Source of the DNA: Candidatus Heimdallarchaeum aukensis
Lineage (GTDB): Archaea > Asgardarchaeota > Heimdallarchaeia > Heimdallarchaeales > Heimdallarchaeaceae
DNA: 64,000 bases
NCBI GenBank assembly: GCA_021513695.1
Contig: CP084166.1
Span: 544,001-608,000 of the forward strand
Direction of reading: 5' to 3'
The position numbers and the translations under genes were made by a program. Shown piece after piece: positions 1-64,000 of this stretch; position 1 is the stretch's first letter, and the number at the start of each line of letters is the position of its first letter. The notes below the pieces were generated by a model. That model saw nothing but the letters and a program-made list of their open reading frames with translations, was not told where the DNA came from and made no database searches.

Positions 1-1
1 T

Positions 2-706
2 CAACAAGATGCAGATCTTACTCAATCAAAACATTATGTTGCAAATGTAATCACGATATGTAAAGAGCAAAACTTACCTATTTTGGCTAACATTCTACTT
101 CTACAAGGTCAAATTCTAATGGTTTTAGAGGAGTATATTGATGCAAAGCATATTTTAGAACAAGCAGTGATTGAAGCAGAAAAAGTTGAACTTGACTGGA
201 CAAAAGAAAAAGCTGAACAGTATCTAGAACTATTGTACTCTAATGAACGAATTAAAAACCAAATTCTGATAAATGAAATAACTGAACTAATTGATAATAT
301 TGCCAAGTTTTCTTTCCAGAAAAATATTGAGTATTTACCTCATTTTTACTTCTTAATGCTTATGTATAAAGGAAATGAATTAATTACTAAAAGTTTTGAC
401 AAAGAATTTGAAGAGAAAAGTCACTTAGTTAAAGATTTGGTTCATGCAGTAGCTAGCTTCGATGAATATGAGGGTATAAGAAGCATAAATTTTGAAGGAA
501 TAACGTTAATAATAGAAAAAGTAAGAAATATTACAGCAATACTTGCTAGTGATTCAGATAGTTTTAATGCTAGAATAAAAATAATTGAAATATTAAAAAA
601 CTTGCAAAAATACCTCCAATCAATTGTAACAGAAGAAGATGAGATATTCATTACTATATTAAAAGATAAAGCACTGAGAATAATAGAAAAAACTTTTGAA
701 ACCTAA
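2..706 (+). CDS. Hypothetical protein, 5'-partial. The reading frame is open from the window start and the annotated ATG at 83 is internal.
   Basis: Frame 2 translates without stops from position 2 (QQDADLTQSKHYV...). No recognisable domain. Confidence 0.45.
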   Translation, partial: QQDADLTQSKHYVANVITICKEQNLPILANILLLQGQILMVLEEYIDAKHILEQAVIEAEKVELDWTKEKAEQYLELLYSNERIKNQILINEITELIDNIAKFSFQKNIEYLPHFYFLMLMYKGNELITKSFDKEFEEKSHLVKDLVHAVASFDEYEGIRSINFEGITLIIEKVRNITAILASDSDSFNARIKIIEILKNLQKYLQSIVTEEDEIFITILKDKALRIIEKTFET

Positions 707-725
707 AAAAAGAAAGAAAAAGAAT

Positions 726-1670
726 CTATAATTTAGGTAAGATCTCTTTTGAGAAAAGTTTCATTTGTTCAATTTCTTGGTTTCCTGGAAACATAAAAAT
801 AAAATGACTAACACCTAATTTTTTGTAATCTTTGATTTTTGTAGTTATTTCTTCAATTGTTCCGTGCATTGCTCCTTCATATCTCTTCTCAAGTTCTTCT
901 AAAGTAAATCCTCTTTTTTCAGCTATTTCTCTCCAAGCTTTAATCTTTTCTTCTTCGCTTTCATAAATCCTGGTCCAGATACCATAACTTCTTAGTAGAG
1001 AATCTGGTTTTCTATCATTTTTTTCACAAAGTTCATCTAACAAATTCATTTTCTCTTCAAAAACTTCAAGAGGATAAGCCCAAGCTAAATTTATTCCATC
1101 AGCATATTTAGAAGCAAGTGTAAGCATCTTGATTTTGGCATACATTGTACCTACCCAAATTTTCATTGGATTTTGAACAGGTTTGGGAAAAGAAATAGCA
1201 TCTTTTAACTGATAATACTTACCTTCAAAAGTAGCCTTGTCTTCAGCCCATAACTTTCTAATTACTTGAATCGCTTCTTCAAGCATTCCTAATCTATCTT
1301 TTACACTGGGAAAAGGAATACCATAGGCTGAATACTCTAACTCTTTCCACCCTGCACCATATCCGAAGTCTATTCTACCATTAGAATAATTATCTAATGA
1401 AGCAATTTGTTTAGCAAGAACTGAAGGATAACGATAATTGTTACACAATACTAATGAACCAATTCTTAACTTTGTTGTATATGAAACTGCAGCCATCATT
1501 GCAACTATACACTCTTGACTTTCCAGATTTGTTGCATCTGCATTTAACATAAAATGATCAGAAAACCAAGCGTGAGTGAAACCCAATTTTTCTGCATTTT
1601 GTACTATATATTTTATTTGATCAAAAGAATAGCCAAATTGTGGTTCAATTTGTATTCCATAGTATGACAT
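726..1670 (-). CDS. LLM-class (luciferase-like) flavin/F420-dependent oxidoreductase
   Basis: 314 aa. The N-terminal MSYYGIQIEP...AEKLGFTHAWFSDHF and the TIM-barrel LLM pattern are typical of F420-dependent reductases. Confidence 0.7.
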   Translation of the reverse strand: MSYYGIQIEPQFGYSFDQIKYIVQNAEKLGFTHAWFSDHFMLNADATNLESQECIVAMMAAVSYTTKLRIGSLVLCNNYRYPSVLAKQIASLDNYSNGRIDFGYGAGWKELEYSAYGIPFPSVKDRLGMLEEAIQVIRKLWAEDKATFEGKYYQLKDAISFPKPVQNPMKIWVGTMYAKIKMLTLASKYADGINLAWAYPLEVFEEKMNLLDELCEKNDRKPDSLLRSYGIWTRIYESEEEKIKAWREIAEKRGFTLEELEKRYEGAMHGTIEEITTKIKDYKKLGVSHFIFMFPGNQEIEQMKLFSKEILPKL

Positions 1671-1729
1671 AACTGTATTTGTTTTTTTAATTAAATAAAG
1701 GTTATTGTTCCCAAATTTTCAATTTTGGC

Positions 1730-2242
1730 TTGATTCAATTTTGTATAGGAACAATATTGATAGAACAGTTTATCTTTTCTTCAAATAATAAGGAAGCATT
1801 AAAATATAAGTTCAGAAAAAAAGTAATTATGCAAGAGTCTGCACTTTTTCGATATTTTGACCAATTTGAAAGAACGGACTTGCTATTCATCAATTTCGCA
1901 TTTCTGATTATAATTATCCCAGGACTAATTTTCGGATTGTTAAGTAAAATCATTTGGATGTTTTATGTAGCTTTAGTTGTACTTTTTTTCTTTGTTTGTT
2001 GGAATTGTCTTTACTTCTACATAAAATTCAAACTAAACAAACAAGAAAAAGAACTGCTTAAGACTATTCCAAGTTTTCCTCAACTCGACTTCTGTGATTA
2101 TTGTGGTAAATCATTAGAAAATTCAGCTCCTGCAGTGATTGATAATAATCTAATCATTATTTGCCCTCATTGTGGAAAAGAAAATATTGTTAAATCAGAG
2201 GAAGAAATTGAACAAATAAACAATGAACAAGCAGATTCATAA
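1730..2242 (+). CDS. Small membrane protein with a C-terminal zinc-ribbon (CDYCG...CPHCG). The start codon is uncertain (an alternative ATG lies at 1832).
   Basis: Two hydrophobic helices followed by a CxxC...CxxC motif. Confidence 0.4.
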   Translation: MIQFCIGTILIEQFIFSSNNKEALKYKFRKKVIMQESALFRYFDQFERTDLLFINFAFLIIIIPGLIFGLLSKIIWMFYVALVVLFFFVCWNCLYFYIKFKLNKQEKELLKTIPSFPQLDFCDYCGKSLENSAPAVIDNNLIIICPHCGKENIVKSEEEIEQINNEQADS

Positions 2243-2259
2243 TTTAAGGAGATAAAAAA

Positions 2260-3960
2260 ATGAAAAAAAAAGCGAAAATACTTTTTTTACTAATTGTTTT
2301 CTCAAACTTAGTTTTTGTTTTGGTAACAAATACAAAAAACATTAATGCATTAAAAGAGCCTATTACTAGTGATTCTAATGAATTTCGAGCGTATAGTTTT
2401 GCTGTTCCTTACATGTACACTGATGTTACGATAAAGAAAGATGGCTCGATAGATATTTCTTATACCATTAACTTTACAAATTTTATTTTTGGAAATACTA
2501 TTGACATTATAGATATTGGTTTTCCTAATAAACATTACAATCTTAAAAGTGTTCAAGCTTGGATAGATGGTTATGAGATTACTGATATAAGGGAGAGTGA
2601 ATACATTAGTATAGGAGTAGAGATACATTTAGGTAGTCATTCTATTTTACCTGGTGAGAGCGCTGTATTGGTAGTTAAAGGGAATAATCCTAAAATGGTT
2701 TTTAAAGACGATACCAAAAAAAATTTTGCTAGTTGTGTTTTCAGGCAAACTTGGTTTAGTTCACAATTTGCTTTTGGAGAAACTGAAAGAAGAGTGAGAT
2801 TTTATTTTCCTGAAGATTTAACTGATATGAATGAAGTAGAAAAAAGAGTTTCGGACACTAGTGTAAATTTCACTAGGGAAGCAGATTACGTCGAGTTTAG
2901 CAAAACCAGTACTCCCTATGATAATGATTTTTATGTGGGTGTAGGAATACCTTCTAACTATGTTGATAAAATGTATAGGGAGTTTTGGGTTTATAGATTT
3001 GATGAACTTGTTGCTCAAGCATTGTTTTTCCTTTTCTTCTTTGGATTCTTTGGGATATTTTTCTATGTTTTTTGTATTTATCCCCTAAAAGAAAGAAAAA
3101 GATATCTCCCTCCAACTATAAAGTCGACAGGAGGAGCTGTAAGAATGGGTTTGAAACCTTCCGAAGCAGCTATTATCTTAGAAAAACCTCTTACTCTTGT
3201 AGCTTCTTTAGTTATTTACGAAATGATGTCAGAAGGATTGATTACTGTTAAACAAAAAGAACCCTTAAGATTTAAAGTTGAGATATCTACTAAAGAGAAA
3301 TCCAAATTACCTACTTACCAGAAGCATATTATTAATGGAATTAAGAAAAGAGAAAAATCAGACTTAAAATGGGAAAAGGGAAGTGTTTCTGGTGCTCGAC
3401 CACACGATCCTTTTGACCAAGATTACATAAGAAAAGCGCTTTTATCCTTAATTAGAGAAACAACTATGAAAATGAAAGGGTATAACCTGAAGAAAACAAA
3501 GAAGTACTATAATGAATTAATAGAAAGAGCTTGGCAAGACATGAAAAAAGAAAGACCAGAACTAGAAAATGCTTTCCTATGGATAATGATAGATGAAGAT
3601 TATGACGACAGAATGAAAGATCATTATCATGACTATTATTACCCTTCATGGTATGTTTATCATTATCATACCCATTATTATGGTAGAAATAGAGGAAGAG
3701 GAAGAGATAGGATAACTGGTAGAGAATTAAGAAAATCTGGTTTTAGAAGAACAAAGATAACAGATAGGGGACAGATAATCCCTGGAACAGATTTCAAGCG
3801 AATACAAAAAAATATTGTTAGAAGCCCAAGAAAATTACTTTCGTCAGTAAAATCAAAGACCAGACCTGTTTCTAGCAGCTCGGGAAGAAGTGGAGGGGGA
3901 GGAGGAGGTTGTGCTTGTGCTTGTGCTTGCGCTTGCGCTTGTGCCGGAGGAGGACGATAA
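2260..3960 (+). CDS. DUF2207-like membrane protein with a (Cys-Ala)6 C-terminal tail. It has a signal anchor, an extracellular domain, a polytopic TM block, a cytoplasmic domain, a His/Tyr-rich stretch, and a Gly-rich tail ending GGGGGGCACACACACACAGGGR.
   Basis: GGAG Shine-Dalgarno sequence 8 nt upstream. The architecture and Gly-rich C-terminus resemble DUF2207/YciQ-like proteins. Its stop codon lies 1 nt before the start of the next gene. Confidence 0.6.
   Translation: MKKKAKILFLLIVFSNLVFVLVTNTKNINALKEPITSDSNEFRAYSFAVPYMYTDVTIKKDGSIDISYTINFTNFIFGNTIDIIDIGFPNKHYNLKSVQAWIDGYEITDIRESEYISIGVEIHLGSHSILPGESAVLVVKGNNPKMVFKDDTKKNFASCVFRQTWFSSQFAFGETERRVRFYFPEDLTDMNEVEKRVSDTSVNFTREADYVEFSKTSTPYDNDFYVGVGIPSNYVDKMYREFWVYRFDELVAQALFFLFFFGFFGIFFYVFCIYPLKERKRYLPPTIKSTGGAVRMGLKPSEAAIILEKPLTLVASLVIYEMMSEGLITVKQKEPLRFKVEISTKEKSKLPTYQKHIINGIKKREKSDLKWEKGSVSGARPHDPFDQDYIRKALLSLIRETTMKMKGYNLKKTKKYYNELIERAWQDMKKERPELENAFLWIMIDEDYDDRMKDHYHDYYYPSWYVYHYHTHYYGRNRGRGRDRITGRELRKSGFRRTKITDRGQIIPGTDFKRIQKNIVRSPRKLLSSVKSKTRPVSSSSGRSGGGGGGCACACACACACAGGGR
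3901..3936 (+). repeat. Imperfect hexanucleotide microsatellite (TGYGCY)x6 inside the CDS, encoding (Cys-Ala)6
   Basis: The sequence reads tgtgct tgtgct tgtgct tgcgct tgcgct tgtgcc. It is preceded by a G-run (ggggga gga gga ggt). Confidence 0.8.
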
Positions 3961-3961
3961 A

Positions 3962-5284
3962 ATGCCAAAAGAAGAAAAAGAAGAACAGAAAAAGATGTTT
4001 CACCTAAGAAACGAAGAAACCTTTACTAGAATGCATTTAAGGAAAGAAAAGAAAGGACAAGGAATACTAATAGTTAACGCCAACAGAATCTTTCACCTAA
4101 ATAAAACAGCAACTCAATTCGTTGAATACATAATAGAAGGAAAAAAAGATGAAGAAATAATAAGAAAAATGGTTAACAAATACAATGTTCACGAATCACA
4201 AATAAGAACAGATCTAATGAATCTGAAGATCGCAATAGAAGATATAGTAAATAAACCAGATATTGACCCGGTACAAGAACTGTTTGACGAAGATATGGAA
4301 ATGGAGAGAATGATTTTTTCAGCTCCATTGAGAATGGACTTGGCTATAACTTACAAATGCAATAACAAATGTGTCAAATGCTACGTTGAAGAAAAAAGAG
4401 AAATAAAAGAATTAACAACAGAAGAATGGAAAAAAGTCTTAGATAAACTGTGGGATATAGGTATTCCCCACGTAACATTTACTGGAGGAGAACCCACAAC
4501 AAGAAAAGATTTAGTGAAACTAGTAGAATACGCAGAAGATATAGGCATAGTAACGGGACTAATAACCAACGGAAGAAACCTGAAAGACAAAAAGTTAGTA
4601 GAAGAACTAGTAGCAGCAGGAATAGATCATTTCCAAATAACAATAGAAAGCCATATACCAGAAGTACATGATAAATTAACAGGAGTAAAAGGATCGTGGG
4701 AAGAAACAGTAGAAGGAATAAAAAACGTTGTACCTACACCAGTGTTTATTATGACAAACACAACTCTAGTTCCAGAAAACATAAAAGAAATAGATAAAAC
4801 AATAGAATTTTTAGCTAAGTTGGGAATAGACCACTTCGCAGCAAACGGAATAATAAAAGCTGGAGGAGGAAAAGATGACTCACTAGACTTAACAGTAGAA
4901 GAACTAAACAAAACACTAGATACAATAATGAAGAAAGCTGAAGAAATGAAAATGAGATTTCTATGGTACTCACCAACAAGATATTGTGAATTTAACCCAG
5001 TAAAGAAAGGACTAGGAGTAAAACAATGTACAGCAGGAAATATAGCAATGGCAATAGAACCAGATGGACAAGTAATACCATGCCAAAGCTACTTTGAACC
5101 ACTAGGAAACATATTAACTACTCCATGGAAAAAAATATGGAACCATAAAACAACAAAAAGAATAAGAAAAAGAAAATACTTGCCCCAAGAATGCAAAGGC
5201 TGCCCAGAAAAAGAAATATGCGGAGGAGGATGCCCTCTAAATTATCAAGCGCCAATAACTGTTTGCAGAGACGCTCTTTCGTAA
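3962..5284 (+). CDS. Radical SAM/SPASM-domain peptide-modifying enzyme with an N-terminal PqqD-like RRE domain
   Basis: GGAGGA Shine-Dalgarno then ATG at 3962. The CNNKCVKC stretch matches CxxxCxxC. A C-terminal Cys-rich SPASM region is present (CTAGN...CQ...CKGCPEKEICGGGCP). The N-terminal ~80 aa (GILIVNANRIFHLNKTATQFVEYI...) fits a PqqD/RRE fold. The annotated ORF start at 3890 is an upstream in-frame extension overlapping the previous gene. Confidence 0.75.
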   Translation: MPKEEKEEQKKMFHLRNEETFTRMHLRKEKKGQGILIVNANRIFHLNKTATQFVEYIIEGKKDEEIIRKMVNKYNVHESQIRTDLMNLKIAIEDIVNKPDIDPVQELFDEDMEMERMIFSAPLRMDLAITYKCNNKCVKCYVEEKREIKELTTEEWKKVLDKLWDIGIPHVTFTGGEPTTRKDLVKLVEYAEDIGIVTGLITNGRNLKDKKLVEELVAAGIDHFQITIESHIPEVHDKLTGVKGSWEETVEGIKNVVPTPVFIMTNTTLVPENIKEIDKTIEFLAKLGIDHFAANGIIKAGGGKDDSLDLTVEELNKTLDTIMKKAEEMKMRFLWYSPTRYCEFNPVKKGLGVKQCTAGNIAMAIEPDGQVIPCQSYFEPLGNILTTPWKKIWNHKTTKRIRKRKYLPQECKGCPEKEICGGGCPLNYQAPITVCRDALS

Positions 5285-5348
5285 TCTTAACAATATCAAA
5301 AAAAATAAAAAAGTATTTTTTACCATTTTTAATAGGATAAGTAAAATT

Positions 5349-5640
5349 ACATCTTTTTTCCTTTTCCTGTTTTTTCCCATTCACTAAACTTATCTATTAG
5401 TTCGTCAATAGCATGTGTTATCTCTTCAGTGATTTTTTCAACAATAATTAATTTGTCATCTTCAATTCGAATAGACAAAATAGAACCGAGTTCAACCAAC
5501 CATAATTCAAGTTCATTAAGATCTTCAAAACCTAATTTTTCCTGTAAAGTAATTAAAGGTATTTTAGAATTATTAGATAGGACTTTGAATAATTTTTAGC
5601 TCTTTCTATTTCAATATCGCGAGAATCAAAATAGTTCATT
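5349..5640 (-). pseudogene. Orphan 3' cassette that is a near-identical copy of the last ~95 codons of gene B (8618-8900). It encodes ...IPLITLQEKLGFEDLNELELWLVELGSILSIRIEDDKLIIVEKITEEITHAIDELIDKFSEWEKTGKGKKM* and has no start codon, with an upstream in-frame stop and a 1-nt deletion.
   Basis: Direct nucleotide comparison of 5341-5640 against 8621-8900 shows about 90-95% identity. The homology begins at the stop codon of gene A (gaagaaaaaatgaactattttgattctcg compared with gaagaaaaaataaactattttgattctcg in gene B). Confidence 0.65.
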
Positions 5641-8335
5641 TTTTCTTCCCCTTTCCTTTACGTTCCCACTCACTGAACTGTTTGAGTAAATCATCAATAG
5701 CTGTAGTCATATCTTCAGAAACAAATTCGCCCTCAAATTGTAAGTCAAAGATTACTTCGTCTCTTTCGATTCTATTCGGTACATCCTTTGAATAGATGTA
5801 TAACCATAATTTCATAATCTCTATATCTTCAAAATCTAATAATGGAGAAAGCTTATTTAGACTTATTTTGTCGTAAACTAAACTAATTTTCTTAAGACGG
5901 TCAAGTATTTTATTATTAGTTTTTTTATCATTAATTATTTTTGTTAATTCAGACAATGTTCTATTATCTTCATCCAGTATATCTTTAACTATCGTTACTT
6001 TCTTTGTTGCAAAATCAAAAACTTCTGACCAATTATGTGCAAAAGATGGAAATAGTTTCTTAATTGTAGAAAAAGTATCACCTTTAAAAGAGATTATATA
6101 ATTTAAGAATGATAGCAATTTTTTATAACTAGCTATTATAGGCTTAAACTCTTGATCAGACCACTTTTCAATGAGTTTAGTTAACATTTCTTTTTTGAAA
6201 CTTTGTAAATTTGTAAAATTAATAAGATCAACTAAATAATTTATTTTACTGAGAACGGTATTATTTACGAAATAATCTAATTGATCATATGTTTTGTTTA
6301 ATTGTTCTCTTTCTATTTTTCTTAATTTTCTCTTATTTGAGCTGATAAAAAGGTAATCTTTAAGAAATAGTTTCAATTTTTCAAGATATTTTATAATCTC
6401 CTCAATTGAACTAATAAATAATAGTAAGGAAGAAGTGTTTATGAAAATCTTATCAAATTCTTCATTTAATTTAGTTTGCATATTTATTATCCCTGAGAAA
6501 TTTTCTCTTATCCTTAACCTTATTTTGTGTTCATAAACAAAAAAAAGAGGTAGGATAACAGATATAAGAAGTATAAGAGAAAAACATATTTTTTCAATTG
6601 GTTTAAGATAAATACTCTTTTTTAAAGGATTTTTACCATTTTCTATTTCCCAACCATCGAACAAACCGTCATCATCAGTATCAGAATCTAAAGGGTCAGT
6701 TCCAGCTAGATACTCTTCCAAATTAGTTAAACCATCTCCGTCCAGATCTTCTGATGAATCATATAACAAAGGGTTTAATGAATTACATAGTTCCCATCCA
6801 TCAGGTATGCCATCATCATCAGTATCGGGATCATTAGGGTCAGTTCCAGCTTGATATTCTTCTAAATTAGTTAAACTGTCTTTATCTTTGTCAACATAAG
6901 TGTCATTACTCAAAGGATTCAATAAAAATTCTACTTCCCAACTATCAGGTATGCCATCATCATCAGTATCAGAATCTAAAGGGTCAGTAGAATGCAAGGT
7001 CACTTCTTGAAAATCAGATAAGCCATCATCGTCAGTGTCTGAATCTAAAGGGTCAGTACTGTAAATAGTCACTTCTTGAAAATCAGAAAAGCCATCATCG
7101 TCAGTGTCTGAATCTAAAGGGTCAGTACTGTAAATAGTCACTTCATCTCCATCGTTCAAGCTATCATCGTCAGTGTCTGAATCTAAAGGGTCAGTACTGT
7201 AAATAGTCACTTCATCTCCATCGTTCAAGCTATCATCGTCAGTGTCAGAATCCAAAGGGTCAGTAGAATTCTGATACTCTTCTAAATTAGTTAATCCATC
7301 GCTATCTGGGTCTTCTGCAGAATCATCGATAGTAGTGTTTAAACCATTATTTTCTTCCCATTTGTCAAGCATATTATCTTGGTCTAAGTCTACATGCATG
7401 GGATAAGGATCAAAATTGTTAGCTGAACCATCTATAGGATATGGTCCTGTTCCACTCCAGTCATACCAATAGTTACCTGTTGTACCAGAATAAAATTTAT
7501 TGTATGTCCCATAATCACATGCTTGAGAAGAACCACCTAGATTATTTTTTATTAAGAAGTTTTTTACAAATATTTCATTTTTAGAGCTCTCATTTAGATA
7601 TATACCATAAGAATAACTATTTATTATAATATTGGAAGTAAAAGTATTTTTGTTAGAAACATCAAAGAGAATACCATAATTACTACTATTTACAACAGTA
7701 TTTGAAATAAAAGAATTGTTAGAACTACAAGAAAAAAATATGCCATCATAATAACTATTTGTTATAGTATTGGAAGTAAAAGTATTATTAAAACTAGAAT
7801 GAAGAGACATACCATAATTACTACATATCACAGAGTTGAAGGTAAAAGTATTATTGTTACTACAATAGAGGAAAATACCTACATTATAGCTATTTATAGT
7901 ATTATTAAATACAGTTATTGTTCCATCTGCAACAGAATAAATATAAATACCATAAAATGAACTTGAACCGCCCCCTTCAAGATAACAATCTCGAATAAGA
8001 ATATACTTTGTTGTCCCAGATATCTTTATACCATGAGATGTAGAGTCAGTTATACTATAGTTTTCAATGACATAAGGGTTATCTTTTGTCCCAGAACCAG
8101 GAAAAACAGTAAGATCATCATCAGACTCAATAAGAATAGGCGAATGAACTGTATAAACTTTTTTTACAGCTCTAGTTTCATTTGAATTTACACTAGACAT
8201 TGAATCTATTGTTATTTGATTAGATTGTAGAACCATATTTTCCTCTATTTGAGTCGAAAGGTAAACAAAGAAAACTGTAGTTGTTATTAATATTAGTACT
8301 AAACTTAATTGTATATAAGTTGCTATTCTTTTCAT
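5636..8335 (-). CDS. Receptor-like surface protein A (899 aa). It has a signal anchor, a parallel beta-helix (PbH1/NosD-like) domain, 8 or more thrombospondin-type-3-like Ca-binding repeats ([18 protein letters not shown]), a single TM helix, and a ~300-aa cytoplasmic coiled-coil domain with a conserved C-terminal module (...[19 protein letters not shown]).
   Basis: Sequence motifs as listed. The GNYWYDW cap motif is shared with other beta-helix paralogs in the window. Confidence 0.8.
6957..7270 (-). repeat. Near-perfect tandem 63-bp repeats (about 5 copies) encoding the TSP3-like units [23 protein letters not shown] of gene A
   Basis: Repeated string atcatcgtcagtgtctgaatctaaagggtcagtactgtaaatagtcacttc... 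is seen directly. Confidence 0.8.
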
Positions 8336-8617
8336 TTTTCAACCCTAGATACTCTAACTCTAAAGTAAATGCTTATTGAACATTTTCAAGATTTTAAATT
8401 TGAGTCACTTAATATTAAACAAAATACTAATTAACTTTTTCTACTAAACTTTGATTAATGTATAATCTGCACACATTAGGATGAAAGAAACTAAACTGTT
8501 TTTAGAGAAAAAATTCAAAATAAATGAACCACATTCAGTTATAACTAAAAAAATTCAGTGATTTTAATTAATATGTATGCTTCACAAAAACAACATGAGA
8601 TTTTCAACATTCTTTTT

Positions 8618-11600
8618 TCATTCTTTTTTACCTTTTCCTGTTTTTTCCCATTCACTAAATTTATCTATTAGTTCGTCAATAGCATGTGTTATCTCTTCAG
8701 TGATTTTTTCAACAATAATTAATTTGTCATCTTCAATTCGAATAGACAAAAAAGAGCCAAGCTCAACCAACCATAATTCAAGTTCATTAAGATCTTCAAA
8801 ACCTAATTTTTCTTGTAAAGTGAATAAAGGTATTTCAGAAGTAGTGGATAAAACCTTGAAGAATTCTTTAGCTCTTTCTATTTCAACATCTCGAGAATCA
8901 AAATAGTTTATTTTTTCTTCTATTTTTTCTTTTAATTCATTGTATTGTTCTATTCCATTGCTGGATAGCTCTCCTACTGTCTCTGTGTTCATAACCCTAC
9001 TATAATTTTCTTTCCAGTTAGCTAATTTTTCGTCAAACTCTTTAAAATATAACTCACTTTCTGTTATTTTTCCTTTTAGAGAATACACAAACAGATTATC
9101 TATTTCTTTTCTTAGCTCTTCTCCTTTTTTATCTAACAATATTAAAGGATAAAGATAAATAAGATCTCGAACTTCTTGTCTCTTATTTTCTATTTCTTGT
9201 AATTCCTCTAACAAGTCTTTTCTTTCTTCATTGGTTATTTGTTTAGAAAGAATTTCAAGTTTAGATTGAAAAAAATCACGAAAACCATCTGTTATCTCTA
9301 ATAACTTTTTTACTTTCTCGTAGTTAATATTAATGTTTAAGTCTTGTTGATTAATTATTTCTTTCTCTATTTCTAAAAATTCATCAAAGGTTTGTTTTTT
9401 GTGTATCTTAATTTGATTAATGTACGCATTTAATTCTTCTTTTGAAATTTGCTCATCAATATTTTTGATTTCATAGATCTTGGAAGAAAGCAAAGCATTT
9501 CGTATATCTATTTTTTCTATCTCTTTGGCATAGATTAAGTACTCATTACTTAATTCTTTGAATTCAAAAAAGACTTTAGCTATCCTTTTATTATAGTTAT
9601 CAAGATCAATTTTTTTATAATCGTTCTTTTGCACATAGCTATTGATCTGTTGCAAATCAGAGAGCAGTTGTTGCTTCTTTTCTAATATTTTATTCAACAA
9701 TAAGATATATTCATCTGTAATTTTTCTTTCTAATTCAGTCTTAATTTGTGATAACTTTTCTATAAAATCATTAATCTCCCTTTTCACTTTTTCAAATTCA
9801 ATAATATTTTTCTTTCCAATTATAACCTTAAATAAATTAAACTTTGAGCGATAAGAACCAATAATATTATCTAATTGTTTAGCACTATTAACCCATTCTT
9901 TAAAATTATCAGGTGAATATGATTGAAGAAGATATTCATCTATTTTTTCCTTAAATTTATTAAATTCCAAAAATTGTTTATTATATTCGTTCTTCAGTTG
10001 GATGATTTTTTCTCTCTGTTTTTTCTTAATTAATAAAATAGTTGTTGTTACGCTTCCTATTACCAAAAAACTCAATAGACAGGAAAGCACAATTTTAATT
10101 TTTTTTGCTCGAGGATTGCTTAATTTATTTAATGGATCACTTCCATAAATGATTATTTCATCATAATCATTAAATTTGTCATCATCTGTGTCATTTTTTG
10201 TTGGATCTGTGTGGTAAGCATATATTTCTTCATAATCAGATAAACCATCTCCATCAGTGTCAGAATCTATGGGATCAGTTAAGAAAACTATAACTTCTTG
10301 ATAATCAGTTAAACCGTCGCTATCTGAGTCTTTCTTATAAGGAAAAGAATGAAATATTTTAACTTCTTCATAATCACTTAATTTATCATCATCAAAATCC
10401 CCATCTCTTATACATCCTCCAAAAATAACTTCATCATAATCATTAAGACCATCACCATCAGTGTCATTGAAATTAGGATTAGCCATCCACTGATATTCTT
10501 CTAAATTTGATAAGCCATCTCCATCAGAATCGGCCTTGGAGTCATCTAAATTATAGACAATTTCCCAAGCATCTTCCATTCCATCAGAATCAGAATCATT
10601 CTCGACAGATGCAACTCGCCTAGGAAAGATATCTCCAATTTTATTTCCATAAATAGAATAAAAATTGGTAGTACCATCCCAATCTTCCCATAAATTGCCA
10701 ACTAGTAAAGTAGGAGAATACCAGTAAGTGTTAGTGCCATAATCTTCATTATTATCTTGAATCTTCAAAAAAGAATTATTGAAGACTATGTTATAATCTC
10801 CTCTTTCACCAATCCTTACTCCCCCTAAACCTGTTCCACAAAAAAGGTTATTATAAATCAAACTGTTACTTACTTCGAAACCATAACTAATAGCAAAATT
10901 AGTTGAATTATAGATATTGTTATTACTAATAACAACGTTATTACATCTTTCTAAATATAATCCATCTGATGTTGCTCCATTTATCAAATTATCAGAGATT
11001 ACAATTTCACTATTACCACTTGACCATAGGCATGAAGCCCAATCATTAGTTGTTTTTTCTAAATTATTGTAAAAGATTTTTATTTTTTTATTATCTCTAA
11101 CTCCAATGCTTCCTGCTCCATTAGTTATACATGTGTTTTTTATAATTGTAACATTTGAAGATTCAGAAACTAAAATACCAAAACCAGAGTTATTGGCAGA
11201 ATAATTATTTTTTATCAAGCTATCTCCAGATTGATGTACCAACACGCCATATTGATTATAAAGAAGAGTACAATTCTCAACTATTACACCACCTGCTCTA
11301 GTTTCAGAAGAAATCCCAACTTCATAACCTTGAATAAAACAATTCCTAATTATTACGAAAGAACTAACATAACGAATAACAATACCACAAGAATTTTCTA
11401 AATACTCAGTATCACCAGTTGAAACTTCATAGTTCTCAATTATATAAGGGTCTGCTTCAGTTCCTGAACCAGGAAACCCAAACTTTACAAAGTCTTCTTC
11501 ACTATTGATTTCTATCGGTGAATGAACAATATAACGTGTTTCTTTAGCATTGTTTCTTTCGGCAATTGCTTTTTGACAAGAACTACCATGGTTTATTTGT

Positions 11601-11875
11601 CTGTAGCTTGAAGTTAAATTATGCTTATCAATTGAGCGATAATTATCATATTCTTTTCCATTCTCTGTTTTATTGTTATTAAATTTAGAAGCCTTTTCAT
11701 CTACATAATTATCTATTAGGTGAAAAGTTGGAGTAAGAAAAAGAAAAATAACTAAAGAAACAATAATTCTTTTATAGTTTGGAAATATATTGTTTAATAT
11801 TTTCATTTCTAGAACAAGTATATACATTACAATAAAAAAATAAAAGTTTTTCTTCACTATTTCTTTTCTTTTCAT
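8618..11875 (-). CDS. Receptor-like surface protein B (1085 aa). It has a signal anchor, a beta-helix domain, TSP3-like repeats (DSDGDGLSNLEEY, DTDGDGLNDYDE...), a TM helix, and a ~550-aa Lys/Glu-rich coiled-coil cytoplasmic domain with the type-2 C-terminal module (...ELIDKFSEWEKTGKGKKE).
   Basis: Paralogous to gene A in the beta-helix and TSP3 repeats. The C-terminal module matches the orphan cassette at 5349-5640. Confidence 0.8.
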   Translation of the reverse strand: MKRKEIVKKNFYFFIVMYILVLEMKILNNIFPNYKRIIVSLVIFLFLTPTFHLIDNYVDEKASKFNNNKTENGKEYDNYRSIDKHNLTSSYRQINHGSSCQKAIAERNNAKETRYIVHSPIEINSEEDFVKFGFPGSGTEADPYIIENYEVSTGDTEYLENSCGIVIRYVSSFVIIRNCFIQGYEVGISSETRAGGVIVENCTLLYNQYGVLVHQSGDSLIKNNYSANNSGFGILVSESSNVTIIKNTCITNGAGSIGVRDNKKIKIFYNNLEKTTNDWASCLWSSGNSEIVISDNLINGATSDGLYLERCNNVVISNNNIYNSTNFAISYGFEVSNSLIYNNLFCGTGLGGVRIGERGDYNIVFNNSFLKIQDNNEDYGTNTYWYSPTLLVGNLWEDWDGTTNFYSIYGNKIGDIFPRRVASVENDSDSDGMEDAWEIVYNLDDSKADSDGDGLSNLEEYQWMANPNFNDTDGDGLNDYDEVIFGGCIRDGDFDDDKLSDYEEVKIFHSFPYKKDSDSDGLTDYQEVIVFLTDPIDSDTDGDGLSDYEEIYAYHTDPTKNDTDDDKFNDYDEIIIYGSDPLNKLSNPRAKKIKIVLSCLLSFLVIGSVTTTILLIKKKQREKIIQLKNEYNKQFLEFNKFKEKIDEYLLQSYSPDNFKEWVNSAKQLDNIIGSYRSKFNLFKVIIGKKNIIEFEKVKREINDFIEKLSQIKTELERKITDEYILLLNKILEKKQQLLSDLQQINSYVQKNDYKKIDLDNYNKRIAKVFFEFKELSNEYLIYAKEIEKIDIRNALLSSKIYEIKNIDEQISKEELNAYINQIKIHKKQTFDEFLEIEKEIINQQDLNININYEKVKKLLEITDGFRDFFQSKLEILSKQITNEERKDLLEELQEIENKRQEVRDLIYLYPLILLDKKGEELRKEIDNLFVYSLKGKITESELYFKEFDEKLANWKENYSRVMNTETVGELSSNGIEQYNELKEKIEEKINYFDSRDVEIERAKEFFKVLSTTSEIPLFTLQEKLGFEDLNELELWLVELGSFLSIRIEDDKLIIVEKITEEITHAIDELIDKFSEWEKTGKGKKE

Positions 11876-12044
11876 TATTTCATTTTAAAGTAGTTTATTT
11901 ATCAAGTTCAACTTGCATAAAAGAATACAAATAAAACTAATACGAAAAATCGATGAAAAACATAAGATTCACAGAATGGATAAAATAAGACAGAAAAAAA
12001 ATATAATATTTCATATTTTTTTCTAAAAACTAAAATTAGTGAAA

Positions 12045-14030
12045 TTACTTCTTTTTCCCCTTTCCTGTACGCTCCCACTCACTAAACTGTTTAAGCAGAT
12101 CATCTATAGCTTCAGTCATATCTTCTGCCACGAACTCACCCTCAAGTTGTATATCGAACATTACTTCTTCTCCTTCTATCTGATTTGGTAAATCTTTAGA
12201 ATAAGCATATAACCATAGTTTCAAGACCTCTTTGTCTTCAAAGTCTAACAAAGGAGAAAGCTTGGTTAAACTTATTTTATTATAAACAGAACTAACTTTC
12301 TTAAGTCTTTCAAGTCTCATATTATTATTCTCACTATCATTAAATATTTTAGCTAACTCACCTAATAATTGTTCATTTTGTTCTAATAGTTCTTGGACAA
12401 TAACCAATTTTTCAGTAGCTAAATCTTTAATATCAGACCAGAAAGAGTCAGAAGAAGCAAATTTAGTAAAAGCTTTATGATCAATAAAAGCTACAATGTA
12501 ATTTAGGGTTGATAATATCTCTTCATAGCTGATAATTAGAGGTTTGAACTCCTTATCAGACCAATTATAGACAATGTTAGTTAACATTTCTTTAGTGTAA
12601 TCAAACAAATTTTTATAATCAATAAATTCAATTAATGAAACTACTTTATCATGAAGAGAGGAGCTGATAAAAGAGGTTATTTTTTCAAAAATCTTGTTAA
12701 ATTGTTCTTGTTTATTAGTTTTTAATCTTTTGCTGTTAGAATGAACAAAAATTAACTTTTCAAGAAGATTACCTAACTTTTCAAAATAGTCTTTTATCTC
12801 CTCTGCAGAAGAAACGAAAGAAATTAATGAAGAAATTTCTGTAAAAGTTTCCTTATACTTTCCATCTAATTCAGATTGTAAATGAATTACTTTTTCAAAT
12901 TTTTCCTTTACTTTTATTCGCATTATTAATACATGAATGGAGAATGTTACAAGAATAACAAATATAGGAAGTATAGCAAAATAACCTATTTTTTCTACTT
13001 GAGACAAATAAATATTCTTTTTTACAGGATTTTTTCCATTTTCTACTTCCCAACCGTCAAGCATACCATCTCCATCAGTGTCATTGTCCAAGGGGTCAGT
13101 AGAATAGATATGAACTTCTTGACCATCAGTCAGTCCATCTCCGTCACTGTCACTGTCCAAGGGGTCGGTATTGTAAGTATTTATCTCTTCATAGTCATCA
13201 AGTCCATCGTCGTCTGTGTCATTATCTATGGGGTTAGTACCTATTTGATACTCTTCTAAATTGGTCAAACCATCATTATCAAAATCCTCTGTAGAGTCAT
13301 CAATATTTGTGTCCAAGCCATTATCTTCTTCCCATTTGACGGGTATATTATCCTGGTCTAGATCCACATACATAGGATAAGGATCAAAGTTATTAGCGGA
13401 ACCATCTATTGGATATACTCCTGTTCCATTCCAGTCATACCAATAGTTCCCTGTTGACCCAGAATAAAACTTATTGTTTGTTCCCTCATCATACGCTTGT
13501 GAAGAACCACCTAAATTATTTTTAATTATGATGTTTTCCATAAAACTATTATTAGAGTATAACGGAGTCTTATACCATAAGAATTACTATTAGCTATAGT
13601 TTTAGAGCTAAAAATATTGTAAGAACTATTAAGAATATATACACCAATATAGCTACTGTTTGCTATGGTGTTAGAGGTAAAAATGTTATAAAAACTATAG
13701 CCTAGTTATATATTGTAGATACCACCATTTGTTATAATATTATTTATAAAAATATTATTAGAACTAGAACCGAGACTAATACAACACCAATCATTATTTA
13801 TAATTGTATTAAAAATAAAGTTGTTATTAGAACTATAACCTATTCGTATACCGTAATAACTAACAGTAATATTATTGAAAAAGAATGTGTTATTAGAGCT
13901 ATATTGAAGATTTATACCACTGGTAATTATATTTGTTATTTTATTAGAAATAAATGTATTATTAAAACTAGTTTCAATCCAAATACCATAATTCTTATTA
14001 TTTCTTTAGTACCAACAATAAGTTGACCGA
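12045..14030 (-). pseudogene. Degraded third paralog C of the receptor-like family. The annotated 498-aa ORF (12045-13541) retains the TSP3 repeats, TM helix and A-type C-terminal module, but the upstream beta-helix region (13541-14030) is broken by a frameshift and a stop codon, and the signal-peptide end is lost.
   Basis: Reverse-strand translation of 13541-14030 gives beta-helix repeats (YGIWIETSFNNTFISNKITN...) interrupted by TAA and a frame change. The ORF begins in the middle of the domain ([20 protein letters not shown], which matches [17 protein letters not shown] of gene A). Confidence 0.65.
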
Positions 14031-14272
14031 TTTCTATAGGTTAAAATTATAGAAGTCCATACTATCATTGTCGTGTTTCCAACACAAAGTTTTTACGATA
14101 ATTCGGAAGTACTATATTTCTTATAAAAAAATATAAAGTTGCAAAAAAACAAATTTACAAATTTTCCAACTACAACCATTATTCAATGTTAATGTTTTGA
14201 ATTCAATAATTATTCTCCTCTGTTGCCTTTTTTGGTTTATTGCAATCTTCTTTGTTGTTCTTTATTTCCTCT

Positions 14273-15061
14273 TCAAAGGTTGTTTAATAATTTGTTTAGA
14301 GTTAATCTAATTTCTGAACGAGTTTTATTATCAGGAATAAGAAAAGAGACTTTTACTCCATTACTTTTATTATAAAACATATCTGCTACTTCACGTAAAT
14401 TATTCTTAATTTCAATTAATTCCTCAGGAATTGGACTACTTTTAGGCAATTGTTCTACTTTTGCTTGATAAATGTCAAATAATACCGAATACAATATTTC
14501 GGTAGTAAAATAATATTTTTCATAATGAGAGTTTTTCCAATCCTCTTCTTTTAGATTTTTTTCTTTTATATGTTTGATTCCTTTATATTTTTTCCCACTC
14601 GCTAGCTCTTCAAGATAATAATGAGATTTTGCATGTTTTAAATACTTACCCTTGATAGGTGATTCTTTTTTAAATTCAGTAACATCAAGATGAAACGAGT
14701 ACGTAACTTTTTTCTCTGTATCATACTTTATAGGCCTTTCTAATAAAGAATAAAATATTACAAAAATTAATTTCGCTAATAATTTTGTATCACAGTCATT
14801 CTCATTTATTTCCTGTTCTATTCGCTCAAAAACTCCAAATCTTTCTAGTAGATAGATTTTATCTTCATTATTGAACAAAAATGTAACTAATTCTAAAATT
14901 ATATACTCTTTGTCATCACTATCAGAAGAAAAAGTGAAAAGATCTTTAAACTCATCAAAAACCTTTAGACGAAAGAGATAATCAAGATCACTGTTCTTAG
15001 CTGCGTATTTAACTGTTTCAAAGTAAAACATATTTATTATCACAAAACCAACAATGTTCAC
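14273..15061 (-). CDS. Hypothetical protein (262 aa). It abuts the transposase gene on the same strand and may be an IS passenger.
   Basis: Its start codon directly follows the transposase stop codon. No recognisable domain. Confidence 0.45.
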   Translation of the reverse strand: MNIVGFVIINMFYFETVKYAAKNSDLDYLFRLKVFDEFKDLFTFSSDSDDKEYIILELVTFLFNNEDKIYLLERFGVFERIEQEINENDCDTKLLAKLIFVIFYSLLERPIKYDTEKKVTYSFHLDVTEFKKESPIKGKYLKHAKSHYYLEELASGKKYKGIKHIKEKNLKEEDWKNSHYEKYYFTTEILYSVLFDIYQAKVEQLPKSSPIPEELIEIKNNLREVADMFYNKSNGVKVSFLIPDNKTRSEIRLTLNKLLNNL

Positions 15062-16000
15062 TCAATAGACCTGGGTTACACTTTTGGGTACTAGAGAAAC
15101 ATAGGGGTGATTCATAAATTTTTCTCCAGGAGTAAGGAGGTTAAGAGACTGGTGAGGACGGCTAAAATTGTAGTATGAGCGGTAGAAGGAGAGGTCGGAG
15201 TTACAGTAGGTTAGTCCTAGTCTTTTCATCTCACGGATAATGGTTCCATGTAGTCTTTCTACTTTTCCACATGTTTCGGGGTGAAAAACTCTAGATCTTA
15301 TGTGCTTTATTCCCTCTGTTTGACACCAACGGGAGAAGGTACTTGTTCCCCCTCTAACGGAGTAGAATAGTGCTCCATTGTCTGTGAGAATAGACTCGGG
15401 GTATCCATATTTTTCTACTGCTTCTTCTAACAGACTTATTATCTGCTCTTTTTTCGGTGCGAAAGGGTGGAGTTTAGCTCCCAGGCAGAATCGTGAGTGG
15501 TCGTCTATTAGAGTTATGAGATAAAGGTGTTGTCCTTGTTCTTCTACCCAGAAAGGTCCTTTCACATCTATCTGCCAGAGTTCGTTAGGGGATGAGCGCT
15601 CAAAACTCTTGTATTGAGTAATGTTTCTCTTTTTTCTATTACTCCACAGAGGAAGACCTAACTCCCCTATTACTTTAACTACTGTGTTTCGCGATAGTGC
15701 TCTTCCTTCTTTCTTCAACAGATAAACTATCTTCTCCACGTTCATTCCTTGCTTTACTCTTAACTCCCTTATCCTCTCTCTTAACTCCTCATTCACTTTC
15801 CTGTGTATAGTTTTAGGTCTAGATGATCTATCCTTCCACCATTCTCCTTCAGGGTTCTCCTTAAACCTTTTCAACCACTTATATACAAACTTCCTACTCA
15901 CCATATACCTGTGAGCTACCTCTTTTATCTTCTCTCCTTCCAAAGCTTTTTTAACCACAATCTTTCTTAGTCTCTCTAGGTTACGTTTGGGTTTGTTCAT
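15062..16000 (-). CDS. IS481-family-like transposase (N-terminal HTH plus rve/DDE integrase core)
   Basis: 312 aa with a WQIDVKG...LITLIDDHSRF...LTDNGALF...SRPHQSLN rve-type integrase-core signature. Element ends were not confidently defined (only an 8-bp gggttac-type match near 15073 and 16020). Confidence 0.75.
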   Translation of the reverse strand: MNKPKRNLERLRKIVVKKALEGEKIKEVAHRYMVSRKFVYKWLKRFKENPEGEWWKDRSSRPKTIHRKVNEELRERIRELRVKQGMNVEKIVYLLKKEGRALSRNTVVKVIGELGLPLWSNRKKRNITQYKSFERSSPNELWQIDVKGPFWVEEQGQHLYLITLIDDHSRFCLGAKLHPFAPKKEQIISLLEEAVEKYGYPESILTDNGALFYSVRGGTSTFSRWCQTEGIKHIRSRVFHPETCGKVERLHGTIIREMKRLGLTYCNSDLSFYRSYYNFSRPHQSLNLLTPGEKFMNHPYVSLVPKSVTQVY

Positions 16001-16034
16001 AATTCGTCACTTACCCTCGTAACCCACTTTCTAT

Positions 16035-16826
16035 TTATTTGTTACCAACGTGGGTAGAGTAAACAATCACAAAACCAACAAAGAAAGAAATAATAAATAT
16101 TAAAAAAATTGTTTCACCATCTGCAAAATTGGTGATAAAAGCATAACTGATACAAAATATCAAACTAAGAATATTTATTCCAATTTTGTAGTCATCTCCT
16201 AAAATCTGTAAATCTAAAGGTTTGTTTGCTACTTCCAAGTCTGAAACCTTGAAAAAACTTTGTAACAAAATAATGAAATATAACACATATACACCATTAT
16301 AAAACCAAGCAAACTTTGTTATTTTACTGGAACTTGCTCCTATTACAGCAGTAATATATTTTGGATCAAGAAATGATAAGAAAAAAGGAATTGCTATAAA
16401 AAATAACGAAAGGGGAAAATAATAGATTAAGATTAAAGCTCTATTATAAAGCGATATTTTTGATTTAACAATGCTATACGAAAGAAGATAGTTTTTTATT
16501 TTCTTTAGATATTCTCCGTCAATATTATTTTCTCTTTGCTCTCTTGTTTCAATATCCTTCTTAATCTCATTAATAGTTTTTTTAGTTGATACCAAGTATT
16601 TTACAATTCTTATTAAGAAAACAATTAAAAGTAAGGTCACAACCAAATTGATAATAAAAAATGTAGTAATTAAAAATGTAGAAAAACTCTTTTGAGACGC
16701 GAAAATGGAATACTTTATGCTGAAGAAAGAATTGACTAAAAAAGCAGTAAAAAGAATAACTACGATATTAGTGACTATATATGGTTTTATCTTTAAATAG
16801 TACCTTTCTAACAAGGTACTATACAT
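16035..16826 (-). CDS. Polytopic membrane protein of unknown function (263 aa), lying between two insertion sequences
   Basis: Multiple hydrophobic helices and no recognisable motif. Confidence 0.45.
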   Translation of the reverse strand: MYSTLLERYYLKIKPYIVTNIVVILFTAFLVNSFFSIKYSIFASQKSFSTFLITTFFIINLVVTLLLIVFLIRIVKYLVSTKKTINEIKKDIETREQRENNIDGEYLKKIKNYLLSYSIVKSKISLYNRALILIYYFPLSLFFIAIPFFLSFLDPKYITAVIGASSSKITKFAWFYNGVYVLYFIILLQSFFKVSDLEVANKPLDLQILGDDYKIGINILSLIFCISYAFITNFADGETIFLIFIISFFVGFVIVYSTHVGNK

Positions 16827-16875
16827 AAATAATTTTCTCGCTTAATTATTTTTAAACTTTTAGTGATTAAAAATC

Positions 16876-17651
16876 GGTAGTGTCTAGTTTTCTTCCGACA
16901 AAAATATTTGTGGGGACTCTAATAGTACGATATGAACATTCAAAAACTATCTACTCTTTTTAAGAGATGCAGAGTCCCCAAAAAGATAATAATAAAAGCT
17001 ATTTATGAATATATTGGTTCAAAGAATGGTTTGAGGACATAGCATTGAAGAATGGTTTAACACACCAAACATTATGGTATTGGGTAAAGAAGTTCAGGCT
17101 CTTTAGGGAAAGTTTACATAGAATTGTAGCAGAGAGAGGGGAATACCTGAGATTATAGTAGTAGATGAAACAGAGATTAAGACCTCTCAAGGCTCAATGT
17201 ATCTGTGGTTCGCATTAGATCCTTCCTTACAACAAGACTTTACTGGGTTTTAGTATTACTAAGGGACGGAGTAATCTTGAATGTTTACTAACTTTCCGTT
17301 ATTGGTTCTGGTTCAAATGTTGGTATGGGGTTTTAAGCCTCGTATTGTCGTTACAGATGCAGGGGTATGGTATCCTGTCTTACTTCGTCTCGGTATCAAA
17401 ATCTCCGTTATCAAAGGTGGTTTACGCTCCTATATTGAACTTTTTAATGCCACCCTTAAGAGTTATCGTTGGTTTCATTCTATTCTCCACTGCACTTGTC
17501 CTATCCGTGCTGTCTATGGCTCTACTCATCTTTCTGGTTTCCTTACTCTCTTTATGTTCTATTATAATTTTATTCGTCCTCATCAGAGTTTAGGACATCC
17601 TCCCCTTAGTTCCTTTTTACCTAGGAGGCGGTATAAAAACTAGACACTACC
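16876..17651 (+). mobile_element. IS6-family insertion sequence, copy 1. It is degenerate, with 16-bp terminal inverted repeats GGTAGTGTCTAGTTTT / AAAACTAGACACTACC and a perfect 9-bp direct repeat TTAAAAATC on both flanks (16867-16875 and 17652-17660).
   Basis: Aligned by eye to the intact copy at 40093-40854 at roughly 90-95% identity, with small indels. The inverted repeats and target-site duplication are read directly from the sequence. Confidence 0.85.
16929..17643 (+). pseudogene. Frameshifted IS6-family transposase gene (fragments include the ORF at 17281-17643)
   Basis: Homologous to the 232-aa transposase at 40149-40847 but carries a stop codon (ggacatagcattgaag) and indels. Confidence 0.8.
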
Positions 17652-17712
17652 TTAAAAATCAACATTAATGCTTGTAAATAGAGAAAAAAAGAAAAAATAT
17701 GTAAGTCGTCAT

Positions 17713-18723
17713 TTATTGTTTCTTTCTTGCCATTAATTGTGTAGAAATACAAATAAAGAAAATAAGTAATATGTATATGTTTAGAAAAGAAGTTTTCGCA
17801 GTATCATCTCCATAATTGTTTATTCCTAAATAGTTTTCATTCTTCCATCCAGCTAAAGTCGCCCAAAACCACCAAGCAGAATAAGCTTTAAGATTAGCAT
17901 TTAAAGGTTGGGAATGAGCTGAAGCACAATTATACCATTCTATTCCTTCTTCATGTTTATTTTGCCATTCAATAGCCCAATTACCTGAATGTGTTCCATT
18001 ATTCCAACTACAATCATCACTTACATTTTTGTCTCCATAATAGTTTCCATCGGGATCATAAGATTCTATATCTGCAAAGTCATATAGTACTTTATTATTC
18101 TCTTTGCAGAATTCTCTTATTTGCTCGTTCCTTTGATGTAAGTTTCCTTCTAAACCTGTTCCATCAGTGTGACCAGTCATATAGACAAAAATCACGTCAG
18201 GAAACTCTTGTTCGAGAATACTCATAGGTGTTAGATAGTGGTTAACTAGTTCTTCTTCCGACATCCAGCTCAGTTGACCACACCAACTCCACATTATGAC
18301 ATTCACATCTTTATTGTTCATATCTTGTAAAAAGGCTCTTGTAGCATTAGACCATTGAGAATAACCTGCATCAGCTGCTTGACTTGGATCAGGAGCATAG
18401 CTTGCTATAGTATTATCTTCTAGAAAAGAGGAATTGTAAGAAAAGAGTCCTTGAGTTCCTCCATTTGCTTCCTTAAAGGAAGGCAAATCAGACATACCTG
18501 TAATAATTTGCGAACCGTGACTGGTGTGCTGATAAGCTATGTGCAATTTATTCTTTGCTTCAATAATTGCTTCATCTGGAATTTGGTTCAATCTAACTAG
18601 ATTAGCTATTGAATGATCAGCTATTATTTGTGCAGTGTTTGTACTGCCAGAAACAAAATTTCCAGTTCTAACAATAAATGGAAGCAAATTAATAAAGCAT
18701 GTCCAAAAATTCTTTTTCACCAA
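17713..18723 (-). CDS. Secreted hypothetical protein (336 aa) with a C-terminal TM anchor. Its start codon and first ~9 codons lie inside the inverted repeat of the adjacent IS5-like element.
   Basis: N-terminal hydrophobic segment, Trp/Asn-rich soluble domain and C-terminal hydrophobic tail. atggtgaaaaagaatttttggacatgc is the inverted-repeat sequence. Confidence 0.45.
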   Translation of the reverse strand: MVKKNFWTCFINLLPFIVRTGNFVSGSTNTAQIIADHSIANLVRLNQIPDEAIIEAKNKLHIAYQHTSHGSQIITGMSDLPSFKEANGGTQGLFSYNSSFLEDNTIASYAPDPSQAADAGYSQWSNATRAFLQDMNNKDVNVIMWSWCGQLSWMSEEELVNHYLTPMSILEQEFPDVIFVYMTGHTDGTGLEGNLHQRNEQIREFCKENNKVLYDFADIESYDPDGNYYGDKNVSDDCSWNNGTHSGNWAIEWQNKHEEGIEWYNCASAHSQPLNANLKAYSAWWFWATLAGWKNENYLGINNYGDDTAKTSFLNIYILLIFFICISTQLMARKKQ

Positions 18724-19245
18724 CTATACAGTCCGAAGGAGTAAAAGGTAGTTGTAACAGAGGAGAGAACTATAAAGAGTAGAAAGAATGGTGGAGGGTA
18801 AGTGATCAAGGATTGGGGGAAGAGAGAGTTTGAGGAGACCAAAGACGTGTTCAATACTACTACGATACTCGGGGTGATGATTATGGCGATAGAGACCAGG
18901 GTAGAGACGATGAGCTTGAACTATTGATCCGAGAGGAGGAGAGGGATAACGAGCATTACTTTTTGGGGGAATAACAGGGAAAAAGGAATGTTGTCTAAGA
19001 AGACCGACGATATTTTCTGTCCAGTTGGCACAGTCTCCATAAAATCTCAAGAGCGGTCTCAAGAGTGCAGAAGGAAGTTTCTGCCATAGTAAACCGAAGA
19101 CTTTACTATCGTGAGTGTTACTAGCAGAATGAGCTAAAGAGATTATAGCTCTGGAGGGTAAACCAACTATAAGGTGTATCTTCCAGAAAAGTTTAGTTTG
19201 GAGGTTTTCTTTAGTCCTCCTCTTGCCCACTTGAGAAAACGCCAA
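18724..19245 (-). CDS. IS5-like transposase orfB (C-terminal DDE part). It is probably expressed by frameshifting or is a pseudogene.
   Basis: SIEHVFGLLK...RYE-like C-terminal motif. Confidence 0.6.
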   Translation of the reverse strand: MAFSQVGKRRTKENLQTKLFWKIHLIVGLPSRAIISLAHSASNTHDSKVFGLLWQKLPSALLRPLLRFYGDCANWTENIVGLLRQHSFFPVIPPKSNARYPSPPLGSIVQAHRLYPGLYRHNHHPEYRSSIEHVFGLLKLSLPPILDHLPSTILSTLYSSLLCYNYLLLLRTV

Positions 19246-19670
19246 ACAGAAGCTTGACGGATTTTAAACCCTGAACTATCCACCGCCATAGCTTTCAACC
19301 CTTTTTTTTTCACTATTTCCCCACCTAAGTTTATTATCCACCGCTCTAAAATTTTACTTTCTGTCGCTCTCCACACTGCATGAAAAGTAGATTTGGAAGG
19401 AATCTTCTTCATCCACCCCTCTTCTATCAAAAAATCGCATAGAGACAACTTTTCCTCTAACTTCCTCCAAGCAATTCCTTCTATTCTAGCAATGATCGCT
19501 AAAGCCAGTATCACCCACCTTTCTGCTATTCTTTTTCTCCCTCTCTTACTTTCTCTCGGTTCCTCTTTCACCAGTTTCTTAAGGAAAGGTTCATTAATGA
19601 TTATGAATTCTCTTGCTTTGTGGAGGTCTATGATCTGAAAGAAACTCATACTTCCGACATAAACCCCCAC
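19167..19670 (-). CDS. IS5-like transposase orfA (N-terminal part)
   Basis: Lies within the inverted-repeat-bounded element and overlaps orfB by 79 nt in another frame. Confidence 0.6.
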   Translation of the reverse strand: MGVYVGSMSFFQIIDLHKAREFIIINEPFLKKLVKEEPRESKRGRKRIAERWVILALAIIARIEGIAWRKLEEKLSLCDFLIEEGWMKKIPSKSTFHAVWRATESKILERWIINLGGEIVKKKGLKAMAVDSSGFKIRQASVWRFLKWARGGLKKTSKLNFSGRYTL

Positions 19671-19860
19671 ATTAATAAAAATTAATTTTTGGACATGCTT
19701 GAATAATTAAAATAAAATTCAAGAAAAAATAAAATTTTTTTGAAAACATCCATTTCACTCCTAAATTAAATAATATTAACCAAGAAACTATTTTAGTATT
19801 TCTAGTAAAAATCTAGCTGATTGATAAGTATTTTTAGCAGAAATACTAAGCTTATCGGTG

Positions 19861-20603
19861 ACTTATTTGGTAAAAGTAACAGTTATTAACGGTAGCCCTC
19901 GAAAACAGAAGGGTTATACTGGTTTTTTTTATTCTCAAACCTTTTATTAACGGAATGAAAAAGGCAGGAGGAACAGTAAATGTTTATTATCCTTCAGAGA
20001 TGAAAATCAAACCTTGTATTGGCAATTTAGACTGTTGGGAAAGTGGAAATAAAGAATGTATTATAAACGATGAAATGCAAAAGATGTATACAATCTTAAG
20101 AGAAACAGATATTCTAGCATTAGCTTCACCAGTTTATATTCCTTTACCATCCAAGATGCAGATATTTTAACCGTTTATGCGCTCTTCTTAACCATGAAAC
20201 ATAATTCATAGAAGGTTGTACTAGAGTATCTTTTCGTGAAAATGTAAAAATTTCTAAAATATTGGGTCTAATAACTGGTGGTTGGTGGGAAATAGAAAAC
20301 CTTGATACGGTACTAACTATTTTTAAGGAATTTGCAAATATAGCAAGCGTTAAATTTGTTGGTGCAATCCTTCGTCCTCATACTTGGTTATTAAAAGAAA
20401 ATATACAGAAAAACAAAGAGATTTTGAATAAGATTGAATCTTTAGGTAAACAAGTGATTAAAAGTGGACAGATGGATAAAAGAGATTTAGATTTTGTTAG
20501 CCAACCTCTAACAACAGAGCCTGAATTAAGAAAAATGTTGAATAAAATACATTCTCAAATTTCTTCATTATTATTGAGAGAAAAAAGCAAAAGCAAAGAA
20601 TAG
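19861..20603 (+). pseudogene. Frameshifted NADPH-dependent FMN reductase / iron-sulfur flavoprotein (Isf-like) gene
   Basis: Three frame pieces are present. The first is (L)VKVTVINGSPRKQKGYTG... ending in a stop. The second is ...KPCIGNLDCWESGNKECIINDEMQKMYTILRETDILALASPVY (compact Cys cluster plus flavodoxin-like fold). The third is a C-terminal piece at 20262-20603. Confidence 0.6.
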
Positions 20604-20632
20604 CAAAAAAAGAGGATTATAGAAGAGAGAAA

Positions 20633-21757
20633 CTAAATTATCAATACTCGTTTAAGATTTTGCTCAACTATTTTTTTGAGTAATTTTTCTGAAGTTTCAT
20701 CGAAATTTACAAATCCAGGGTCAATTTTTGAAGCCAGAACAGGATTTTCTTGTAATTCTCTTAAAAGCACATTTAATACAGTCTCTAAAGTTTTATCAAA
20801 TCTTTCTCCAAAAACATATGCTTGGAGAAATCCTGTGGCTGTCGTTCCTATAACTTTGTCTTTGTAAACGACAGTATTGAGTTCAGATTTTCTTTCCATT
20901 ATTTCTTCTAAAGCTTTGGTTACACCAGAGATTAAACCAGAGGTTAAATCTATAGAAACTTCTTTATTAATTTCTTCTTTATCAGAAGTAAAATCATTAT
21001 AATAAACAGGTAATCCACTATCAGTGGTAATCAACAATTGATTTATCTTAGCATTAGATATCATTATATTAAAAGGATCTATTAACAGGGTTATAGACCA
21101 AATAAACCATCCTGCAGCCATTAGAAAAGGTCGTATCGCTCTGAGTATATAACTACTAGAAAAAACTGCAAAAATAACCCAGATAATTATGATGATAAAT
21201 CCAACCACTTGCACAAATAACTGCTTTTTAATGTCTGGATCTTCTGTTCTAAAAAGCTTTGTTGAAATAGGAAGAATAAAAGAAACAATGAAAAAAAGTA
21301 ACATAGGAGCTGTAAGAGCAGGTATCCATATACTATACTTCGCAGTCCAAGCGCCAAGAGTTTCAGAATAACTCAATTCAGTAAAATCAGGTAAAATAAA
21401 AGCTAAAAATAATGCTCCGCCCAAAAAACTAACGATGTTAACAACGGGATGTAGACGATTTGTTTTGAAGTAGATAAAGGAGTAAAAAACGAGAATCATA
21501 CCAAGAATTAATAGACAGTTAAAAAATGACCAAATGGATGAAATTAAGTAAAAGTTATCAAAAATCACCAAGTTTTTAGTAAAAAAGGATGTTATGAACC
21601 GACCTACAGAATCAAATGCCCAAAAAACATAACTCATTCCCAGTAGAAAATGAGAAAGAAAATGTGTTTGTTTGTATGTCTTAAATAAAATAAAACTGCT
21701 TGTAATGAAAGTCAGTTGTTCAAACAAAAATAATCCTATCGAGTAATAAGAAATCAT
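20633..21757 (-). CDS. Polytopic membrane protein with a C-terminal soluble domain (possibly roadblock/LC7-like; weak)
   Basis: About 8 hydrophobic helices followed by a ~130-aa soluble tail (LITTDSGLPVYYND...GLISGVTKALEEIM...). Confidence 0.4.
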   Translation of the reverse strand: MISYYSIGLFLFEQLTFITSSFILFKTYKQTHFLSHFLLGMSYVFWAFDSVGRFITSFFTKNLVIFDNFYLISSIWSFFNCLLILGMILVFYSFIYFKTNRLHPVVNIVSFLGGALFLAFILPDFTELSYSETLGAWTAKYSIWIPALTAPMLLFFIVSFILPISTKLFRTEDPDIKKQLFVQVVGFIIIIIWVIFAVFSSSYILRAIRPFLMAAGWFIWSITLLIDPFNIMISNAKINQLLITTDSGLPVYYNDFTSDKEEINKEVSIDLTSGLISGVTKALEEIMERKSELNTVVYKDKVIGTTATGFLQAYVFGERFDKTLETVLNVLLRELQENPVLASKIDPGFVNFDETSEKLLKKIVEQNLKRVLII

Positions 21758-21948
21758 GTTTAAAAAAACGAGAACTAAAATTTAAATATGTCGAAGAACT
21801 TTTGAGTAATTCTGATAGAAAAGAAAGTTTTGCTTATTGAAATTATCTTGTTCTCTATCGTGTAAACATCAGCTTGAATAGCGTAGTAATTTTAACATGT
21901 TTTTGGTTTGGTCTCTTCAATCTCTTTCTTCTCCCATTATTATTTGTC

Positions 21949-22272
21949 TTACTTCCACTGTTTCTTGGGTCGGATTTTAAGAAGATTGAACCCCATCTGG
22001 TCTTCCTTTTGTTTATGAATACTTATCCAACTCTTATTTCTAGATGTAAGTTTCTTGATGTCTTCTTTCGTTTGTTCATTGATTACAGAAAAAAAGGAAA
22101 GAACAGCTTGGGTAAGATCTTGCTCCTTCTCATGAATTTTCAAATTAATAGTCATTATTTTTTTGCTAAGTTCAAATAACAAAACCTTCCCTTTTTTTAT
22201 GTCATAATAGTCATATACAATTGTTTTAATAGTTTTCAGATTATCAAAAGATGATTGAAGTGTTTGATACAT
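21949..22272 (-). CDS. Small protein immediately downstream of the MNT, a possible HEPN-like partner (weak)
   Basis: 12-bp spacing on the same strand. SRNKSWISIH is only an approximate Rx(4-7)H motif. Confidence 0.3.
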   Translation of the reverse strand: MYQTLQSSFDNLKTIKTIVYDYYDIKKGKVLLFELSKKIMTINLKIHEKEQDLTQAVLSFFSVINEQTKEDIKKLTSRNKSWISIHKQKEDQMGFNLLKIRPKKQWK

Positions 22273-22283
22273 CCATGTTTTGC

Positions 22284-22640
22284 TTAGAGAAAAATTCGAT
22301 CGTAGATCTTCTCCGTACAGTAGTTTATTATGTTGGAAAAAATGATAAAAAAAGGTGCTGAAGTACTGTTAGAGAGAGTATGTATTTGTTCCATACTAAT
22401 AATTTTAATATCCAATTTATGCTGTAGAGAGAGATTACGAAACGAATCTTTAATATCAGTGTATATACGATCCTGAGAAGCTTTTTTCGAAATAACTAAC
22501 AGGTCAATATCGCTGGTTTCAGAAAAAGTTCCACTAGCATAGGATCCTCCCAGCAAAACGGAAACGATTTTTGAGCGAGAAGGAAGTTTTTCAATTTGAT
22601 TAGTAATTATTTTGATAAGTTCATCTTGTAGCTTTGCCAT
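22284..22640 (-). CDS. Minimal nucleotidyltransferase (MNT, Pol-beta superfamily)
   Basis: LLGGSYASGTFSETSDIDLLVIS matches a GS...D.D motif. Confidence 0.7.
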   Translation of the reverse strand: MAKLQDELIKIITNQIEKLPSRSKIVSVLLGGSYASGTFSETSDIDLLVISKKASQDRIYTDIKDSFRNLSLQHKLDIKIISMEQIHTLSNSTSAPFFIIFSNIINYCTEKIYDRIFL

Positions 22641-22646
22641 AATCTT

Positions 22647-24077
22647 TCATCCTTTTTTGGAAAAAAGAAGATAATGTAGACACATCAGTTGTTCAACTAA
22701 TGATAGCGATCTAGTTAGAGAAGAGCAAAAAAGAACACTATATTGAAATTTAATATATGAACAATCCTTGTCTGGATTTATATATAGGGAGAATTTAGTG
22801 TTTGCTGTTTCATTTTCAAAGAGATCAGTTAAAAGTGTTCGATTGTAGTAAATCTTTGTATTTTGTCTATCAACAATCTCATTCTCATCCCACGGAGTAG
22901 CCATCCAACAGTAATGAAGGTATTCATCACCCAGTTTAATTACTGGAATATATTCATCAATATCTGGGGAGGAAGTTAGTTGACGTTCCACATAGCTCTT
23001 ACCATCATATAAACCCATGAAGAGATCATAATCATCAGAAGAGGTTAATTCTTTCTTTGTGTAAATAAAAATATACGAATTATCTTTGCAAGCAATCATA
23101 GATCTATCATAAAATCTTAATCTTTGGTCAAATTCTTTTATTACTTTTGTTTCAAAATAAGAAGCGTTGAATAATCGTGTTCTGAGTATTTTACCACTAT
23201 TAGAAAACAGACCAGGATCGTAGGAAAAAATATCACAATATTCATCTGTGAGGAACAAAGCAATTGGTAGATAATTATTTTCTGCTGTACCCAAAGAATA
23301 TAATTTCCAGCCTTCCACCTTCCATTTTACGGCAAGCAAGGGATAAGAAGAGTCGTAATCTAAATGATTTTCCCACAAAATAAAGACATTTTCACCTCTT
23401 TCCTTAAAATCGCCAGGATCATAGGTGGAATACGACCTTACTTCAGGGAATGTATTATTAAGAAAGAACCATGAATGATTTTTTTCTCGATAAATAGCGG
23501 GTATAGTGCCTTTTTCTTCAATATAACGATATAAATAGGCCATGGATAAGTTTCCTTCATCATTGTAGTACCAATTAAGTAATGATAACATAGTATCCAT
23601 ACGTAAATGAACGGGAAGTTCACGAAATGGCTCATATATTTCCCAAGCTCTTGTTCCTCTCAATTCCATAACTGAACTTCTGTAATCAAAAAATGAGTCA
23701 CGATAATAAAGATAGGTTATTGGTTTGTTTTGTACATTTAAAATAATGTTAACCTCAAGAAAGTCTAGAAATGTAGTTTTTATAATTGGAAAATAATCAA
23801 AATAAGATTCTTTTAGATTTAATTGGCCATAAACCGCACCAGGACAACTATTATTTGCACTTGTAATAACAAAGTGAATGTAACTATCATTTTCAACAAC
23901 AAAATCAGTGTAAGTTCCATTTGCAAATAAGTAATTAGGATACAGATAGGAATGTGTCTTTTTACCATCTGAATTATTGTTCGGTGGTTTAGGATAAAGA
24001 ATAACAATAAAAGAAATAGTTAGTCCTATAATGATTAAACTGGTTATAGCTATTCCAATTATTATTTTTTTCTTCAT
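22647..24077 (-). CDS. Secreted or membrane-anchored hypothetical protein (476 aa)
   Basis: N-terminal signal anchor, Tyr/Asn-rich sequence and no recognisable domain. Confidence 0.45.
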   Translation of the reverse strand: MKKKIIIGIAITSLIIIGLTISFIVILYPKPPNNNSDGKKTHSYLYPNYLFANGTYTDFVVENDSYIHFVITSANNSCPGAVYGQLNLKESYFDYFPIIKTTFLDFLEVNIILNVQNKPITYLYYRDSFFDYRSSVMELRGTRAWEIYEPFRELPVHLRMDTMLSLLNWYYNDEGNLSMAYLYRYIEEKGTIPAIYREKNHSWFFLNNTFPEVRSYSTYDPGDFKERGENVFILWENHLDYDSSYPLLAVKWKVEGWKLYSLGTAENNYLPIALFLTDEYCDIFSYDPGLFSNSGKILRTRLFNASYFETKVIKEFDQRLRFYDRSMIACKDNSYIFIYTKKELTSSDDYDLFMGLYDGKSYVERQLTSSPDIDEYIPVIKLGDEYLHYCWMATPWDENEIVDRQNTKIYYNRTLLTDLFENETANTKFSLYINPDKDCSYIKFQYSVLFCSSLTRSLSLVEQLMCLHYLLFSKKG

Positions 24078-24221
24078 CCTTTTTCACCTTTTTTACGATA
24101 AATTACATAAGTACTCTATTAAGTCTTCGACATCTATACATCCGTACCCTACTCTATAGGAATAATAAGTAGAATAAGTGCCTAGGTTATTTATTGGTTC
24201 TCCAACTTTATCCCAGTGTAG

Positions 24222-24557
24222 TTAATAATAGGAACCGATATTTCTACCACTAGGATCATTCTCGCATGAATAATCAAGACATGCTCCGAAATCTTGATAC
24301 GTTAAAGGATGAGCAGGATCAAGATGATAGTGCATACGTGAAGCTAAATAAGCAGTTACAGCTACTTGAGGTGCAGACATGCTGGTTCCAGTAGCAATAA
24401 TATTTTCCACCACTCCATCATTATCCAAATCGCTCTTCATTTCCACTTTAAATGATGGAGATACACAATCAACAGTCGCTTCACTCAACCCATGATCTTG
24501 CCAAAACAGACTACCAACATACGCACCATCAGTGTTTGGAGAATAGGTGAAAGACAT
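24222..24557 (-). pseudogene. C-terminal fragment of a subtilisin-like (S8) serine peptidase
   Basis: Contains the catalytic-Ser signature GTSMSAPQVA. Only ~110 aa are present, and the upstream Asp and His regions are absent. Confidence 0.55.
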
Positions 24558-24562
24558 TCTAC

Positions 24563-25276
24563 ATGTTTCATGACTTTCAAGTTCAAGATGGTATTAACCT
24601 TTACAATTCCAATGGTTTTATTATAAAAAATAATACCATTTCCTATGGCGGGTATGGACTATTTGTATCTGAATCTTCACACGGGGTATATACTAATAAT
24701 ACTTGTATAGAAAATAGCAAATATGGTGTTTATATAAAATATGGATACAACATTTCTATCAATGAAAACAACTGCAGCGCTAATGATCAAGGTATAAATC
24801 TTTACAACTCTTCTACAATTTATATCCACAATAATAGCATAAGTAAAAACACTATTGGACTGACTTTTGATCTCTCTAATCATTCAATCATCACTTTTAA
24901 TTCATTTGAGAAGAATGAACAATATGCAATAATTATGGATTCTTCATCTTCTTCTAATCTCATCCATCATAATACGTTTATTGACAACAACTTGCAAGGA
25001 ACATCTCAAGCTTGTGATAATGGTCATAATAATACTTGGTATGACCAATCAACAAAAACTGGTAATTATTGGTCTGATAGAAAAGGGATAGGAAAATATT
25101 ACATAGATGGTAATAGTAAATCGTATGATAAATACCCCCTAAAAAATCTCCCTCAACAATGTGCTGAAAAAACTTCTATTGATTTTCTCATCATTCTGAT
25201 CTCTTTTCTCTCTACAGTTATTTTGTCTTATGTCATAAGAAACAAGTATGCATTCAGACAATTACGATTTAGATAG
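24563..25276 (+). pseudogene. 5'-truncated duplicate of the beta-helix surface protein gene at 32042-33466 (corresponding to its region ~32780-33466)
   Basis: About 93% nucleotide identity by direct comparison. The fragment begins mid-domain at ...DFQVQDGINLYNS and abuts the subtilase fragment on the opposite strand. Confidence 0.65.
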
Positions 25277-25279
25277 GTT

Positions 25280-25560
25280 TTATCCATCAGCTAATCCAAT
25301 CACTTCTCCTCTCTTAGTGAGATAAACATCAATTTCCGCTGCTTTTTTTGCTATAACATAGTCAATAGGTAGTATATCAAATCTAGATAAGTCCTGCTCA
25401 GCTTCCTCAAGTTTATTTGAAAATATAGCTGGCTTGTTACTATAAAGATAGTATATACCGCGTAAATATTCTTGGGCAGTAATCACAGATATGGCTTTAT
25501 AGCTTGGCCCCCTATCAATTTGCTTTGCTTTTTCTAAAGCATTTGGAACAGAGTTTGATA
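25280..25560 (-). pseudogene. Possible PIN-domain (VapC-like) fragment, truncated at its 3' end by the duplicated segment
   Basis: ...FDILPIDYVIAKKAAEIDVYLTKRGEVIGLADG* resembles the middle of a PIN domain. The ORF stops 4 nt from the junction. Confidence 0.3.
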
Positions 25561-25567
25561 CATATAT

Positions 25568-25840
25568 ATGATTAAGAATATGATTAAGATGGCGAAGAAT
25601 ATAGCAGTCTCTGATGAACTCTACAAATTGCTGAAACGGTTAAAACGTCCTGGTGAAAGTTTTACTGATGTGATTTTAAGATCAATAAAACATTCAACCT
25701 CTATAATGGATATTGCAGGTAAAAAAACAATACCCCTAGAAGAGTGGGAAAAACTCAAAAAATTATTTGAAGCGAAAGAAATAGAGGATTACAAGTGTAA
25801 AAGAGATTTGCTTGAGAAGGCTAATAATGTATCTTATTGA
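25568..25840 (+). CDS. Small antitoxin-like protein (archaeal VapB/CopG-like). The probable true start is the MAKNIA codon at 25589.
   Basis: MAKNIAVSDELYKLLKRLKRPGESFTDVILRSI is characteristic of small archaeal antitoxin-like proteins. Confidence 0.5.
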   Translation: MIKNMIKMAKNIAVSDELYKLLKRLKRPGESFTDVILRSIKHSTSIMDIAGKKTIPLEEWEKLKKLFEAKEIEDYKCKRDLLEKANNVSY

Positions 25841-25916
25841 CACAGATTTTATAATATATATTCATATGTATTATTAAAAATTTCCTAATCACATGCTCCA
25901 AAAAAAATAAAGAATG

Positions 25917-26981
25917 TTAATTATCATAGAATCGTAAATAGAAATAACTGCTAGGATCACCATCTTCAAGTACAGGAACAGAAGTGTAGGCATCAACATA
26001 ATCTTTTATTGTGTCAAAAACATTTTCTAAGTCAAGGTCAAAATTTATCCATTCACAACTGGAGCTATCCCAGTATTGTTTTATAAAATAACCTGTAAGA
26101 GCTCCATGGTAGTTGCTTCCATCCGGCATATAATTAAAGAATTTAGCTTGAGTAGTTTCATTGTATCTACACGCTGCAATCATAAGTACATTCTCTGAGG
26201 CTTGAATAGACATTATTTCATTCATTCCTCCAGAAAAGCATGAATCAATAAAAACAAGTAATTTTGATTCATAAGTCGTAGTTGAATCAGAACAAGCAAA
26301 TTTATCAAAAAGTATCTTTAAATTATAGTCATAAAGAAATTCATCTATTCCATAAGCTTGAACACTATGCTCTTCTTCATTATAACTATATCCATGCCCC
26401 GAGTAAATAAAGAATATTAAGTCATTTGGATCAGAATTTTCAACAACATTAGCTGTAACATCGTAAATATTTTGTAGTGTTGCTTGATGATAATCAAAGT
26501 TAAAGATACCACCTCCAGGACCTGATGTGTCAGGTAAATCAAAAAGACTTTCTCGATTTACAGATTCTTCGTGGCCAAGTAGGTGAACATTCATAGAAAA
26601 AGAAACAATATCATAAGTTTCTGGTTGTTGATCAAATAATTCAAAAAGAGCTGAAGCCCACATACACCATAAAATTGCATCTTCCCACGCACCAGCACAA
26701 TATTGTCCAGTTTGATCTTGACCAATACCGATAATAATAAACTCTGCCTTAATTTTATTGTCAGTGCCACTAGGATAGTCTATTACTGGAATAGTTGGTC
26801 CATTAACTCCTCCCCCATCACCGGTACCAGGATCAAGTTCAAAACCTTTTGTCAATAAGACTTCTTGAAAGAGTGTATTATTTATACTAGAACATAGTAA
26901 TGTCGATAAAATAAATAACGTAATAAAAATATTTTTATTAATTTTATTCACAGACCTATTAAAAAAATAACAACATCCCAT
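25917..26981 (-). CDS. Secreted caspase-fold cysteine peptidase (C14/C13-like)
   Basis: Signal peptide present. His-Gly dyad in FFIYSGHGY and catalytic Cys in VFIDSCFSGG. Confidence 0.6.
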   Translation of the reverse strand: MGCCYFFNRSVNKINKNIFITLFILSTLLCSSINNTLFQEVLLTKGFELDPGTGDGGGVNGPTIPVIDYPSGTDNKIKAEFIIIGIGQDQTGQYCAGAWEDAILWCMWASALFELFDQQPETYDIVSFSMNVHLLGHEESVNRESLFDLPDTSGPGGGIFNFDYHQATLQNIYDVTANVVENSDPNDLIFFIYSGHGYSYNEEEHSVQAYGIDEFLYDYNLKILFDKFACSDSTTTYESKLLVFIDSCFSGGMNEIMSIQASENVLMIAACRYNETTQAKFFNYMPDGSNYHGALTGYFIKQYWDSSSCEWINFDLDLENVFDTIKDYVDAYTSVPVLEDGDPSSYFYLRFYDN

Positions 26982-27042
26982 ATTTAAATATTTCGGATAA
27001 TAGGAAACAATATTTATTAATGTCTATAAAGCACATACCATA

Positions 27043-29805
27043 ATGTTGATAGTAAAACAGTATAGAACCAAAATAGTTTTTATTATTGTAGTCTATTCTT
27101 TATTTATTAGTTCAAGCGTTAATTTATCTCAAGAAAAGATATATGCCTATGAAGTTCAAAAAGATCATAATAATCTAAAAAAAATTGAACAGAATAGCAG
27201 TTTTTCTATTTATAATAGTTCTAAATACAGAGTATTATGGAAATTAACCATTCCATCACCATATTATGGAGATATTTCATTTATTGATTTAACAGATGAT
27301 AATAAACTAGATTTACTAATTGGAAAGCCTGATGAAGGATTATATGCTATAAATGGATTTAATGGTTCTATTATTTGGACAAAAAATTACTCTTCCAATA
27401 GTTGGTGGTTTCCTTATGTCAAGTGTTATGGAGCAAATTTTTTGGACATTGACTCTGATAATGAACTTGAGATCATTTTTAGTGTTGCTAATAATCGTAC
27501 TATTAATGCTTTAGAAAAAAATTCTACAGATATTTGGTCATATTATTGTAATGATGGTAATGGTAATACTGTTTTGGTTGATACAAACAATGATGGTTAT
27601 AAAGAACTTCTTTTTGGTTTTTCTGGAGGAATAAAAACTCTTTCTCCTTTTAACAGAACTGTTCTGTGGAGCTATGAAAACGATCTTCTTTCTTCTGGAG
27701 AATCATATCTGACTATAGCAGATTTAAACAACGATGGATTTGATGATGTAATTGATGCTTCATCTTTTGGTAATCTGATTGCAATTAATGGAAAAACACA
27801 TACACTTCTATGGGAAAGAACTTTACCTAAAAAAAATAAAGATAAAGAATTAAGACATCTTTCTAGGCCTGTTGCTGGAGATATGGACGGAGATGGTCAA
27901 TTAGAAGTGTTTGTAAGTGCAGGAAAAGAATATAAGAATATTTTTTTCACACTTGATGGAAAAACAGGAAAAACAATTTGGAAGGTTGAAGGAGAAAAAT
28001 TTAGTCGTGACACAGTTCTTGGAGATTTAAATGGAGATAATATTTTAGATATCGTTTCAACAACTACTGATGGTAAAATAATTGTGCTTGATGGTTTAAA
28101 AGGAAAAACTTTATGGACATTTCAATTTGGCAAATCATTGAACAATCCAGATAGCTATGGATTACCTCTTTCTTGCCCTGTTTTAGGTGACCTTAATAAT
28201 GATAACAGATTAGATGTTTTAATAGGCTCATGTGATGGTAAATATTATATCCTTGACGGATTAACAGGTAACCCTTTGTTTATTTTTGACAATCCTTCAA
28301 TATCTGAAGGACATAGAAAAACAGTAGATATTATTGATACAGGTGCTATCGTAGATTTAGACGGAGACGGAGAAAATGAAGTTGTTCTTGTCTGGACAGG
28401 TTTAGGTGTCTACGCTTACGATTTTGAGGAGGAATTAGCAGGAAAAAGAATTTTCTGGGGGACAAAGAGAGGAAATTCTTTGCAATGGGGAAATGCTTTA
28501 GCATTAGATCAAGATAATGACAGATTATCAGATTACAGTGAAAAATTATTTGGGACAGATAAAACGAATCCTGATACTGATGGAGATGGATTACCTGATG
28601 GTTATGAACTCAGTTACTTAAATACATCACCAACTCTATATGATACTGATAATAATGGAATTAGCGATGGTGAAGAAGACTTTGATGGTGACGGATTATT
28701 AAATGAACAAGAATTTAGACGCTTTACTGACCCATTTATATTTGATTCTGATTTTGATGGAATAAGAGATAAGCTTGACCTTTTTCCTTATTTAAATGAC
28801 TATATCGTTTATTCTAAAATTCTTGGAATTGTTTCTTTGTTTAGTTTTTCATTGTATAGTTACAAAAACTACAGGAAAAAAGGTTTAGTTTATCGAATTA
28901 TAAACTACGCTTACCTTAAAACAAAAAGGTTCCTTAAAAAATGTAAAAACTTTTTTAAAAAAACATCAGACGAAGTATTCTACTTTCTTCTCGTCAATAA
29001 AGGGTTAACAATAGCAAAAACCATTCTTGCCTTTATTCTTTCTAATATACTAATTATTCCTTTTTTCATTCCAGCTTGGAGAGAAAGAATGTATCTTAAG
29101 AATACTGAAGCACATATCACAATTTCTGATACAGGATTCCATAATATGGGATACATTGATCATTCGGGAGAATGTGTAGGAAAATACTGGCTTAGAACAG
29201 AAGATGGAGTATTCTATGCAATAAGTGGATATAAAGGAAACTTACCATACGGAGATTTCTATATTCGTGGTGAAGGATTTACTTATGATTCTGGAGATTT
29301 GGGGTTGAACTATCTTTTTGAAATGTCTCCTGAAGATGTGAAAGAAATAAAAGCAGCTCTTAGAAGACCTTGGTTATTGTTACTAGGATTAGTAGCTGTA
29401 AGCTTAGTGTTTTACTTAACATTCTACATTCTACAAAAGCTCATAAGCAAAATAACAGAACAGTCGTTTAAAGGAACACCATTTGAAGAGATGATTGCCA
29501 GTTTCCTCGAAGAAGTAAAGAAAATTACTTTTAGGAAACAGGAAAGTTTTGCAATGCAAGGATTATGGTTTGATCTAATAGAATACTACTGGGACAAAGG
29601 GTTAAGTAAATACGTCGACATTGATAAAAAACAATTAGTTCAGAGTAAAGGAGCACAAAAATATTTCATCAAAGACGATATTCAAGTTAAAGATGTTATT
29701 ATATACCTTGTTCTGTCTGATCCAGAAGCTCAAAAGACTAAGTTACCTATCATCATCAGGACCAATAGATTAAAAAAATCTAAACTGGAAAAAATAGATA
29801 ATTAA
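27043..29805 (+). CDS. Receptor-like membrane protein (920 aa). It has a signal anchor, FG-GAP/PQQ-like beta-propeller repeats (DLNNDGFDDV, GDMDGDGQLEV, GDLNGDNILD), TSP3-like Ca-binding repeats (DTDGDGLPDGYE...), TM helices, and a ~300-aa C-terminal region.
   Basis: Repeated DxDxDG FG-GAP signatures and TSP3-type repeats read from the translation. Confidence 0.7.
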   Translation: MLIVKQYRTKIVFIIVVYSLFISSSVNLSQEKIYAYEVQKDHNNLKKIEQNSSFSIYNSSKYRVLWKLTIPSPYYGDISFIDLTDDNKLDLLIGKPDEGLYAINGFNGSIIWTKNYSSNSWWFPYVKCYGANFLDIDSDNELEIIFSVANNRTINALEKNSTDIWSYYCNDGNGNTVLVDTNNDGYKELLFGFSGGIKTLSPFNRTVLWSYENDLLSSGESYLTIADLNNDGFDDVIDASSFGNLIAINGKTHTLLWERTLPKKNKDKELRHLSRPVAGDMDGDGQLEVFVSAGKEYKNIFFTLDGKTGKTIWKVEGEKFSRDTVLGDLNGDNILDIVSTTTDGKIIVLDGLKGKTLWTFQFGKSLNNPDSYGLPLSCPVLGDLNNDNRLDVLIGSCDGKYYILDGLTGNPLFIFDNPSISEGHRKTVDIIDTGAIVDLDGDGENEVVLVWTGLGVYAYDFEEELAGKRIFWGTKRGNSLQWGNALALDQDNDRLSDYSEKLFGTDKTNPDTDGDGLPDGYELSYLNTSPTLYDTDNNGISDGEEDFDGDGLLNEQEFRRFTDPFIFDSDFDGIRDKLDLFPYLNDYIVYSKILGIVSLFSFSLYSYKNYRKKGLVYRIINYAYLKTKRFLKKCKNFFKKTSDEVFYFLLVNKGLTIAKTILAFILSNILIIPFFIPAWRERMYLKNTEAHITISDTGFHNMGYIDHSGECVGKYWLRTEDGVFYAISGYKGNLPYGDFYIRGEGFTYDSGDLGLNYLFEMSPEDVKEIKAALRRPWLLLLGLVAVSLVFYLTFYILQKLISKITEQSFKGTPFEEMIASFLEEVKKITFRKQESFAMQGLWFDLIEYYWDKGLSKYVDIDKKQLVQSKGAQKYFIKDDIQVKDVIIYLVLSDPEAQKTKLPIIIRTNRLKKSKLEKIDN

Positions 29806-29816
29806 TAAAGCATTTT

Positions 29817-30299
29817 TTATTTTGTTCGTAGTAATCTTGAAAGATGATAACCACAGCTTACAGGTAGTATTGGATGCTTTTTTCCGCTGATTGATATTGA
29901 AATATTTTTTATTATTTTTATTTCAGAATAATGACGCCAACCTTTACTTAAAACAAGAGGGTAGTATGATTTCTTAATATTTTTTGAACAATATTCTTCA
30001 ACTATAGTTTTTACTACTTTTGAACCATTTTCTAGTTTTTCAATGACTTCTTTAGCTTTTGCACTTTTGTTTTTCAATTCAGCAATTATAATATACAAAC
30101 AATGATTAGTCTCAACAATAATAATACAATCTGATGATTTTTCCTTAATTAACGAGTCCCCATCTAATATTATATATTCTTTATCAATATCAATTTTTAG
30201 TTCACAGTTTCTTTCATAACATTTCTTTCTTGAATAGTCCGAATAAAATTGGCTAACAGTTTGAAAAAAAGTCATAGAAAATCCCATTGAAATAATCAT
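29817..30299 (-). CDS. Hypothetical protein with a possible PD-(D/E)xK nuclease-like core
   Basis: SDCIIIVETN ... YIIIAELK is compatible with D...ExK spacing. No other support. Confidence 0.3.
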   Translation of the reverse strand: MIISMGFSMTFFQTVSQFYSDYSRKKCYERNCELKIDIDKEYIILDGDSLIKEKSSDCIIIVETNHCLYIIIAELKNKSAKAKEVIEKLENGSKVVKTIVEEYCSKNIKKSYYPLVLSKGWRHYSEIKIIKNISISISGKKHPILPVSCGYHLSRLLRTK

Positions 30300-30967
30300 T
30301 CTAGTTCTTTTTTTAGTTTAAAAATTTCTTCATGGTATCTCTTTTCCTTTTCTTACTGATATTAATAGAGTTATTATAAGCTATAAACAAAACTGTTATA
30401 ATAAAAGATTATTAGAAATTATAAAATTAATGTGAGTACAAAGTTGTTTTCATTATCAAAACATACTCGAAAAACGCTTAAATTTGACACCTATTACAAT
30501 TATTAAAACAATACCAAAAAATGAGATTGTCCCAATCACATACGAAGGATACATTTATTCCCATATAGAATGACTGCTTTCCCCATAGATCCAATTTTAA
30601 ACACTACTTTTATTATCGTTTAAACTTGGGATATTCTGATTCTAGTGCATATTCTTATGCAAGATATAAAGCATAGTACTAACATAAAGACCAAATTTCT
30701 CTGAAAAATGATTAATGCAAATATATTTGGTTGCTATATTAGTAAAATAACAATACCACAAAGATGTTTTTTAATTAAAGATTGAAGAAACAGGTAGAGT
30801 ACAATGAATCTTGTACTAAATAAGGTCAAATTAACACCTGTTATTCATCCTTTACAAAAAGGACAATCCTGTTCGTTAACAAATCTATAACTATATGTCA
30901 AAAATGATATATAGATGTTTAAAATAATGAATATTTGATAGAAAAGTATGTATTTTGTTGATAAAAA

Positions 30968-32026
30968 ATGAGCAATAATAAACATACTACAATCGCATTA
31001 ATAATAGTCATATTGTCATTAGCTCTTGTTTTTATTAAACCAACAGGAGCTGGTTGGGTAGAATGGGAAGGGAAAGTGTATAATGAATGGAATAATGGAG
31101 TAAGTGGAGCAATAGTAAAACTAAAACAGAATAATGTTGTTGTTAAAACAACAACCACAGATAGTAATGGGGAATATTCTCTCATATACTATACTTCTAG
31201 CTATGCTACATACAAAATTACAGTGACTAAGGAGGATTATAATAGTCAAACAAAGACTGTTCCCAAGACTTCCCTTGGAGAACCCTGGGTTGTAGATTTT
31301 AATATTCGCTATGTTATGAAATATGCTGTGATCGTGGGAATAGAAGATTATGCTTATCTTAATGATTTACAGTATACAGAAAATGATGCAGATGCTTGGT
31401 ACGACTTCTTATGTGATACATCTTTAGATTTCGATGAAGTGGATCTATATAAAGGTAGTAATGCATATGAATCCGCCATCAAAAACGCTTTAGAAAATAT
31501 GGTAAATATAGCTGATAAAGGTGACATTATTGCATTTATTTTCTCAGGGCATGGTTATAAAAAAAGTAGTACTGAACATGCCCTTTCTATGTGGGATGCT
31601 GATGGTAATGGTAACACAGGTTACTTATATGATTCAGAACTAGCAACTATTTTAACTAGTTCAGAAGCTGAAAGAATATTTCTATTTTTTGACTGTTGTT
31701 ACAGCTATGGAATGCAAGAGGAGTTGGCAGAGATAGGAAGCAAAGATCATATCCTTCTTACTAGTTCTTGTGATAAAAATGAAATTTCCTATTATGACAA
31801 AGCAAATGAAAAGAGTTGTTGGACGCAAAGTTTTTTAGTAGAATCATGGATTAATAATAATGAGCCAGAAGATCCTGTAATAGATGTTTTCAACGATGCA
31901 ATAATTTATTTCAGAGCCCATATAACTAATGGAGATGATTATTACTCAACGGATCAGAATCCGCAATTGTGGAACCCTTATGGAAACAATTTTCGATTAA
32001 CTAAGTATGGAATCTCACCACCATAA
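30968..32026 (+). CDS. Secreted caspase-fold peptidase with an N-terminal carboxypeptidase-regulatory-like (transthyretin-like) domain
   Basis: VKTTTTDSNGEYSL motif. His-Gly in IFSGHGY and Cys in LFFDCCYSYG. Confidence 0.6.
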   Translation: MSNNKHTTIALIIVILSLALVFIKPTGAGWVEWEGKVYNEWNNGVSGAIVKLKQNNVVVKTTTTDSNGEYSLIYYTSSYATYKITVTKEDYNSQTKTVPKTSLGEPWVVDFNIRYVMKYAVIVGIEDYAYLNDLQYTENDADAWYDFLCDTSLDFDEVDLYKGSNAYESAIKNALENMVNIADKGDIIAFIFSGHGYKKSSTEHALSMWDADGNGNTGYLYDSELATILTSSEAERIFLFFDCCYSYGMQEELAEIGSKDHILLTSSCDKNEISYYDKANEKSCWTQSFLVESWINNNEPEDPVIDVFNDAIIYFRAHITNGDDYYSTDQNPQLWNPYGNNFRLTKYGISPP

Positions 32027-32041
32027 GGAGAGAAAAAAAGT

Positions 32042-33466
32042 ATGAAACTAAATAAAAAAGTGTTGACTATAATATTGTGCACAATCATCTTACTGTTAGT
32101 AGGTACTTCAAATACAACTAGAGCAGTTCATCAAGAAAAGAACAGATTCGCACATACATTACACACCAATATTAGTTTAATCACTCCAATTAATATCACC
32201 TCTGATGAAGATTTCTCTAAGTATGCATATGATGGTTCAGGAAGAGAAGAGGATCCATATATAATTGAGGGATATGAAATAACAGGGCAGGATGTTACAG
32301 GGATATACATAGCGAATACTACGAAATATTTCATCATACGTGACTGTGTTATTGAAGGTACTAGTCAAGGAATTCATATTGTAAATGTGTCGGATGGGAC
32401 AGCATTAATCACAAATAATATTTGTAAAAATATAGTAAACCAAGGTATAATCGTTGAAAACACTAATTATGCGATATTACATAACAATACTTGTAGTGAA
32501 TCTAATATGTATGGCATCCATAGCCGATTCTCAGATTACCTTATATTGGAACAGAATACTTGTAATAAAAACGGAATGTGTGGAATTTTTGTAGATTACT
32601 CAACTTCGACTGTGATTAGGAAGAATATTGTTATTGATAATGTGCTCTCAGGTATTATTGTACAAGATACAGTAAAAACTCTCATCTCCCAGAATTATTG
32701 TTTTGATAATGATGGCATGGGTGGAATAGTGCTCTCAAGATCTCTAAATGCGACAATTATAAACAATATTTGTGTTGATGACTTTCAAGTTCAAGATGGT
32801 ATTAATCTTTACAATTCAGATGGTTTTATTATAAAAAATAATACCATTTCCTATGGCAGGTATGGAATATTTGTATCTGAATCTTCACACGGGGTATATA
32901 CTAATAATACTTGTATAGAAAATAGCAAATATGCTGTTTATATAAAATATGGATACAACATTTCTATCAATGAAAACAACTGCAGCGCTAATGAGCAAGG
33001 AATAAATCTTTACAACTCTTCAACAATTTATATCCACAATAATAGTATAAGTAAAAACACTATTGGACTGACTTTTGATCTCACGAATCATTCAATCATC
33101 ACTTTTAATTCATTTGAGGAGAATGAACAATATGCAATAATTATAGATTCTTCATCTTCTTCTAATCTCATCCACCATAATACGTTTGTTGACAACAACT
33201 TGCAAGGAACATCTCAAGCTTGTGACAATGGCAATAATAATACCTGGTATGACCAATCGACAAAAACTGGTAATTATTGGTCTGATAAAAAAGGAGGAAA
33301 ATATTACATAGATGGTAGTAGTAAATCGTATGATAAATATCCCCTAAAAAATCCCCCTCAACAATTTGCTGAAAAAACTTCTATTGATTTTTTCATCATT
33401 CTTATATCTTTTCTCTCTTCTACAGTTATTATGTCTTATGTCAAAAGAAACAAGTATGCTTTATGA
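32042..33466 (+). CDS. Beta-helix (PbH1/NosD-like) repeat surface protein with a C-terminal TM anchor (474 aa). It is a paralog of the beta-helix domain of receptor genes A and B.
   Basis: Repeated right-handed beta-helix units (...NNxCxxN..GI.L...). GTSQACDNG...GNYWSD cap and C-terminal hydrophobic helix. Confidence 0.7.
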   Translation: MKLNKKVLTIILCTIILLLVGTSNTTRAVHQEKNRFAHTLHTNISLITPINITSDEDFSKYAYDGSGREEDPYIIEGYEITGQDVTGIYIANTTKYFIIRDCVIEGTSQGIHIVNVSDGTALITNNICKNIVNQGIIVENTNYAILHNNTCSESNMYGIHSRFSDYLILEQNTCNKNGMCGIFVDYSTSTVIRKNIVIDNVLSGIIVQDTVKTLISQNYCFDNDGMGGIVLSRSLNATIINNICVDDFQVQDGINLYNSDGFIIKNNTISYGRYGIFVSESSHGVYTNNTCIENSKYAVYIKYGYNISINENNCSANEQGINLYNSSTIYIHNNSISKNTIGLTFDLTNHSIITFNSFEENEQYAIIIDSSSSSNLIHHNTFVDNNLQGTSQACDNGNNNTWYDQSTKTGNYWSDKKGGKYYIDGSSKSYDKYPLKNPPQQFAEKTSIDFFIILISFLSSTVIMSYVKRNKYAL

Positions 33467-33727
33467 CAATTATGAGTGATTCGAATGTTAAGGTTATTAC
33501 CCAGATGTTAAATTCTAGTTAAGCTAGTTATTCAGCTAGTGCAGCTGCTTTAGGAAGCATTAAATCTTTGTTTATTGTTCTTCTTTTAGTTTTCTACTTT
33601 GGCTTAAAGTTTAAATATTCTATATGAATGAAAAAAATCAATTTTACTCTTGTAGGACTTGCAATCATTTTATCTGGATGCGATTAAGAATTTTTTAATA
33701 ATACATATGAATGTATATGTGATTAAG

Positions 33728-33937
33728 ATGGCTAAGAATATAGCAATCTCTGATGAACTCTACAAATTGCTGAAACGTTTAAAACGCCCTGGTGAAAGTT
33801 TTACTGATGTGATTTTAAGATCAATAAAACATTCTACCTCTATAATGGATATTACAGGTAAAAAAACAATACCCCTAGAAGAATGGGAAAAACTCAAGAA
33901 ATTATTTGAAATGAAAGAAATAGAGTTACAAGCGTAA
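33728..33937 (+). pseudogene. Second, 3'-truncated copy of the antitoxin-like gene (duplicate of 25589-25840)
   Basis: About 95% nucleotide identity. A deletion gives a premature stop (…KEIELQA*). Confidence 0.45.
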
Positions 33938-34166
33938 AAGAGATTTGCTTGAGCAGACGATAAAAGATTTCAATTGGTTTATTATTAGCAATAATAACAA
34001 ATCCAATCGGAAATGAATCTGAAATTCCATTGGGAAAAAATTTTTCTTTAATAGAGACACCTATTTTTATTTTTGTTTTTGGACTTTTTTCAATTCTAAT
34101 TTATTTTCAGTAAAACAAAAATTATGTGGAACTGTTGCAAAATTAACATTGACATCAAAAGAATTA

Positions 34167-35501
34167 TTATTTTAGTAATAACTGTAAAGCTGAAATTTGT
34201 TTCTGTTTAGGGTCTATAGTCTTATTTTTAAAGAAAATCCCACTATTTAACATCTCTTCATAGATAATTACTCCCAATATGTGTTTATTTATTGTTTCTG
34301 TTTTTTCGAAACATTTGTCTACTATTGGTTTAATCTCTTTGTAAAGTTCATACTTTCTAATTTCATCAGAACTATAATTGTGAAAATAGTAATCAATAAA
34401 TTGTATTATAATTACTGCATTTTTTTGGTTTAACATTTGATTCTTTTCTAATTTTTCCATTAATCTTCGTTTCAATTGACCTAATTTTGCCTTTATTCGT
34501 TTAGTCTCAACAGTTGATGGAAATTTTATTTGATTTGAAATTTGAATACATTTCTTACTTTTAATTTCGAAGACAAAACAAGATTTAATTGGAGATTCAA
34601 GAAGTTTTGTAACAGAAATTTCTTTTAAGAATTTTTTACCTTTTTCTGATTTTTTTAGTTTATATAATGTGTTTAATAAACTCACTTTATCTGACGAAAA
34701 GTAATTTTCGCCAAAGATTCTTTCCATACTATTTAGATATTGATATAAGGATAAATTTTTAGAACCCATAAAATCTTCTTCAAATAATTCCCAAGAATTT
34801 TCCAAAATTAATAGAAGAAGTTTGTCTATTTCTTCTAATACTAGCTTAGTTATGTACTCTTTATCAAACTTATTTTTATAAATTATTTTTTCTAAATCAA
34901 CTTCTAAGCTGACAGAATAATTGAGAGGGATTTTTTGAATGGCTTTTCTACATATTTCATCAAAACTCTCTTCTAATATTTTATCAACCTTATTCTCATA
35001 AAGTGAAGTGACTTCTAAATTAAATTCAATATTTTGAATGAAAATTCGAAAATCATGATTGAAATCTGAAATATCTCCATAAATAATCTTTGATACATGT
35101 TTATTTTTTAATAATTGGATATAAAGTTGGAACTCAATATATTTACTAAAGTTATTATTTCTAGTAAAACTCCTCATTTTTGATATTATTTTCTTCTGAA
35201 TTCTGCTACTTCTTTCAAACAGATTTATTTCTTTTGTAAGAAGATTTTCTATTTCGTCTAGAATATATTTATACTTTGAAGAATTACGAGTATTTTTATT
35301 TGATAAGGTCTTATTTTCAGTATAAGCTAAATTAGCTATGTTAAAAAAAATATTATGATTATAATGTTTTATAGGTACATCAACATCAGAAAAAACTCTA
35401 TCCAAACTTGGATATTTTATTATCACATCTTTTGCCTTTGTAATAAATTCATTTCGATATAACTTATCATTTTTTTTACCGCAATATGAAGAAACAACCA
35501 T
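34167..35501 (-). CDS. Hypothetical protein (444 aa) downstream of hsdR on the same strand
   Basis: Lys/Glu-rich and mostly helical, with no recognisable motif. Confidence 0.45.
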   Translation of the reverse strand: MVVSSYCGKKNDKLYRNEFITKAKDVIIKYPSLDRVFSDVDVPIKHYNHNIFFNIANLAYTENKTLSNKNTRNSSKYKYILDEIENLLTKEINLFERSSRIQKKIISKMRSFTRNNNFSKYIEFQLYIQLLKNKHVSKIIYGDISDFNHDFRIFIQNIEFNLEVTSLYENKVDKILEESFDEICRKAIQKIPLNYSVSLEVDLEKIIYKNKFDKEYITKLVLEEIDKLLLLILENSWELFEEDFMGSKNLSLYQYLNSMERIFGENYFSSDKVSLLNTLYKLKKSEKGKKFLKEISVTKLLESPIKSCFVFEIKSKKCIQISNQIKFPSTVETKRIKAKLGQLKRRLMEKLEKNQMLNQKNAVIIIQFIDYYFHNYSSDEIRKYELYKEIKPIVDKCFEKTETINKHILGVIIYEEMLNSGIFFKNKTIDPKQKQISALQLLLK

Positions 35502-35645
35502 ATAACCACTTTATACATCTATTTTCTTGATAACTACTGTTTAAAACTTTACTAAAAATGTTTCAAAAGTTTCATGTAGTTATTAAATACTGAAATTTTA
35601 TTTTTTTGAATTTATTAGAAAAAATGAATATGTAAGAGAAATTAT

Positions 35646-36056
35646 TTATTTTCTATTGTATTTTTCTGTTAGCATTCTTTTTAACCACAAATTTAGGAAT
35701 GAATTTAGTGAATCTCTACTTTCAGTATCTACCATGCTTTTTGATGGATAAACAACACTAAACAAATACTGATCTTTATAAGATAAAACTTCTGCAATTT
35801 TTTTTAATGAATCTATACGAATTACTACCTCTGGGTCAGGAACCAAATCATCATTTTGTAAAAAATAGTGACCCATTGATAGTATCATCTCGCTTTCATC
35901 ACGAGATAAAATACTAATATGTAACTCCATCAAATTTCCAGAATACAAAATTAGTTTTTCTTCAATTTCTTCAACATTTGGAATTAATTTCATCAAGAGG
36001 TCATAGTTTTTATGAAAGATAGTTTCAATTGTTGTAATTATCTGTTTATCTGACAC
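35646..36056 (-). CDS. Hypothetical protein (136 aa) 60 bp downstream of hsdR on the same strand
   Basis: No recognisable motif. Confidence 0.45.
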   Translation of the reverse strand: MSDKQIITTIETIFHKNYDLLMKLIPNVEEIEEKLILYSGNLMELHISILSRDESEMILSMGHYFLQNDDLVPDPEVVIRIDSLKKIAEVLSYKDQYLFSVVYPSKSMVDTESRDSLNSFLNLWLKRMLTEKYNRK

Positions 36057-36116
36057 AATAATAATAATTAAGATTAGTTTAAAAATACCAAAAATAAATT
36101 ATGAACGCATGAGATA

Positions 36117-39100
36117 TTACACCGCTGTTGCCCACTCTTCACCAAACAACTGTGCTTGCTCCATTATTAATTTAATCGCATTAGGAGTTTGATCTGGTGG
36201 ATATTTATACTTTCGCAATAGTTTACGAATCTCAATACGCATGCGAGCTTGAACACTTTTTCTTACTGTGAAATCAATTGTAGCAGAATTTCGAACCTTA
36301 GCAACTAACTCTTTTGCTATTTTCTTTAATGTTTCATCACCCATTTCTCTTACAGCACTTTCATTTGTAGCTAAAGCATCATAAAAAGCAACTTCATCAT
36401 CATTTAATCCAAGTTCTTCTCCCTTTTTGAAAGCTTTTTGCATATCTTTCGCTAATTGAATCAATTCCTCTAAAATTGCAGCAGAAGCTATTGTACGATT
36501 GATATATTTGTTAATAGATTTCTGAAGTAATTCCTCAAAAGAACGAGATTGAACTAAATTCTTTTTAGCTCTAGAACGAATTTGATCCTTCAACAATTTA
36601 TTTAAAACCTCAACAGCTAAATTCTTTTGTTTTAATCCTCTAACTTCTTCAAGAAATTTATCAGAAAGAATAGAAATTTCTGGTTTATCCAATCCTGCTG
36701 CAGAAAAAATGTCTATAACATCTTCTGAAATAACAGCTCTAGAGATTAATTGTCTAATTGCATAATCAACTCTTTCTTTACGTTCTTTGGAAGGAGTAGT
36801 AGCTTTTACAAAACCAGCACGTACAGCTTGGAAAAAAGCTAAATCATCTCGAATAGCTAAAGCTTCTTCATGAGGAATAGCAAGAGAAAAGGCTTTATTT
36901 AGTGCTGAAAGGTTATCTAAAAACCTTTTTTTAGCACTTTCTGGAGTTTCATTAGGTAAATTAAGAATATGTTCCATAGCAGCAGGAAGTAATTGTAATC
37001 TTTGTAAAGCACTTCCTGTTTTAAACAAAGAATAATCAAAATTGTAAAACATATCTGAAACAATTTCATAATATGTTTTCATTAATTCTACAGCTTTTTC
37101 TTGAGGAATAGCTGTTTGTTCTCTTGACTCTACATTAGAATACCTAGATAATGCTTGCTTAAGAAAATAACCTATACCAATATAATCGACAATAAGACCT
37201 CCAGGTTTATCTTTATATACTCTATTTACTCTAGCTATCGCTTGCATTAAATTGTGTCCTTGCATTGGCTTATCTACATACATTGTATGCATACTAGGCA
37301 CATTAAAACCTGTTAACCACATATCTCTTACAATAACAAGTTTAAGTTCGTCCTCAGGATCTTTCATTCGATTTTCAATAATTTTTCTTTTTCTTTTAGG
37401 CCTAATGTGTGAACGCAATAATTGATCATCAGCAGCAGAACCGCTAATTACAACTTTAATGAAACCTTTTTGATCATCATTAGAATGCCACTCAGGCCTT
37501 AGTTTTATTATTTCATTATACAATAAAGCACAAATCCTGCGAGACATACAAACAATCATACCCTTTCCATCTATAATCTCAAGTCTTTTTTCAAAATGAT
37601 TTACAATATCCTCAGCTACTTCACGTAACCTATCGGGATCAGAAACAAGCCTTTCGACTCTTGACCACTTAGATTTCAATTTTTCTCGAGCATATTCTTC
37701 TTCATCTTCTGTGATTTCATCAAATTCTTCATCGATTTGACCCTTCAATTCTTCATTAAACTTAATTTTAACTAACCTTGATTCATAATAAATAGGAACA
37801 GTAGTTTTATCTCTTATTGCTTGTGAAATATCATAAATGCTAATATAATTACCAAAAACATGAATCGTATTTCTGTCGACAAGTTCTACAGGAGTAGCAG
37901 TAAAAGCAATAAAAGAAGCATTAGGCAGAGCTTGACGAATATAAGCAGCAAAACCTTCTTTTAATGAACCTTTTTCAGAAAGTTTTTTTCCAAAAGAATA
38001 ATGACTTCTATGAGCCTCATCAGCAATAACAATGATATTCCTCCTCTCAGATAAAAGAGGATATTGTGCATTCTCTTCAGGAAGAAATTTTTGTATTGTA
38101 GTGAAAATTACACCACCACCGGTTGTTTTAAGCAAATCCTCAATATTATCTTTTGTCGCTTCATGATTTTTTGGATTGTACCTCCTTGCTGTGGCTTGAA
38201 TAGAAGTTTGACGAAGAAGATCCCTTGATAAAGTAAAAGTTGTAAAAAGTTGGTCATCTAAATCGTTTCTATCAGTAATAACAACGACAGTAGGATTGTT
38301 AAGTAGCTGGATTAACTTTGCGGTATAAAATAACATTGTAAGACTCTTACCAGAACCTTGAGTATGCCAAACAACACCAATCTTTTGATCACCATCACTT
38401 CCAGTAGCTCGTAAAGTTTCCTTAATAGCACGATTAACAGCATGATATTGATGATAAGCAGCAGATTTCTTGACTATTGTTCTACCATCGTCTTCAAAAG
38501 TAATAAAAAATCTGATGTAATCTAAAAAACGAGAAGGTTCTAAAATACCACGAAATAAAACTTCAAGAGATAAGATTGATTGGTCAGCTAATATCTCTCC
38601 CTCAATAGTGCGCCAGGGAGTAAAACGCTCCCAATTAGCAGATAAACTGCCAGCTTTAGATTCATAACCATCACTAATAACAATTAACTCATTAGTCCTA
38701 AATAAAGAAGGAATTTCTTTTTTATAAGTCTGAATTTGATTATAAGCATCTCTTGTAGTCGTTTCTTCTTTAGATGGGTTCTTAAGCTCAATAACTACTA
38801 AAGGAATACCATTAACAAAGAGAACAATATCAGGTCGGTGATTGTGTTTGTCAGAACCAACACCTTCTATAACAGTAAATTGATTTACAGCTAAAAAATC
38901 ATTATTCTCAGGATTCTCAAAATCAATAACTCGTACTATATCTCCCTTTACACGACCATCATGGTAATAAGAGACTTCTACACCATCAACTAACATTCTA
39001 TGAAAAGAACGATTGTTTGTTAATAAATCAGGAGAATCAATACGGTTGAGTTTCTGCAAAACATCTTCAAGCACTTCTTTAGGTTTATCAGGATTAAGTT

Positions 39101-39272
39101 TATGTAAAGCTGATTTTAGTCTATCTTTAAGAATAATCTCACTATATGATAACCTTTCAGGATTATTTCCTGTTGGTGCAATATCTGGACCAAACTTGGT
39201 ATCATAACCTAATTCTCTTAAAATTTCCATAGATGCTTCTTCTAACTCTTTTTCAGTTATTTTCATAATCAA
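36117..39272 (-). CDS. hsdR: Type I restriction enzyme R subunit (HsdR)
   Basis: 1051 aa. Superfamily-2 helicase motifs are present (GSGKS-type Walker A in WHTQGSGKSLT, DEAH-type IVIADEAHRS). The C-terminal domain is typical of HsdR. Confidence 0.9.
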   Translation of the reverse strand: MIMKITEKELEEASMEILRELGYDTKFGPDIAPTGNNPERLSYSEIILKDRLKSALHKLNPDKPKEVLEDVLQKLNRIDSPDLLTNNRSFHRMLVDGVEVSYYHDGRVKGDIVRVIDFENPENNDFLAVNQFTVIEGVGSDKHNHRPDIVLFVNGIPLVVIELKNPSKEETTTRDAYNQIQTYKKEIPSLFRTNELIVISDGYESKAGSLSANWERFTPWRTIEGEILADQSILSLEVLFRGILEPSRFLDYIRFFITFEDDGRTIVKKSAAYHQYHAVNRAIKETLRATGSDGDQKIGVVWHTQGSGKSLTMLFYTAKLIQLLNNPTVVVITDRNDLDDQLFTTFTLSRDLLRQTSIQATARRYNPKNHEATKDNIEDLLKTTGGGVIFTTIQKFLPEENAQYPLLSERRNIIVIADEAHRSHYSFGKKLSEKGSLKEGFAAYIRQALPNASFIAFTATPVELVDRNTIHVFGNYISIYDISQAIRDKTTVPIYYESRLVKIKFNEELKGQIDEEFDEITEDEEEYAREKLKSKWSRVERLVSDPDRLREVAEDIVNHFEKRLEIIDGKGMIVCMSRRICALLYNEIIKLRPEWHSNDDQKGFIKVVISGSAADDQLLRSHIRPKRKRKIIENRMKDPEDELKLVIVRDMWLTGFNVPSMHTMYVDKPMQGHNLMQAIARVNRVYKDKPGGLIVDYIGIGYFLKQALSRYSNVESREQTAIPQEKAVELMKTYYEIVSDMFYNFDYSLFKTGSALQRLQLLPAAMEHILNLPNETPESAKKRFLDNLSALNKAFSLAIPHEEALAIRDDLAFFQAVRAGFVKATTPSKERKERVDYAIRQLISRAVISEDVIDIFSAAGLDKPEISILSDKFLEEVRGLKQKNLAVEVLNKLLKDQIRSRAKKNLVQSRSFEELLQKSINKYINRTIASAAILEELIQLAKDMQKAFKKGEELGLNDDEVAFYDALATNESAVREMGDETLKKIAKELVAKVRNSATIDFTVRKSVQARMRIEIRKLLRKYKYPPDQTPNAIKLIMEQAQLFGEEWATAV

Positions 39273-40092
39273 TTTCCGCCAAAAATTTTTCTATATTAGT
39301 AATTCGAAGCCTACCTGAGATAAGTTGAGGAAGTAGAATATCTCTTAATTTAATTAAAATATTAATTTCATCCTTATTTTTTCTAATTTTTTCAAAGATT
39401 GGGTCAATTATTTCTCTAAACTTTAGTAAAGTAGTCTTATCAGGTTTTATAATCGGAATCCTAAAAAGGTTACTTTGATTAATTTTTAATTGTACTGCAC
39501 CAGTTATATAAGGTCTAATGTTTATATTCATGAGATGTAACATAACAAATTCTGTACAAAATTCATTTTTTCCTTGTATTACATGAACATGATTATTCGC
39601 CCAAAATTTTCCATGTACATATTGTAAGATGGGTTTTTCATTGTTATCAATAACTGAACCATCTTCTGCCATTAAGAGAAAAATGCCATCAAAAATGTAA
39701 TCATCAATATAGTCTAAAATACTAGCTGCCCCATAATATGGATAAATACCTTTTCTTACCTTTCTTTCTATTTTTGATAAAGGAATTCTTTTTGAATCAT
39801 ATATACTTATGACTTCTTTGAGCGTCCCAACTTCCCATCCTTTTGGTATTTCTTTATCTACTTCCTCATTATATTCAAATTCGCCATCTTTGAAAGGTTC
39901 AAAATCAATAAACCAAGATCTGAAGATAGTTTGGGCTATCTCTTCTAAAACTTTGTTCATCTTCTGATTGAGTTCAATTTTTTGATCTATAGAGCTTAAT
40001 AATTTACTAATAAATTTTTGTATTCTTAAATTAGGTATAGGAAGTGGGATATTTTCAATAATTGAGGTATTTAAGGAAGGTCTAGTAGTACC
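39253..40092 (-). pseudogene. hsdS: Type I restriction-modification specificity subunit (HsdS), truncated at its 5' end by IS6 insertion. Only the central conserved region, the second target-recognition domain and the C-terminal conserved region remain.
   Basis: The annotated ORF (39253-39960) starts MNKVLEEIAQTIFRSWFIDFEP, which is the HsdS central conserved region. The frame remains open upstream (…ENIPLPIPNLRIQKFISKLLSSIDQKIELNQK) up to the IS right end at 40093. The 235 aa are about half the normal HsdS length. Confidence 0.75.
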
Positions 40093-40854
40093 GGTAGTGT
40101 CTAGTTTTCTTCCGACAAAAATATTTGTGGGGACTCTAATAGTAAGATATGAACATTCAAAAACTATCTACTCTTTTTAAGAGATGCAGAGTCCCCAAAA
40201 AAATAATAATAAAAGCTATTTATGAATATATTGGTTCAAAGAATGGGTTGAGGACAGTAGCATGGAAGAATGGTTTAACGCATCAAACATTATGGTATTG
40301 GGTAAAGAAGTTCAGGCTCTTTAGGGAAAGTTTACATAGAGTTGTAGCAGAGAGAGGGGGAATACCAGAGATTATAGTAGTAGATGAAACAGAGATTAGG
40401 ACCTCTCAAGGCTCAATATATCTGTGGTTCGCGTTAGATCCTTACAACAAGACTTTACTGGGTTTTAGTATTACTAAAGGACGGAGTAATCTTGAATGTT
40501 TACTAACTTTCCGTTATTGGCTCAAATGTTGGGGTTTTAAGCCTCGTATTGTCGTTACAGATGCAGGAGTATGGTATCCTGTCTTACTTCGTCTAGGTAT
40601 CAAAATCTCCGTTATCAAAGGTGGTTTACGCTCCTATATTGAACGTTTTAATGCTACTCTTAAGAGTTATCGTTGGTTTCATTCTATTCTCCACTGCACT
40701 TGTCCTATCCGTGCCGTCTATGGCTCTACTCATCTTTCTGGTTTTCTTACTCTCTTTATGCTCTATTATAATTTCGTTCGTCCTCATCAGAGCTTAGGAC
40801 ATCCTCCCCTTAGTTCCTTTTTACCTAGGAGGTGGTATAAAAACTAGACACTAC
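40093..40854 (+). mobile_element. IS6-family insertion sequence, copy 2 (intact). It has 16-bp terminal inverted repeats GGTAGTGTCTAGTTTT / AAAACTAGACACTACC and no flanking direct repeat.
   Basis: Inverted repeats read directly. The flanks (ctagtagtacc and agtcaaaaatag) differ from each other. Confidence 0.85.
40149..40847 (+). CDS. IS6-family DDE transposase (232 aa)
   Basis: VVDETEI...RIVVTDAGVWY...SYIERFNATLKSYR fits the IS6 D-D-E pattern. Confidence 0.85.
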   Translation: MNIQKLSTLFKRCRVPKKIIIKAIYEYIGSKNGLRTVAWKNGLTHQTLWYWVKKFRLFRESLHRVVAERGGIPEIIVVDETEIRTSQGSIYLWFALDPYNKTLLGFSITKGRSNLECLLTFRYWLKCWGFKPRIVVTDAGVWYPVLLRLGIKISVIKGGLRSYIERFNATLKSYRWFHSILHCTCPIRAVYGSTHLSGFLTLFMLYYNFVRPHQSLGHPPLSSFLPRRWYKN

Positions 40855-41122
40855 CAGTCAAAAATAGAAAAAAAATATAAAAGGCTTTTCTAAATAACAA
40901 CATTAGTTAAAGTATGTGGATTCTTACTAACAACCTTTGAATATAATTCATTTTTTATTTTTTGAATTATCTTCGCTCTATATTCCTCTTCTTTTTTGAA
41001 TCTAAATTAAACAATATAATTTTGTTCAACAGATAATTTTATATTGGGTTATAACCCATTACCGCCCAGAAGTCTAAAAAATAAAATAAGAGGCGATAAA
41101 AATAGGATATGGATCAGGAAGA

Positions 41123-41524
41123 ATGCGTGGTGGAGGAAGAGGAAGAGGAGGAGGATTTGGATTAGGAGCAGGAGGAGCATGTATTTGTCCAGTGTGTGGT
41201 ACAAAAGCTGCTCATGCAAGAGGGGTACCTTGTTTTCAATCTCGATGCCCACAATGTGGAGCACCAATGACTAGAGCAGAAGCTTATGCCGGCCCCCAAC
41301 CACAGAATAGTAAAAACGTACAAGAAGAGAAAGAATACAAATTTGATACAGCAGCAAAACCGCATATAGACCAATCTAGATGTAAGGGGTGTGCTTTATG
41401 CATTAATAGTTGTCCTTTTAATGTTATTAGAATGGAAAATGGTCATGCAATTATTGATTCTTCACGCTGCAGAAGTTGCGGAGTATGTATTTCTTCTTGT
41501 CCTGAAGGGGCGATAGTTTATTAG
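41123..41524 (+). CDS. Small protein with a Gly/Arg-rich N-terminus, a zinc-ribbon (CICPVCG...CPQCG) and 2x[4Fe-4S] ferredoxin motifs
   Basis: CKGCALCINSCP and CRSCGVCISSCP clusters. It is convergent with the nuoI-like gene. Confidence 0.6.
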   Translation: MRGGGRGRGGGFGLGAGGACICPVCGTKAAHARGVPCFQSRCPQCGAPMTRAEAYAGPQPQNSKNVQEEKEYKFDTAAKPHIDQSRCKGCALCINSCPFNVIRMENGHAIIDSSRCRSCGVCISSCPEGAIVY

Positions 41525-41556
41525 AAAATGTAAAAAAAAATTAAAAAATACTCTTT

Positions 41557-41934
41557 TTATATTTTTAGTGGATCAATAATTATACTTTCTTTATCAAAAG
41601 TTGCCAAGTAAAAGTCTTCTGTTAAAGTGAGACAACCAGTTGGACAAATATCTTGACATAGTGCACAGAAGCAACATTTTCCTAAATCTATTTGTGGATA
41701 AGTTTTTGGGTATTTCTCTTTATATTCTTCTTTTACTTCTACCATCTTTATCGCTTTATTTAAACAAATTTTGGCACAAGATCCACAAGAGATGCAGTTA
41801 TCGATGTCAAACTTATGTTTTGCTCTCTCTCTTTCTGATATCTCTACTTTCTCCATTGGAAAAAGAACAGTCATTGGTCTTTTGAACAAATTCTTGAATA
41901 TTTCTGAAATAATACTTAGTTTCATTGTTATCAC
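41557..41934 (-). CDS. 2x[4Fe-4S] ferredoxin subunit (NuoI / EchF-like)
   Basis: CISCGSCAKIC and CCFCALCQDICP clusters. It lies last in the co-oriented gene set with 2-bp spacing. Confidence 0.7.
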   Translation of the reverse strand: MITMKLSIISEIFKNLFKRPMTVLFPMEKVEISERERAKHKFDIDNCISCGSCAKICLNKAIKMVEVKEEYKEKYPKTYPQIDLGKCCFCALCQDICPTGCLTLTEDFYLATFDKESIIIDPLKI

Positions 41935-41935
41935 C

Positions 41936-43048
41936 TCATCTATCTACATCAGCAGGACATTGGTTTAAACTCCAATAAATAGCAGGGACGTCAGCATAAT
42001 AAGAATCAGTAAGTAAATGCTTTAAAATAGGTATCATGTGAGTAAAAGAAGGTCCTCTGATCTTAACTCTATAAGGAGTCTTTTTTCCTGTAGCAATCAT
42101 ATAAATAGCTCCTTCTCCTCTTGATAGTTCATTACGTGTATAGGTTTCTCCTTTAGCTTTGCGGAAGTGAACAATAGGTTTCATATTAGACGTTTTTACT
42201 TCCCCTTTTGGCATTCTGTCAATTGCTTGCTTAACTATCTTCTTGCTTTCTTCTATTTCTTGCATAGCTATCAAATATCTTGAATAAGCATCTCCTTCAT
42301 CAAAAACTGGAATTTCAAACTCCAATTCATCATAAATTTCATAAGGATCATCTCTTCTAACATCTGAAGCAACCCCGCTAGCCCTTAAAATAGGTCCTGT
42401 TGCACCTAGTTTAATAGCTTCTTCTTTCGTTAACACTCCTACTTCTTTGAATCTTTCCAACCATACAGGATTTTCTTTTTTTGCGAATTTATGCATATAG
42501 TCAATCTTTTCAAATAAAGTAAGAATCTTTTTTTCTGCTTTCTCTGGTAAATCTTTTCTTACTCCTCCAGGGCAGATATATCCAGCTGGATAAAGTCTTC
42601 CTCCAGTAATATAATCGAACACATCTAGCATATAGTCTCTGTATCCCATTGCAACATTAAATCCAGTAGTAAATCCTGTTCCCATTGACATTACAGCGTA
42701 CCATATAAAGTGCGATTGTATTCTTGACAGTTCTGCAAGTATAACTCTGATGTATTTAGCTCTTTCTGGGATATCATAACCCATTAAAGTATCAACAGCT
42801 TCTGCATGGAGAAGATTCCACTGAAGAGGTTCTAAAACACATATTCTATCTGATAATACAGAGTTTTGCATTGGTTCTCTATATTCCATTAACTTCTCAA
42901 AACCCCTATGTAAATATCCTGGATCAACTACAGCTTTCATCACTCTTTCTCCACGAAGCTGAACTCTCACTGAAAAGTTTCCTGAACCAGGGTGAGCTGG
43001 TCCAAAGTACATTTCAAAATCTCCTTGTCTTTCTTCTATTTCAGTCAT
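41936..43048 (-). CDS. NuoD / [NiFe]-hydrogenase large-subunit homolog lacking the Ni-binding cysteines (Ehr-like)
   Basis: 370 aa. The L1 motif is degenerate (RICVLEP instead of RxCGxC). The L2 motif is degenerate (NQCPADVDR instead of DPCxxCxxH). Confidence 0.8.
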   Translation of the reverse strand: MTEIEERQGDFEMYFGPAHPGSGNFSVRVQLRGERVMKAVVDPGYLHRGFEKLMEYREPMQNSVLSDRICVLEPLQWNLLHAEAVDTLMGYDIPERAKYIRVILAELSRIQSHFIWYAVMSMGTGFTTGFNVAMGYRDYMLDVFDYITGGRLYPAGYICPGGVRKDLPEKAEKKILTLFEKIDYMHKFAKKENPVWLERFKEVGVLTKEEAIKLGATGPILRASGVASDVRRDDPYEIYDELEFEIPVFDEGDAYSRYLIAMQEIEESKKIVKQAIDRMPKGEVKTSNMKPIVHFRKAKGETYTRNELSRGEGAIYMIATGKKTPYRVKIRGPSFTHMIPILKHLLTDSYYADVPAIYWSLNQCPADVDR

Positions 43049-43593
43049 TTTTTCACCTCAAAATAAATATCTTCTCGGGGATTACTTTCATCATAATATT
43101 CTTGTTGTACATATTTTCGCCAGTCGAAGTCCTTTCTAAACGGAGGAGGGCCAGTCCAGTCTTCCAACATTAGTGGAGTAAGATTAACGTTTCCTTCAAA
43201 AATCACGCCATAAAACTCATGGCATTCTCTTTCACATAATTCTGCATTTTTACTCCATAGAGAAGTAACAGAAGATATTGTAGGATTTTCTCTATTTATC
43301 CTTGTTTTTATCGTTAAAAGCATTTTTTCTTTATAGGACCATAAATGGTAAGCAATTTCAAAATTATTCTTTTCAATCCAATCTGTAACACTTATTGTAG
43401 AAAGATGTTCAAAACCCATATCATAAGCAATCGAACAAGCATCTACTATTTCTTTAGGTTCAATAGATACCCAAAGTCTTTTTTTTCTTTGGATATTAAC
43501 CTTCTTGTTTAATTTCTTACTTAAAGCCGTTACAATTTTTTCTTCTTTATCCAAATTATTCTTCTCTTTCTCTACTACACTCATTTTACTCAC
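43045..43593 (-). CDS. NuoC (30-kDa subunit) homolog
   Basis: 182 aa. It overlaps the flanking genes by 4 nt, consistent with translational coupling. Confidence 0.65.
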   Translation of the reverse strand: MSKMSVVEKEKNNLDKEEKIVTALSKKLNKKVNIQRKKRLWVSIEPKEIVDACSIAYDMGFEHLSTISVTDWIEKNNFEIAYHLWSYKEKMLLTIKTRINRENPTISSVTSLWSKNAELCERECHEFYGVIFEGNVNLTPLMLEDWTGPPPFRKDFDWRKYVQQEYYDESNPREDIYFEVKK

Positions 43594-44030
43594 TCATCCG
43601 GCATTCCATGAACATGTTGAACTATTTTGAAAACAGCATCAAAAACAGCTTCAGGTCTGGGAGGACAACCAGGAATATACATGGTTACAGGAAGATAATC
43701 TTCAAGCTTCTTAACAGTGTTATATGAATCCCAATACATCCCACCTGTTATTGGACATGAACCCAATGCTAAGACAAACTTTGGATCAGGCATTTGCTCA
43801 TAAATCTTTTGTGCTCTCTTCATTGATTTTGGTGTCTGAAAACCAGCAATAAACAACACATCAGCCTTTCTTGGTGAATTAACTGTTATCATTCCAAAAC
43901 GTTCCATATCCCATCTTGAACCTACAACTGGAACAAGTTCAGTAAATCCACAAGAGTTAAACCAATTAAAAACCCAAATAGCTTTTACAAAATATTTCAT
44001 CACAGTTTTCTTCTTAACCATCCTTTCCAC
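43590..44030 (-). CDS. NuoB (PSST, N2-cluster) homolog / hydrogenase small-subunit-like
   Basis: NSCGFTE, GSCPITGG and GCPPRPE cysteine motifs. Confidence 0.8.
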   Translation of the reverse strand: MERMVKKKTVMKYFVKAIWVFNWFNSCGFTELVPVVGSRWDMERFGMITVNSPRKADVLFIAGFQTPKSMKRAQKIYEQMPDPKFVLALGSCPITGGMYWDSYNTVKKLEDYLPVTMYIPGCPPRPEAVFDAVFKIVQHVHGMPDE

Positions 44031-44398
44031 TTTCTTCTCTTTTGTTTAGAAACACTATACACGAATTCTTGCTATAATTATTTAAAAAAAAATTTACTTA
44101 CATATATCTTTTAGGGTAAGAATTTAATCGTGTTGCTATACTTACAAGCCCAAAAATGATAAAATAGGTCAAGGACTTTTCGGATAACCGAACATTAATC
44201 AGTATAAATACTTGCCTAATCATGTGAATAATTATGCACATGGTCAAAATGGTGATAACTGCGAATTAATCAATGAAATAGGTGTTTAAGAAAAAGCACT
44301 TCTACTTTGAAAAAGAAAAATAAATGAAAATAGTAAATCCAAAAAGTTACAGTAAATAGATAAAAATATAATAAAAAAGAAAATAAAAGACATCTAAG

Positions 44399-46156
44399 TT
44401 ATGATTTATAACTCCCATATAGATAAAGAAATCGTTCTAAATAGTACAAGAAAACTTGATTGAAATAACCGGGAAAATAAATATCAGCTGCGTGACCTGC
44501 ATATGGAAAAGTTAGTAAAGCACAATCTGTTTTTCCAGTGCCTAAATAAGCATTTTTTATTATCTCTGACTCTTCAATCAATCTATCTTTTTCTCCTTGA
44601 AATATCAAACAAGGAGGAGAGCTCTCATTGATCAATATACTTGGATTGACCCATTCGTCCTTACTTTTTGTTGCAAACTCATATTTAACATTGTTTGCAG
44701 GATAATAAGGAATTATTCCTTTTATCCTTAATTTATTTGAAAAAATTTCAGTATAATTTCCAGAATCTATGCTTAGCGCAGTAGCTAAAGCGAGTTGCCC
44801 TCCTGCAGAACTTCCAGAAATAAATACTTTATCTAAATTTGCTCCGTATTCTTCCGCATGCTCTTCCAAGTAAAAAGTGAAATTACCTATTTGTCGAATC
44901 ATATCGTCAATAGTAAATTGTCCATAAACATTTTCTGGTCCGATTTTTAGCTTTCCAAAAACTGGTGTCTCATTATTTAGTCCGTATTGGATGTCAAAAA
45001 CACAGTATCCTTGTGCTGCAAGATATCTATTCATCATTTGTACATTAAGCTGTCCCTTATCTCCAAGAACCCACCCTCCTCCGTGAATTCTTATAATTGT
45101 TGAATTTTTTCCAGGTAAGGTTTCACTTGTTTGTTTCGGTAAGTAAGCATCAAAATAGAGTTTAATATCTTTATCAACTGAATAATTACTTTTGCTACCA
45201 TTAAAGTAAAGCACATCTGTTATAACTTGAACATCAAATTTTCCAATGCCAAAAAAGTATCCTGTTAGTTGAAAAGGATCATCGAGAAAATAATCTGTAA
45301 AACTAGAATTTTCTATAACTTTTTTCCAATCACCATCAAAATAAGGATTAAAAGCGTTTGAGAATTCTAATTCTGCTTGTTTTATTGTATAAGGAGTATA
45401 AGCTACTGGAACAAAAGAGAGAGAAGTAAAGGTTAACCCAAAAACTGCTATTAAGGCAATTTTTGCCTTAAAATATTTAGATCTCTTATTTGAAATGTTG
45501 ATGAGTGTAGATGAAGAGTTTAAAACTATTAAACCAATAAAAATCCCTGCAGGAGCAACAAAAACGCTTAACAAAAAGAAGAAAGTGTTTTGCATTCTTG
45601 GAGCAAAAAATATTATCGATGTAACTATCCCTAAACTCAACCCCAATAACGCCAAAATTAAAAGAATGACTTTAGCTATTTTACAAACTATTGTACCCTT
45701 TTCTTTTTCTTTTTCTTTTTCTTTTTCTGTGTTTTCTAGTTGATCTTTTATTCTTCTTTTTTTCACTAACCAGTAAAGACTTATAAAAGCAGGAAAAGAA
45801 AATAAAAACAATAAACTAAGAACAATCGCAACAGAAAAGATCACATTTATAGATTTGACAGGTGTGAAACCTGTAAAATTAACAAAAAATAGTACAATAA
45901 AGGAAAGAAAAGAGAAAACAAAGTAAAGGTATGATAGAATTCTAATATCACTTTTTTGTTTCGGCGATTCTAATTGTTTTGAGTTCAGGAAAGACAAAAA
46001 GAAGTAATTAAACATAATTGTAAATATAATGAATAATCCATTAATATTCCAAATTAAAGAATTTGAGGGATTTGCTAAATAAATTGAGCCTGTGATAATA
46101 TTTAGAACATTGATTATAATTGAAAATATGGTTATGTACAAAGGAAACTGTTTCAT
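44399..46156 (-). CDS. Polytopic membrane protein with a C-terminal alpha/beta-hydrolase (esterase/lipase, HGGG-type) domain
   Basis: IIRIHGGGWVLGD oxyanion motif and GSSAGGQLA (GxSxG) nucleophile elbow. An N-terminal multi-TM region contains a (KE)n linker encoded by a (ttttct)n repeat near 45700-45730. Confidence 0.7.
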   Translation of the reverse strand: MKQFPLYITIFSIIINVLNIITGSIYLANPSNSLIWNINGLFIIFTIMFNYFFLSFLNSKQLESPKQKSDIRILSYLYFVFSFLSFIVLFFVNFTGFTPVKSINVIFSVAIVLSLLFLFSFPAFISLYWLVKKRRIKDQLENTEKEKEKEKEKGTIVCKIAKVILLILALLGLSLGIVTSIIFFAPRMQNTFFFLLSVFVAPAGIFIGLIVLNSSSTLINISNKRSKYFKAKIALIAVFGLTFTSLSFVPVAYTPYTIKQAELEFSNAFNPYFDGDWKKVIENSSFTDYFLDDPFQLTGYFFGIGKFDVQVITDVLYFNGSKSNYSVDKDIKLYFDAYLPKQTSETLPGKNSTIIRIHGGGWVLGDKGQLNVQMMNRYLAAQGYCVFDIQYGLNNETPVFGKLKIGPENVYGQFTIDDMIRQIGNFTFYLEEHAEEYGANLDKVFISGSSAGGQLALATALSIDSGNYTEIFSNKLRIKGIIPYYPANNVKYEFATKSKDEWVNPSILINESSPPCLIFQGEKDRLIEESEIIKNAYLGTGKTDCALLTFPYAGHAADIYFPGYFNQVFLYYLERFLYLYGSYKS

Positions 46157-46357
46157 AGAAGTTTTAATTCTTGTTTAATTTATTTATTTTTCTACTGTTA
46201 TTGCAAAAGTTTGTCCAATAGATGTACAATCAGTTCCTATTTGTGATTTTGTTACTAAGAAACAAATGAAATGCTCTTTTTTCTTTCACAAATTATTAAC
46301 ATTCAGTCTTAAAAATAGTTGAAAAAATAAAAAAAGAAAGTAAGAATCAGCTGTTAT

Positions 46358-48733
46358 CTAATTTATTTCTTCTTTTGTAACTTCGGGCATTTTCTTTGGC
46401 CACCAGTTCCATTTCTGAGCTAATGACATTATTGCTGGAACTAAAATTGTTCTAATAAAGAAAGTATCAACTAATACTGAAATACAGAGGATAAAACCTA
46501 CCTGATTCAATATCATTTCAGAGCTAATTAATAATCCTGAGAAAGCTATCGCCATTATTATTCCAGCAGCCGTAATTATTGTTCCTGTTTTTTCTACTCC
46601 CTTTATTATTGCGGATCTATCTGAATATCCCTTTTTCCTATATTCACTTATTCTGCTTAATAAGAATATATCATAGTCTAGTCCTAAACCCAGAACTATT
46701 GAAAAGGTAATTATTGGAACTATCCAATAAAGTGAATTCACCCCTCTTAAGACATTTGGGAACAACCAATCTAATACATTTTGCTCAAAAACTAGAACGG
46801 CAAGACCAAAAATCCAACTTAAGGTTAATCCAATAGTTATTAGCAGTCTTAAAGGGATGAAGAAAGAACCAAACATTATTACTATTAGGACATAGACTAT
46901 AAGAATTACAGTTAGAATCATATAGGGGAAAAGGTTTGTTGTTACTTCTAGAGAATCAATCCAGAATATAGCTCCACCAGCAAGGTAAATTTCGTATCCA
47001 AACTCTTTCTCAAAGTCCTTCAATAATTTTCTTGTATGTTTCACCCAATCTAATGCTTCTTTTCCTTGAGGGTCAAAAGGAGTAATTATTTCAAAGAGTG
47101 CAGAAGAATTGTCTGATGTAGCATAATTAGTCCACATTTGTTTATACAAATCAGAATTACTATCTGATGAAGATGGATTTAAGAGTATAGAGGCATAGAA
47201 CCATGGAATGGCTTGACCGTTCAACCAAGAGATTCCTGTTATAGATTCGTTAGTTAACTTCGTCTCAAGAGAAAGATTGGCTATGATCTTCTGACTATTT
47301 TCAAAAAATGTGGGATTCCTAACTCCATTAGTTTCATTGGTCTGAATAATTAAATAATAAGGTAACAATTGTCCAGCGTCAAAATCCTCTTCCAAGATAG
47401 CATAAGCAGCCCATGTTTGTGAATTTCTAGGTAGAAGATGTTTGTTTTCTAGACTAAGTTCCATTTTCATTACGTTCACAGATATCGGTACTGCGATAAC
47501 AAGAATTAACAAGATTATTGGAACAGCATATTTTTGAGAAAACTTTGTAATTGTAACCCAATTTAATTTCTTTCTTGCATCTTTGATATTTTCTTTAATT
47601 TTTTTGTTTTTACCATTGTTCTTTATTTTCTCCAGTTTCTGTTCTATTTTCTTAATGTATTTCTCATTATAGAAAAACTTACCAAAAGTAAGCAAAGCTG
47701 CAGGTGTAAAAGTTAGATTTGTAACTAAAGTAACAACAACTGTAATCCCTGCAGATAAGCCCAAAGAAGCAATGGCATTAACAGGAAAGAACATTAAACC
47801 TAAGAAACAAACAGCAAGAGTTAAACCAGAGACAAGTATTGTATGGCCAGAATGTTCATTCATTAATGAAACAGCTGTAAAATTATCTTTACCCTTCTCC
47901 ACTTCTTCTCTGTATCTAGTGAGTAAGAAAAGACTATAATCAATAGATATGGCTATAACTAACGACATAACAATACTTGGAGCAAAAGAAAGAATAGTGT
48001 AGATGTATGTAAACCCGTAAAGAATGAGAAAAGTAGTAAAGATACTAATTGCTATACTAATTAAAGGCAAAATCATAAGTTTAAGTCTTCTGATAACTAT
48101 AGCTAATACAATTAAAGCAATAGGTAAAATGAACGAATCCATGCGTTTTAGATTATCAACTATTGCTGTGCTGAAATCTCTATCCATAACTGCTAAGCCT
48201 GTAAGATATACAGAATACTCTTCTTCATTCAAATGAATCTCAAAAGCAGTGTCTTCAACATATTCAATAAAATCTTCCTCTACATCTTTATTCTCGGTTT
48301 CATAGATCACAATAATTAGAGTTGAAGTTAGATTCTCAGAAACGAATGATTTTGCAACATCCGATTGATTAATGGCTTGTAACCCATAATAACTGTAAAT
48401 TCCCTTAATTATCTGACTATTTTCAAAATTATTTAATTTTTCAATTAAAGCAAAAGTATAGTTCTGAACTTCAGGATTAAGAACAGAATTATTATTATTT
48501 GATTTTATAATAATGATTAAGCTTGTACTATTTGCTCTTTCAGGAAATACTTGCTCTAAAACTTGTTGAGCTTTATATCCATCAGTATACTCAGGAGGTT
48601 CAAACACATTTTCAGTTTTATCAAAAAAATTGAAACCATATGTTATTCCCAAAACTAGTATAATTATCCAAAAAACAAGTATTGGTACTCTAAATTTTTT
48701 TATGTATTTGTTATATCTATCAACAATCCCCAT
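46358..48733 (-). CDS. MMPL/RND-superfamily exporter (791 aa)
   Basis: Two blocks of ~6 TM helices separated by large extracytoplasmic loops, matching MMPL topology. Confidence 0.7.
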   Translation of the reverse strand: MGIVDRYNKYIKKFRVPILVFWIIILVLGITYGFNFFDKTENVFEPPEYTDGYKAQQVLEQVFPERANSTSLIIIIKSNNNNSVLNPEVQNYTFALIEKLNNFENSQIIKGIYSYYGLQAINQSDVAKSFVSENLTSTLIIVIYETENKDVEEDFIEYVEDTAFEIHLNEEEYSVYLTGLAVMDRDFSTAIVDNLKRMDSFILPIALIVLAIVIRRLKLMILPLISIAISIFTTFLILYGFTYIYTILSFAPSIVMSLVIAISIDYSLFLLTRYREEVEKGKDNFTAVSLMNEHSGHTILVSGLTLAVCFLGLMFFPVNAIASLGLSAGITVVVTLVTNLTFTPAALLTFGKFFYNEKYIKKIEQKLEKIKNNGKNKKIKENIKDARKKLNWVTITKFSQKYAVPIILLILVIAVPISVNVMKMELSLENKHLLPRNSQTWAAYAILEEDFDAGQLLPYYLIIQTNETNGVRNPTFFENSQKIIANLSLETKLTNESITGISWLNGQAIPWFYASILLNPSSSDSNSDLYKQMWTNYATSDNSSALFEIITPFDPQGKEALDWVKHTRKLLKDFEKEFGYEIYLAGGAIFWIDSLEVTTNLFPYMILTVILIVYVLIVIMFGSFFIPLRLLITIGLTLSWIFGLAVLVFEQNVLDWLFPNVLRGVNSLYWIVPIITFSIVLGLGLDYDIFLLSRISEYRKKGYSDRSAIIKGVEKTGTIITAAGIIMAIAFSGLLISSEMILNQVGFILCISVLVDTFFIRTILVPAIMSLAQKWNWWPKKMPEVTKEEIN

Positions 48734-48840
48734 TTCATATCACCCACGTTTTGTTTATTAATATGCGTTTTTTGTTGTCAGTATCCTAAACATAACAACA
48801 CCCTTATATAAACATAACCTAATAACTATTCTGAGAAGAG

Positions 48841-49530
48841 ATGAATGATAGTTTCAGGATGAGAAAAGATCAAAGAAAAGAATTAATTAAACAAGTAGCA
48901 ATACAAAAAATGGTTGAAGAGGGTATAGAAAACGTAAGTATGAAATCTATTGCAGAAGAAGCAGAAATATCAGATACGCTACTCTACCGCTATTATCCCA
49001 GTAAATATGTGATATTATATGACTTCTTCTTATGTGAATTTGATAAAATAAATGATCGAATTGAAGAAATCTTTGAAACAATCAAAATAATGATTACTGA
49101 CCTTTCTCAATCAATTCCAATTCTAGTTAAAATATTGAAAAAACTTCTAAGAGAGTTCAAGTATGGATTACTCTTATTAATAAATGAAGAGGAAAAAATA
49201 TTTACTTACTTGGAAGAAGGAAGAAAAATTTGGGAAGAGAAAGGAGAAAACGTTCCTACTCTTTCATTAGAATATTTCCTAAATAAGCAAACAGTGGAAG
49301 TTATCGCAGAATATTTCTTAAGATGTAAAAAGGACGGGTTCTTTAAAGAAACAATTGACCCAAAAGTTGCTTCAATGATGCTTATAACAATAATCTGGCA
49401 AACAATAATAAAAAGACCATACAAGTTCTTAGAACCAGAAATGAAAGAAGAAGAATATGATAGATTACTTGATGCACAAATAGATATCATAATCAAGGCT
49501 TTAACTCCAAAGTCTAAAAGTGAAAAATAG
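48841..49530 (+). CDS. TetR-family transcriptional regulator, divergent from the MMPL gene
   Basis: N-terminal HTH SMKSIAEEAEISDTLLYRYYPSK. Confidence 0.7.
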   Translation: MNDSFRMRKDQRKELIKQVAIQKMVEEGIENVSMKSIAEEAEISDTLLYRYYPSKYVILYDFFLCEFDKINDRIEEIFETIKIMITDLSQSIPILVKILKKLLREFKYGLLLLINEEEKIFTYLEEGRKIWEEKGENVPTLSLEYFLNKQTVEVIAEYFLRCKKDGFFKETIDPKVASMMLITIIWQTIIKRPYKFLEPEMKEEEYDRLLDAQIDIIIKALTPKSKSEK

Positions 49531-49575
49531 AATTAAAATTTTAAAGATATAAAGAAAAAGTGGGTCTATTATTAC

Positions 49576-50151
49576 TTAAGCTATGATAAGCTCGATAAAA
49601 TCGTTTGCAAATTTTTCTACTTTTTTCCAATCTCTGAAGTCAACAATATTGTTTTTCATATCTGGTTCATGTTCTTTGGCCACTACAGAAGCAATTTTCT
49701 TATCTAGCCAGCCCATTCTACTATTATCTGACAGATCAAGTTTTCCTCCAAATGCTTCAATTAGTTGAAATTCTAAACCTAGTTTTTCAATTCGTTCAAT
49801 TATGTATTGTTTTTTAATTTCATCATATCTTTCTTGCTGTGCAGCAAAAGCTGAACTAATGAAAAATGCCTTTTTTCCGCTATATTGTTTTAGTTTTTCT
49901 TTCTCCTTATTCAGATAATTTTTTACTTCTTTTACCCACATTGACATCTTAATTCCTGTACCTATAACAACACCATCGTAATTATTAATTTTAGGAAGAT
50001 TTTTGTTTTTGACTTTTTTTAAATCAAAAATGTCTGTTTTAATTTCTTTTTTCTCAAACATCTCCTTTAATTTCTCAGCTACTTCTTCTGTTGCTCCAAA
50101 TCTTGTTCCATATAGGATTAAAACTTTCTTATCAGTAATTTTATTCACCAA
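49576..50151 (-). CDS. Flavodoxin-like protein
   Basis: KKVLILYGTRFGATEEVAEKL N-terminal flavodoxin signature. Confidence 0.6.
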   Translation of the reverse strand: MVNKITDKKVLILYGTRFGATEEVAEKLKEMFEKKEIKTDIFDLKKVKNKNLPKINNYDGVVIGTGIKMSMWVKEVKNYLNKEKEKLKQYSGKKAFFISSAFAAQQERYDEIKKQYIIERIEKLGLEFQLIEAFGGKLDLSDNSRMGWLDKKIASVVAKEHEPDMKNNIVDFRDWKKVEKFANDFIELIIA

Positions 50152-50397
50152 TTTGATTTACAAAATGCATAGAATATAACTTTTTGCTTTTACAAAACAG
50201 AAATAAAATAAGTCTTGAGAACTGAGAACTAAGGTGAAAAATAGTGTCACTTTGATACAACTCTCAAGACAAGAAAAACATAAACAACACAGAAATTAAA
50301 AATTAATTCTATATTATTGGACTTAACCCCTATCTCCATTTCAACGCTTTTTTTCAATAATTAATAAAAGAACAAGAAAAAAGAGTAAGAAGGTATT

Positions 50398-50826
50398 TTA
50401 TAATATAATGAAGAAATAGAGAACAATTTGTGATATGGTGAAGGATAGAATAGACAAAACGAGGAAAAACCTACATAAATACTTGAAAAATAGTTGTTTT
50501 CGGTTTTGGGGATTAATTCTGTGAAATAATCGCGTAGAAATGTTTGGCTCTTCTTTTTTTGATAAGCTAATTAAATGTGGAATAGCAAAGGTTGCAGCAA
50601 GATCTGTGCTTATTGTTACAAAGGGTATTAATACTAACACAAAATATAGCACACTCAGGGTCAAGTCTTCTGTAAAGATAGATTTTTCAAAAAAAGTAAA
50701 TGGAATCACTACTCCTACAAAAGTGAACAAAAACAATATCAGTACTTCAAATATAAAACTACCTTTCCACGATATTTGCTCGGGAGAGCTGATAATGATT
50801 TTTTTGTTTTTCTTATTAGGTTGCAT
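50398..50826 (-). CDS. Small membrane protein (142 aa)
   Basis: Three to four hydrophobic helices. Its start codon lies 5 bp from the stop of the peptidase gene upstream. Confidence 0.4.
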   Translation of the reverse strand: MQPNKKNKKIIISSPEQISWKGSFIFEVLILFLFTFVGVVIPFTFFEKSIFTEDLTLSVLYFVLVLIPFVTISTDLAATFAIPHLISLSKKEEPNISTRLFHRINPQNRKQLFFKYLCRFFLVLSILSFTISQIVLYFFIIL

Positions 50827-50830
50827 AGTT

Positions 50831-52405
50831 TCAATCCTTTGAAGTGAGATGATATTTATATTCTTTTCCGAATATTTTTAGAAATTTTGCGATATATAAT
50901 TCAAAATCTATTATCCCACCTACTTGTTTATTATCTGCCTTAATAACTGCATATTCTAAAGGAGCATGCGCTCTTCCACTATGTCCCATTCCTGCTACTA
51001 TAAAAGGTATTTTCAATTTTTGCTGGAATAAAGAAAATGGAGCTGAACCTGCAAGTAGAGGTAGGACCATTACTTCTTTTTTGAATTCCTTGTACAACCT
51101 GTAAGAAATTTGAGCTAATGGATGTGAGAAAGGTATTTTTGCTGGCTCATATCCTCCTTTTTCAAATTCATATTCTATCATTGGAAAGTTTCTATCAAGA
51201 AATTCACTATATTTCTGTATCACATAAGATCTTGACTGAAATGGAGGGATTCTTATATCTAAATTTGCTTTTACTTCATGAGGGATTATTGTCATTGTTC
51301 CTTCTCCATAATATCCTCCTTCTATCCCATTTACTGATAACCCAGGTTTAAACAATATTTCTATTACTGCTTCTTTTCCCTTTAGTTCTTCTCCTTCTTT
51401 ATTGTTTCTAAATCTTTGAATTAGTCCTCCCCGCTTCATATTTTCTTCAAGAGAGTATTTTTTTAGATACTCCTCAATTATTTTTTCATCTTCCTCATTA
51501 GGATTTATTATTGCGGGATCATCCATTATTCCAGGAACAAGTATCTCATTTGTTTTATCATTTTTGAGCGAATGAATACATTCTATCAGTTTAAAGATCG
51601 GATTTTCTATTAACCCTGACAACGATGAATGCATATTGATTTTTGCTGGTCCTCCCCACTCTCCTCCTTTACACCGAAGTTTTAAAGCTACTATTCCTTT
51701 CACTCCTAAAGGCATACTTATCCTACCTAATTCATCTTCCCAAAAAGCAGGAAAAAGCAAAGCATCAGCTTTTTCTAGTTTTTCTTTATATTGTTCTATA
51801 AAGGGACCAATGTGTGTTGAACCTAGTTCTTCTTCTCCTTCTAGAGCAAAGATTATATTTACTGGTAATTCTCCATACAGTTCCTTATATACTTCTAAGA
51901 CATTAAAAAAAGCTATCGTTGGGCCTTTCTGATTACATACTCCTCTACCAAGAAGACATTTTCCTTTATATCCTTCTATCCACTCAAAATCAATTATTTC
52001 TGCGCCAAAGGGGTCAATCATTTTTTCTTCATAAACCCATTTTTCTGGAAATACAGGTTGAACATCATACATGCTGTAAAATAGAATAGTAGGTTTAGTT
52101 TCATCATGAACTAATTCTCCATAAACTACAGGGTGACCAAATTCACCTTTAGTCAAATCAACTAAATGAACGTCTTCTCCTCCTAAATGGACAATTTTCT
52201 CCATTAACATTTCTGTCATTTTTTCTATTCCGTTTCCATCAGCAGATACCGAAGGTTGTTTAATAAATCGTCTAATTTCTTCAATATGTTTAGTTTCAAA
52301 ATCTGTTTTTATTTTTGAATAAATTTCTTCAATATTCAATTTAATCACTAATAATTTACATTGTTTGTATAAATAGCTTTTGAGACTTTTTACTAAAAAT
52401 ACCAC
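50831..52405 (-). CDS. M20-family metallopeptidase (dipeptidase / ArgE-DapE-like)
   Basis: 524 aa with M20 catalytic and dimerisation domain signatures (…HLGGEDVHLVDL…GRGVCNQKGP…EGEEELGS…). Confidence 0.7.
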   Translation of the reverse strand: MVFLVKSLKSYLYKQCKLLVIKLNIEEIYSKIKTDFETKHIEEIRRFIKQPSVSADGNGIEKMTEMLMEKIVHLGGEDVHLVDLTKGEFGHPVVYGELVHDETKPTILFYSMYDVQPVFPEKWVYEEKMIDPFGAEIIDFEWIEGYKGKCLLGRGVCNQKGPTIAFFNVLEVYKELYGELPVNIIFALEGEEELGSTHIGPFIEQYKEKLEKADALLFPAFWEDELGRISMPLGVKGIVALKLRCKGGEWGGPAKINMHSSLSGLIENPIFKLIECIHSLKNDKTNEILVPGIMDDPAIINPNEEDEKIIEEYLKKYSLEENMKRGGLIQRFRNNKEGEELKGKEAVIEILFKPGLSVNGIEGGYYGEGTMTIIPHEVKANLDIRIPPFQSRSYVIQKYSEFLDRNFPMIEYEFEKGGYEPAKIPFSHPLAQISYRLYKEFKKEVMVLPLLAGSAPFSLFQQKLKIPFIVAGMGHSGRAHAPLEYAVIKADNKQVGGIIDFELYIAKFLKIFGKEYKYHLTSKD

Positions 52406-52489
52406 TACAATATTTTAGTAGTATTGTAGAGAAAACTGTCTTTGAGTAAAAAATAAAAGATACAGGTGTAAATTAATTTAGGTGAGTAT

Positions 52490-52831
52490 ATGATCAAAAA
52501 ACATTATGATCAAGTTGAAAAACTAGACGTAACAGACTACGGTTCTACAGGAACAACAATTAGATGGTTGATAACAAAAGAAGATGGTGCACCTAGATTT
52601 ACCATGCGAAGATTTGAAATTGAACCAAATGGTCAAATTGGAATGCATAGTCACCCACAAGAGCACGAAATTTACATTTTACAAGGAACTGGAATAGTTT
52701 ACAATGATAAAGAAGAATTTAATGTAAAAGCTCACGATGTATTGTTTGTTCCTCCAGATGAACCCCATGGCTATAAGAATACTGGAAATGAAAACTTCAC
52801 TTTTATCTGTGTCATTCCGTATTTAGAATAA
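52490..52831 (+). CDS. Cupin-domain protein
   Basis: GMHSHPQEHEIYILQG ... PPDEPHGYKN double-His cupin motifs. Confidence 0.7.
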   Translation: MIKKHYDQVEKLDVTDYGSTGTTIRWLITKEDGAPRFTMRRFEIEPNGQIGMHSHPQEHEIYILQGTGIVYNDKEEFNVKAHDVLFVPPDEPHGYKNTGNENFTFICVIPYLE

Positions 52832-53283
52832 AAAAATTAACTTTCTTTTACATTTTCAATCCATTTTTTCATTTCATCTATTGTAGGCATAGAACATTTT
52901 GAAACTATCCTTGGACTAGGCTTTTTAGCTACTTCAGTTGCTTTCTATAGTAACTCTTCTGGTTCATGAAATTGCTTATCTGGAGCTTTTGAACTATTAA
53001 GATAAACTTCTATATTTTTTAAGAACAATTTCTTCCATTTTGGTTTAATAAGTTGTAATGTTTCTACTGCTACTTTGTGATTACAGAACGACTCATTGAT
53101 TTTAATGCTATATTAAAATATGATGTCTAAAATTACATTTAAATAAAGAAAGCTTTTCAGTTTGTGGTTGTTCAATTTCTATACAGTGCAAAAAAAATCA
53201 ATAATTATATTTTCAGCTAAAAAAGTCATTGATTAAAATAGTTGTTAGAAAAACCTTAAATTTTATTATTTTCATTAAAAATT

Positions 53284-54066
53284 ATGGGAAAAGCTGAAAA
53301 AGATTATATTGATCGACTAGATGCCCAGTACAAACGTCAATCTGTATGGACGAAAGATTATAGAAATAAGATTTACCGTCAGATTGGTATTAAAGGGGCT
53401 AGAAGAATACTAGAAGTTGGTTGCGGAACAGGGGCCATTACCAAAGAAATTCGAGAAAAAAGCTCTGCTCAAATAACAGCCATCGATAGAGATCATTTAG
53501 TTATTGCTACTGCTCAAGAAAATATTACTGAGGTAGAATTTTATCGTATGAGCGTTGAAGAGATGTCCTTTCGGGATGAAACATTTGATATTGTTTTGTG
53601 TAACTATTTCTTTATGTGGCTTAATAAACCTTTCAAGTCTCTTATGGAGATGGTTAGAGTTTGTAAAACTGGAGGATATATTGTTGCTCTTGCAGAACCT
53701 GATTATGGAGGATGGATAGAACATCCTGATTTTGGTTTGGGAAAAAAACACATAGAAGGAATAAAAAAGCAAGGGGCTGACCCATTTATAGGGAGAAAAC
53801 TTCTTTCATTATTTGAATCTGGAGGGTTAGAAACAACTCTCTCTGTTGTTGCTAATGTCTGGGGAAAAGAAAGATTATTAGAACAAATTAAGAATGAATG
53901 GAAACTTGTTTTAGAAACAGAACAGATAAATGATGAAGAATACCAAGAAATAATAACCAAAGAAGTAAAGACTATAGAAGATAACATGAGAATGATTTTC
54001 TTACCTATATTTTCTGCTATAGGTAAAAAAATAAAATGTGTGCAAAAGCCCTCAACTCCTCCATAA
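53284..54066 (+). CDS. Class I SAM-dependent methyltransferase
   Basis: ILEVGCGTGAIT motif I. Confidence 0.75.
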   Translation: MGKAEKDYIDRLDAQYKRQSVWTKDYRNKIYRQIGIKGARRILEVGCGTGAITKEIREKSSAQITAIDRDHLVIATAQENITEVEFYRMSVEEMSFRDETFDIVLCNYFFMWLNKPFKSLMEMVRVCKTGGYIVALAEPDYGGWIEHPDFGLGKKHIEGIKKQGADPFIGRKLLSLFESGGLETTLSVVANVWGKERLLEQIKNEWKLVLETEQINDEEYQEIITKEVKTIEDNMRMIFLPIFSAIGKKIKCVQKPSTPP

Positions 54067-54146
54067 ACTCTTTTTTTACTATTAAGTAGGCAACACTTAA
54101 TATCCCTACAAAGGATTTTTTTATAAGAAGTTAGAGTGGAAGTCAA

Positions 54147-54845
54147 ATGGATACTAGTTCAAAAATTTTTTTAGTTTTGTTTACATTAACATCGATTCTT
54201 CATATTATAGAAGAGCTTAAAATAGATCTAAAGAAAAAACAAAATTCTATTTTGAGCTCAATTACTAAACTTCTTCTTATTCCATTTTTATTAGTATTTT
54301 ACATAATTTCAGCAATTACAGTATATCCTCTCATAGTCACAGCATTAGTTTCAGGGTTCTTAGGTGATTTATTTTTACTTTTACAAAGATTATATAGAAA
54401 AGAACGCTTCTTCTATTTAGGACTAGGTTCTTTTGCCCTTGGACATGTTTTCTATATTTTTAACTTCATAATTTTGACTTCTTTCCACAATTTTAGATGG
54501 TACTCTATTTTCCTTACATTTCCATTTATTTTAGGAGGAATAATAATAACTAAAATTCTATTAGTGCATATTAAAAAGAAAGAAGAGAAGATTTCAGTAG
54601 TTTTTTACATTTTAATGATGGTTATTTTAGGGATTAGTTCTTCCATACTTTTCGCTTCAAGTTATCGAACAAGTGAATTACTAATCTATCTCGGAGCTAT
54701 ATTTTTCGCAATTTCAGATGGAACAAACGGATATTGCAGATTTGTTAAACCGATTAAATACAAAGGAACTATAATTATGAGCACTTATATTGTAGCTCAA
54801 TTTTTGATTATTTATGGAATGTCCTCACTTACTAACATCATTTAG
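54147..54845 (+). CDS. YhhN-family-like (lysoplasmalogenase-like) membrane protein
   Basis: About 7 TM helices with SGFLGDLFLL and ALGHVFYI motifs. Confidence 0.5.
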   Translation: MDTSSKIFLVLFTLTSILHIIEELKIDLKKKQNSILSSITKLLLIPFLLVFYIISAITVYPLIVTALVSGFLGDLFLLLQRLYRKERFFYLGLGSFALGHVFYIFNFIILTSFHNFRWYSIFLTFPFILGGIIITKILLVHIKKKEEKISVVFYILMMVILGISSSILFASSYRTSELLIYLGAIFFAISDGTNGYCRFVKPIKYKGTIIMSTYIVAQFLIIYGMSSLTNII

Positions 54846-54903
54846 ACACTCTTTCTTTTTCTATTCTGACAACTTTAAATAATACCTTTTTTCGAATTAA
54901 AAT

Positions 54904-55278
54904 ATGAAAGATCTTGATGAATTTAAAGAATTCAGAAAAAAGATGAATGAAAGAATCTTTTCTTATGGAAACAAACAAATAAACAGATTTTTCTCTTTAG
55001 ACTCCCAGTCTTATCGTGAAGGAGCTTTATCTGAAAAAGTAAAAGAACTCTTAGGTTTAGCTACTTCCACAGTTTTGAGATGTGAAGACTGTATTACTTA
55101 TCATATTATAAGAGCTGTTCAAGTTGGATGTACCGATGATGAGATAATAGAAGCACTCGAAATAGCTTTAATCGTTGGGGGGTCAATTGTTATTCCCGAA
55201 TTGCGGAGAGCGGTGTCCACACTAGAAGATTTGAGAGAAAGACAAAAGAAAGGATTATCTATAGATGAATTAGTTTAA
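54904..55278 (+). CDS. Carboxymuconolactone decarboxylase / AhpD-like protein
   Basis: CEDCITYH (CxxCxxxH) core motif. Confidence 0.75.
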   Translation: MKDLDEFKEFRKKMNERIFSYGNKQINRFFSLDSQSYREGALSEKVKELLGLATSTVLRCEDCITYHIIRAVQVGCTDDEIIEALEIALIVGGSIVIPELRRAVSTLEDLRERQKKGLSIDELV

Positions 55279-55344
55279 CACCCCTTCTTTTTTTCATAAC
55301 GTTCTCTTTTTACTGTTAAAAACGAAGAGAAGTAGTTTTGTATC

Positions 55345-55875
55345 TTAACTGTATGTTTTTAGTTTATCTAATTCCATATGTAACAATTTTTTAGCTTCTG
55401 TATTCTTGGAATTTAACCTTAAAGCTTTTTGGAAACACCTAATTGCTTCTTCTCCAGCAAGTACCTTTCCCAAACTGATCCAATCTCTTTCAGATTGGGG
55501 TCTTTGTTCGCCTAAGACAAATTTTAATCCTTCTTCAGGTTTCCCAAAATCTACAAAAACTACATGTTGTTGTATTAGTCCTGTAGATTGGATATTTGGT
55601 AAAATCGTTTTTAACAACGTTTCTTTATAAGTTGGCTCTTGATGTTTTTTTGAAACCAACCAGTACCACTCTGTTACATCTTCTTTTATTTTTGTTACCA
55701 ATATATGAGACTTATATTTTACTTCAGTTTTACACTTTGGGCATTTGTATACATTTATTTTTCCATTTATAATCTGTTTCAGCCTAAACGGTTCTTCATT
55801 CAAATTAATTGAAGAGCAAGCTCGAATTTCAAATTCTTTCGAACAATTTGGACAAATTATAACCTCTCTTTCCAT
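55345..55875 (-). CDS. Zinc-ribbon protein with a C-terminal helical (TPR-like) region
   Basis: CPNC...CPKC motifs. Confidence 0.4.
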   Translation of the reverse strand: MEREVIICPNCSKEFEIRACSSINLNEEPFRLKQIINGKINVYKCPKCKTEVKYKSHILVTKIKEDVTEWYWLVSKKHQEPTYKETLLKTILPNIQSTGLIQQHVVFVDFGKPEEGLKFVLGEQRPQSERDWISLGKVLAGEEAIRCFQKALRLNSKNTEAKKLLHMELDKLKTYS

Positions 55876-56016
55876 TGAGCCCCCCTTTTTCAGACTCTAA
55901 ATATAACATATATAAAATAACTTTATAAATCTACTCATTCACAAAAAAAGTCAATTATTACGAAAATAAGCATTTGAAGGAGTATAATAGAGTATTTTTG
56001 AATGAAAGGTTTTTTT

Positions 56017-56070
56017 TGTCGATATTTTTTTCGACACAAATAATAAATTGTCGATATTTTTTTCGACACA
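56017..56070. promoter_or_regulatory. Tandem pair of identical 22-bp palindromic sites TGTCGAtatttttttTCGACA(ca), a candidate operator in the divergent promoter region
   Basis: Copies at 56017-56038 and 56049-56070, 32 bp centre-to-centre. They lie between the divergent genes 55345-55875(-) and 56217-56846(+). Confidence 0.45.
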
Positions 56071-56216
56071 AGTATATTTTCAATCAATTTATTATAGTAT
56101 AAAAAATACTCAGATAGTTTTTCTTTATAATTTAAAGCTCTAAATTATAAAAAAGATGCTGATTGGTTTTTATTGGTACAGAAAAAATCTTTTTAAACTG
56201 AAAAATCTCTTTTAAA

Positions 56217-56846
56217 TTGAATTCAATGATTTCAAGAACATCGATGCTTAAACCAGAATTGCTTAAAAAAATGATGGCTGAAAGTGAAAAGAAAATCAGA
56301 GTAGAAAAAGAGTCTATTAACGCAATTAATGTTTTTCCAGTTGCTGATGGAGACACAGGAGCAAATATGTATTTTACGATAAAGAAAATAGTAGAAGAAG
56401 TTCAAAACGTAACAGATGAAGAAAAAATTCTTTCAGCTATTAATAGAGGAGCATTTTTAGGTGCTAAAGGAAATTCAGGTGTTATTTACTCTCAATTTTT
56501 AATAGGTATAGTTGAGAGCCTGGAAGAACAACAAGAAATTACAATAAATTCATTTTCTAAGGGGCTAGAGCAAGGAGTAGAATATGCTTATGACGCAGTA
56601 ATGAACCCTGTAGAAGGGACAATATTAACTGTTATGCGTAAAGTGGCTGAAAAAGCTGCACAAATAGCAAAAACAAATGAAGAAATTGGGTGGGTAGAGT
56701 TTTTTGATGAATTAATTGAAACAGCTTACAAATCTTTAGAAGAAACTCCAGAACAACTCGAAGTGTTAAAAAACGCAGGAGTAGTAGATGCAGGAGCAAA
56801 AGGTTTTGTTCATATATTAGAATCATGGAGAAAAGCTTTGGAATAA
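56217..56846 (+). CDS. DAK2-domain protein (DhaL-like)
   Basis: NVFPVADGDTGANM signature. Confidence 0.7.
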   Translation: MNSMISRTSMLKPELLKKMMAESEKKIRVEKESINAINVFPVADGDTGANMYFTIKKIVEEVQNVTDEEKILSAINRGAFLGAKGNSGVIYSQFLIGIVESLEEQQEITINSFSKGLEQGVEYAYDAVMNPVEGTILTVMRKVAEKAAQIAKTNEEIGWVEFFDELIETAYKSLEETPEQLEVLKNAGVVDAGAKGFVHILESWRKALE

Positions 56847-56906
56847 ACCTAAATGCTCATAGTTTTCATTTTTCATTTAATTACCTTTAAATAATATTAG
56901 ATTCCT

Positions 56907-58205
56907 TTGCTTGTTATGACTACTTCAGAAGAGTCAATACCAAGTGATAAATTTCTGAACTTAGAAAAAAATAAGATAGTAGAGGGAGAGATATTAAAAG
57001 AAACGGATAAGGAAAAAATAACACTAACTCCTAAAACAGGAAAAACAAGAAGTAAATTTGAATTGTATTTCTTTAGTACAGAAGTAATACTTATGATCGC
57101 GGGTATTGTTATTCTAATTTTAGTTTCAATTAGTCCTTGGCTTTTCTTTGAACACAATTTAATAATAAATAGAGATGAGTATGGAACAGTAATCAGCACA
57201 AGTATGTATATTGGAGATTTATCCCCATTGGCATTAGGATTAACTACTGTTTGCTTGATGTTTCCTTTATTAAACAACTATTTGTACATTTTTGTATTAG
57301 AAAGTGAAAAAAGATTAAAAGCTTATATTATACGATCTGCTACAAATGCAATAGCTTTAGCAGTAATGCTTGCTGTAAAAGCAAATGGAATTTATTTTAA
57401 AAGCAATTATTCACAGGCAGTTTTTTTTGCAATTTATACACTTTTTGGAAACTTTTACTTGAGAACAGCCTTATTGTTTACAAGAAAAAAATCAAAGAGT
57501 ATCTTATTCAGCAGAATAGAATCAGCTTCTCCAGCAGAAATAGAATGGAAAAAATACAACAAAATTTCAGGTTATCTAGCAGTAATATTAGGAATATTCA
57601 TGCTGCAGTTTATTTGGTTAATATACCATCTCATAATTAGACCTGCAAAAATAAACAAAACAAAGGATCAACTAATCATTGAATTTTTGGATTTTGGCCA
57701 AGAAGTAAACTGTAGTAAAATAGCCTTAGAGCTCGCCATTTCGCTTGAAGAAGTAATTTATAGAATAAAAAAGCTAGTATTTAAAGAACAAATCTCTGGA
57801 GAGTTTTCACGTTATGGTTTTATTTTACATGAGATAAAAAATCCAAAATGGTTCTCAAATAAAGTATCCGAGAAATACGAAGCATTTATTCTGACAGTGA
57901 AAATGTCAGAAAAAGAAAAGCATGTTAACAGATTCTTTGATATAGCGGAAAGAAAGAAGATTAGTGTTAATGAATTTAGAAGAATATTTAAGATCAAAGA
58001 TGATTATATCATAAGTGATTTTGTTCTATTACTACCTCCCCATACTGTTAAATTGAGAAAAAACATTGTATTAGGAAAGCAATTCCTTTTATTTAACTAT
58101 GATTTGATCTTGATGAAAAGAAAGCAAATCAAAGAAAGTTTGCTTTACCACTTTGACGAAGTATTTAACCTAAAGATTACTGAAAAGGTAAAAACAAAAA
58201 AATAA
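56907..58205 (+). CDS. Hypothetical membrane protein (432 aa) with a C-terminal soluble region
   Basis: About 6 hydrophobic helices and no recognisable motif. Confidence 0.45.
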   Translation: MLVMTTSEESIPSDKFLNLEKNKIVEGEILKETDKEKITLTPKTGKTRSKFELYFFSTEVILMIAGIVILILVSISPWLFFEHNLIINRDEYGTVISTSMYIGDLSPLALGLTTVCLMFPLLNNYLYIFVLESEKRLKAYIIRSATNAIALAVMLAVKANGIYFKSNYSQAVFFAIYTLFGNFYLRTALLFTRKKSKSILFSRIESASPAEIEWKKYNKISGYLAVILGIFMLQFIWLIYHLIIRPAKINKTKDQLIIEFLDFGQEVNCSKIALELAISLEEVIYRIKKLVFKEQISGEFSRYGFILHEIKNPKWFSNKVSEKYEAFILTVKMSEKEKHVNRFFDIAERKKISVNEFRRIFKIKDDYIISDFVLLLPPHTVKLRKNIVLGKQFLLFNYDLILMKRKQIKESLLYHFDEVFNLKITEKVKTKK

Positions 58206-58355
58206 ACTACTTATCTATTATACATTTTTTCTTTTTCGATCTTCTTTTTGCTTTTTATTTTTTCATAGAAATTTGTATTCTGAGTCTTTTTTAAAAGAAA
58301 CAATTTTTAGATTTTTTAGATAAAATTTATTTAGTAGCATTACATTTGGATTTTT

Positions 58356-59426
58356 ATGATATGGCTTTCTTTATCTTATTCAATTTTTTCTTTAATAATT
58401 TTAACAATGTTTCTGATTGTTATTATTATAAAACAACTTGAACTTCGATGTACAGCAGTTTATTTTCTAATCATGATCATTGTATCTATTATTGGATGGA
58501 TAGTTGGAGATATGTTACAGATCATTTTTAGCAGCTTGGAAAATAAAGAATTGGTTCTCCTATTTTCACGAATAGCTACTATAAGTAGCATGATTGCAAT
58601 GATTAGCACAGTCTTATTTGCTAGAGTTCTAACTGCTCGTCAAACTTTGAATTCAACAATCGTAATTATTGCTTTCATGTTGTTTAGTGCTGTCGTTGCT
58701 CTCACTTTAAGTTCTAGTTATAAAGTAATTGATCCACCTAAAGATGTAGAATTTTACAAGACCGAAGCAGAACTCTTATGGGTAATTTTTGATGGAGTTT
58801 TGGTAATATTTGCTGGTTCTGTTTTCCTTTACTATCTTATTCGACAAAGAAAAATTGTACAAAAAAGATACTTACCTGTTTTAACTTTAATGAGCGTAGG
58901 AGTCATAATCGCTTTCTTTGTTAGCACTATCCTTTACACAATTTATGCGATATGGTTTATTGTTCCTTTATTACATTTAGAACTGGTAAGCGCTAGTTTA
59001 GGCGCAATAATAATAGGAATAGCAATGATCAAAGGAGGAAAAGAAGCAATTTACTATTCATCAAGAGTTTTCTCATTACATATTTTTGATGAAGTAGGAA
59101 TAAGCTATTATGCTAGTGTTTTTCAAGCAGGATATATAGTTGATGAGCAATTAATCTCAGGAGTAGCATCAGCTATTATAAGTTTTGCAAAAGAACTAAT
59201 CGGAAAAGAGGTTTTTCCACGAGAAATAGATCTTGACGATTACTCATTATTACTAGCTAAAAAAGACAATATAATTATTCTAATAAGCGTGGAATATCCT
59301 ACTGCACATCTAAGACAGACGATGAACAATATTATTGAAAAATTCAGTATGGATATGAGTGAAGAGGAAATAGGAAATCTTGTTGAAAACTATATATGCT
59401 TTGAACCAAGAAAACTAGTCCACTAA
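58356..59426 (+). CDS. Polytopic membrane protein (356 aa) with a C-terminal soluble domain
   Basis: About 7 TM helices. Confidence 0.45.
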   Translation: MIWLSLSYSIFSLIILTMFLIVIIIKQLELRCTAVYFLIMIIVSIIGWIVGDMLQIIFSSLENKELVLLFSRIATISSMIAMISTVLFARVLTARQTLNSTIVIIAFMLFSAVVALTLSSSYKVIDPPKDVEFYKTEAELLWVIFDGVLVIFAGSVFLYYLIRQRKIVQKRYLPVLTLMSVGVIIAFFVSTILYTIYAIWFIVPLLHLELVSASLGAIIIGIAMIKGGKEAIYYSSRVFSLHIFDEVGISYYASVFQAGYIVDEQLISGVASAIISFAKELIGKEVFPREIDLDDYSLLLAKKDNIIILISVEYPTAHLRQTMNNIIEKFSMDMSEEEIGNLVENYICFEPRKLVH

Positions 59427-59634
59427 TTCTTTCTTTTTTCATTTTTTGCCTAATTTTCGTAAATTTTTATAAGAAAAGCAAGTAAAAATTCTTTAAGCTC
59501 CAATTATTTGTAAAAAATGAGAAAAAAAGAGAATATTAGAGATAAATTCTTAAAAAGGCAAAAATTGAGACAACAATAAAAAAGAAGTTTTAGCATAACA
59601 AGAAAAAGAATCAAATTGAGAGAGAGGTAAAGTA

Positions 59635-60102
59635 ATGAAAAATTACTCAAAATTAATTAAATTTTCTACAGTAATAGCACTACTAGGATTCTTAGTTTCA
59701 CTTTTTCTTTTGTATTCTGAACTAACAAATTCATTTTATTGCGTAATTGAAAAACAATTTTTTGACTGTGCAGAAGTAAATAGAAGCTCTTATGCTACTA
59801 TTCTTGGAATACCAATAAGTCTTATGGGAGCTGTTTACTACTTATTTATTATTATAACTGCAATAATGATAACTAAACAGGTAAAAGAAAAGCTCTTACT
59901 TGATATTTTACTTCCTGTAACTACAACTGCTGGGTTAATTTTCTCTGTCTATTTGACTTTAATAGAAGCATTGGTAATAAAAAAATTCTGTGAATATTGT
60001 TTAACATCAGCAATTTGTAGCCTTATCTTGGCTTTAATTTACTTAATAAGACCTATTGCTAAACTAAAAAAATTCACAGCTAGAAAGGTAAATACAAGCT
60101 AA
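59635..60102 (+). CDS. VKOR-like (vitamin K epoxide reductase family) membrane thiol oxidoreductase
   Basis: Loop cysteines (YCVIEKQFFDC) plus a TM CxxC (CEYC) across 4 TM helices. Confidence 0.55.
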   Translation: MKNYSKLIKFSTVIALLGFLVSLFLLYSELTNSFYCVIEKQFFDCAEVNRSSYATILGIPISLMGAVYYLFIIITAIMITKQVKEKLLLDILLPVTTTAGLIFSVYLTLIEALVIKKFCEYCLTSAICSLILALIYLIRPIAKLKKFTARKVNTS

Positions 60103-60160
60103 AGTTAATCTAATCGAAATAATCAAAAACTTAAAATAGGCTAAAATTTTTTATTTATAT

Positions 60161-60200
60161 GGCTGAAGCAATAATATATTTTTGTATTTCCGCTTCAGCC
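60161..60200. terminator. 9-bp-stem hairpin (ggctgaagc ... gcttcagcc) between convergent genes
   Basis: Inverted repeat read directly. It is followed by ctccctccctc and lies between the gene ends at 60102 and 60314. Confidence 0.25.
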
Positions 60201-60313
60201 CTCCCTCCCTCAATTTTGCATATTAATAATTAAATTCTCAAATTTTTTGAACATTCAAAATTAAAAAAAGTTAAGGAACTGTTTGTGATAAAAAAAGAAA
60301 AAATGTAGTTAGT

Positions 60314-62413
60314 TTATAGTAAAGGAATTAATCCTGCTCCACCGTTAATGAGCATTAGTAATCCCATAAAGATGGATGAGGTTAGACTCATTACTACTAG
60401 TAAAGTGTTTATTGATGGTCCTGCTGTATCTTTGAATGGATCTCCTACAGTATCTCCAGTTATTGCTGCTTTATGAGTTTGTGTTCCTTTTCCTCCTAGG
60501 TTTCCATCTTCTATCCATTTCTTTGCGTTATCCCAAGCTCCTCCTGCATTACTCATGAATATAGCAAACACGAAACCAGAGAGTATTGACCCTGCTAGAA
60601 ATGCACCTAAGGAAGCTACTCCGAAGAATATTCCTACAAGTAGTGGTAACATAATTGATATTATACTTGGTAGTATTAACTGTTTTAATGATCCTTTTGT
60701 AGCAATTGCGATTGTTTTTGAGAAATCTGCAGGTTCTTCTCCTGTTAGAATCTTTGGATTTTCTTTGAACTGTCTTCTTATCTCATCAACCATCTTTGCT
60801 GCGTTCTTCTGTACTCCTAAAATCAGTACTGCACTAAATAATGCTGGAGCCATAACTCCAAAGAATGCGCCTATTAACACATTTACTGATAGCAAGTTTA
60901 TTCCACTTTCTACTATTCCAGCTTCTTGAGCATATGAGAACATTAGTGCTACTACAGCTAGATTTGCAGCTCCTATTGCAAAACCTTTAGTAATTGCTTT
61001 GGCTGTGTTTCCTGCAGAGTCTAATCTATCAGCAATGCGAATAGTTTCTTCTCCTAAACCACCTTGTTCAGCGATAGCTCTTGAATTGTCTACAATTGGG
61101 CCATAGGCATCATTTGAAACAATGGTTCCTACAATAGCCAACATTCCTACTGCAGCCATTGCTACTCCAAATTGTGCATCAAGTAAGTAAGCTAAGAACA
61201 TAGCGATAATTATACCTACTCCTGGAGGCACAACGCTTATAAGTCCATAGGAAAATCCAGAAAGGATTACTAGTGCATCTCCCTCTTCAGCTGCTTTAGC
61301 AATGTTTCTTGTTGGAGGAAGATCATCTCTAGTAAAGTAGTCACTTGTCCAACCAATGACAATTCCGCTAGCAAGACCTAGTATAACAGCAAGATAGTTT
61401 CTCCACAGGCGACTAATATCTTCTTGAGTTAAGGAATTGTTCAAAGTCATAAGCCAGACAATAAATGCACCTAAAGCTGCAAATATCAAAGTAGCTAAAT
61501 AAGTTCCAAGGTTTAGAGAACGTCCAGGGTTATCAGAACTTATTATTTTGATAATGAAAATACCAATTAATGAAGCGATGAGTCCAATTCCTGAAAGCAC
61601 GAGAGGATAGACAATAAAAGTTTCTTTAGCAGCAGACAGAATAAGAGAATTAGCTAAAATCATAGCGGCAACAATGGAAGCTACATAAGAGTCAAATAGA
61701 TCAGAACCCATTCCAGCTAGATCTCCGACGTTATCTCCTACATTATCTGCAATTGTAGCAGGATTTCTTACATCGTCTTCAGGTAAGTCGAATTCACTCT
61801 TACCAACTAAATCTGCACCTACATCAGCTGTTTTAGTATATATTCCTCCACCACATTTCATGAACAGTGCAATTGTACTAGCTCCAAAACTGAACCCTAG
61901 TACCACATATGGTGATTGGAATATCCAGTACAATCCTGAAACACCTATTAGTGCAGCACCTACTACTGCTAAACCCATTACAGCTCCTCCGAAGAAAGCA
62001 ATGTCAAAACCTTTCTTTGTTCCTACAGTACAACCTTGTGCAGCTCTTGTATTTGCTTTTACTCCAACCATCATTCCTAACCAACCAGCAATCATACTTG
62101 CTGCTGAACCTATGAGATAAGATATAGCTTGCTCCCAGTTTAGATCTCCAGCAACAACAGGAACTTTATATTCTGTCATTTCAGAAGGTAAGAATAGTAG
62201 AATTACTAAGAATAGTATGAATACAAAGATGCTAAGCACTGTGTATTGAACCTTCAAGTAAGTTTCTGCCCCTTTTTCTATATAACCTGAAACTTCTTGC
62301 ATTTTTTCATTTCCAGGGTCTTCTTTCATGACTAAGAATGCGAAGAAAACCGCCATTCCTATCGAAATTACCCCTGCTATTAGCGATACAAGTAAAATTA
62401 ACGGTACAGCCAT
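60314..62413 (-). CDS. hppA: Membrane-bound proton-translocating pyrophosphatase (H+-PPase)
   Basis: 699 aa with GGIYTKTADVGADLVGK and DNVGDNVGD signatures. Confidence 0.9.
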   Translation of the reverse strand: MAVPLILLVSLIAGVISIGMAVFFAFLVMKEDPGNEKMQEVSGYIEKGAETYLKVQYTVLSIFVFILFLVILLFLPSEMTEYKVPVVAGDLNWEQAISYLIGSAASMIAGWLGMMVGVKANTRAAQGCTVGTKKGFDIAFFGGAVMGLAVVGAALIGVSGLYWIFQSPYVVLGFSFGASTIALFMKCGGGIYTKTADVGADLVGKSEFDLPEDDVRNPATIADNVGDNVGDLAGMGSDLFDSYVASIVAAMILANSLILSAAKETFIVYPLVLSGIGLIASLIGIFIIKIISSDNPGRSLNLGTYLATLIFAALGAFIVWLMTLNNSLTQEDISRLWRNYLAVILGLASGIVIGWTSDYFTRDDLPPTRNIAKAAEEGDALVILSGFSYGLISVVPPGVGIIIAMFLAYLLDAQFGVAMAAVGMLAIVGTIVSNDAYGPIVDNSRAIAEQGGLGEETIRIADRLDSAGNTAKAITKGFAIGAANLAVVALMFSYAQEAGIVESGINLLSVNVLIGAFFGVMAPALFSAVLILGVQKNAAKMVDEIRRQFKENPKILTGEEPADFSKTIAIATKGSLKQLILPSIISIMLPLLVGIFFGVASLGAFLAGSILSGFVFAIFMSNAGGAWDNAKKWIEDGNLGGKGTQTHKAAITGDTVGDPFKDTAGPSINTLLVVMSLTSSIFMGLLMLINGGAGLIPLL

Positions 62414-62577
62414 TTTTTATACTCCTATTTTTTTCTTCTTTTCCGTATCATACACCCGTATTTAAAATTTGTGCAAATAAAAATTAATATGATTAACAGT
62501 TTTTTTAATAAAATAATTCATGTTAAATGGTTCAAAGATGAAGAAAAAAAGCGTTTAGGATATATGAAAAGAAAAAA

Positions 62578-63834
62578 TCATTTTAGTTTTTTCTTTAACT
62601 CTCTTACAAATAAAAATACAGTTAATACTGTAGCCCCCAAGGCAAGTAAAAACAAATAAATTAAAGTTATCTCAAATGGAGAATTATCTAGAAAATATCC
62701 AAAAGACCAAGGAAATACGGCTGCTAAAGTATTAGGTATTGCAAACAAGAAACCAAGTGCCGTTGATCTATTCCTTTGATGTACTTCTTCTGTTACATAT
62801 TTTGTACTTGCTGCACTACTAAAGTGTAAAAAGGCTATAAAAGTAAAGTACAACATTATTATTCCCCATGTACCAGCATTTTTTCCTAATAGAAAAATAA
62901 GTAAAATCGATACTGATGAACCTGCTAAAGAGATTAACATTGTTAAAGGAGCGTTCTTTTTATCACTTAATATTCCTCCAAAAATTGCAGTTAAACCTCC
63001 AATAATTAGCATAACAGAAGATAACCATCCAGCATTTAGAATACTATAATTGTAATAATCCACAAATATTATGCTTAGAAATTGTGTAACTATTTTATAC
63101 AACCCTGATCTGAGTGAGGAATAAGCTAAACATGTAATCACTGCTAATGTAAGTACTGCAAAGAACTCAAATTTTAGCCAATAAAGAATTCTTTCTTTTG
63201 TTGATAACGAACTTCTTCTCTTCTCAATTTCTTCTAGTTCTTCTTTTTCAAAACTGTAATTAATTAATTTATTAAATCCTATAAACATCAGAAAAGCTAA
63301 AACAATTGCTCCTGTTCCAAAAAAGAGAAAGAATTTCCTCCATCCAATCCATTCACTAAATGAAGCTACTATTCCTGGGGTAAGTGCTGTTCCTATCATT
63401 CCTAATGCTGCATTTAGAGCCATTGTCAATCCTTTTTTATTCTCATAAAGATCAGCTATTGCTGCATAAGCTACAGGATGATAAAATGATGCACCAAAAC
63501 CTACAGTTGCTGCTGCAAGAGCTAATGTAGAATAGTTTTGAGCTACTGAAGCTATTATTAGATGTAAAGCCATGAAAAATACACCTAAAGGAACAAACAG
63601 TTTTTTACTTGCTAGCCATTTATCGCCTAGTACTCCTACAGCAAAAGTACAAAGTGCAAAAACTACCATCTGAATAGTTGCCAACAAACCAATTTGTTTA
63701 TTGTTCATTACTATATCATTTCTTATGACAAACATTGCTGCTCCAAATACATAAGCATAGAAATGGTTTAGGAAATGACCAAAAATCAAGATACTTAATG
63801 AAGCAATAGGATTTTTACTGTGTATCCGCGACAT
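62578..63834 (-). CDS. MFS transporter
   Basis: 418 aa with 12 predicted TM helices and an MFS-like loop (GVLGDKWLASKK). Confidence 0.75.
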   Translation of the reverse strand: MSRIHSKNPIASLSILIFGHFLNHFYAYVFGAAMFVIRNDIVMNNKQIGLLATIQMVVFALCTFAVGVLGDKWLASKKLFVPLGVFFMALHLIIASVAQNYSTLALAAATVGFGASFYHPVAYAAIADLYENKKGLTMALNAALGMIGTALTPGIVASFSEWIGWRKFFLFFGTGAIVLAFLMFIGFNKLINYSFEKEELEEIEKRRSSLSTKERILYWLKFEFFAVLTLAVITCLAYSSLRSGLYKIVTQFLSIIFVDYYNYSILNAGWLSSVMLIIGGLTAIFGGILSDKKNAPLTMLISLAGSSVSILLIFLLGKNAGTWGIIMLYFTFIAFLHFSSAASTKYVTEEVHQRNRSTALGFLFAIPNTLAAVFPWSFGYFLDNSPFEITLIYLFLLALGATVLTVFLFVRELKKKLK

Positions 63835-64000
63835 TCTATCTCTTCCACTACTTTTGATGTTAATTTTTGAATATTATTTTTAAACTTTTTTTTGAACGAA
63901 GTTTCCTAGATAAAAAAATTTAAACATGCAAAGAAGAGAATATATTAGAAACAATTGATTAACTACGATATTGGTTGAACTCCATGACAGAAAAACAGTT

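Follow-up and report, generated by a model that had tools for sequence, protein, structure and literature searches.

A membrane-protein gene and a radical-SAM/SPASM gene in tandem

Within the window (the whole 64,000-nucleotide stretch of Candidatus Heimdallarchaeum aukensis DNA that was analysed), a membrane-protein gene (2260..3960) and a radical-SAM/SPASM enzyme gene (3962..5284) follow one another on the plus strand, which also carries every other feature described here. The first encodes a bitopic protein of 566 aa that ends in GGGGGG-(CA)6-GGGR, with the stop codon TAA (3958-3960) directly after GGGR; the second encodes 440 aa with an N-terminal RRE and begins with the ATG at 3962, leaving a single spacer base (3961) between the two genes, as the preliminary description had it. 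The Gly codons of the tail form a Shine-Dalgarno-like sequence, GGAGGAGGA (3946..3954), 7 nt before this ATG, which may couple translation of the two genes. The unusual C-terminus claimed for the membrane protein is likewise present in the reading frame: a His/Tyr-rich stretch (HYHDYYYPSWYVYHYHTHYY; aa 455-474, nt 3622-3681), an RG-rich stretch (GRNRGRGRDR, aa 475-484), Ser/Gly stretches and (CA)6-GGGR. No small Cys-rich ORF that might be a separate precursor lies close to the pair, again as first described, and the first related loci examined contained no Cys-rich ORF besides the tail protein.

In an AlphaFold2 model of the membrane protein (mean pLDDT 77.6), an N-terminal signal or anchor helix (aa 2-31) stands ahead of an extracytoplasmic beta-sandwich domain (2398..2952, aa 47-231). 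A transmembrane helix follows (2998..3090, aa 247-277, with a hydropathy peak at aa 255-273) and then a cytoplasmic helical, winged-helix-like domain (3157..3690, aa 300-477) that ends in the His/Tyr-rich stretch. Two Lys and Arg residues flank the transmembrane helix on its N-terminal side and five on its C-terminal side (0-2 against 4-8 in relatives), and by the positive-inside rule the C-terminal half of the protein, and with it the tail, is predicted to be cytoplasmic. The protein has 26 close homologues, its family comprises about 1,109 clusters at 50% identity, and the candidate precursor membrane proteins range from 480 to 770 aa. Against Pfam and NCBIfam it gives no match at E<=0.01. 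The label "DUF2207-like" given to it earlier survives only as a weak resemblance: DUF2207_C (PF20990) aligns to aa 297-419 below threshold (13.3 bits, E 0.069, cut-off 33) and gives sub-threshold matches in 5/24 relatives (best E 1e-4), but PF09972, the N-terminal DUF2207 model, has no match. DUF2207 proteins have an extracytoplasmic N-domain, one or more transmembrane segments, a cytoplasmic domain and a Gly-rich C-terminus, and in overall plan the membrane protein is similar. Membership of Ribophorin I / OST1 (PF04597), judged by a Pfam match and a role as oligosaccharyltransferase subunit, does not apply to it.

The enzyme has all three of the domains first ascribed to it, each above its Pfam cut-off: the PqqD-type RRE (PF05402; aa 38-86, 26.7 bits against a gathering score of 23.4), Radical_SAM (PF04055; aa 129-284, E 1.4e-28, 100.6 bits against 29.5) and SPASM (PF13186 / TIGR04085; aa 356-415, E 9.7e-12, 45.4 bits against 21.5). 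The RRE as a whole occupies about aa 12-96 (nt 3995-4249), and the CX3CX2C motif, which in radical-SAM enzymes binds the [4Fe-4S] cluster that cleaves SAM, reads CNNKCVKC (aa 133-140, nt 4358-4381). The SPASM cysteines (aa 342-435, nt 4985-5266) comprise C342, C356-X13-G-X4-C374, C411-X2-C414-X5-C420-X3-C424 and C435, in agreement with the seven-Cys SPASM signature CX9-15GX4C ... CX2CX5CX3C ... C; the eight C-terminal Cys are all invariant in 16 homologues, and the domain should hold two auxiliary Fe-S clusters. In CteB an auxiliary cluster reportedly has an open coordination site; because all eight of these Cys are present, the enzyme described here has no obvious site of that kind. Its model (pTM 0.80) has a core of alternating strands and helices, as in the partial TIM barrel of radical-SAM enzymes, together with an RRE-like strand-and-helix module (strands at aa 22-46, helices at 48-58, 63-74 and 78-96). 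RREs are winged-helix-like modules in which three helices follow a three-stranded sheet, and they bind the leader of a precursor.

By sequence, the closest solved relatives of the enzyme are SkfB, PqqE, SuiB and CteB; the SuiB and CteB alignments begin at aa 29-38 of the enzyme and so take in their RRE. Foldseek with the model matches SkfB and SuiB over the full length, RRE included (TM 0.67), and its matches extend to anSME and to the epimerase EpeE (E about 1e-7). These neighbours fit the earlier assignment of the enzyme to the peptide-maturase kind, but no NCBIfam family reaches its cut-off against it. PqqE (TIGR02109) scores best, with 152.7 bits against 381.35, and MftC also matches below its cut-off of 265 bits; SkfB (TIGR04403) scores 113.9 against 300, StsB (NF045574) 107.1 against 625, AlbA (NF012164) 81 against 850 and PapB (NF047865) 72.7 against 340. 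We therefore do not regard the enzyme as a curated sactipeptide or ranthipeptide maturase, nor as PqqE, for which, in addition, neither a PqqA-like ORF nor pqq genes were seen nearby. The top NCBIfam scores are divided among PqqE, NirJ2 and AhbD, families with peptide or tetrapyrrole substrates, and the enzyme lies at much the same distance from each of the characterised SPASM maturases. Since it belongs to no curated maturase family and its scores are divided, its chemistry cannot be predicted from sequence.

Conservation of the Cys-Ala tail and its linkage to the enzyme

The C-terminus of the membrane protein is laid out as in a RiPP precursor, with a conserved motif, a flexible linker and an invariant core. 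When the last 75 aa of 152 representatives are aligned, the leader-like motif LLSSVKSKTRPV (3835..3870, aa 526-537; family consensus F-T-x-x-V-T-x-x-T-N-P-x-P) alone shows moderate conservation (40-66% per column) over the 60 aa ahead of the repeat, and it is a candidate docking site for the RRE. The Ser/Gly/Arg linker SSSSGRSGGGGGG (3871..3909, aa 538-550) is predicted to be disordered, and among relatives it varies in length and keeps its composition. The core tail, CACACACACACA-GGGR (3910..3957, aa 551-566), which includes the (CA)6 repeat (nt 3910-3945, aa 551-562), is the proposed site of modification. Among 24 Asgard relatives the tail forms 14 consecutive invariant columns, the sole long invariant stretch in an alignment whose mean column identity is 34%. 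Across the 152 representatives CACACAGGGR is 95-100% invariant, the remainder of the protein being about 30% identical, and in the last three repeat units the Ala columns are as invariant as the Cys columns. The general form of the core is (Cys-Ala)n-(Gly)-(Cys-Ala)3-Gly-Gly-Gly-Arg, with a central Gly in most family members that shifts the register of the Cys/Ala alternation. Nor is the tail readily lost from orthologues, a point on which the preliminary description had left its proposal exposed: in the best 145 of the roughly 1,109 clusters it is terminal in 133 representatives, the 12 exceptions having the look of truncated fragments. Clostridial proteins carry the motif internally, with about 25 further residues after it, and a free C-terminal Arg is thus not universally required.

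Tail and enzyme accompany one another whichever of the two is used as the starting point. When genomes were scanned with the tail DNA pattern alone as query, a radical-SAM homologue lay within 3 kb at 66/67 evaluable loci. The hosts of the tail protein included Anaerolineae, Chloroflexia, Acidobacteriota, Planctomycetota, Hydrogenedentales and Sabulitectum, as well as Methanomassiliicoccales, Thermoplasmatota, Bathyarchaeia, Nanoarchaeia and Heimdallarchaeota, with a rearranged variant in Clostridia; most are anaerobes. When metagenome loci were picked by the enzyme alone, the tail protein was found at 69/80, or 69 of the 74 with enough flanking DNA to be evaluable, usually directly upstream. 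The two surveys establish as a conserved pair what had been noticed at a single locus, and the enzyme homologues are accordingly paired with the tail protein rather than with some other small precursor. The tail gene is missing, with none within roughly 4 kb, at five evaluable enzyme loci (L130, L140, L159, L192 and L207) and also at L007, about 7% of enzyme loci; most of these retain the enzyme and a methyltransferase gene as a pair, and either the tail gene lies elsewhere in the genome or the enzyme has another substrate there. Gene order changes while linkage is kept: clostridial loci have the enzyme upstream of the tail gene, and in one Asgard/bacterial subfamily it lies two genes upstream. 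Of 138 enzymes placed in a tree, 129 have a nearest neighbour with the same tail subtype, an agreement that also follows taxonomy and so fits co-inheritance without being independent proof of it.

Two further genes recur with the pair. The first, at 1829..2242, ends 17 nt ahead of the tail-protein gene and encodes a small membrane protein that has two hydrophobic segments and, at its C-terminus, a CxxC...CxxC zinc ribbon; the frame is open from a TTG at 1730, and the ATG at 1829 is the likely start. Its product is the sole match in the window, and a weak one (E 7.5e-4), to a profile built from zinc-ribbon membrane proteins whose genes immediately precede tail genes at 43-45 other loci, and Pfam gives zinc-ribbon matches below threshold. 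In Clostridia a zinc ribbon is fused within the tail protein itself, and we regard this protein as a probable third component of the module. The second gene encodes a class-I SAM methyltransferase of 260 aa (53284..54066), which is 48 kb away and thus unlinked here. It is the sole window match (hmmsearch, E 8e-76) to a profile of operon-linked methyltransferases and, judged by that match, is the orthologue of the methyltransferase whose gene immediately follows the radical-SAM gene at many other loci; in a related Heimdall genome (L078) the methyltransferase gene adjoins the enzyme gene. Its family matches are to Pfam Methyltransf_11/25 alone, with no curated NCBIfam family matched. Clustering of the neighbours of 88 tail loci revealed no conserved peptidase, protease or exporter.

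Probable modification of the tail and alternative readings

These computations directly show the anatomy of the two proteins, a cytoplasmic location for the tail and close linkage, seen from both sides, across phyla. Judging by gene neighbourhood and sequence conservation, we think it probable that the pair forms a conserved protein-modification module in which the radical-SAM/SPASM enzyme modifies the Cys-Ala tail of the membrane protein, much as the preliminary description had proposed. That the tail is the substrate of the enzyme is supported, and is the best reading of the sequences: neither of the two outcomes named beforehand as refuting it was obtained, and it fits with a cytoplasmic tail, with the leader-like motif and linker that precede it, and with an enzyme whose closest solved relatives are RRE-bearing peptide maturases. 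Points against the module as proposed are the enzyme loci that have no tail gene nearby, the position of the enzyme outside every curated maturase family, its lack of an obvious open site on an auxiliary cluster, the internal motif of Clostridia and the frequency of dense Cys-x-Cys repeats among metal-binding proteins. In such a module the RRE would dock on the leader-like motif, the Cys-Ala repeat would be fed into the active site, and 5'-deoxyadenosyl radical chemistry would modify it. The most likely reaction, and our leading guess as to the chemistry, would be the formation of sulfur-to-carbon thioether cross-links from Cys thiols to Ala carbons, possibly across a CACACA-G-CACACA hairpin. 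A second step may be added by the class-I methyltransferase, which is conserved along with the pair, and the zinc-ribbon membrane protein may act as an accessory partner. Because no protease is conserved in the module, the modified tail probably remains on the membrane protein.

Several other readings of the tail deserve consideration. It could be a meaningless product of slippage on a TGYGCN repeat that lies beside a radical-SAM gene by chance, and the DNA is indeed a hexanucleotide repeat in which the number of units differs by one or two among close relatives. Nevertheless, genomes that differ widely in G+C content, from at least ten phyla, encode this same peptide with different codons, and the tail is the most conserved part of the protein; this conservation, together with the linkage seen from both sides, refutes a chance origin, to which we attach practically no weight. 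It is also possible, though we think it unlikely, that the tail is an unmodified metal- or Fe-S-binding module with six Cys on one face of a beta-hairpin, and that the enzyme is a functional partner that acts on something else or exchanges clusters or electrons with it. The tail has five to seven closely spaced Cys in C-x-C register, dense Cys-x-Cys repeats are typical of metal-binding proteins, and the literature on such motifs concerns metal-binding contexts only (metallothioneins and the C-terminus of CopY); free thiolates and Fe-S clusters are, moreover, stable in the anaerobes in which the module mostly occurs, and a minority of enzyme loci have no tail gene nearby. However, metal sites usually tolerate variation between the ligands and pure metal ligation would not need invariant Ala, whereas Ala stands almost without exception between the Cys of the last three repeat units, and GGGR does not vary. 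The RRE is a domain dedicated to binding peptide substrates, and it, the leader-like motif and linker ahead of the repeat, and the lack of a metal transporter or chaperone in the tail-locus neighbourhoods examined all argue against this reading.

Even as a substrate, the tail might undergo a reaction other than thioether formation, such as epimerisation of alternate residues, conversion of Cys into another group or formation of C-C bonds. D,L-alternating segments are known from the epipeptide, YydF and polytheonamide systems, the strict two-residue alternation of the tail would suit an epimerase acting on every other residue, and EpeE is among the structural matches of an enzyme that is no closer to one characterised SPASM maturase than to another. 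We consider this quite improbable, since EpeE matches far less strongly than SkfB, SuiB, PqqE or CteB, the invariant Cys points to sulfur chemistry, and the register shift at the central Gly is easier to reconcile with a hairpin than with an unbroken D,L helix. Less probable again is that the tail is a sacrificial precursor, in which the enzyme and methyltransferase turn Cys-Ala units into a cofactor or metabolite that is then cut off, as for PQQ or mycofactocin. The PqqE and MftC matches, the resemblance of identical dipeptide units to multi-core precursors and the persistence of the enzyme-methyltransferase pair at some loci with no tail gene nearby would suit this reading, but those two scores are far under the family cut-offs, no protease or peptidase is conserved in the module, and the "leader" would be a conserved, folded membrane protein of about 550 aa, expensive for a single use.

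Relation to known systems and implications

The enzyme is built like those of the SkfB/SkfA, AlbA/subtilosin, CteB/SCIFF and PapB systems, with an N-terminal RRE, a CX3CX2C core and two auxiliary-cluster motifs in its SPASM domain. Sactipeptide and ranthipeptide systems, which are defined by enzyme-made thioether bonds from Cys sulfur to C-alpha (sacti) or to C-beta/gamma (ranthi), share with the locus an adjacent substrate gene, a Cys-rich core and a leader-linker-core layout. Their substrates, however, are peptides of 30-60 aa, whereas the candidate here is the C-terminal end of a membrane protein, itself conserved, of about 550 aa; in the module no leader peptidase or exporter is conserved, and the enzyme scores far under every curated cut-off. 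Taking a RiPP system to be one in which a short precursor loses its leader and a small modified peptide is released, we do not class the module as such, since the candidate precursor is a membrane protein and neither a peptidase nor an exporter is conserved. For a radical-SAM/SPASM enzyme that leaves its modification on a functional protein there are precedents in QhpD, whose target for cross-linking is QhpC, a subunit of quinohemoprotein amine dehydrogenase, and in the anaerobic sulfatase-maturing enzymes (anSMEs), which act on Cys or Ser of sulfatases and are represented among the fold matches. QhpC is a small soluble subunit with Cys-Asp/Glu cross-links, and anSME, unlike the enzyme described here, has no RRE; its target motif, C/S-x-P/A-x-R, is absent from the tail, and we found no similarity between the targets of QhpD or anSME and the membrane protein. 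With PqqE/PqqD/PqqA the locus shares a PqqD-type RRE and an enzyme for which PqqE is both the best NCBIfam match and a solved-structure match. With MftC/MftB/MftA it shares a conserved core at the extreme C-terminus, which in the mycofactocin precursor is the site of reaction. The tail has neither the Glu...Tyr core of PqqA nor the Val-Tyr core of MftA, and no pqq or mft partner genes and no peptidase were seen in the neighbourhoods examined.

We found no Pfam model, NCBIfam model or paper that describes the tail protein, the enzyme subfamily or the motif, and the pairing looks like an undescribed protein-modification system. A fuller version of the proposal, which we offer tentatively, is that of a new post-translational modification system spread over many phyla, in which an RRE-guided radical-SAM/SPASM enzyme, a dedicated methyltransferase and a zinc-ribbon membrane partner would together furnish the invariant cytoplasmic (Cys-Ala)n-GGGR tail with a new covalent structure; the product would stay attached to the membrane protein, the outer domain of which is ribophorin-I-like in its fold. 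This structure might be a ladder of Cys-to-Ala thioethers across the CACACA-G-CACACA hairpin. The module is present in Asgard, Bathy- and methanogen-related archaea, Chloroflexi, Acidobacteriota, Planctomycetota and gut Clostridia, and is therefore either ancient or highly mobile; it is common in anaerobic sediments and guts. That a Cys-Ala motif of 10-16 residues is almost absolutely invariant over such distances implies a strong and specific constraint, whose source could be a novel chemistry of cross-linking or a cofactor or metal site of a new, protein-borne kind. Involving two to four genes and about 60 aa of tail, the system is a concrete and cheap target for experiment, and it provides a functional handle on about 1,100 protein clusters that are annotated as hypothetical only. 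Radical-SAM/SPASM enzymes with an RRE have been studied almost entirely as makers of small-peptide natural products, whereas here this machinery is apparently dedicated to the C-terminus of a conserved membrane protein. If so, RiPP-type chemistry would serve to mature a protein, with the product retained as a functional element in place of a secreted peptide.

The gene pair and its predicted architecture

The tail protein is encoded by a 566-aa ORF at 2260..3960 (+), with TAA at 3958-3960, whose C-terminal part carries a His/Tyr stretch (HYHDYYYPSWYVYHYHTHYY, aa 455-474), an RG-rich segment (GRNRGRGRDR, aa 475-484), a Ser/Gly linker (aa 538-550) and the Cys-Ala repeat (CACACACACACA, aa 551-562), after which come GGGR and then the TAA. 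One base past that stop begins the enzyme gene, a 440-aa ORF running from ATG 3962 to 5284 (+). Pfam recognizes in the enzyme a PqqD-like peptide-recognition domain (RRE) at aa 38-86 (26.7 bits vs a gathering score of 23.4), together with Radical_SAM (E 1.4e-28) and SPASM (E 9.7e-12); the radical-SAM motif CX3CX2C occupies aa 133-140, and the SPASM cysteine pattern is complete (C342, C356-X13-G-X4-C374, C411-X2-C-X5-C-X3-C424, C435). The ORFs, coordinates and Pfam domains bear out the unusual C-terminus and the adjoining RRE-bearing radical-SAM/SPASM enzyme reported in the preliminary description, and, as it also stated, there is no small Cys-rich ORF close to the pair in the window that might serve as a precursor. 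Its label of "DUF2207-like" for the tail protein fared less well: the protein has only a sub-threshold match to DUF2207_C (E 0.069), and 5 of 24 relatives matched, with a best E of 1e-4. The nearest relatives of the two proteins (86% and 94% identity) come from Heimdallarchaeia metagenome-assembled genomes, and the G+C content of the window is ~30%. We note that the codons for the invariant Gly-Gly-Gly of the tail (GGAGGAGGA, 3946-3954) double as a Shine-Dalgarno-like sequence 7 nt before the enzyme ATG.

The AlphaFold2 model of the tail protein (mean pLDDT 77.6) has a signal or anchor helix at the N-terminus, a confident beta-sandwich (aa 47-231), a single transmembrane helix (aa 247-277) and a helical or winged-helix-like domain (aa 300-477); aa 475-509 and the tail at aa 538-566 are predicted to be disordered, with two short helices (aa 512-534) between these stretches. 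Because Lys and Arg are in excess after the transmembrane helix (2 before and 5 after; 0-2 before and 4-8 after in relatives), the positive-inside rule would place the tail in the cytoplasm, within reach of an oxygen-sensitive Fe-S enzyme. Run by sequence against solved structures, the tail-protein profile returned no matches. The enzyme model (pTM 0.80) opens with strands and then three helices, the arrangement expected of an RRE, and the best solved matches of the enzyme are SkfB, SuiB (full-length TM 0.67), PqqE, CteB and anSME.

Two large paralogous proteins of 899 and 1,085 aa are encoded beside the pair, at 5636-8335 (-) and 8618-11875 (-). Both have a conserved N-terminal region, Asp-rich repeats, a hydrophobic segment, a long Lys/Glu-rich low-complexity region and a common C-terminus (...FSEWE+xGKGKK), and a free-standing 50-aa ORF at 5347-5499 (-) is near-identical to the final 50 residues of the 1,085-aa protein.

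Conservation of the tail and its linkage to the enzyme

Among the 26 first-round homologues of the tail protein (28-47% identity, all Asgard), every C-terminally complete member ends in CACACA(G)CACACAGGGR. An alignment of 24 tail-protein sequences has a mean column identity of 34%, yet its final 14 columns are invariant, and nowhere else do invariant columns form a run. Searching 1.84 billion cluster representatives with a profile recovered 1,109 tail-protein clusters at E<=1e-3, with 377 remaining at E<=1e-30. Such a tail terminates 133 of the 145 best new representatives of the 1,109 clusters, and the other 12 stop mid-domain and look truncated; loss of the tail from orthologues, named beforehand as speaking against the proposal that the tail is the substrate of the enzyme, was therefore not seen. 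Conservation of CACACAGGGR over 152 representatives reaches 95-100%, the Ala positions being as strongly kept as the Cys positions. The same set shows moderate conservation of a motif 15-25 residues before the tail core, F-T-x-x-V-T-x-x-T-N-P-x-P, which in the window reads LLSSVKSKTRPV; between this motif and the core is a Gly/Ser/Arg linker whose length varies. This order of leader-like motif, linker and core is also the order found in the precursors of peptide natural products. Six members (P0147, P0153, P0165, P0172, P0186 and P0232) are longer (766-948 aa), being extended at the N-terminus by ~230-350 aa. No Pfam domains were found in these six, and for five of them HMMER divides the match into two or three stretches, a possible sign of a duplicated N-domain.

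At two Asgard loci (L001 and L005) the enzyme gene follows the tail gene after 2 nt or 19 nt, and in one Asgard subfamily (L003) it lies two genes upstream. Bathyarchaeia, among other groups, have homologues of the enzyme with 47-51% identity, and those at L006 and L008 have a tail protein directly upstream. A scan of one genome per GTDB species, with CACACA-x-GG as its sole DNA pattern, found at least 119 stretches, and ~88 of those listed are genuine tail proteins (E ~1e-5 to 1e-215 to the profile of the 24-sequence alignment), the remainder being matches by chance, either internal or out of frame, in genomes of high G+C. The hosts among the matches listed are both bacterial (Anaerolineae/Chloroflexia, Acidobacteriota, Planctomycetota, Hydrogenedentales and Sabulitectum) and archaeal (Methanomassiliicoccales, Thermoplasmatota, Bathyarchaeia, Nanoarchaeia and Heimdallarchaeota), and at 66 of the 67 listed loci with sufficient flanking DNA a radical-SAM homologue lies <=3 kb from the tail gene. 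Metagenome contigs were also searched with the enzyme alignment alone, and among the best 80 of 588 relatives (43-68% identity) the tail protein is present at 69 loci, almost always directly upstream; six of the 11 other loci have <700 nt of upstream DNA, which leaves five evaluable loci without a tail protein.

Linkage of enzyme homologues to a different small precursor, the other outcome that the preliminary description had set against its own proposal, was likewise not encountered. With the tail protein at 69/80 loci, and no small Cys-rich ORF near the pair in the window or at the first related loci examined, we reject a free small precursor as the substrate of the enzyme. Slippage can also be rejected as the origin of the (CA) repeat, given the invariance of the tail in the alignment, its retention by 133/145 representatives and the 66/67 linkage among the matches listed. 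We note that six loci (L130, L140, L159, L192, L207 and L007) encode an enzyme that is ~45-50% identical and have no tail protein within ~2-4 kb. Most tail-less loci, the Edwardsbacteria contig L007 included, retain the enzyme-methyltransferase pair, with the methyltransferase directly downstream. At these six loci the substrate gene may be elsewhere in the genome, or the enzyme may use another substrate.

Further components and variants of the module

Clustering the neighbours of the 88 listed tail loci, with antisense artefacts set aside, identified two more conserved families and no conserved peptidase or transporter. One, a ~130-aa membrane protein with a C-terminal zinc ribbon, is encoded directly upstream of the tail gene at 43-45 of the listed loci; the other, a class-I SAM methyltransferase, is encoded directly downstream of the enzyme gene at 34-44 of them, giving a canonical order of zinc-ribbon protein, tail protein, radical-SAM enzyme and methyltransferase. 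The candidate zinc-ribbon protein in the window, directly upstream of the tail gene at 1829..2242, combines two hydrophobic segments with a CxxC...CxxC ribbon and is the only window ORF that matches the zinc-ribbon profile, which it does weakly (E 7.5e-4). The methyltransferase orthologue is at 53284..54066 (+), 48 kb from the module (E 8e-76 to the operon-linked profile), and in a related Heimdall genome (L078) the methyltransferase gene adjoins the enzyme gene.

The tail itself occurs in four recurrent subtypes: ...(CA)5-6-GGGR, as in the window; (CA)3-5-G-(CA)3-GGGR, the commonest; a Bathyarchaeial form, CVCAC-xx-CACACAC-VS-CACACA-[GHS]GG-xx; and a Clostridial form in which the motif is internal (...CACACACAGGGR-AGC[ST]-x-KDFY plus ~20 aa), the zinc ribbon is fused and the enzyme gene is upstream. 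In a neighbour-joining tree 129 of 138 enzymes share the tail subtype of their nearest neighbour, which fits co-inheritance but tracks taxonomy too. The rearranged variant from gut Firmicutes (Clostridia, Lachnospiraceae and Oscillospiraceae; within L009-L127) is 330-580 aa long and keeps the same N-domain motifs, with a zinc ribbon fused internally (CPNCGA...CxYCG), the repeat, GGGR-AGC[ST]-x-KDFY and then ~20 residues; examples are L046:2001-3278 (-), L046:4828-6120 (+) and L042:2903-4243 (-), and at L046 a single enzyme gene is flanked by two tail-protein genes. The subfamily with CACACAG-CACACACA-GGGR tails has a second radical-SAM-like paralogue, placed so as to separate the tail gene from the true enzyme gene (L003:4608-5975, L060:1-1629 and L070:2198-4285); this paralogue has lost CX3CX2C, keeps the SPASM CX2CX5CX3C and, judged by these motifs, looks like a "pseudo-SAM/SPASM" partner.

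One tail homologue, L006:4803-5999 from Bathyarchaeota CP070659.1, has an in-frame TGA at a Cys position (...RCVCA-TGA-ASCACACACVSCACACAGGGAR*), where the gene caller ended the gene. No second in-frame TGA in a genuine tail was found at any of the 200 loci checked; we therefore treat this one as an isolated mutation or sequencing error and, as it is confined to one Bathyarchaeota genome, reject selenocysteine as a feature of the system.

The tail as a likely substrate

The best-supported reading is that the tail protein and the enzyme form an enzyme-substrate pair. The RRE would dock on the leader-like motif of the tail protein, the linker would allow the Cys-Ala core to reach the active site, and the repeat would there be modified by radical chemistry; the methyltransferase might contribute a second step, and the modified product would remain on the membrane protein. 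Thioether cross-linking is our leading guess for the chemistry, because the Cys residues are invariant, Ala is a sactipeptide acceptor residue (established as such in thuricin CD, for example) and the nearest solved relatives include thioether-forming enzymes. Pairing of two CACACA halves in a hairpin about the central Gly has geometric appeal and is purely speculative. It is also possible that the tail is a metal- or cluster-binding module or a sacrificial cofactor precursor, or that its chemistry is epimerisation. The enzyme scores well under every curated family cut-off, with its top NCBIfam scores spread over PqqE, NirJ2, AhbD, SkfB and MftC, and sequence cannot settle which chemistry it performs.

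Neither the tail protein nor its bacterial and clostridial counterparts have a Pfam or NCBIfam match above cut-off, no curated model reaches its cut-off for the archaeal or bacterial versions of the enzyme or methyltransferase, and NCBIfam, into which the TIGRFAMs models have been taken, contains none that represents the system. The annotations of the ten cluster representatives examined are all unnamed or "hypothetical protein", and one homologue is annotated "conserved membrane protein of unknown function". In the full-text literature we found no published account of the system or of the motif CACACAGGG; an early mention in Haft & Basu 2011 is possible. Neither this class of enzyme nor the principle of RRE-guided modification is new; the novelty lies in a large conserved membrane protein as the apparent substrate, an invariant Cys-Ala motif and a four-gene module, and the Cys-Ala tail system possibly harbours new chemistry as well.

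Follow-up and report, generated by a model that had tools for sequence, protein, structure and literature searches.

The window analysed here is a stretch of 64,000 nt from the genome of Candidatus Heimdallarchaeum aukensis, in which three related genes, A, B and C, are tandem neighbours on the minus strand and a copy of the 3' end of gene B adjoins the stop codon of gene A. This raises the question of whether the copy is a silent cassette from which cytoplasmic modules of receptor-like proteins are exchanged by recombination, as proposed in the initial annotation, or the scar of a single event.

Architecture of the tandem genes

Gene A (5636–8335) codes for an intact, predicted type I surface protein of 899 aa, and gene B (8618–11875) for a protein of 1085 aa counted from the first ATG, as against a start at the equivalent of Met24 in the orthologues. 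Gene C (12045 to about 13993) is a class I pseudogene with an annotated ORF of 498 aa (12045–13541), which lacks the signal anchor and the start of the beta-helix (first ~170 codons missing) and retains the TSP3 repeats, the transmembrane (TM) helix (12924–12980, residues 188–206) and a class I C-terminal module (12048–12332). PbH1-like repeats continue upstream of this ORF to about position 13993 (13547–13993) in a different frame and with an internal stop. The protein predicted from the 498-aa ORF is identical to an NCBI protein of Ca. Heimdallarchaeum aukensis. The three same-strand paralogs and the pseudogene status of C, as initially annotated, were thus confirmed. Further upstream, a sequence at 14006–14136 (strand not assigned) is 82% identical to the convergent intergenic region between genes C' and D' of the sister species H. 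endolithica and is a trace of family members lost upstream of C. The cluster is bordered by an IS481-family insertion sequence on the minus strand (15054–16074, transposase at 15062–16000). Two copies of this element, 87–88% identical, lie within the cluster of H. endolithica.

The layout common to the family consists of a signal anchor, a beta-helix, TSP3 repeats, a single TM helix, a helical cytoplasmic part and a C-terminal module of about 90 aa, all encoded on the minus strand. In gene A, these parts map to approximately 8258–8314 (signal anchor), 7451–8041 (beta-helix) and 6647–7390 (TSP3), followed by the TM helix at 6533–6589 (residues 583–601), the helical cytoplasmic region at 5924–6532, a class I module at 5639–5923 and the TGA stop codon at 5636–5638. 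Gene B contains the beta-helix at ~10676–11515, the TSP3 motifs at ~10157–10597, the TM helix at 10037–10093 (residues 595–613), a helical region of 377 aa between TM helix and module, and a class II module at 8621–8905. For A and B, the Pfam matches exceeding the gathering score were NosD (PF05048, 63–66 bits, cutoff 23.6), Beta_helix (PF13229, 56–62 bits, cutoff 25.9) and TSP3_bac (PF18884, 70–73 bits, cutoff 25), while C matched TSP3_bac. The motif DxDxD[GSKN]xx[DN]xxE was counted 11 times in A, 7 times in B and 4 times in C, in line with the Ca-binding repeats originally described. The cytoplasmic parts (298 aa in A, 472 in B and 292 in C) contain 32–38% charged residues, and that of A is all-helical in an AF2 model of low overall confidence (mean pLDDT 61). 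The charged, helical character assigned to this region therefore held, whereas a coiled coil as such goes beyond what was borne out. The proteins A and B are about 35% identical over the ectodomain and about 24% over the middle of the cytoplasmic part.

Hydropathy analysis showed an N-terminal hydrophobic segment and one internal TM helix followed by basic residues; if B is read from its first ATG, two N-terminal hydrophobic segments appear, the additional one being weak. Together with domain logic, this profile supports a family of receptor-like type I membrane proteins with a predicted intracellular module, as the first reading of the locus had it. In the wider set of module-containing proteins, 41 of 83 contain no TM-like segment, and the occurrence of the module on such proteins and on carriers with TPR, HEAT or Zn-ribbon domains likewise argues for a cytoplasmic location.

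Fold, distribution and conservation of the C-terminal module

The conservation of the ~90-aa module was evident from sequence comparison, and the suggested check for a winged-helix fold turned out positive. The AF2 model of the module (mean pLDDT 78.5) shows the order H-b-H-H-b-b plus a further helix, and most of the best 40 Foldseek matches in the PDB were PCI subunits of the proteasome lid, the COP9 signalosome (CSN) or eIF3, so that its best structural likeness is to the winged-helix subdomain of the PCI type. At the sequence level, the Pfam model PCI (PF01399) matched 6 of 62 members of the wider family at E<1e-3 (best E 1.4e-7); A and B gave no match and C a weak one (E 0.093, 13.4 bits vs. 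a cutoff of 22), and the PDB sequences of eIF3a and CSN3 were matched weakly (E 0.04–0.6). As modelled, a PCI-like winged helix is followed in the module by a C-terminal helix and a basic GKGKK tail. We found no Pfam model specific to this module and no description of it in the literature searched. The helical region of A upstream of the module gave no significant structural neighbour and no match to a PCI solenoid (model mean pLDDT 61).

A winged helix might also bind DNA, in which case the proteins would be membrane-tethered one-component regulators with the logic of ToxR or CadC reversed, perhaps acting after proteolytic release. We consider this quite improbable: the winged helix is strongly acidic (net charge −9 to −14, compared to +3 to +6 for the basic tail), helix 3, placed where a recognition helix would lie, has a hydrophobic and acidic sequence (LExWLxxL), PCI-type winged helices for protein interaction give the closest matches both in structure and in Pfam, and the module occurs on dozens of unrelated proteins.

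Searching with an HMM of the module at E<1e-3 retrieved 88 representative protein clusters, in nearly all of which it is located at the extreme C-terminus; all named carriers among them belong to the Heimdallarchaeota. Its N-terminal partners include beta-helix/TSP3, LRR, LVIVD, TPR, HEAT, Bmp, propeller and Zn-ribbon domains, and carriers have up to about nine TM-like segments. Contrary to the initial description of a variable C-terminus, the module is more conserved than any other part of the proteins, and its class agrees with the class of the ectodomain in 11 of 11 genes. The identities over ectodomain, middle part and module are 49, 41 and 84% between A and G', and 34, 32 and 91% between E' and H'.

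The gene fragment next to gene A

The copy of the 3' end of B at the stop codon of A was verified: positions 5354–5648 are 93–94% identical to 8625–8920 over about 295 nt, far above the identity of A and B elsewhere, with the homologous segment of B extending to 8920. The fragment proper (5350–5637, minus strand) is an orphan B-type 3' end and non-functional. The described microhomology at the junction also proved correct, as the 11 nt GAAGAAAAAAT (5638–5648, minus strand) are common to the end of A and an internal site of B and encode E-E-K-I/M-N in B-type genes. The TGA stop codon of A is derived from the B-type sequence ATGAAC, while relatives of A terminate in GGGGAAGAAAAAATAA. An assembly artefact from a collapsed or mis-joined repeat would be conceivable for a large, AT-rich repeat family, but the same junctions occur in the independent assemblies Logan SRR15988958 (L003) and JGI 3300033150 (L011), and fragment and B differ at 22 sites. 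With two independent assemblies containing the junction, we regard an artefact as ruled out for all practical purposes.

The orphan module had been taken as intact. However, the loss of 1 nt between 5594 and 5595 causes a frameshift, and only the last 82 codons (5350–5595) are in the frame of B, coding for a class II module that shares 92.5% identity with the one in B. The sole ATG of the fragment (5639–5637), which overlaps the TGA of A, opens a dead-end ORF of 29 codons. Compared to B, the fragment is a mosaic, with the first 110 nt being about 85% identical and nt 171–291 containing a single difference. Its last three codons and the 62-nt flank (TAA stop and flank at 5285–5349, minus strand) resemble a class I terminus and its downstream flank (in C: AAGAAGTAATTTCACTAAT) and are unlike B-type flanks; over these ~70 AT-rich bases, the likeness is supported by p<0.003 against the flank of C and 0.013 against that of E', compared to p 0.6–0.99 for B-type flanks. 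A-type terminal sequence thus brackets the fragment on both sides.

The cluster of H. endolithica has eight full-length members. D' and E' are 100% identical over a tract of about 360 nt, B' and F' also have tracts in common at 100% identity, the modules of E' and H' are 87–96% identical while the upstream parts reach 41–77%, and the B-type gene F' ends in the class I terminus of C' over its last 36 nt. The paralogues frequently undergo ectopic gene conversion, and pseudogenes are common among them. In the population, the L011 haplotype matches the window at 100% identity between 4797 and about 9815, at 72–99% over the ectodomain of B and at 65–84% over the region of C; the ectodomain half of B (~10000–11875) is mosaic and variable, while the cytoplasmic halves and the fragment are unchanged between the two haplotypes. 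The locus is a clean example in an Asgard population of a hypervariable ectodomain combined with an invariant cytoplasmic half, and comparing the haplotypes revealed no C-terminal swaps.

If the fragment were a silent cassette, recombination at the microhomology should swap class I and class II modules and rewire the output of the receptors. The class I terminus on F', the near-identical modules of E' and H' on proteins which are otherwise only 32–34% identical, and the close match of the fragment's 3' half to B speak for such a system. Against it stand a single fragment in the window, which is frameshifted and unchanged between two haplotypes with different B ectodomains, an eight-gene sister cluster without any orphan, and 0 of 11 genes with a module class deviating from the ectodomain class. 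Related metagenomes contain two further ORFs with the module alone, and both are debris of pseudogenes, one created by nonsense codons and the other by an internal deletion. We therefore rejected the fragment as a stored cassette, a reading to which we assign a very low probability. Recombination at the module ends does occur, since ectopic conversion acts on the conserved 3' ends, but it does not amount to a cassette system. Because the fragment is frameshifted, invariant, bracketed by A-type sequence on both sides and without counterpart in the sister species, it is a dead recombination scar rather than a swappable module, the outcome that the initial annotation itself had named as refuting its proposal, and the cassette reading, which gave the locus its exceptional look, does not hold.

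Another way to obtain such a scar would be a deletion from the stop codon of A to GAAGAAAAAAT within a full-length B-type gene formerly located behind A, removing the first ~2.9 kb of that gene. A single event would suffice, class I and B-type genes alternate in both species (A'-B' and E'-F'-G' in H. endolithica, where B' indeed follows A', and C-B-A here), and the 5' half of the fragment departs from B as it is today and has states in common with B-type genes of other genomes, including the ATG codon of F'. Because the terminal codons and the 62-nt flank are class I-like instead of B-type and a deletion should have removed that flank, we consider this origin unlikely, if far from negligible. 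The A-type sequence on both flanks fits a one-off template switch or misaligned gene conversion. Most likely, such an event entered a B-type gene at GAAGAAAAAAT and rejoined A at the GKGKK codons, so that a B-type insert of about 290 nt came to lie between the coding end of A and its own terminus and flank, keeping the reading frame of A and providing a new stop codon. The insert would later have been partly homogenised with B and acquired its frameshift.

A proposed docking module and related systems

Taken together, A, B and C probably belong to an ordinary, decaying multigene family of type I surface proteins in Heimdallarchaeum, which is arranged in tandem, evolves by birth and death, and has a conserved putative docking module and a scar left by one illegitimate recombination. 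On the outside, a beta-helix of a carbohydrate-binding or adhesin type would sit on a Ca-binding TSP3 stalk, with the ectodomain diversifying rapidly as paralogues and alleles exchange tracts by mosaic gene conversion. On the predicted inside, the TM helix is followed by an all-helical spacer, the acidic PCI-like winged helix, a helix and the basic GKGKK tail, an ending common to many otherwise unrelated membrane and cytosolic proteins of Heimdallarchaea. The module may act as a protein-protein docking or oligomerisation unit, in which winged helices meet edge to edge and C-terminal helices form bundles as in PCI complexes. Surface proteins of different kinds would in this way be joined to one another or to a shared partner in the cytoplasm, and the basic tail may interact with the membrane or with an acidic partner. 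If the module is a common docking domain, this would point to surface proteins being connected in an organised way to a scaffold in the cytoplasm in the archaeal lineage nearest to the eukaryotes. More tentatively, the module might be an address tag used throughout the Heimdallarchaeia to plug dozens of receptors, transporters and cytosolic proteins into a common scaffold, which could be a PCI-type assembly, an ESCRT or ubiquitin-like machinery, or the cytoskeleton. In the closest archaeal relatives of eukaryotes, such a tag would represent a forerunner, among prokaryotes, of the sorting or anchoring by receptor tails and adaptors known from eukaryotes, with the tandem beta-helix/TSP3 genes as its fast-diversifying adhesin clients. 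The interest that remains in the locus lies in a conserved intracellular module with a fixed C-terminal tail on many unrelated membrane and soluble proteins.

The locus shares with the orphan C-terminal cassettes of polymorphic toxin loci (Rhs, CdiA) and with antigenic variation from silent cassettes (pilS, vls) a promoterless 3' fragment beside a full-length paralogue and gene conversion within the family, but those systems have a variable C-terminus or exposed part and multiple intact cassettes, whereas the C-terminal module is conserved here and the one fragment is invariant and frameshifted, and no immunity-like gene follows it. The building blocks of the ectodomain also occur in bacterial TSP3/beta-helix surface proteins such as CglD and MtsD of Myxococcus and in NosD-like PbH1 proteins (NCBIfam, Pfam), but the matches to CglD and MtsD are far below the cutoff (49 vs. 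400 bits), and those proteins lack the TM helix and the PCI-like domain. DDRGK1/UFBP1, which belongs with UFL1 to the eukaryotic UFM1 ligase, has no ectodomain and shows no sequence homology to A, B and C. The PCI proteins of the proteasome lid (Rpn), the COP9 signalosome and eIF3 (PF01399) have a similar winged-helix subdomain, but the module described here is located behind a TM helix and ends in a GKGKK tail, its upstream helical region does not match a PCI solenoid, its sequence likeness is marginal, and no set of lid-, CSN- or eIF3-like partners was identified. HTH/PCI domains have been reported in ESCRT-linked proteins of Asgard archaea, and euryarchaeal ESCRT loci encode membrane-associated Ser/Thr kinases with a C-terminal PCI-like winged helix (Makarova et al. 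2024, PMC10936438). The latter combine the domain with kinase and Ig-like N-terminal domains instead of beta-helix and TSP3 repeats, and no ESCRT neighbourhood is present in the window. By description, however, they are alike in being archaeal membrane proteins with a small C-terminal PCI-like winged helix, for which the same authors propose oligomerisation or an interaction between winged helices (PMC10936438).

Genes A, B and C and their surroundings

Genes A (5636–8335, 899 aa), B (8618–11875, 1085 aa) and C (12045–13541, 498 aa) were recovered as minus-strand paralogs of common architecture, as the initial annotation had described. In A and B, Pfam matches to NosD/right-handed β-helix and to bacterial TSP3 repeats exceeded the threshold; C matched the TSP3 repeats. 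The Ca-binding motif DxDxD[GSKN]xx[DN]xxE occurs 11, 7 and 4 times in A, B and C, respectively. By hydropathy, A and B begin with a hydrophobic anchor, and each of the three proteins has a single internal transmembrane helix (residues 583–601 of A, 595–613 of B and 188–206 of C), followed by basic residues in all three. The parts beyond this helix comprise 298, 472 and 292 residues, of which 32–38% are charged. That of A was predicted to be all-helical, with pLDDT values of 70–89 over most of its residues 30–200 and low values elsewhere, and the model supports a cytoplasmic helical domain but does not go as far as the postulated coiled coil; fold searches with the whole cytoplasmic domain yielded generic helical bundles only (E > 0.3). 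The family thus joins adhesin-like TSP3/β-helix proteins to a PCI-like cytoplasmic domain that is apparently specific to the lineage, a C-terminal module of about 90 aa occurring in two classes.

An NCBI protein of Candidatus Heimdallarchaeum aukensis has exactly the sequence of protein C, whose gene is indeed a pseudogene: it has lost the signal anchor and the first ~170 codons, and out-of-frame PbH1-like repeats, interrupted by a stop, can be followed upstream as far as ~13993. Directly upstream of the truncated gene, a stretch of 131 nt (14006–14136) is 82% identical to the convergent C′–D′ intergenic region of the sister species H. endolithica and appears to be a trace of vanished family members. 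The first 23 codons of B (11807–11875), which would contribute a second, weak hydrophobic segment, are not found in the endolithica orthologues. Because these begin with MKILNN, corresponding to Met24 of B, the 23 codons are probably untranslated, and translation may begin downstream of the annotated start, which is relevant to topology prediction.

The H. aukensis genome has been circularised (PMC8813620), and the paper contains no discussion of genes A, B and C. The region is abundant in surface-protein genes, as further surface-type proteins with β-helix, FG-GAP/propeller or TSP3 domains, which lack the module, are encoded at 24563–25276, 27043–29805 and 32042–33466 (+). ORFs of 262–476 aa without any Pfam match lie at 14273–15061, 16035–16826, 17713–18723, 20633–21757 and 22647–24077 (−). 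On the other side (2260–5284, +), the gene for a 566-aa protein with a hydrophobic, signal-like segment at its N-terminus and the C-terminal end ...SGGGGGGCACACACACACAGGGR overlaps the 5′ end of the gene for a radical SAM/SPASM enzyme with a PqqD-like domain (3890–5284, +). H. endolithica has conserved both genes as well as the (CA)5 tail, which looks like a peptide-maturase substrate motif fused to a large protein at its C-terminus; maturase matches in NCBIfam were sub-threshold only.

The B-type fragment behind gene A

A copy of the 3′ end of B had been reported at the stop codon of A, joined on a microhomology, and the alignments bear this out. Positions 5354–5648 copy 8625–8920 with 93–94% nucleotide identity, whereas the proteins A and B share only ~35% identity in the ectodomain and ~24% in the mid-cytoplasmic part. 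The start of the fragment lies within the 11-nt sequence GAAGAAAAAAT (5638–5648), which forms the end of A (…G-K-K-K) and also occurs within B-type genes as an E-E-K-I/M-N site. Because relatives of A terminate in GGGGAAGAAAAAATAA, the TGA of A comes from a B-type ATGAAC. An assembly artefact was ruled out, since the junction is identical base for base in an independent Logan assembly (L003, SRR15988958) and in a JGI metagenome contig (L011; 3300033150, Ga0366835_1014334). The fragment does not encode the intact B-type module that had been assumed: one base is absent between 5594 and 5595, and therefore the ATG overlapping the stop codon of A gives 29 codons and the B frame is kept in the last 82 codons only. 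Programmed read-through or frameshifting from A into the fragment was likewise rejected, because the A frame reaches a TAG after 10 codons, the overlapping ATG opens nothing longer than its short frame, and the A5 run where the base is missing does not form a canonical slippery heptamer.

The 22 differences between the fragment and B are unevenly distributed: the first 110 nt contain 17 of them, nt 171–291 a single one. Eight of them are confined to the fragment and five to B, while nine match some B-type gene elsewhere; the states shared with B-type genes of other genomes include the ATG codon of the endolithica gene F′. Because of these matches and the uneven distribution, we rejected a simple recent duplication of B and regard the fragment as a mosaic. 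At its end, the terminal codons together with the 62-nt flank (AAAAAGATGTAATTTTACTTAT…) match class I termini and flanks (p < 0.003 for C, p = 0.013 for E′) but not B-type flanks (p = 0.6–0.99), and past the stop codon the flank showed no homology to the intergenic sequence that adjoins the radical SAM gene in H. endolithica. The B-type patch is thus flanked on both sides by A-type terminal sequence, and a template switch or a misaligned gene conversion is the favoured origin. Such an event would have had the 11-nt microhomology as its point of entry into a B-type template and the conserved GKGKK codons as its point of return. The fragment could instead be the remainder of a downstream B-type gene after a single deletion; the opposing flank evidence amounts to only ~70 AT-rich bases, but because this flank resembles a class I terminus and brackets the patch, we consider a deletion unlikely. 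Whichever mechanism applies, the fragment is a one-off scar that did not alter protein A and later decayed, the outcome that the initial annotation had itself named as speaking against its proposal of an orphan cassette.

Recombination and turnover within the family

For comparison, the H. endolithica cluster was merged from contigs L001 and L002. It shares its flank with the window (the radical SAM gene, genes for a 562-aa and a 173-aa protein and a luciferase-like gene) and contains eight full-length members (A′–H′), two of them inverted, with two interspersed IS481 copies. Searches with tblastn and with a module HMM built from 83 sequences revealed exactly eight modules, every one terminating a long ORF, and no fragment, so the expected recurrence of orphan cassettes was not observed in this relative. 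An IS481-family element also adjoins the cluster in H. aukensis (15054–16074, −); the endolithica copies, which are 87–88% identical, lie between family members (L001, 5773–6787 and 13026–14045). These elements probably contribute to cluster rearrangements.

We divided all 11 genes (A–C and A′–H′) into ectodomain, mid-cytoplasmic part and the last 95 residues. Class I modules (A, C, A′, C′ and G′) share 71–87% identity and class II modules (B, B′, F′, D′, E′ and H′) 61–95%, and the classes match the ectodomain groupings. The module is the most conserved part, as illustrated by identities of 49/41/84% (ectodomain/middle/module) for A vs. G′ and 34/32/91% for E′ vs. H′. The proposed exchange of cytoplasmic output modules is not supported by these comparisons.

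Recombination within the family is nevertheless frequent, judging from the shared tracts. D′ and E′ have a ~360-nt tract at 100% identity with flanks of 60–80%; it lies on opposite strands of paralogues otherwise ~55% identical (L001, ~10727–11087, − and ~16923–17283, +) and is a recent inverted gene conversion. The module DNA of E′ and H′ is 87–96% identical compared to 41–77% upstream, B′ and F′ have 100% tracts in common, and the final 36 nt of the B-type gene F′ are identical to the class I terminus of C′. The FSEWE..GKGKK codons are the sole stretch with high nucleotide identity between both classes and therefore a natural site for ectopic exchange.

In population data, L011 represents a second haplotype. 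Between 4797 and ~9815 its identity to the window is 100%, covering the end of the radical SAM gene, the fragment, all of A and the cytoplasmic half of B, which speaks against C-terminal swaps between A and B. Beyond ~9815, it is a 72–99% mosaic over the B ectodomain and 65–84% identical in the neighbouring class I gene; contigs L007 and L008 from two further metagenome samples have the same arrangement. Because the breakpoint is near the transmembrane helix, the variable portion is extracellular, and ~9815–13204 is a hypervariable surface-protein region inside one population. Pseudogenes are frequent, comprising C, the class I genes of L011/L007 and L009/L010 and fragmented genes in L004. The full-length class I gene at L011 230–3568 and L007 115–3453 (1112 codons) has two in-frame nonsense codons, leaving a 128-aa "module-only" ORF (P0005), and that of L009/L010 a ~560-nt internal deletion resulting in a 91-aa module ORF (P0096). 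The nonsense codons (TAA at 835 and TGA at 938, in place of a conserved Trp) lie directly past the transmembrane helix, and the gene, found in two metagenome samples, would give a tail-less membrane-anchored ectodomain. Our comparisons show a family of tandem, rapidly turning-over surface proteins whose ectodomains are reshuffled by gene conversion while the tail is conserved.

The conserved C-terminal module

The interest of the locus lies in the module family rather than in the fragment. Modelled alone, the module reached a mean pLDDT of 78.5 with the order H-β-H-H-β-β plus a C-terminal helix, and the top 40 Foldseek matches in the PDB were mostly PCI subunits of the proteasome lid, CSN and eIF3 (E 4e-3 to 0.1), in agreement with a winged-helix fold. 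PCI evidence at the sequence level was marginal for A, B and C, and two profiles gave no significant match against the PDB. No description of the module was found in the papers searched, and Pfam includes no dedicated model for it.

When 1.84 billion representatives were searched with a profile, 88 proteins had E < 1e-3, 18 of them E < 1e-10. In nearly all of these the module lies at the extreme C-terminus. Its consensus is YxxIxLxxLAxLLxFxDxxxLExWLxxL…IxGDxVI…AIDxLLxxFxxxExxGxGKx. A homologue search with a 59-sequence module profile, limited by its word index, gave 2 proteins, and a scan of metagenome contigs with the module alignment gave no match. Pfam PCI was reached by 6 of 62 carriers (best E 1.4e-7), and among 20 carriers looked up, all six named clusters were Heimdallarchaeota or Heimdallarchaeaceae. 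The N-terminal parts include β-helix/TSP3, LRR, LVIVD, TPR, HEAT, Bmp solute-binding and UEV domains, β-propellers, zinc ribbons and a UFL1-like tandem winged-helix region, combined with 0 to ~9 transmembrane-like segments. Because 41 of 83 carriers lack such a segment and TPR, HEAT and zinc-ribbon members also carry the module, its predicted intracellular location, and hence type I topology, is supported.

The winged helices of A, B and C are acidic, with net charges of −9 to −14, and the last eight residues are basic. This charge pattern speaks against a DNA-binding role and in favour of protein-protein interaction. We regard it as about evenly balanced whether the tail is a PCI-like docking or oligomerisation unit. 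The tails would then associate edge to edge and bundle their helices, as PCI winged helices do, connecting a wide range of membrane proteins with one shared partner or with one another, while the basic end would touch the membrane or an acidic surface. A similar role has been proposed for PCI-like winged helices on membrane-associated kinases of euryarchaeal ESCRT loci (Makarova et al., PMC10936438), which the module would resemble in this respect.

Follow-up and report, generated by a model that had tools for sequence, protein, structure and literature searches.

Two diverged NosD and vapB modules, one of them probably decayed, in a variable island of Candidatus Heimdallarchaeum aukensis

In the 64,000-nucleotide stretch of the Candidatus Heimdallarchaeum aukensis genome analysed here (the window; GCA_021513695.1, CP084166.1:544001-608000), a NosD-like beta-helix gene and a vapB antitoxin gene occur in two copies, A and B, which probably represent two diverged NosD and vapB(C) modules, copy A being the second module in a state of decay reached through three mutational events. 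The locus as a whole is an ordinary patchwork of deletion, inversion, recombination and decay, with no new kind of element. It sits in a strain-variable island (~21.9-41.0 kb of the window) that is rich in surface-protein paralogs by Pfam and whose flanks are conserved with Ca. H. endolithica; in the locus of that species (L002), only 18439-21936, 31806-33475 and 41017-44531 of the window have a match. The features discussed below are as follows (window coordinates, strand, description, source).

24096-24560, minus: subtilase (Peptidase S8) 3' remnant, pseudogene (tblastn of S8 homologues)
24222-24557, minus: subtilase-like ORF of the sequence-only reading (ORF)
24558-24567, no strand: junction J1, illegitimate join (alignments and tblastn)
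24563-25276, plus: copy A, 5'-truncated NosD-like right-handed beta-helix gene, UJG41290.1, here NosD' (Pfam, BLASTN)
25280-25567, minus: PIN (VapC-like) toxin remnant, codons 10-104 only (tblastn, Pfam)
25562-25859, no strand: inverted segment of 298 bp, vapB plus first nine PIN codons (versus L004, L033, L034)
25580-25840, plus: vapB antitoxin gene, copy A, intact ORF (PF02697)
25827-25877, plus: PIN N-terminal stub MYLIDTDFII, then out-of-context codons and a stop (translation, tblastn)
25854-25894, minus: native upstream region (putative promoter/operator) of the vapB cassette (inverted match of 33678-33718)
25917-26981, minus: caspase-like C14 protease (Pfam)
27043-29805, plus: 920-aa FG-GAP/TSP3 protein (Pfam)
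29817-30299, minus: 160-aa ORF (collinear with L004)
30968-32026, plus: second caspase-like C14 protease, directly upstream of copy B (Pfam)
32042-33466, plus: copy B, intact 474-aa NosD-like beta-helix surface protein gene, UJG41297.1 (Pfam, annotation)
33667-33956, plus: vapB cassette, copy B, with upstream region 33667-33718 and ORF 33725-33937 (Pfam, alignment)

The two copies and their neighbourhoods

BLASTN of the window against itself aligned 24564-25264 with 32771-33472 (94.0% over 705 nt, E=0) and 25578-25816 with 33717-33953 (94.1% over 239 nt), and a repeat finder recovered both blocks as well. The two repeats of about 93-95% identity described in the sequence-only reading are thus reproduced by the self-comparison that it had proposed as a check, and a 41-nt inverted match absent from it was added (25854-25894 versus 33678-33718, 90%). 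Homology breaks between the blocks (25265-25577 versus 33473-33716), and the vapB blocks run parallel only through a 298-bp inversion specific to this lineage; because of these two features the locus lacks the whole-segment collinearity and single origin of a simple segmental duplication, and the idea of one contiguous mosaic duplication has to be given up.

Both NosD copies match PF05048 and PF13229 above the cutoffs (84.5 and 70.4 bits for copy A, 130.5 and 128 bits for copy B). Copy B is full length, as is its 477-aa orthologue in H. endolithica, whereas the 237 codons of copy A correspond roughly to codons 244-474 of copy B, without the signal or N-terminal part and its hydrophobic leader and with the C-terminal hydrophobic anchor retained. 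Copy A is a probable pseudogene that would not be expressed, although some residual expression of NosD' may occur, since its ORF remains open for all of its codons and has an ATG. The copies differ by 14 synonymous and 15 nonsynonymous changes, and those unique to copy A number seven and four respectively; a divergence of ~5% in which about half or more of the substitutions are synonymous suggests that both evolved as working genes until recently.

Related contigs show these copies in two layouts. Type A (full or near-full NosD, short PIN on the minus strand, vapB on the minus strand) is found in a contig from a Guaymas-type metagenome (L004) and in two further assemblies (L033, L034); a fourth contig (L035) has the NosD/PIN junction and stops at window position 25516, before vapB. 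The genes accompanying copy A (25917-30299) are collinear with L004 2763-7164 at 98.75% identity. Type B (NosD, spacer, vapB on the plus strand) stands by itself in contig L006, collinear with window 31806-33958 at 94.5%. The second caspase gene, 28% identical to the first, is whole only in this genome and survives elsewhere as remnants of 220 bp (H. endolithica, L006) or 47 bp (L004). Two deletion junctions in L004 (24311|31980 and 30258|33724, microhomology 3-5 nt) imply that an ancestor had the window's neighbourhood, from the H region through to the plus-strand vapB, and relating the window to L004 takes at least three events.

Truncation of copy A and inversion of its vapB segment

The beta-helix gene of copy A is cut mid-domain, and 5 nt separate its ORF from that of an oppositely oriented subtilase C-terminal fragment, head-to-head; ORFs and homology here agree with what had been read from the sequence. 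At J1 subtilase homology stops at ~24560 and NosD homology starts at ~24564-24567, and the ATG of NosD' arises at the junction itself (MFHDFQVQ, against ...CVDDFQVQ in intact copies). The subtilase fragment gave no direct Pfam or PDB match; it is 47-54% identical to residues ~278-379 of Peptidase_S8 proteins of 405-440 aa, and in tblastn the homologues P0133, P0134 and P0139, which match PF00082, aligned to 24533-24096 and 24560-24096 at 38-54% identity, past the stop codon. The remnant thus covers residues ~276-423 of ~423-aa homologues: it retains the Ser motif GTSMSAPQVA and lacks the Asp and His part of the catalytic domain, and residues 1-275 had no match anywhere in the window. An in-frame TAA at 24222-24224, where L004 has CAA, together with a different and shorter subtilase remnant in L004, indicates that the gene was already decaying. 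The sequence-only reading had envisaged repeated joining of fragments from both strands, whereas the subtilase/NosD join needs a single illegitimate deletion or join. No related contig carried an intact subtilase neighbour, and an undisturbed ancestral order of subtilase and NosD did not turn up; we infer that J1 arose by deletion and not through a fragment being inserted.

At the other end of copy A, a PIN-like fragment does adjoin, as had been noticed, at a distance of 3 nt (its stop codon lies at 25280-25282) and not the 4 bp reported. That it was cut as part of this rearrangement is contradicted by the identical NosD/PIN junction in L004, L033, L034 and L035, which marks the junction as old and shared. 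The 104-aa short PIN likewise ends 3 nt past the NosD stop in L004, L033 and L034, and in L035 it is cut by the contig end. Residues 10-105 of the L004 PIN align to 25567-25280 at 99% (tblastn). The window fragment falls just below the Pfam cutoff of 23.6 bits (22.9 bits, E=1.4e-4) and covers profile positions 19-85 of 120, against 1-85 of 120 in L004, so that the last ~35 positions, the C-terminal third, are missing in every strain examined.

What is particular to the window is the loss of the first nine PIN codons, conserved Asp included, through inversion. Window 25859-25562, read on the minus strand, is 99.7% identical to L004 2471-2768, and L033 and L034 match the segment in likewise opposite orientation at 99.3%. 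Runs of (AT)n edge the segment, together with a perfect inverted repeat of 8 bp whose arms, ATACATAT (25558-25565) and ATATGTAT (25864-25871), border it in both orientations (window and L004). The detached N-terminal PIN stub would be a product of this inversion, and 25854-25894, left in place by it, may act as a promoter.

The antitoxin gene is open in copy A and frameshifted in copy B, which upholds the description of it as intact in one copy and truncated in the other. Copy A encodes 86 aa, or 90 aa with a start at 25568, at 98.9% amino-acid identity to the L004 VapB, and is now apart from its own upstream region and from PIN. In copy B two nucleotides have been deleted near 33925, which puts the ORF out of frame, homology ends after 33956, and no PIN was found at the cassette. 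Both copies score above gathering for PF02697 (E=7.7e-12 and 2.3e-11) and thus provide a VapB-type antitoxin; a complete PIN toxin with its conserved acidic residues is absent from the window. The order of vapB directly upstream of a co-directional vapC is seen in L004, L033 and L034 and not in the window, where copy A vapB and the PIN remnant lie on opposite strands.

From these observations the following history can be proposed. Copy B would belong to a module of caspase gene, full NosD, spacer and plus-strand vapB, its intact NosD presumably expressed, and copy A would be the decaying remnant of a module of NosD, short PIN and vapB (both on the minus strand), caspase and FG-GAP protein that is intact or nearly so in related strains. 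The modules may derive from tandem duplication or from an allele imported from a related strain. In an old, population-wide event, a PIN gene lacking its C-terminal end would have come to lie 3 nt from the stop codon of NosD. The illegitimate deletion or join at J1 (~24558-24567) would then have cost NosD its 5' 243 codons and the divergently oriented subtilase ~275 codons, leaving the two 3' halves head-to-head, and the 298-bp inversion at the 8-bp inverted repeats with their AT runs would have flipped vapB and the first nine PIN codons, killing PIN and uncoupling vapB from its upstream region. Further decay shows in the nonsense codon of the subtilase remnant and the 2-nt frameshift of copy-B vapB. 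The order of the three events is the one we infer.

Assembly support, allelic exchange and alternative explanations

The junctions, the phasing or the inversion could in principle be assembly errors or chimeras of co-occurring strains, given that the published assembly comes from a mixed enrichment culture and was built with SPAdes-meta (k up to 99), Nanopore scaffolding (LRScaf) and pilon polishing. Independent k=31 re-assemblies of two source runs (Logan contigs, 99.9-100% identity) argue against this: they contain J1 and the right inversion boundary, and they connect the genes downstream of copy A with the region upstream of copy B. From SRR15988954, contig L001 equals window 24641-20785 at 100% and crosses J1, including 24557/24563, and another contig equals 32849-25666 at 100%; from SRR15988958, one contig covers 30269-25666 and one with the second caspase and the start of NosD B should cover ~30255-32849, placed by gene coordinates only. 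The contigs end exactly at the break points that shared 31-mers would give if the repeat truly has two copies. The interval 24641-25666, with the left inversion boundary, is the part without independent support, carried by the published assembly and k-mer reasoning. The alternative phasings of the repeat, X+a and Y+b, are exactly the haplotypes of L004 and L006, so a phase switch would look biologically plausible; it is unlikely, because only 72 nt separate the diagnostic sites, so that a single 99-mer or a single 150-nt read holds them. Nowhere are the copies identical over more than 66 nt, a length likewise below the assembly k-mer and the reads, which makes a chimera unlikely. With the polishing at 346x coverage and the NosD/PIN junction found in four other assemblies, the chimera concern is largely answered, and we regard an artefact as very improbable.

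A single recent intragenomic duplication of ~1.4 kb (NosD 3' half plus vapB) into a subtilase gene, with a small indel arising later between the blocks, is in essence the scenario of the sequence-only reading and would account for their equal order and orientation and near-equal identities. We nonetheless judge it unlikely. Since copy-A vapB is inverted relative to L004, L033 and L034, the ancestral orientations of the two vapB genes were opposite; and the collinearity with L004 from PIN through the 160-aa ORF (96.6-98.75%) places copy A in its own long-standing module and not in an inserted piece. The divergence of the NosD copies and its synonymous share indicate long independent evolution as working genes, and the copy-A haplotype has its nearest counterparts in H. 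endolithica and L006 and is more distant from copy B. Exchange among alleles is evident besides: 331 of 946 informative site pairs among seven NosD sequences failed the four-gamete test, the combinations X+a, X+b, Y+a and Y+b are all present among the sequences compared, and the 3' half is strongly mosaic across strains. Haplotypes recurring in new combinations across strains point to frequent exchange between NosD alleles and paralogs, by homologous recombination or by gene conversion, so that the repeated recombination among surface-protein paralogs previously suggested survives as NosD exchange and is separated from the single mosaic-duplication scenario to which it had been attached.

The same mosaicism could be taken as the mark of a functional variation system, with truncated NosD as a silent donor cassette, the vapB segment as a programmed invertible switch, or both. 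Consistent with it are the states that copies A and B share at 24631, 24640 and 24964 and that all other sequences lack, the open NosD' ORF, and the inverted repeats flanking the segment in both orientations. Against it, there is one truncated copy and no cassette array; the perfect repeat measures just 8 bp and sits in AT-rich surroundings; the segment has no invertase or recombinase gene next to it, the nearest integrase-type ORFs lying at about 15-16 kb and 40 kb of the window; contigs of two runs cross the right boundary unbranched, implying a single vapB orientation in this organism; and the neighbours are plainly decaying (nonsense codon, frameshift, truncated PIN). The segment therefore lacks the features of an inverton, and such a system appears most improbable. 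Most of the NosD mosaicism can be explained by ordinary inter-strain recombination. It is a highly speculative prospect that NosD' serves as a silent donor which, by gene conversion, diversifies the expressed surface protein in its 3' (membrane-proximal) part, with the vapB inversion possibly a reversible toxin-antitoxin switch; if true, the archaeal lineage closest to eukaryotes would have a cassette mechanism resembling antigenic variation.

Significance and comparison with known systems

Wu et al. (2022; PMC8813620) reported that ~3% of this Heimdallarchaeum genome consists of non-tandem repeats and that local variability between two Heimdallarchaeum species is strong; their repeat cutoff was 95% identity, their focus was on transposases and CRISPR, and they do not mention this locus, beta-helix genes, toxins or pseudogenes. 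For annotation, our reading implies that UJG41289, UJG41290 and the surrounding small ORFs are pseudogene fragments and not genes, and for quality control that the repeat is genuine and not an assembly error. Two diverged modules, one of them probably decayed, would offer a compact and well-resolved example of surface-protein and defence island turnover in a closed Asgard archaeal genome, combining illegitimate deletion, short-repeat inversion and toxin-antitoxin cassette decay with frequent homologous exchange of the beta-helix gene between Pescadero- and Guaymas-type vent strains.

Among the closest known processes are two general mutational mechanisms: divergently transcribed genes turn into pseudogenes when an illegitimate deletion, with microhomology or without homology, joins them, and DNA flanked by short inverted repeats can invert. 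Here opposed 3' halves are joined head-to-head within ~5 nt, the L004 junctions are analogous, and both ends of the inverted segment fall in an 8-bp inverted repeat and AT runs. The related contigs resemble prokaryotic genomic islands with type II VapBC cassettes, degenerate or orphan copies among them, in having a PF02697 VapB and a PIN in the canonical overlapping vapB-to-vapC order, as does the locus in having several cassette copies within a variable island; it differs in that this genome has no complete module left, that PIN is without its C-terminal third in all strains, and that the second vapB is frameshifted and without PIN. Surface proteins are varied by gene conversion from silent cassettes in Neisseria (pilE/pilS) and Borrelia (vlsE). 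In a 'works like' comparison with these, the locus shares a promoterless, 5'-truncated copy near an intact surface gene and a variable 3' part of NosD that is mosaic across strains, whereas here the truncated copy is single, with no array and no dedicated recombination signals, in decaying surroundings.

Duplicated NosD and vapB blocks

A BLASTN comparison of the window with itself recovered two duplicated blocks, 24564-25264 against 32771-33472 (94.0% identity, 705 nt) and 25578-25816 against 33717-33953 (94.1% identity, 239 nt), in line with the two blocks of ~93-95% identity described in the sequence-only reading. A repeat finder returned both blocks, and the two methods also agree on a 41-nt inverted match (25854-25894 against 33678-33718) that was absent from that reading. 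The ORFs concerned are listed below, copy A being the 5'-truncated NosD (NosD') and copy B the intact gene.

ORFs at the two copies
24222-24557, minus strand: 111-aa ORF, subtilase-like (ORF call)
24563-25276, plus strand: 237-aa ORF, copy A NosD' (ORF call; Pfam NosD/Beta_helix)
25280-25486, minus strand: 68-aa ORF, PIN, 3 nt past the stop of the 237-aa ORF
25568-25840, plus strand: small ORF, vapB copy A (Pfam VAPB_antitox)
32042-33466, plus strand: 474-aa ORF, copy B NosD (Pfam NosD/Beta_helix)
33659-33937, plus strand: small ORF, vapB copy B (Pfam VAPB_antitox)

These positions agree with the earlier claim that 5 nt separate the opposed subtilase-like and beta-helix ORFs. An in-frame extension of the 68-aa ORF (25280-25576) matches positions 19-85 of the 120 in the Pfam PIN profile. 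Annotated fragments carry the accessions UJG41289.1 and UJG41290.1; exact-protein look-up returned no record for the 237-aa NosD', the 474-aa NosD, two vapB start variants (a 90-aa form included) or the 68-aa PIN ORF. The two caspase genes (25917-26981, minus; 30968-32026, plus) were rejected as part of the duplication, their mutual identity being only 28%.

That the duplicated and joined structure is an assembly artefact is unlikely. The published assembly (PMC8813620) was built with SPAdes-meta from PE150 reads, at k values of up to 99; Nanopore reads served for scaffolding and pilon for polishing, at 346x. The longest runs identical between the copies (NosD block, 66 nt; vapB block, 47 nt) are shorter than both k = 99 and the 150-nt reads. 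The sites that separate NosD body haplotypes (X/Y, below) from 3'-end haplotypes (a/b) lie 72 nt apart, within one read. Among Logan contigs (k = 31), independently re-assembled from the source runs, one from SRR15988954 matches window 24641-20785 at 100% identity and crosses the junction between the subtilase remnant and NosD' (J1, ~24558-24567). A second from that run (32849-25666, 100%) crosses the right inversion boundary (~25854-25859) and connects the genes downstream of copy A with the region upstream of copy B. From the second run, SRR15988958, one contig (L008) corresponds to window 30269-25666, and another, which contains caspase 2 and the beginning of copy B NosD, to ~30255-32849, placed by gene coordinates rather than alignment. 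The ends of these contigs coincide exactly with the positions expected from shared 31-mers if the repeat truly has two copies. The stretch 24641-25666, left inversion boundary (~25562-25567) included, is supported only by the published assembly and by k-mer reasoning; for a Logan contig expected at 24988-25637, the predicted partial product had no exact-protein record. In L008, three 1-nt gaps against the window sequence break the FG-GAP gene up into three ORFs, and the second-run contigs break at an A7 run (30259-30272), a few nt from a deletion junction at 30258 in the related contig L004. These gaps and breaks probably reflect coverage or homopolymer error, strain heterogeneity being the alternative.

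Truncation, inversion and recombination among related contigs

Identification of the subtilase fragment required exhaustive HMMER searching, since direct Pfam and PDB searches were negative and a word-index homologue search returned just the fragment itself and the remnant in L004, a 9,143-bp ENA metagenome scaffold. HMMER found 405-440-aa proteins with 47-54% identity across residues ~278-379, and these match Peptidase_S8 (Pfam), which bears out the subtilase identity first proposed. By tblastn with these homologues, the remnant extends from 24560 to 24096, reading through an in-frame TAA (24222-24224; CAA, Gln, in L004) and continuing 42 codons past it, while the N-terminal ~275 residues have no match anywhere in the 64-kb window. 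At J1, subtilase homology reaches ~24560 (a conserved 'RMS' motif) and NosD homology begins at ~24564-24567, the ATG of the 237-aa ORF being formed by the join. The subtilase break in L004 differs: position 24311 is joined to 31980, the last 47 bp of caspase 2, with ATG microhomology. Different parts of the subtilase were lost in the window and L004 lineages. At a second deletion-type junction in L004 (30258|33724) a 160-aa ORF (29817-30299, minus, in the window) is truncated and fused to the start of vapB (+), indicating that in the ancestor of L004, as in the window, a vapB (+) cassette lay on the right-hand side of the FG-GAP and 160-aa genes.

The ancestral state at J1 is reconstructed indirectly, because none of the strains found among related contigs retains an upstream context with the subtilase or caspase 2 intact. 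A metagenome scan with the caspase-2 protein gave a single distant match (27% identity). Scans of a genome collection, apparently one without H. aukensis, gave no matches for a 476-aa neighbouring ORF, and only bacterial TSP3-repeat matches, with no close relative, for the 920-aa FG-GAP protein.

L004 carries, in order, a full-length NosD (+), a 104-aa PIN (-), an 86-aa VapB (-), a caspase (-) and a 919-aa FG-GAP protein (+).

Alignment of L004 with the window (L004 positions; window positions; identity)
1-685; 23616-24311; 94.8%
683-2176; 31980-33475; 96.9%
1484-2476; 24572-25567; 96.6%
2471-2768; 25859-25562, reverse strand; 99.7%
2763-7164; 25854-30258; 98.75%
7160-7253; start of vapB (+); 92.6%

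Two other assemblies (L033, L034) show the same NosD-PIN-vapB(-) order with a reverse-strand match to 25859-25562, and a third (L035) has the NosD/PIN junction and stops at window 25516, short of the vapB segment. The recurrence of this junction indicates that the short PIN gene 3 nt past the NosD stop is old and population-wide. The sequence-only reading was right to place a PIN fragment near the end of the beta-helix gene, but the gap is 3 nt rather than 4 bp, and the gene was not cut in this genome, its short form being old and common across the population.

Among the contigs compared, this genome alone has a 298-bp segment, comprising vapB and the first nine PIN codons, in inverted orientation. 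Its end points fall in (AT)n runs beside a perfect inverted repeat of 8 bp (ATACATAT/ATATGTAT), equally spaced in the window and L004. The inversion splits PIN into a stub with the start and the conserved LIDTD motif (25827-25856, +) and codons 10-104 (25567-25280, -), and parts vapB from its native upstream region (25854-25894). The shared orientation of the second block is therefore a secondary effect of the vapB inversion, before which the vapB copies were opposite in orientation relative to NosD.

The copy-B layout occurs alone in L006 (JGI, 4,140 bp), which aligns collinearly with window 31806-33958 (94.5% identity), spacer and vapB (+) included, and has an upstream context similar to that of Ca. 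H. endolithica. Disruption of the antitoxin in one copy, as proposed, is confirmed by a 2-nt frameshift deletion near 33925 in copy-B vapB; homology stops at 33956, and no PIN remnant follows in the window. An ORF past vapB in L006 (3630-3720) keeps the first nine PIN codons (MYLIDTDFI) before a different 30-aa sequence, diverging where the window inversion breaks PIN; this point may be either a recombination hotspot or a mere conservation limit among vapC paralogs.

Recombination among paralogs or alleles, also suggested earlier, is supported by an alignment of the NosD 3' half (n = 7: window A and B, L004, H. endolithica, L006, L033 and L035). In the body of the region, window B and L004 share haplotype X, and window A, H. 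endolithica and L006 share haplotype Y. At the 3' end, window A, L004, H. endolithica, L033 and L035 carry haplotype a, and window B and L006 carry haplotype b. Each of the four possible combinations (X+a, X+b, Y+a, Y+b) was found, and 331 of 946 informative-site pairs failed the four-gamete test. L004 switches identity accordingly: over 24572-25140 it matches copy B at 98.2%, and over 25141-25282 it matches copy A at 94.5% but copy B at only 83.8%. Seven synonymous and four nonsynonymous changes are unique to copy A, against 14 and 15 for all A-versus-B differences. The synonymous share is far above the neutral-decay expectation in an AT-rich genome, and we infer from this excess that both copies were probably working genes through most of their divergence, the truncation of copy A being comparatively recent.

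A strain-variable island

The 474-aa copy B product is identical to a Ca. Heimdallarchaeum aukensis protein encoded on a 3,081,793-bp contig. Wu et al. (2022; PMC8813620), who published this genome, note abundant non-tandem repeats but say nothing of the present locus. The sister species H. endolithica, at a genome-wide ANI of 88%, matches only window 18439-21936, 31806-33475 (a single 477-aa NosD orthologue and an upstream caspase gene remnant) and 41017-44531, which places the locus within a ~19-kb variable island. Other island content includes caspase-like proteases, an FG-GAP/TSP3 protein, an MNT-type nucleotidyltransferase, a type I restriction remnant and IS fragments. Scans of the 64-kb window for tRNAs and Rfam families were both empty, indicating no tRNA-linked integration site there; a promoter/terminator scan was at background level, its models being bacterial and not applicable to the archaeal host.

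The left edge (21949-22640) holds an MNT-type nucleotidyltransferase (22284-22640) with a small partner ORF, and the corresponding H. endolithica edge (L002 2765-3620) a HepT-like and NTP_transf_2 pair; the MNT pair is a second module of toxin-antitoxin type, at the border of the variable island. A direct IS-like repeat (16875-17651 and 40092-40855, 94.7% identity) has a 232-aa rve-type integrase ORF (40149-40847) in its right copy, which lies exactly at the island edge (H. endolithica homology resumes at 41017), and just a 120-aa ORF without a Pfam match in its left copy. An intact-looking 312-aa rve integrase (15062-16000) and a DDE_Tnp_1 fragment (18724-19245) are also present. The type I restriction-modification remnant at 36117-39960 has a full-length HsdR (1051 aa) and an HsdS of only 235 aa with one specificity domain, with no HsdM methylase ORF ahead of the IS copy (40.1 kb); this system has probably lost its activity. 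Outside the island, 5352-13993 contains three large NosD/TSP3-repeat surface-protein paralogs (5636-8335, 8618-11875, 12045-13541) with internal repeats in a ~69-nt register, and an additional 93% duplicate (5352-5648, 8622-8920) covers gene ends and downstream sequence; paralog turnover there is of the same kind as at the duplicated locus. Upstream, a radical SAM/SPASM protein (3890-5284) whose N-terminal domain is PqqD-like adjoins a 566-aa membrane-like ORF, suggesting a peptide-maturation gene pair.

Origin of the two modules

The description that fits the locus best is of a second, decaying NosD-plus-vapBC surface/defence module beside an intact one, in a strain-variable Asgard island. 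The simplest common ancestor would have had a subtilase (-) diverging from caspase2-NosD, followed by PIN-vapB-caspase1-FG-GAP and a further NosD and/or vapB (+) module, the latter arising by tandem duplication or by allele import from another strain. One illegitimate deletion/join, one inversion between short inverted repeats, point decay and frequent homologous recombination probably shaped the decaying module. Cassette-type surface variation, or an invertible toxin-antitoxin switch, has little positive evidence: in contigs from two runs only one orientation is seen, the locus has no recombinase gene next to it, and the neighbouring genes are clearly decaying. A programmed switch was rejected for the vapB inversion on the contigs from two runs and the inverted-repeat evidence. 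The decaying-module reading calls on well-known processes, and no new element type or mechanism is indicated.

Follow-up and report, generated by a model that had tools for sequence, protein, structure and literature searches.

Two gene pairs of caspase-fold peptidases and membrane-anchored surface proteins in the Asgard archaeon Candidatus Heimdallarchaeum aukensis

In Candidatus Heimdallarchaeum aukensis, an Asgard archaeon, two exported C14 peptidases of the metacaspase/orthocaspase type are each encoded next to a cognate, membrane-anchored surface protein with a repeat fold. Both gene pairs were found within the window, i.e. the stretch of 64,000 nucleotides analysed here (Table 1). The interval that holds them very probably consists of two independent two-gene cassettes and a defence-system remnant rather than of one cluster. 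A mechanism by which the peptidases dock to or process their partners is our tentative proposal, and the combination of this anatomy with that mechanism is on balance the best explanation of the region as a whole.

Table 1. Features of the region; positions are counted from the first nucleotide of the window
Feature	Position	Strand	Length or extent	Description or basis
C354	25917-26981	minus	354 aa	pair A peptidase, divergent C14 caspase homologue
Pair A intergenic spacer	26982-27042		61 bp	ORF coordinates
FG920	27043-29805	plus	920 aa	pair A surface protein
FG920 orphan C-terminal module	28801-29802	plus	aa 587-920	hydropathy, charge counts, AF2
S160	29817-30299	minus	160 aa	putative orphaned B subunit, PD-T4-4/PDC-M47-like
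C352	30968-32026	plus	352 aa	pair B peptidase
BH474	32042-33466	plus	474 aa	pair B beta-helix surface protein
Left duplication arm	24567-25819	plus		5'-truncated beta-helix gene copy and VapB-like gene
Right duplication arm	32775-33956	plus		3' half of BH474 and second VapB-like gene

The genes of pair A, C354 and FG920, are arranged head-to-head. This pairing is kept in three of three Heimdallarchaeum lineages found, which are closely related and belong to one genus. It is conserved at 57-61% identity and has a different genomic setting in each lineage: in H. endolithica-like genomes it lies between the glycine-cleavage operon and RtcB, in the third species it is bordered by genes for an MFS transporter and EamA, and in the window it belongs to the island described below. 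In L001, L005 and L002 the order is the same and the spacers measure 67-86 bp; the spacer in the window presumably holds both promoters. The third species has a propeller protein without the 3-TM module beside a frameshifted peptidase gene, a possible co-loss of the module and the intact peptidase. Signs of decay in pair A are an IS in the 3' end of the peptidase gene (L007), a frameshift in the peptidase gene (L002/L003) and a possible frameshift at a T5/T6 run in the H. endolithica propeller gene. Because decay is seen in several places, pair A may be dispensable. A more distant Heimdall protein with FG-GAP and TSP3 repeats (L026) has no caspase neighbour.

For pair B, the order peptidase followed by beta-helix protein was observed at all 11 other Heimdallarchaeota loci found (L008, L010, L012, L016, L017, L018, L019 twice, L020, L021 and L025); at L017 the peptidase is interrupted. 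The gaps between the two genes range from -74 to +73 bp at nine loci, taking stop-to-stop ORF limits, and the gap at L025 is 25 bp. Where neighbours were listed, the flanking genes are unrelated. The arrangement is absent from the bacterial relatives. For peptidases and partners, the matrices of sequence identity are correlated (Mantel r = 0.79, with 1 of 5000 permutations as high), in a comparison that takes in three paralogous pairs of one MAG. Given the recurrence in 3/3 lineages and at 11/11 loci, the arrangement of both pairs exceeds chance. A functional tie between the peptidases and the neighbouring surface proteins, as proposed in the earlier note, is thus supported in so far as each peptidase has a specific, conserved partner and pair B co-diverges. 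Simple operon co-inheritance, however, could equally yield conserved adjacency and co-divergence without physical interaction.

Beyond the two pairs, the arrangement of the interval is not conserved. The five genes were not found together in the few other Heimdallarchaeia genomes examined. A strain variant (L007) is 99% identical to the window, but the identity stops at position 30333, and to the right of S160 the variant carries an ATPase gene and an LRR gene where the window has pair B. Since this nearly identical variant lacks pair B at that position, the juxtaposition of pairs A and B is strain-specific. The region is moreover flanked by a direct repeat of about 1.3 kb, the left arm of which lies just left of the interval. 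Its first block (24567-25267 versus 32775-33475) shows 94% identity and its second block (25554-25819 versus 33694-33956) 91%. A truncated beta-helix ORF at 24563-25276 is 91% identical to residues 247-474 of BH474, and a VapB-like gene is present in each arm (25568-25840 and 33659-33937; Pfam VAPB_antitox 8e-12 for the left-arm gene). The segmental duplication behind the two arms is recent. The surrounding island contains type I R-M genes, the VapB-like genes, an MNT-type nucleotidyltransferase gene, IS copies and the PD-T4-4-like remnant. The larger "cluster" has therefore arisen by rearrangement only recently, in a region crowded with mobile elements, and the single cluster of the earlier note is not upheld.

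S160, which the earlier note does not mention, sits between the two pairs and is a member of neither cassette. It matches PDC-M47B of PADLOC (6.5e-5). In L007 its counterpart shares 4 nt with an overlapping AAA_15/AAA_21 ATPase gene, the product of which matches PD-T4-4_A (1.7e-44) and PDC-M47A (1.3e-31). These matches identify S160 as the probable B subunit of a two-gene candidate defence system resembling PD-T4-4/PDC-M47. It differs from such systems in that the window is without the ATPase; S160 is an orphan there because the gene for the A subunit is present only in L007.

The domains and reading frames described in the earlier note are present, exactly at the positions it gave, according to Pfam searches and ORF calls. 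All four cassette proteins start with an N-terminal hydrophobic signal, and for the two caspase-fold peptidases the hydropathy of the N-termini agrees with the secretion proposed in that note. C352 consists of a signal peptide, a CarboxypepD_reg beta-sandwich (aa ~29-112; Pfam 1e-8) and a C14 caspase-fold domain (Peptidase_C14 3e-15, 57.1 bits at a cut-off of 21.4); the Pfam search gave no C13 match. Judged by hydropathy and charge the signal peptide looks cleavable (PTGA/GWVEWEG), and a conserved small-residue site (VSA/TGA) directly before a conserved WVEWEG start is found throughout the family. No member of the family has a membrane anchor of its own. The catalytic dyad is formed by His195 and Cys244, the S1 aspartates are Asp140 and Asp242. 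Across 17 sequences the cysteine and both aspartates are invariant and the histidine is nearly so. The family profile matches Yca1 (4e-13, with NDA, SGHG and DSC aligned) and TbMCA2 (7e-8); in the Yca1 alignment the S1 aspartates fall on CxND and DSC. The AF2 model of C352 (mean pLDDT 89) has a caspase-hemoglobinase fold. Its Foldseek matches range from MALT1 as the best (6.5e-11) to 4e-7 and include GSU0716, AtMC9 and Yca1; legumain ranks below the paracaspase and the metacaspases. Past the catalytic cysteine, the model predicts a strand (262-266), helices (284-321) and a further strand (333-335); a p10 domain is what distinguishes metacaspases from orthocaspases.

C354 is more divergent. Its assignment to the C14 family is based on sequence evidence; the caspase-fold model covers C352. 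It matches Peptidase_C14 (5e-10, 39.8 bits, cut-off 21.4) and, with a lower score that is still above the cut-off of 22.8 bits, Peptidase_C13 (2.5e-7, 30.9 bits). A hydrophobic export signal forms the N-terminus, and a cysteine at the end of the hydrophobic stretch may mark a lipoprotein-type signal. About 125 residues precede the recognisable peptidase core. The catalytic dyad consists of His196 (YSGHG) and Cys248 (DSCFSGG); Asp101 and Asp246 were assigned to the S1 pocket by their motifs. In an alignment with Arabidopsis metacaspase-4 (6w8s), SGHG falls on SGHG and DSCFSGG on DSCHSGG, and the catalytic cysteine aligns with the position that carries the C139A mutation in entry 6w8r. A search of 5.8e9 proteins gave only two clusters of C354 homologues, each of them from Heimdallarchaeum. 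The dyad and both S1 aspartates of the peptidases align to Yca1, AtMC4 and TbMCA2.

The partner of C354, FG920, comprises a signal/anchor (aa 11-29), a propeller (~60-475), TSP3-type repeats (489-579) and the C-terminal module. FG-GAP_3 (9e-14, 52.3 bits) and FG-GAP (32.3 bits) were matched above the Pfam cut-offs, and PQQ_2 (1e-10) and Beta-prop_CGLA were matched as well. The propeller has eight blades with a Dx[DN]x[DN][GN]xx[DE] Ca loop in each; the AF2 model, with pLDDT >90 for residues 60-580, shows 32 strands and a closing strand. BamB (4e-18), Bap1 (7e-16) and YxaL are its closest structural matches in Foldseek. The repeat region contains five DxDx[DN]Gxx[DN]xxE motifs. Its TSP3_bac match of 18.1 bits is below the Pfam cut-off of 25 bits, and the Pfam search gave no match to the eukaryotic TSP_3 (PF02412). 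The TSP3 array of a paralogue, BH899 (5636-8335), is, however, 43% identical to the repeats (BLAST E = 6e-15) and itself scores 73 bits for TSP3_bac (PF18884). The FG920 repeats are probably of the bacterial type of TSP3. A dependence on Ca is predicted.

Hydropathy places three helices in the C-terminal module, TM1 (587-607), TM2 (658-680) and TM3 (776-797). Hydropathy and the charge pattern, which is positive-inside, together predict a basic inner loop (608-657, 14 K+R), an acidic, beta-rich outer loop of about 95 residues (681-775) and a helical, cytoplasmic tail of about 120 residues (798-920). AF2 also models helices here, but with low pLDDT. Only two hits to the module were obtained in 1.84e9 representative proteins. 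It matches nothing in Pfam or the PDB, and no output domain is recognisable in the tail. Towards the H. endolithica-like orthologue the module is 73-77% identical, compared with 57% for the propeller. Hence the C-terminal region is neither a linker nor a signal-peptide artefact. The membrane region postulated in the earlier note stands, with three helices in place of a single TM segment. Of its integrin-alpha-like FG-GAP propeller the Ca-loop FG-GAP repeats remain, while the eight blades and the proximity to BamB, Bap1 and YxaL speak against the integrin likeness. The label "receptor" was derived from topology and is not retained, given a tail in which no output domain is recognisable. The tail of FG920 shows no relationship to the coiled-coil tails of the protein family at 5-14 kb, and the tail of BH474 has only ten residues.

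BH474 is composed of a signal peptide, a right-handed beta-helix of the NosD/CASH type, a D.YPL..PP motif, a TM anchor (446-464) and the short tail, which is basic. The motif is conserved in an alignment of 10 partners. Pfam matches are strong for NosD (8e-38, 130.5 bits) and Beta_helix (3e-37, 128 bits); TIGR03804 repeats and, weakly, AlgG of NCBIfam are matched too. BH474 is indeed a beta-helix paralogue, being related to the beta-helix parts of proteins at 5-12 kb. A function as NosD was considered and rejected, with 103 bits for TIGR04247 at a cut-off of 300 bits and no nos genes among the neighbours.

The peptidases share the fold (as modelled for C352), the SGHG/DxC dyad and the S1 aspartates with type I metacaspases and the orthocaspases of prokaryotes (MEROPS C14B; for example yeast Yca1, T. 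brucei MCA2, Arabidopsis MC4/MC9, Geobacter GSU0716). Accessory Ig-like N-terminal domains are known from archaeal orthocaspases. Unlike these relatives, the present peptidases are exported by an N-terminal signal and not cytosolic, each is fixed beside a specific anchored surface protein, and C354 is very divergent with homologues in one genus only. Pseudo-variants were earlier reported to be absent from Archaea; yet one pair B subclade has a His-to-Lys change. Gingipains, legumain and the GPI transamidase subunit Gpi8 also have the caspase fold; these enzymes of clan CD find their substrates among secretory or surface proteins, outside the cytoplasm. C354 resembles them in exceeding the Pfam C13 threshold and C352 in its Ig-like sandwich, as in gingipains, but the C14 match of C354 is stronger than its C13 match.

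On the side of the partners, BamB, YxaL and Vibrio cholerae Bap1 have the same 8-bladed fold as FG920 (4e-18 to 7e-16) at only 13-18% sequence identity. Bap1 is likewise an extracellular propeller protein, with a role as a biofilm-matrix adhesin according to its PDB entry description. FG920 differs from these three in its Ca loop in 8/8 blades, its TSP3 stalk, its 3-TM module and its tail, which is predicted to be cytoplasmic, and, because the host is an archaeon, it has no outer membrane or BAM complex as context. With integrin alpha it has in common FG-GAP-type repeats, DxDxDGxxD-like Ca loops and a membrane-anchored ectodomain, whereas integrin alpha has seven blades and one TM helix. No thigh, calf or I domains were detected in FG920, no beta-subunit-like gene was seen nearby, and the 50 listed Foldseek matches do not include an integrin. 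The DxDxDGxxDxxE repeat stalk recalls myxobacterial CglD, MtsC and MtsD and other TSP3_bac proteins, but the match is limited to the repeats, NCBIfam scores are far below the cut-off and the surrounding domains differ.

How could the two members of a pair act together? The function that we consider likeliest is that of a surface-docked, partner-specific protease. In the mechanism that we propose with some reserve, the peptidase would be exported but stay attached to the outside of the membrane through its own partner. This partner would be dock, specificity subunit or first substrate of the peptidase; in the last case its ectodomain would be matured or shed. Peptidase and partner could then form a single functional unit of the surface that takes part in adhesion or in the remodelling of the envelope. 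Physical interaction with the partner, and proteolysis of it or together with it, are steps that we infer. A docking partner would explain how C352 is retained at the cell, because a membrane protein would hold the anchorless peptidase. The S1 aspartates (Asp95 and Asp211 in TbMC2) specify basic P1 residues (PMC6426788). Since the catalytic dyad and the acidic S1 pocket are retained, cleavage after Arg/Lys is predicted. The pair B peptidases of L010 and L019a carry the His-to-Lys change (SGKG) and still keep their partner, which favours a binding relationship over substrate cleavage alone.

Several other readings have to be weighed against this one. If the pairs were secreted feeding enzymes, in which a glycan-binding or glycan-cleaving beta-helix and a Ca propeller work with glycoprotein-digesting peptidases, the export of all four proteins would fit, and so would the folds: NosD/CASH beta-helices and 8-bladed Ca propellers are known in polysaccharide lyases and hydrolases, and CarboxypepD_reg-like sandwiches are frequent companions of carbohydrate-active enzymes. 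The match of FG920 to Beta-prop_CGLA and the weak one of BH474 to AlgG point the same way. Yet no catalytic residues of lyase or hydrolase families were identified, and the partners are anchored in the membrane and not released. Strict one-to-one co-divergence of paralogous pairs is unexpected for general digestive enzymes, and pseudo-protease variants have retained a partner. C14 peptidases are processing enzymes of narrow specificity and not bulk proteases, which is established knowledge (see also PMC6426788). We therefore regard a feeding role as unlikely. The reading of the whole interval as one functional cluster, i.e. a eukaryote-like Ca-dependent receptor with a signalling tail and peptidases that process their neighbours, we consider quite unlikely. 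It accommodates the domains present, the conserved, membrane-embedded C-terminal module with its predicted cytoplasmic tail and the link of each peptidase to a neighbouring surface protein. It does not accommodate the lack of joint conservation of the five genes, the 99%-identical variant that differs right of S160, the recent duplication arms or H. endolithica, where pair A stands alone among housekeeping genes. For tail and loop, no match to a known signalling domain was obtained, and the 8-bladed BamB/Bap1-like propeller, the probably bacterial-type TSP3 repeats and a tail unrelated to the 5-14 kb family do not fit a eukaryote-like receptor either.

The island itself, with its R-M, VapB-like and MNT-type nucleotidyltransferase genes, IS and the PD-T4-4-like remnant, might suggest an antiviral or cell-suicide effector role for the caspase homologues, in the manner of gasdermin-protease or EACC1-caspase conflict systems, with the surface proteins as sensors or decoys. 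PADLOC "caspase" matches (2e-9 and 3e-14), sub-threshold NCBIfam matches to caspase_w_EACC1 and the decay and strain variability, which resemble those of defence genes, are in line with this. These matches cover the generic caspase core only, however (caspase_w_EACC1 58 and 16 bits versus 140). The export signals put the peptidases outside the cell, no adjacent NTPase sensor, gasdermin or EACC1 partner was found, and the pairs of other species lie among housekeeping genes, all of which makes a defence role very improbable. Scarcely probable, finally, is that the exported caspase homologues are dedicated processing enzymes for their partners. They might cleave or transpeptidate the juxtamembrane/C-terminal anchor region of the partner, which, if true, would amount to an archaeal equivalent, in function, of legumain/Gpi8-type maturation of surface proteins, and this among the archaea nearest to eukaryotes. 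Alternatively, in pair A, cleavage in the ectodomain or outer loop could gate FG920 as a 3-TM receptor and alter the state of its conserved cytoplasmic tail. Such roles would be compatible with the location of enzymes and partner stalks on one side of the membrane, with the one-to-one, co-diverging pairing and with the C13 match of C354; no sign of transpeptidation, T9SS or GPI machinery was found for the peptidases.

Two cassettes, each possibly uniting a peptidase and its docking partner at the cell surface, thus remain the account that we prefer. Our literature search found no paper describing these peptidase/surface-protein pairs. Heimdallarchaeota are the Asgard group closest to eukaryotes. 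The reading of the region as a "eukaryote-like adhesion cluster", attractive as it is, lacks support and has to be corrected: the propeller is BamB/Bap1-like, the TSP3 repeats are probably of bacterial type, the peptidases are metacaspase/orthocaspase-type enzymes, and the clustering is due to recent rearrangement. Caspase homologues are rare in archaea, with 93 of 11,208 prokaryotic p20 sequences in a survey (PMC6426788). In Heimdallarchaeota, exported metacaspase-like peptidases that, judging from their conserved residues, are apparently active are fixed beside specific anchored partners, with which those of pair B co-diverge. This leads to a testable hypothesis, partner-docked extracellular proteolysis, which bears both on what caspase homologues do in archaea and on the construction of the Asgard cell surface.

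The interval 25917-33466 of the window, whose G+C content is ~30%, contains two caspase-fold peptidases (C354 and C352), a propeller surface protein (FG920), a beta-helix protein (BH474) and a small ORF (S160). The earlier note read the interval as a single cluster of eukaryote-like adhesion or sensing modules flanked by the peptidases. The underlying observation is real: the ORFs and domains are present, and the Pfam matches to C14, FG-GAP_3, PQQ_2, CarboxypepD_reg and NosD/Beta_helix confirm the domain calls. In the following, C354 with FG920 is called pair A and C352 with BH474 pair B.

Features of the interval and its surroundings (window coordinates; domains are Pfam matches)
Feature	Position	Strand	Length	Content
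C354, peptidase	25917-26981	-	354 aa	Peptidase_C14 5e-10; C13 weaker
FG920, propeller surface protein	27043-29805	+	920 aa	FG-GAP_3 and PQQ_2; TSP3_bac sub-threshold
S160, small ORF	29817-30299	-	160 aa	no match
C352, peptidase	30968-32026	+	352 aa	CarboxypepD_reg; Peptidase_C14 3e-15
BH474, beta-helix protein	32042-33466	+	474 aa	NosD and Beta_helix, both ~1e-37
Beta-helix/TSP3 family member	5636-8335
Beta-helix/TSP3 family member	8618-11875
Beta-helix/TSP3 family member	12045-13541
Repeat arm, left	24567-25819			3' half of beta-helix gene and VapB-like antitoxin gene
Repeat arm, right	32775-33956			3' half of beta-helix gene and VapB-like antitoxin gene
IS copies, 94% identical	16875-17659; 40092-40865
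Transposase features	15062-16000; 18724-19245			rve transposase; DDE_Tnp_1 fragment
Type I restriction-modification HsdR gene, then short HsdS-like ORF	36117-39960		HsdR 1051 aa
MNT-type nucleotidyltransferase	22284-22640			NTP_transf_2

Both pairs consist of a C14 peptidase with an export signal and an anchored surface protein; the peptidases retain their catalytic and S1 residues. When C354 was aligned with Arabidopsis metacaspase-4, YSGHG fell on YSGHG and DSCFSGG on DSCHSGG, with the Cys coinciding with the one replaced in the C139A entry. Homologues of C354 formed only two clusters among 5.8e9 proteins, both from Heimdallarchaeum. An alignment of 17 sequences of the C352 family shows no variation at the catalytic Cys, at the Gly and Asp flanking it or at Asp140 in the NDA motif, and almost none at the catalytic His. 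The family profile matches Yca1 (4e-13), AtMC4, AtMC9 and TbMCA2; in these matches the CxND, SGHG and DSC motifs line up. The AlphaFold2 model of C352 (pLDDT 89) has a caspase fold and is nearest to the paracaspase MALT1, Geobacter GSU0716 and metacaspases, whereas legumain is more distant. Two conserved Asp of the peptidases correspond to S1-pocket residues of TbMC2, which accommodate basic P1 residues (PMC6426788); from this match Arg/Lys specificity is predicted for C354 and C352.

An N-terminal hydrophobic signal is found in both peptidases. Proteins of the C352 family have a site of small residues (VSA or TGA) directly ahead of the conserved mature start WVEWEG, and the signal is not accompanied by any further anchor. 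The hydrophobic region of C354 and its orthologues ends in a Cys, a possible mark of a lipoprotein-type signal.

The partner in pair A, FG920, was modelled with AlphaFold2 from a 45-sequence alignment, and residues 60-580 reached a pLDDT above 90. Residues ~60-475 form an eight-bladed propeller with 32 strands and a closing strand, followed by a well-modelled TSP3 region. Motif searches found the loop Dx[DN]x[DN][GN]xx[DE] in all eight blades and five DxDx[DN]Gxx[DN]xxE repeats in residues 489-579. The TSP3 match is under the Pfam cut-off; the assignment is backed by the paralogue at 5636-8335, whose TSP3 array (73 bits) is 43% identical (E = 6e-15) to the repeat region. Among the 50 structural matches listed, the best were BamB (4e-18), the Vibrio cholerae biofilm protein Bap1 (7e-16), YxaL and PQQ dehydrogenases, and none was an integrin. 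Blade number and structural neighbours thus rule out the integrin-like class that had been proposed for this protein.

The C-terminal third of FG920 contains three internal hydrophobic helices (~587-607, 658-680 and 776-797). The loop after the first has 14 Lys/Arg among its 50 residues, the 95-residue loop after the second is net acidic and beta-rich, and the final 123 residues are helical and basic. From the positive-inside rule we infer a topology with the ectodomain and loop 2 outside and with loop 1 and the tail inside; it is put no more firmly than this because AlphaFold2 confidence is low in this module, which also makes a fold search on it not meaningful. The module has no Pfam match and no PDB sequence match, and an exhaustive HMMER search of 1.84e9 representative proteins revealed essentially no relatives. 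Nothing came out of the searches except a fragment from the same family and a weak similarity (5e-4) between the outer loop and a repeat of a bacterial T9SS protein. Residues 705-753 (window 29155-29300) weakly resemble this unit with 33-39% identity over 49 aa; the bacterial protein (P0060, 1594 aa) carries it eight times together with a CHU_C/T9SS sorting domain. Such a likeness fits an extracellular beta-rich minidomain. The module is 73-77% identical to that of the Heimdallarchaeum endolithica-like orthologue, compared with 57% for the propeller. This conservation and the scarcity of relatives mark it as a conserved domain restricted to the genus, neither a linker nor an artefact. As far as our literature search could show, this orphan 3-TM module is new.

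The family at 5-14 kb combines a beta-helix, many TSP3 repeats, one TM helix and a coiled-coil tail of 290-470 aa. All three members end in a conserved domain of ~75 aa (…FSEWE[RK][KT]GKGKK[KE]), for which Pfam gave no match. A tail common to this family and FG920 was considered and rejected: the TSP3 repeats are the sole shared part, and the coiled-coil tails are unrelated. The 498-aa member has no signal peptide and has lost most of the beta-helix, as would fit a truncated paralogue, and the 93% identity between 5352-5648 and 8622-8920 suggests gene conversion. Upstream of the family, positions 3890-5284 encode a radical SAM/SPASM protein that has a PqqD-like domain and is of a type that matures peptides; a 566-aa ORF without a Pfam match precedes it.

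The five genes do not form a unit. The interval sits between the two arms of a recent ~1.3-kb direct repeat with 91-94% identity (24567-25267 vs 32775-33475, 94%; 25554-25819 vs 33694-33956, 91%), and the VapB-like genes of the arms have no adjacent VapC. The ORF 24563-25276 in the left copy is a 5'-truncated beta-helix gene fragment, and a 41-nt inverted repeat (25854-25894 / 33678-33718) adjoins the arms. In the strain-variant contig L007, the 99% identity is confined to window 26013-30333. On the left an IS (L007 7413-7936) interrupts the 3' end of the C354 gene at ~window 26013; to the right of S160 an AAA_15/AAA_21 ATPase, overlapping S160 by 4 nt, and an LRR protein occupy the place of pair B. 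For this ATPase the matches are PD-T4-4_A (1.7e-44) and PDC-M47A, and for S160 PADLOC PDC-M47B (6.5e-5); the corresponding L007 coordinates are 1574-3618. The ATPase is missing from the window, where the identity with L007 stops at 30333. By these matches S160 is an orphaned subunit of a candidate defence system; it belongs with the lost ATPase and was rejected as a member of the pairs. With HsdR, the HsdS-like ORF and the nucleotidyltransferase, the surroundings resemble a defence island. An rve-type transposase gene lies ~190 bp past the HsdS-like ORF, and there is no tRNA gene within the window as an integration site. The strain differences, the recent repeat arms and the IS/defence surroundings show that the supposed cluster is a strain-specific juxtaposition within a variable island.

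The two pairs themselves recur elsewhere. Pair A, head-to-head and with 57-61% identity, was found in three genomic settings: in H. endolithica-like genomes (L001, L004-L006, L024) flanked by the glycine-cleavage operon and RtcB, in a third species (L002/L003) flanked by MFS and EamA genes, and in the island of H. aukensis. A metagenome scan gave just one more H. endolithica-like copy, and a non-caspase gene lies upstream of a distant Heimdall FG-GAP/TSP3 protein. In the third species the propeller protein stops after a single TM helix and is without the 3-TM module, and the peptidase gene has a 1-nt deletion, outside a homopolymer, in two samples (L002 ~6885, L003 ~2914). This single case could be a co-loss of peptidase and module. 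The H. endolithica orthologue of FG920 (L005 ~7560, CP084167.1) is split just upstream of TM3, where a homopolymer differs (T5 to T6); an assembly error could account for this. L001 and L005 have an IS-end-like sequence downstream of the FG-GAP gene.

Pair B is kept in the same order, C352 then BH474, in all 11 other Heimdallarchaeota loci recovered (L008, L010, L012, L016, L017, L018, L019 twice, L020, L021, L025), with unrelated neighbours wherever these were listed; it was not seen in bacterial relatives. Between stop-to-stop ORF limits, the gap is -74 to +73 bp in the nine loci measured, which do not include L017, where the peptidase is interrupted; in L025 it is 25 bp. The L017 gene (5890-7005, from a Heimdallarchaeota MAG) has an in-frame TGA at ~6352-6354, which could reflect a pseudogene, a sequencing error or a recoding site. 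The partners share a signal peptide, a beta-helix, a D.YPL..PP motif, a TM anchor and a short basic tail. Among 10 distinct pairs, three of them paralogous within one MAG, the peptidases are 34-59% and the partners 31-57% identical, and the two identity matrices correlate with a Mantel r of 0.79, a value reached by 1 of 5000 permutations. Thus the members of pair B diverge as units. In two of the peptidases (L010 6001-7110, P0065; L019 520-1635, L019a) SGKG replaces SGHG, and the beta-helix partner is retained. A 2019 survey listed no pseudo-orthocaspases in Archaea (PMC6426788); as far as could be found, archaeal pseudo-variants of C14 peptidases are new.

Three other readings were weighed. 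That the peptidases are secreted degradative enzymes seems unlikely in view of their strict one-to-one pairing with anchored partners. A single adhesion-receptor cluster is improbable, as the five-gene arrangement is not conserved, and a role as defence or suicide proteases is quite improbable given the export signals combined with housekeeping contexts in other species. Nothing supports a specifically eukaryote-like character or origin. The components belong to known families, namely C14B peptidases, FG-GAP/PQQ-type propellers, bacterial-type TSP3 repeats and NosD/CASH beta-helices. Of the earlier interpretation as a whole, the link of the peptidases to surface proteins is upheld by both conserved pairings and the co-divergence of pair B; the single cluster, the integrin- and eukaryote-like character and the signalling receptor have to be given up.

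NCBI already lists the components under the names 'caspase family protein' and 'FG-GAP-like repeat-containing protein'; the literature searched on Asgard orthocaspases, metacaspases or FG-GAP proteins, including the genome paper, does not describe these genes. That exported caspase homologues in Heimdallarchaeota are paired with specific surface proteins, and that the pairing is conserved and co-diverging, is new as far as found. A tentative but serious possibility is a docking or processing mechanism, because C352-family peptidases are without their own anchor and the His-to-Lys variants keep their partners. The peptidase would then stay at the outer membrane face via its partner, which could be its dock, its specificity subunit and/or its first substrate.
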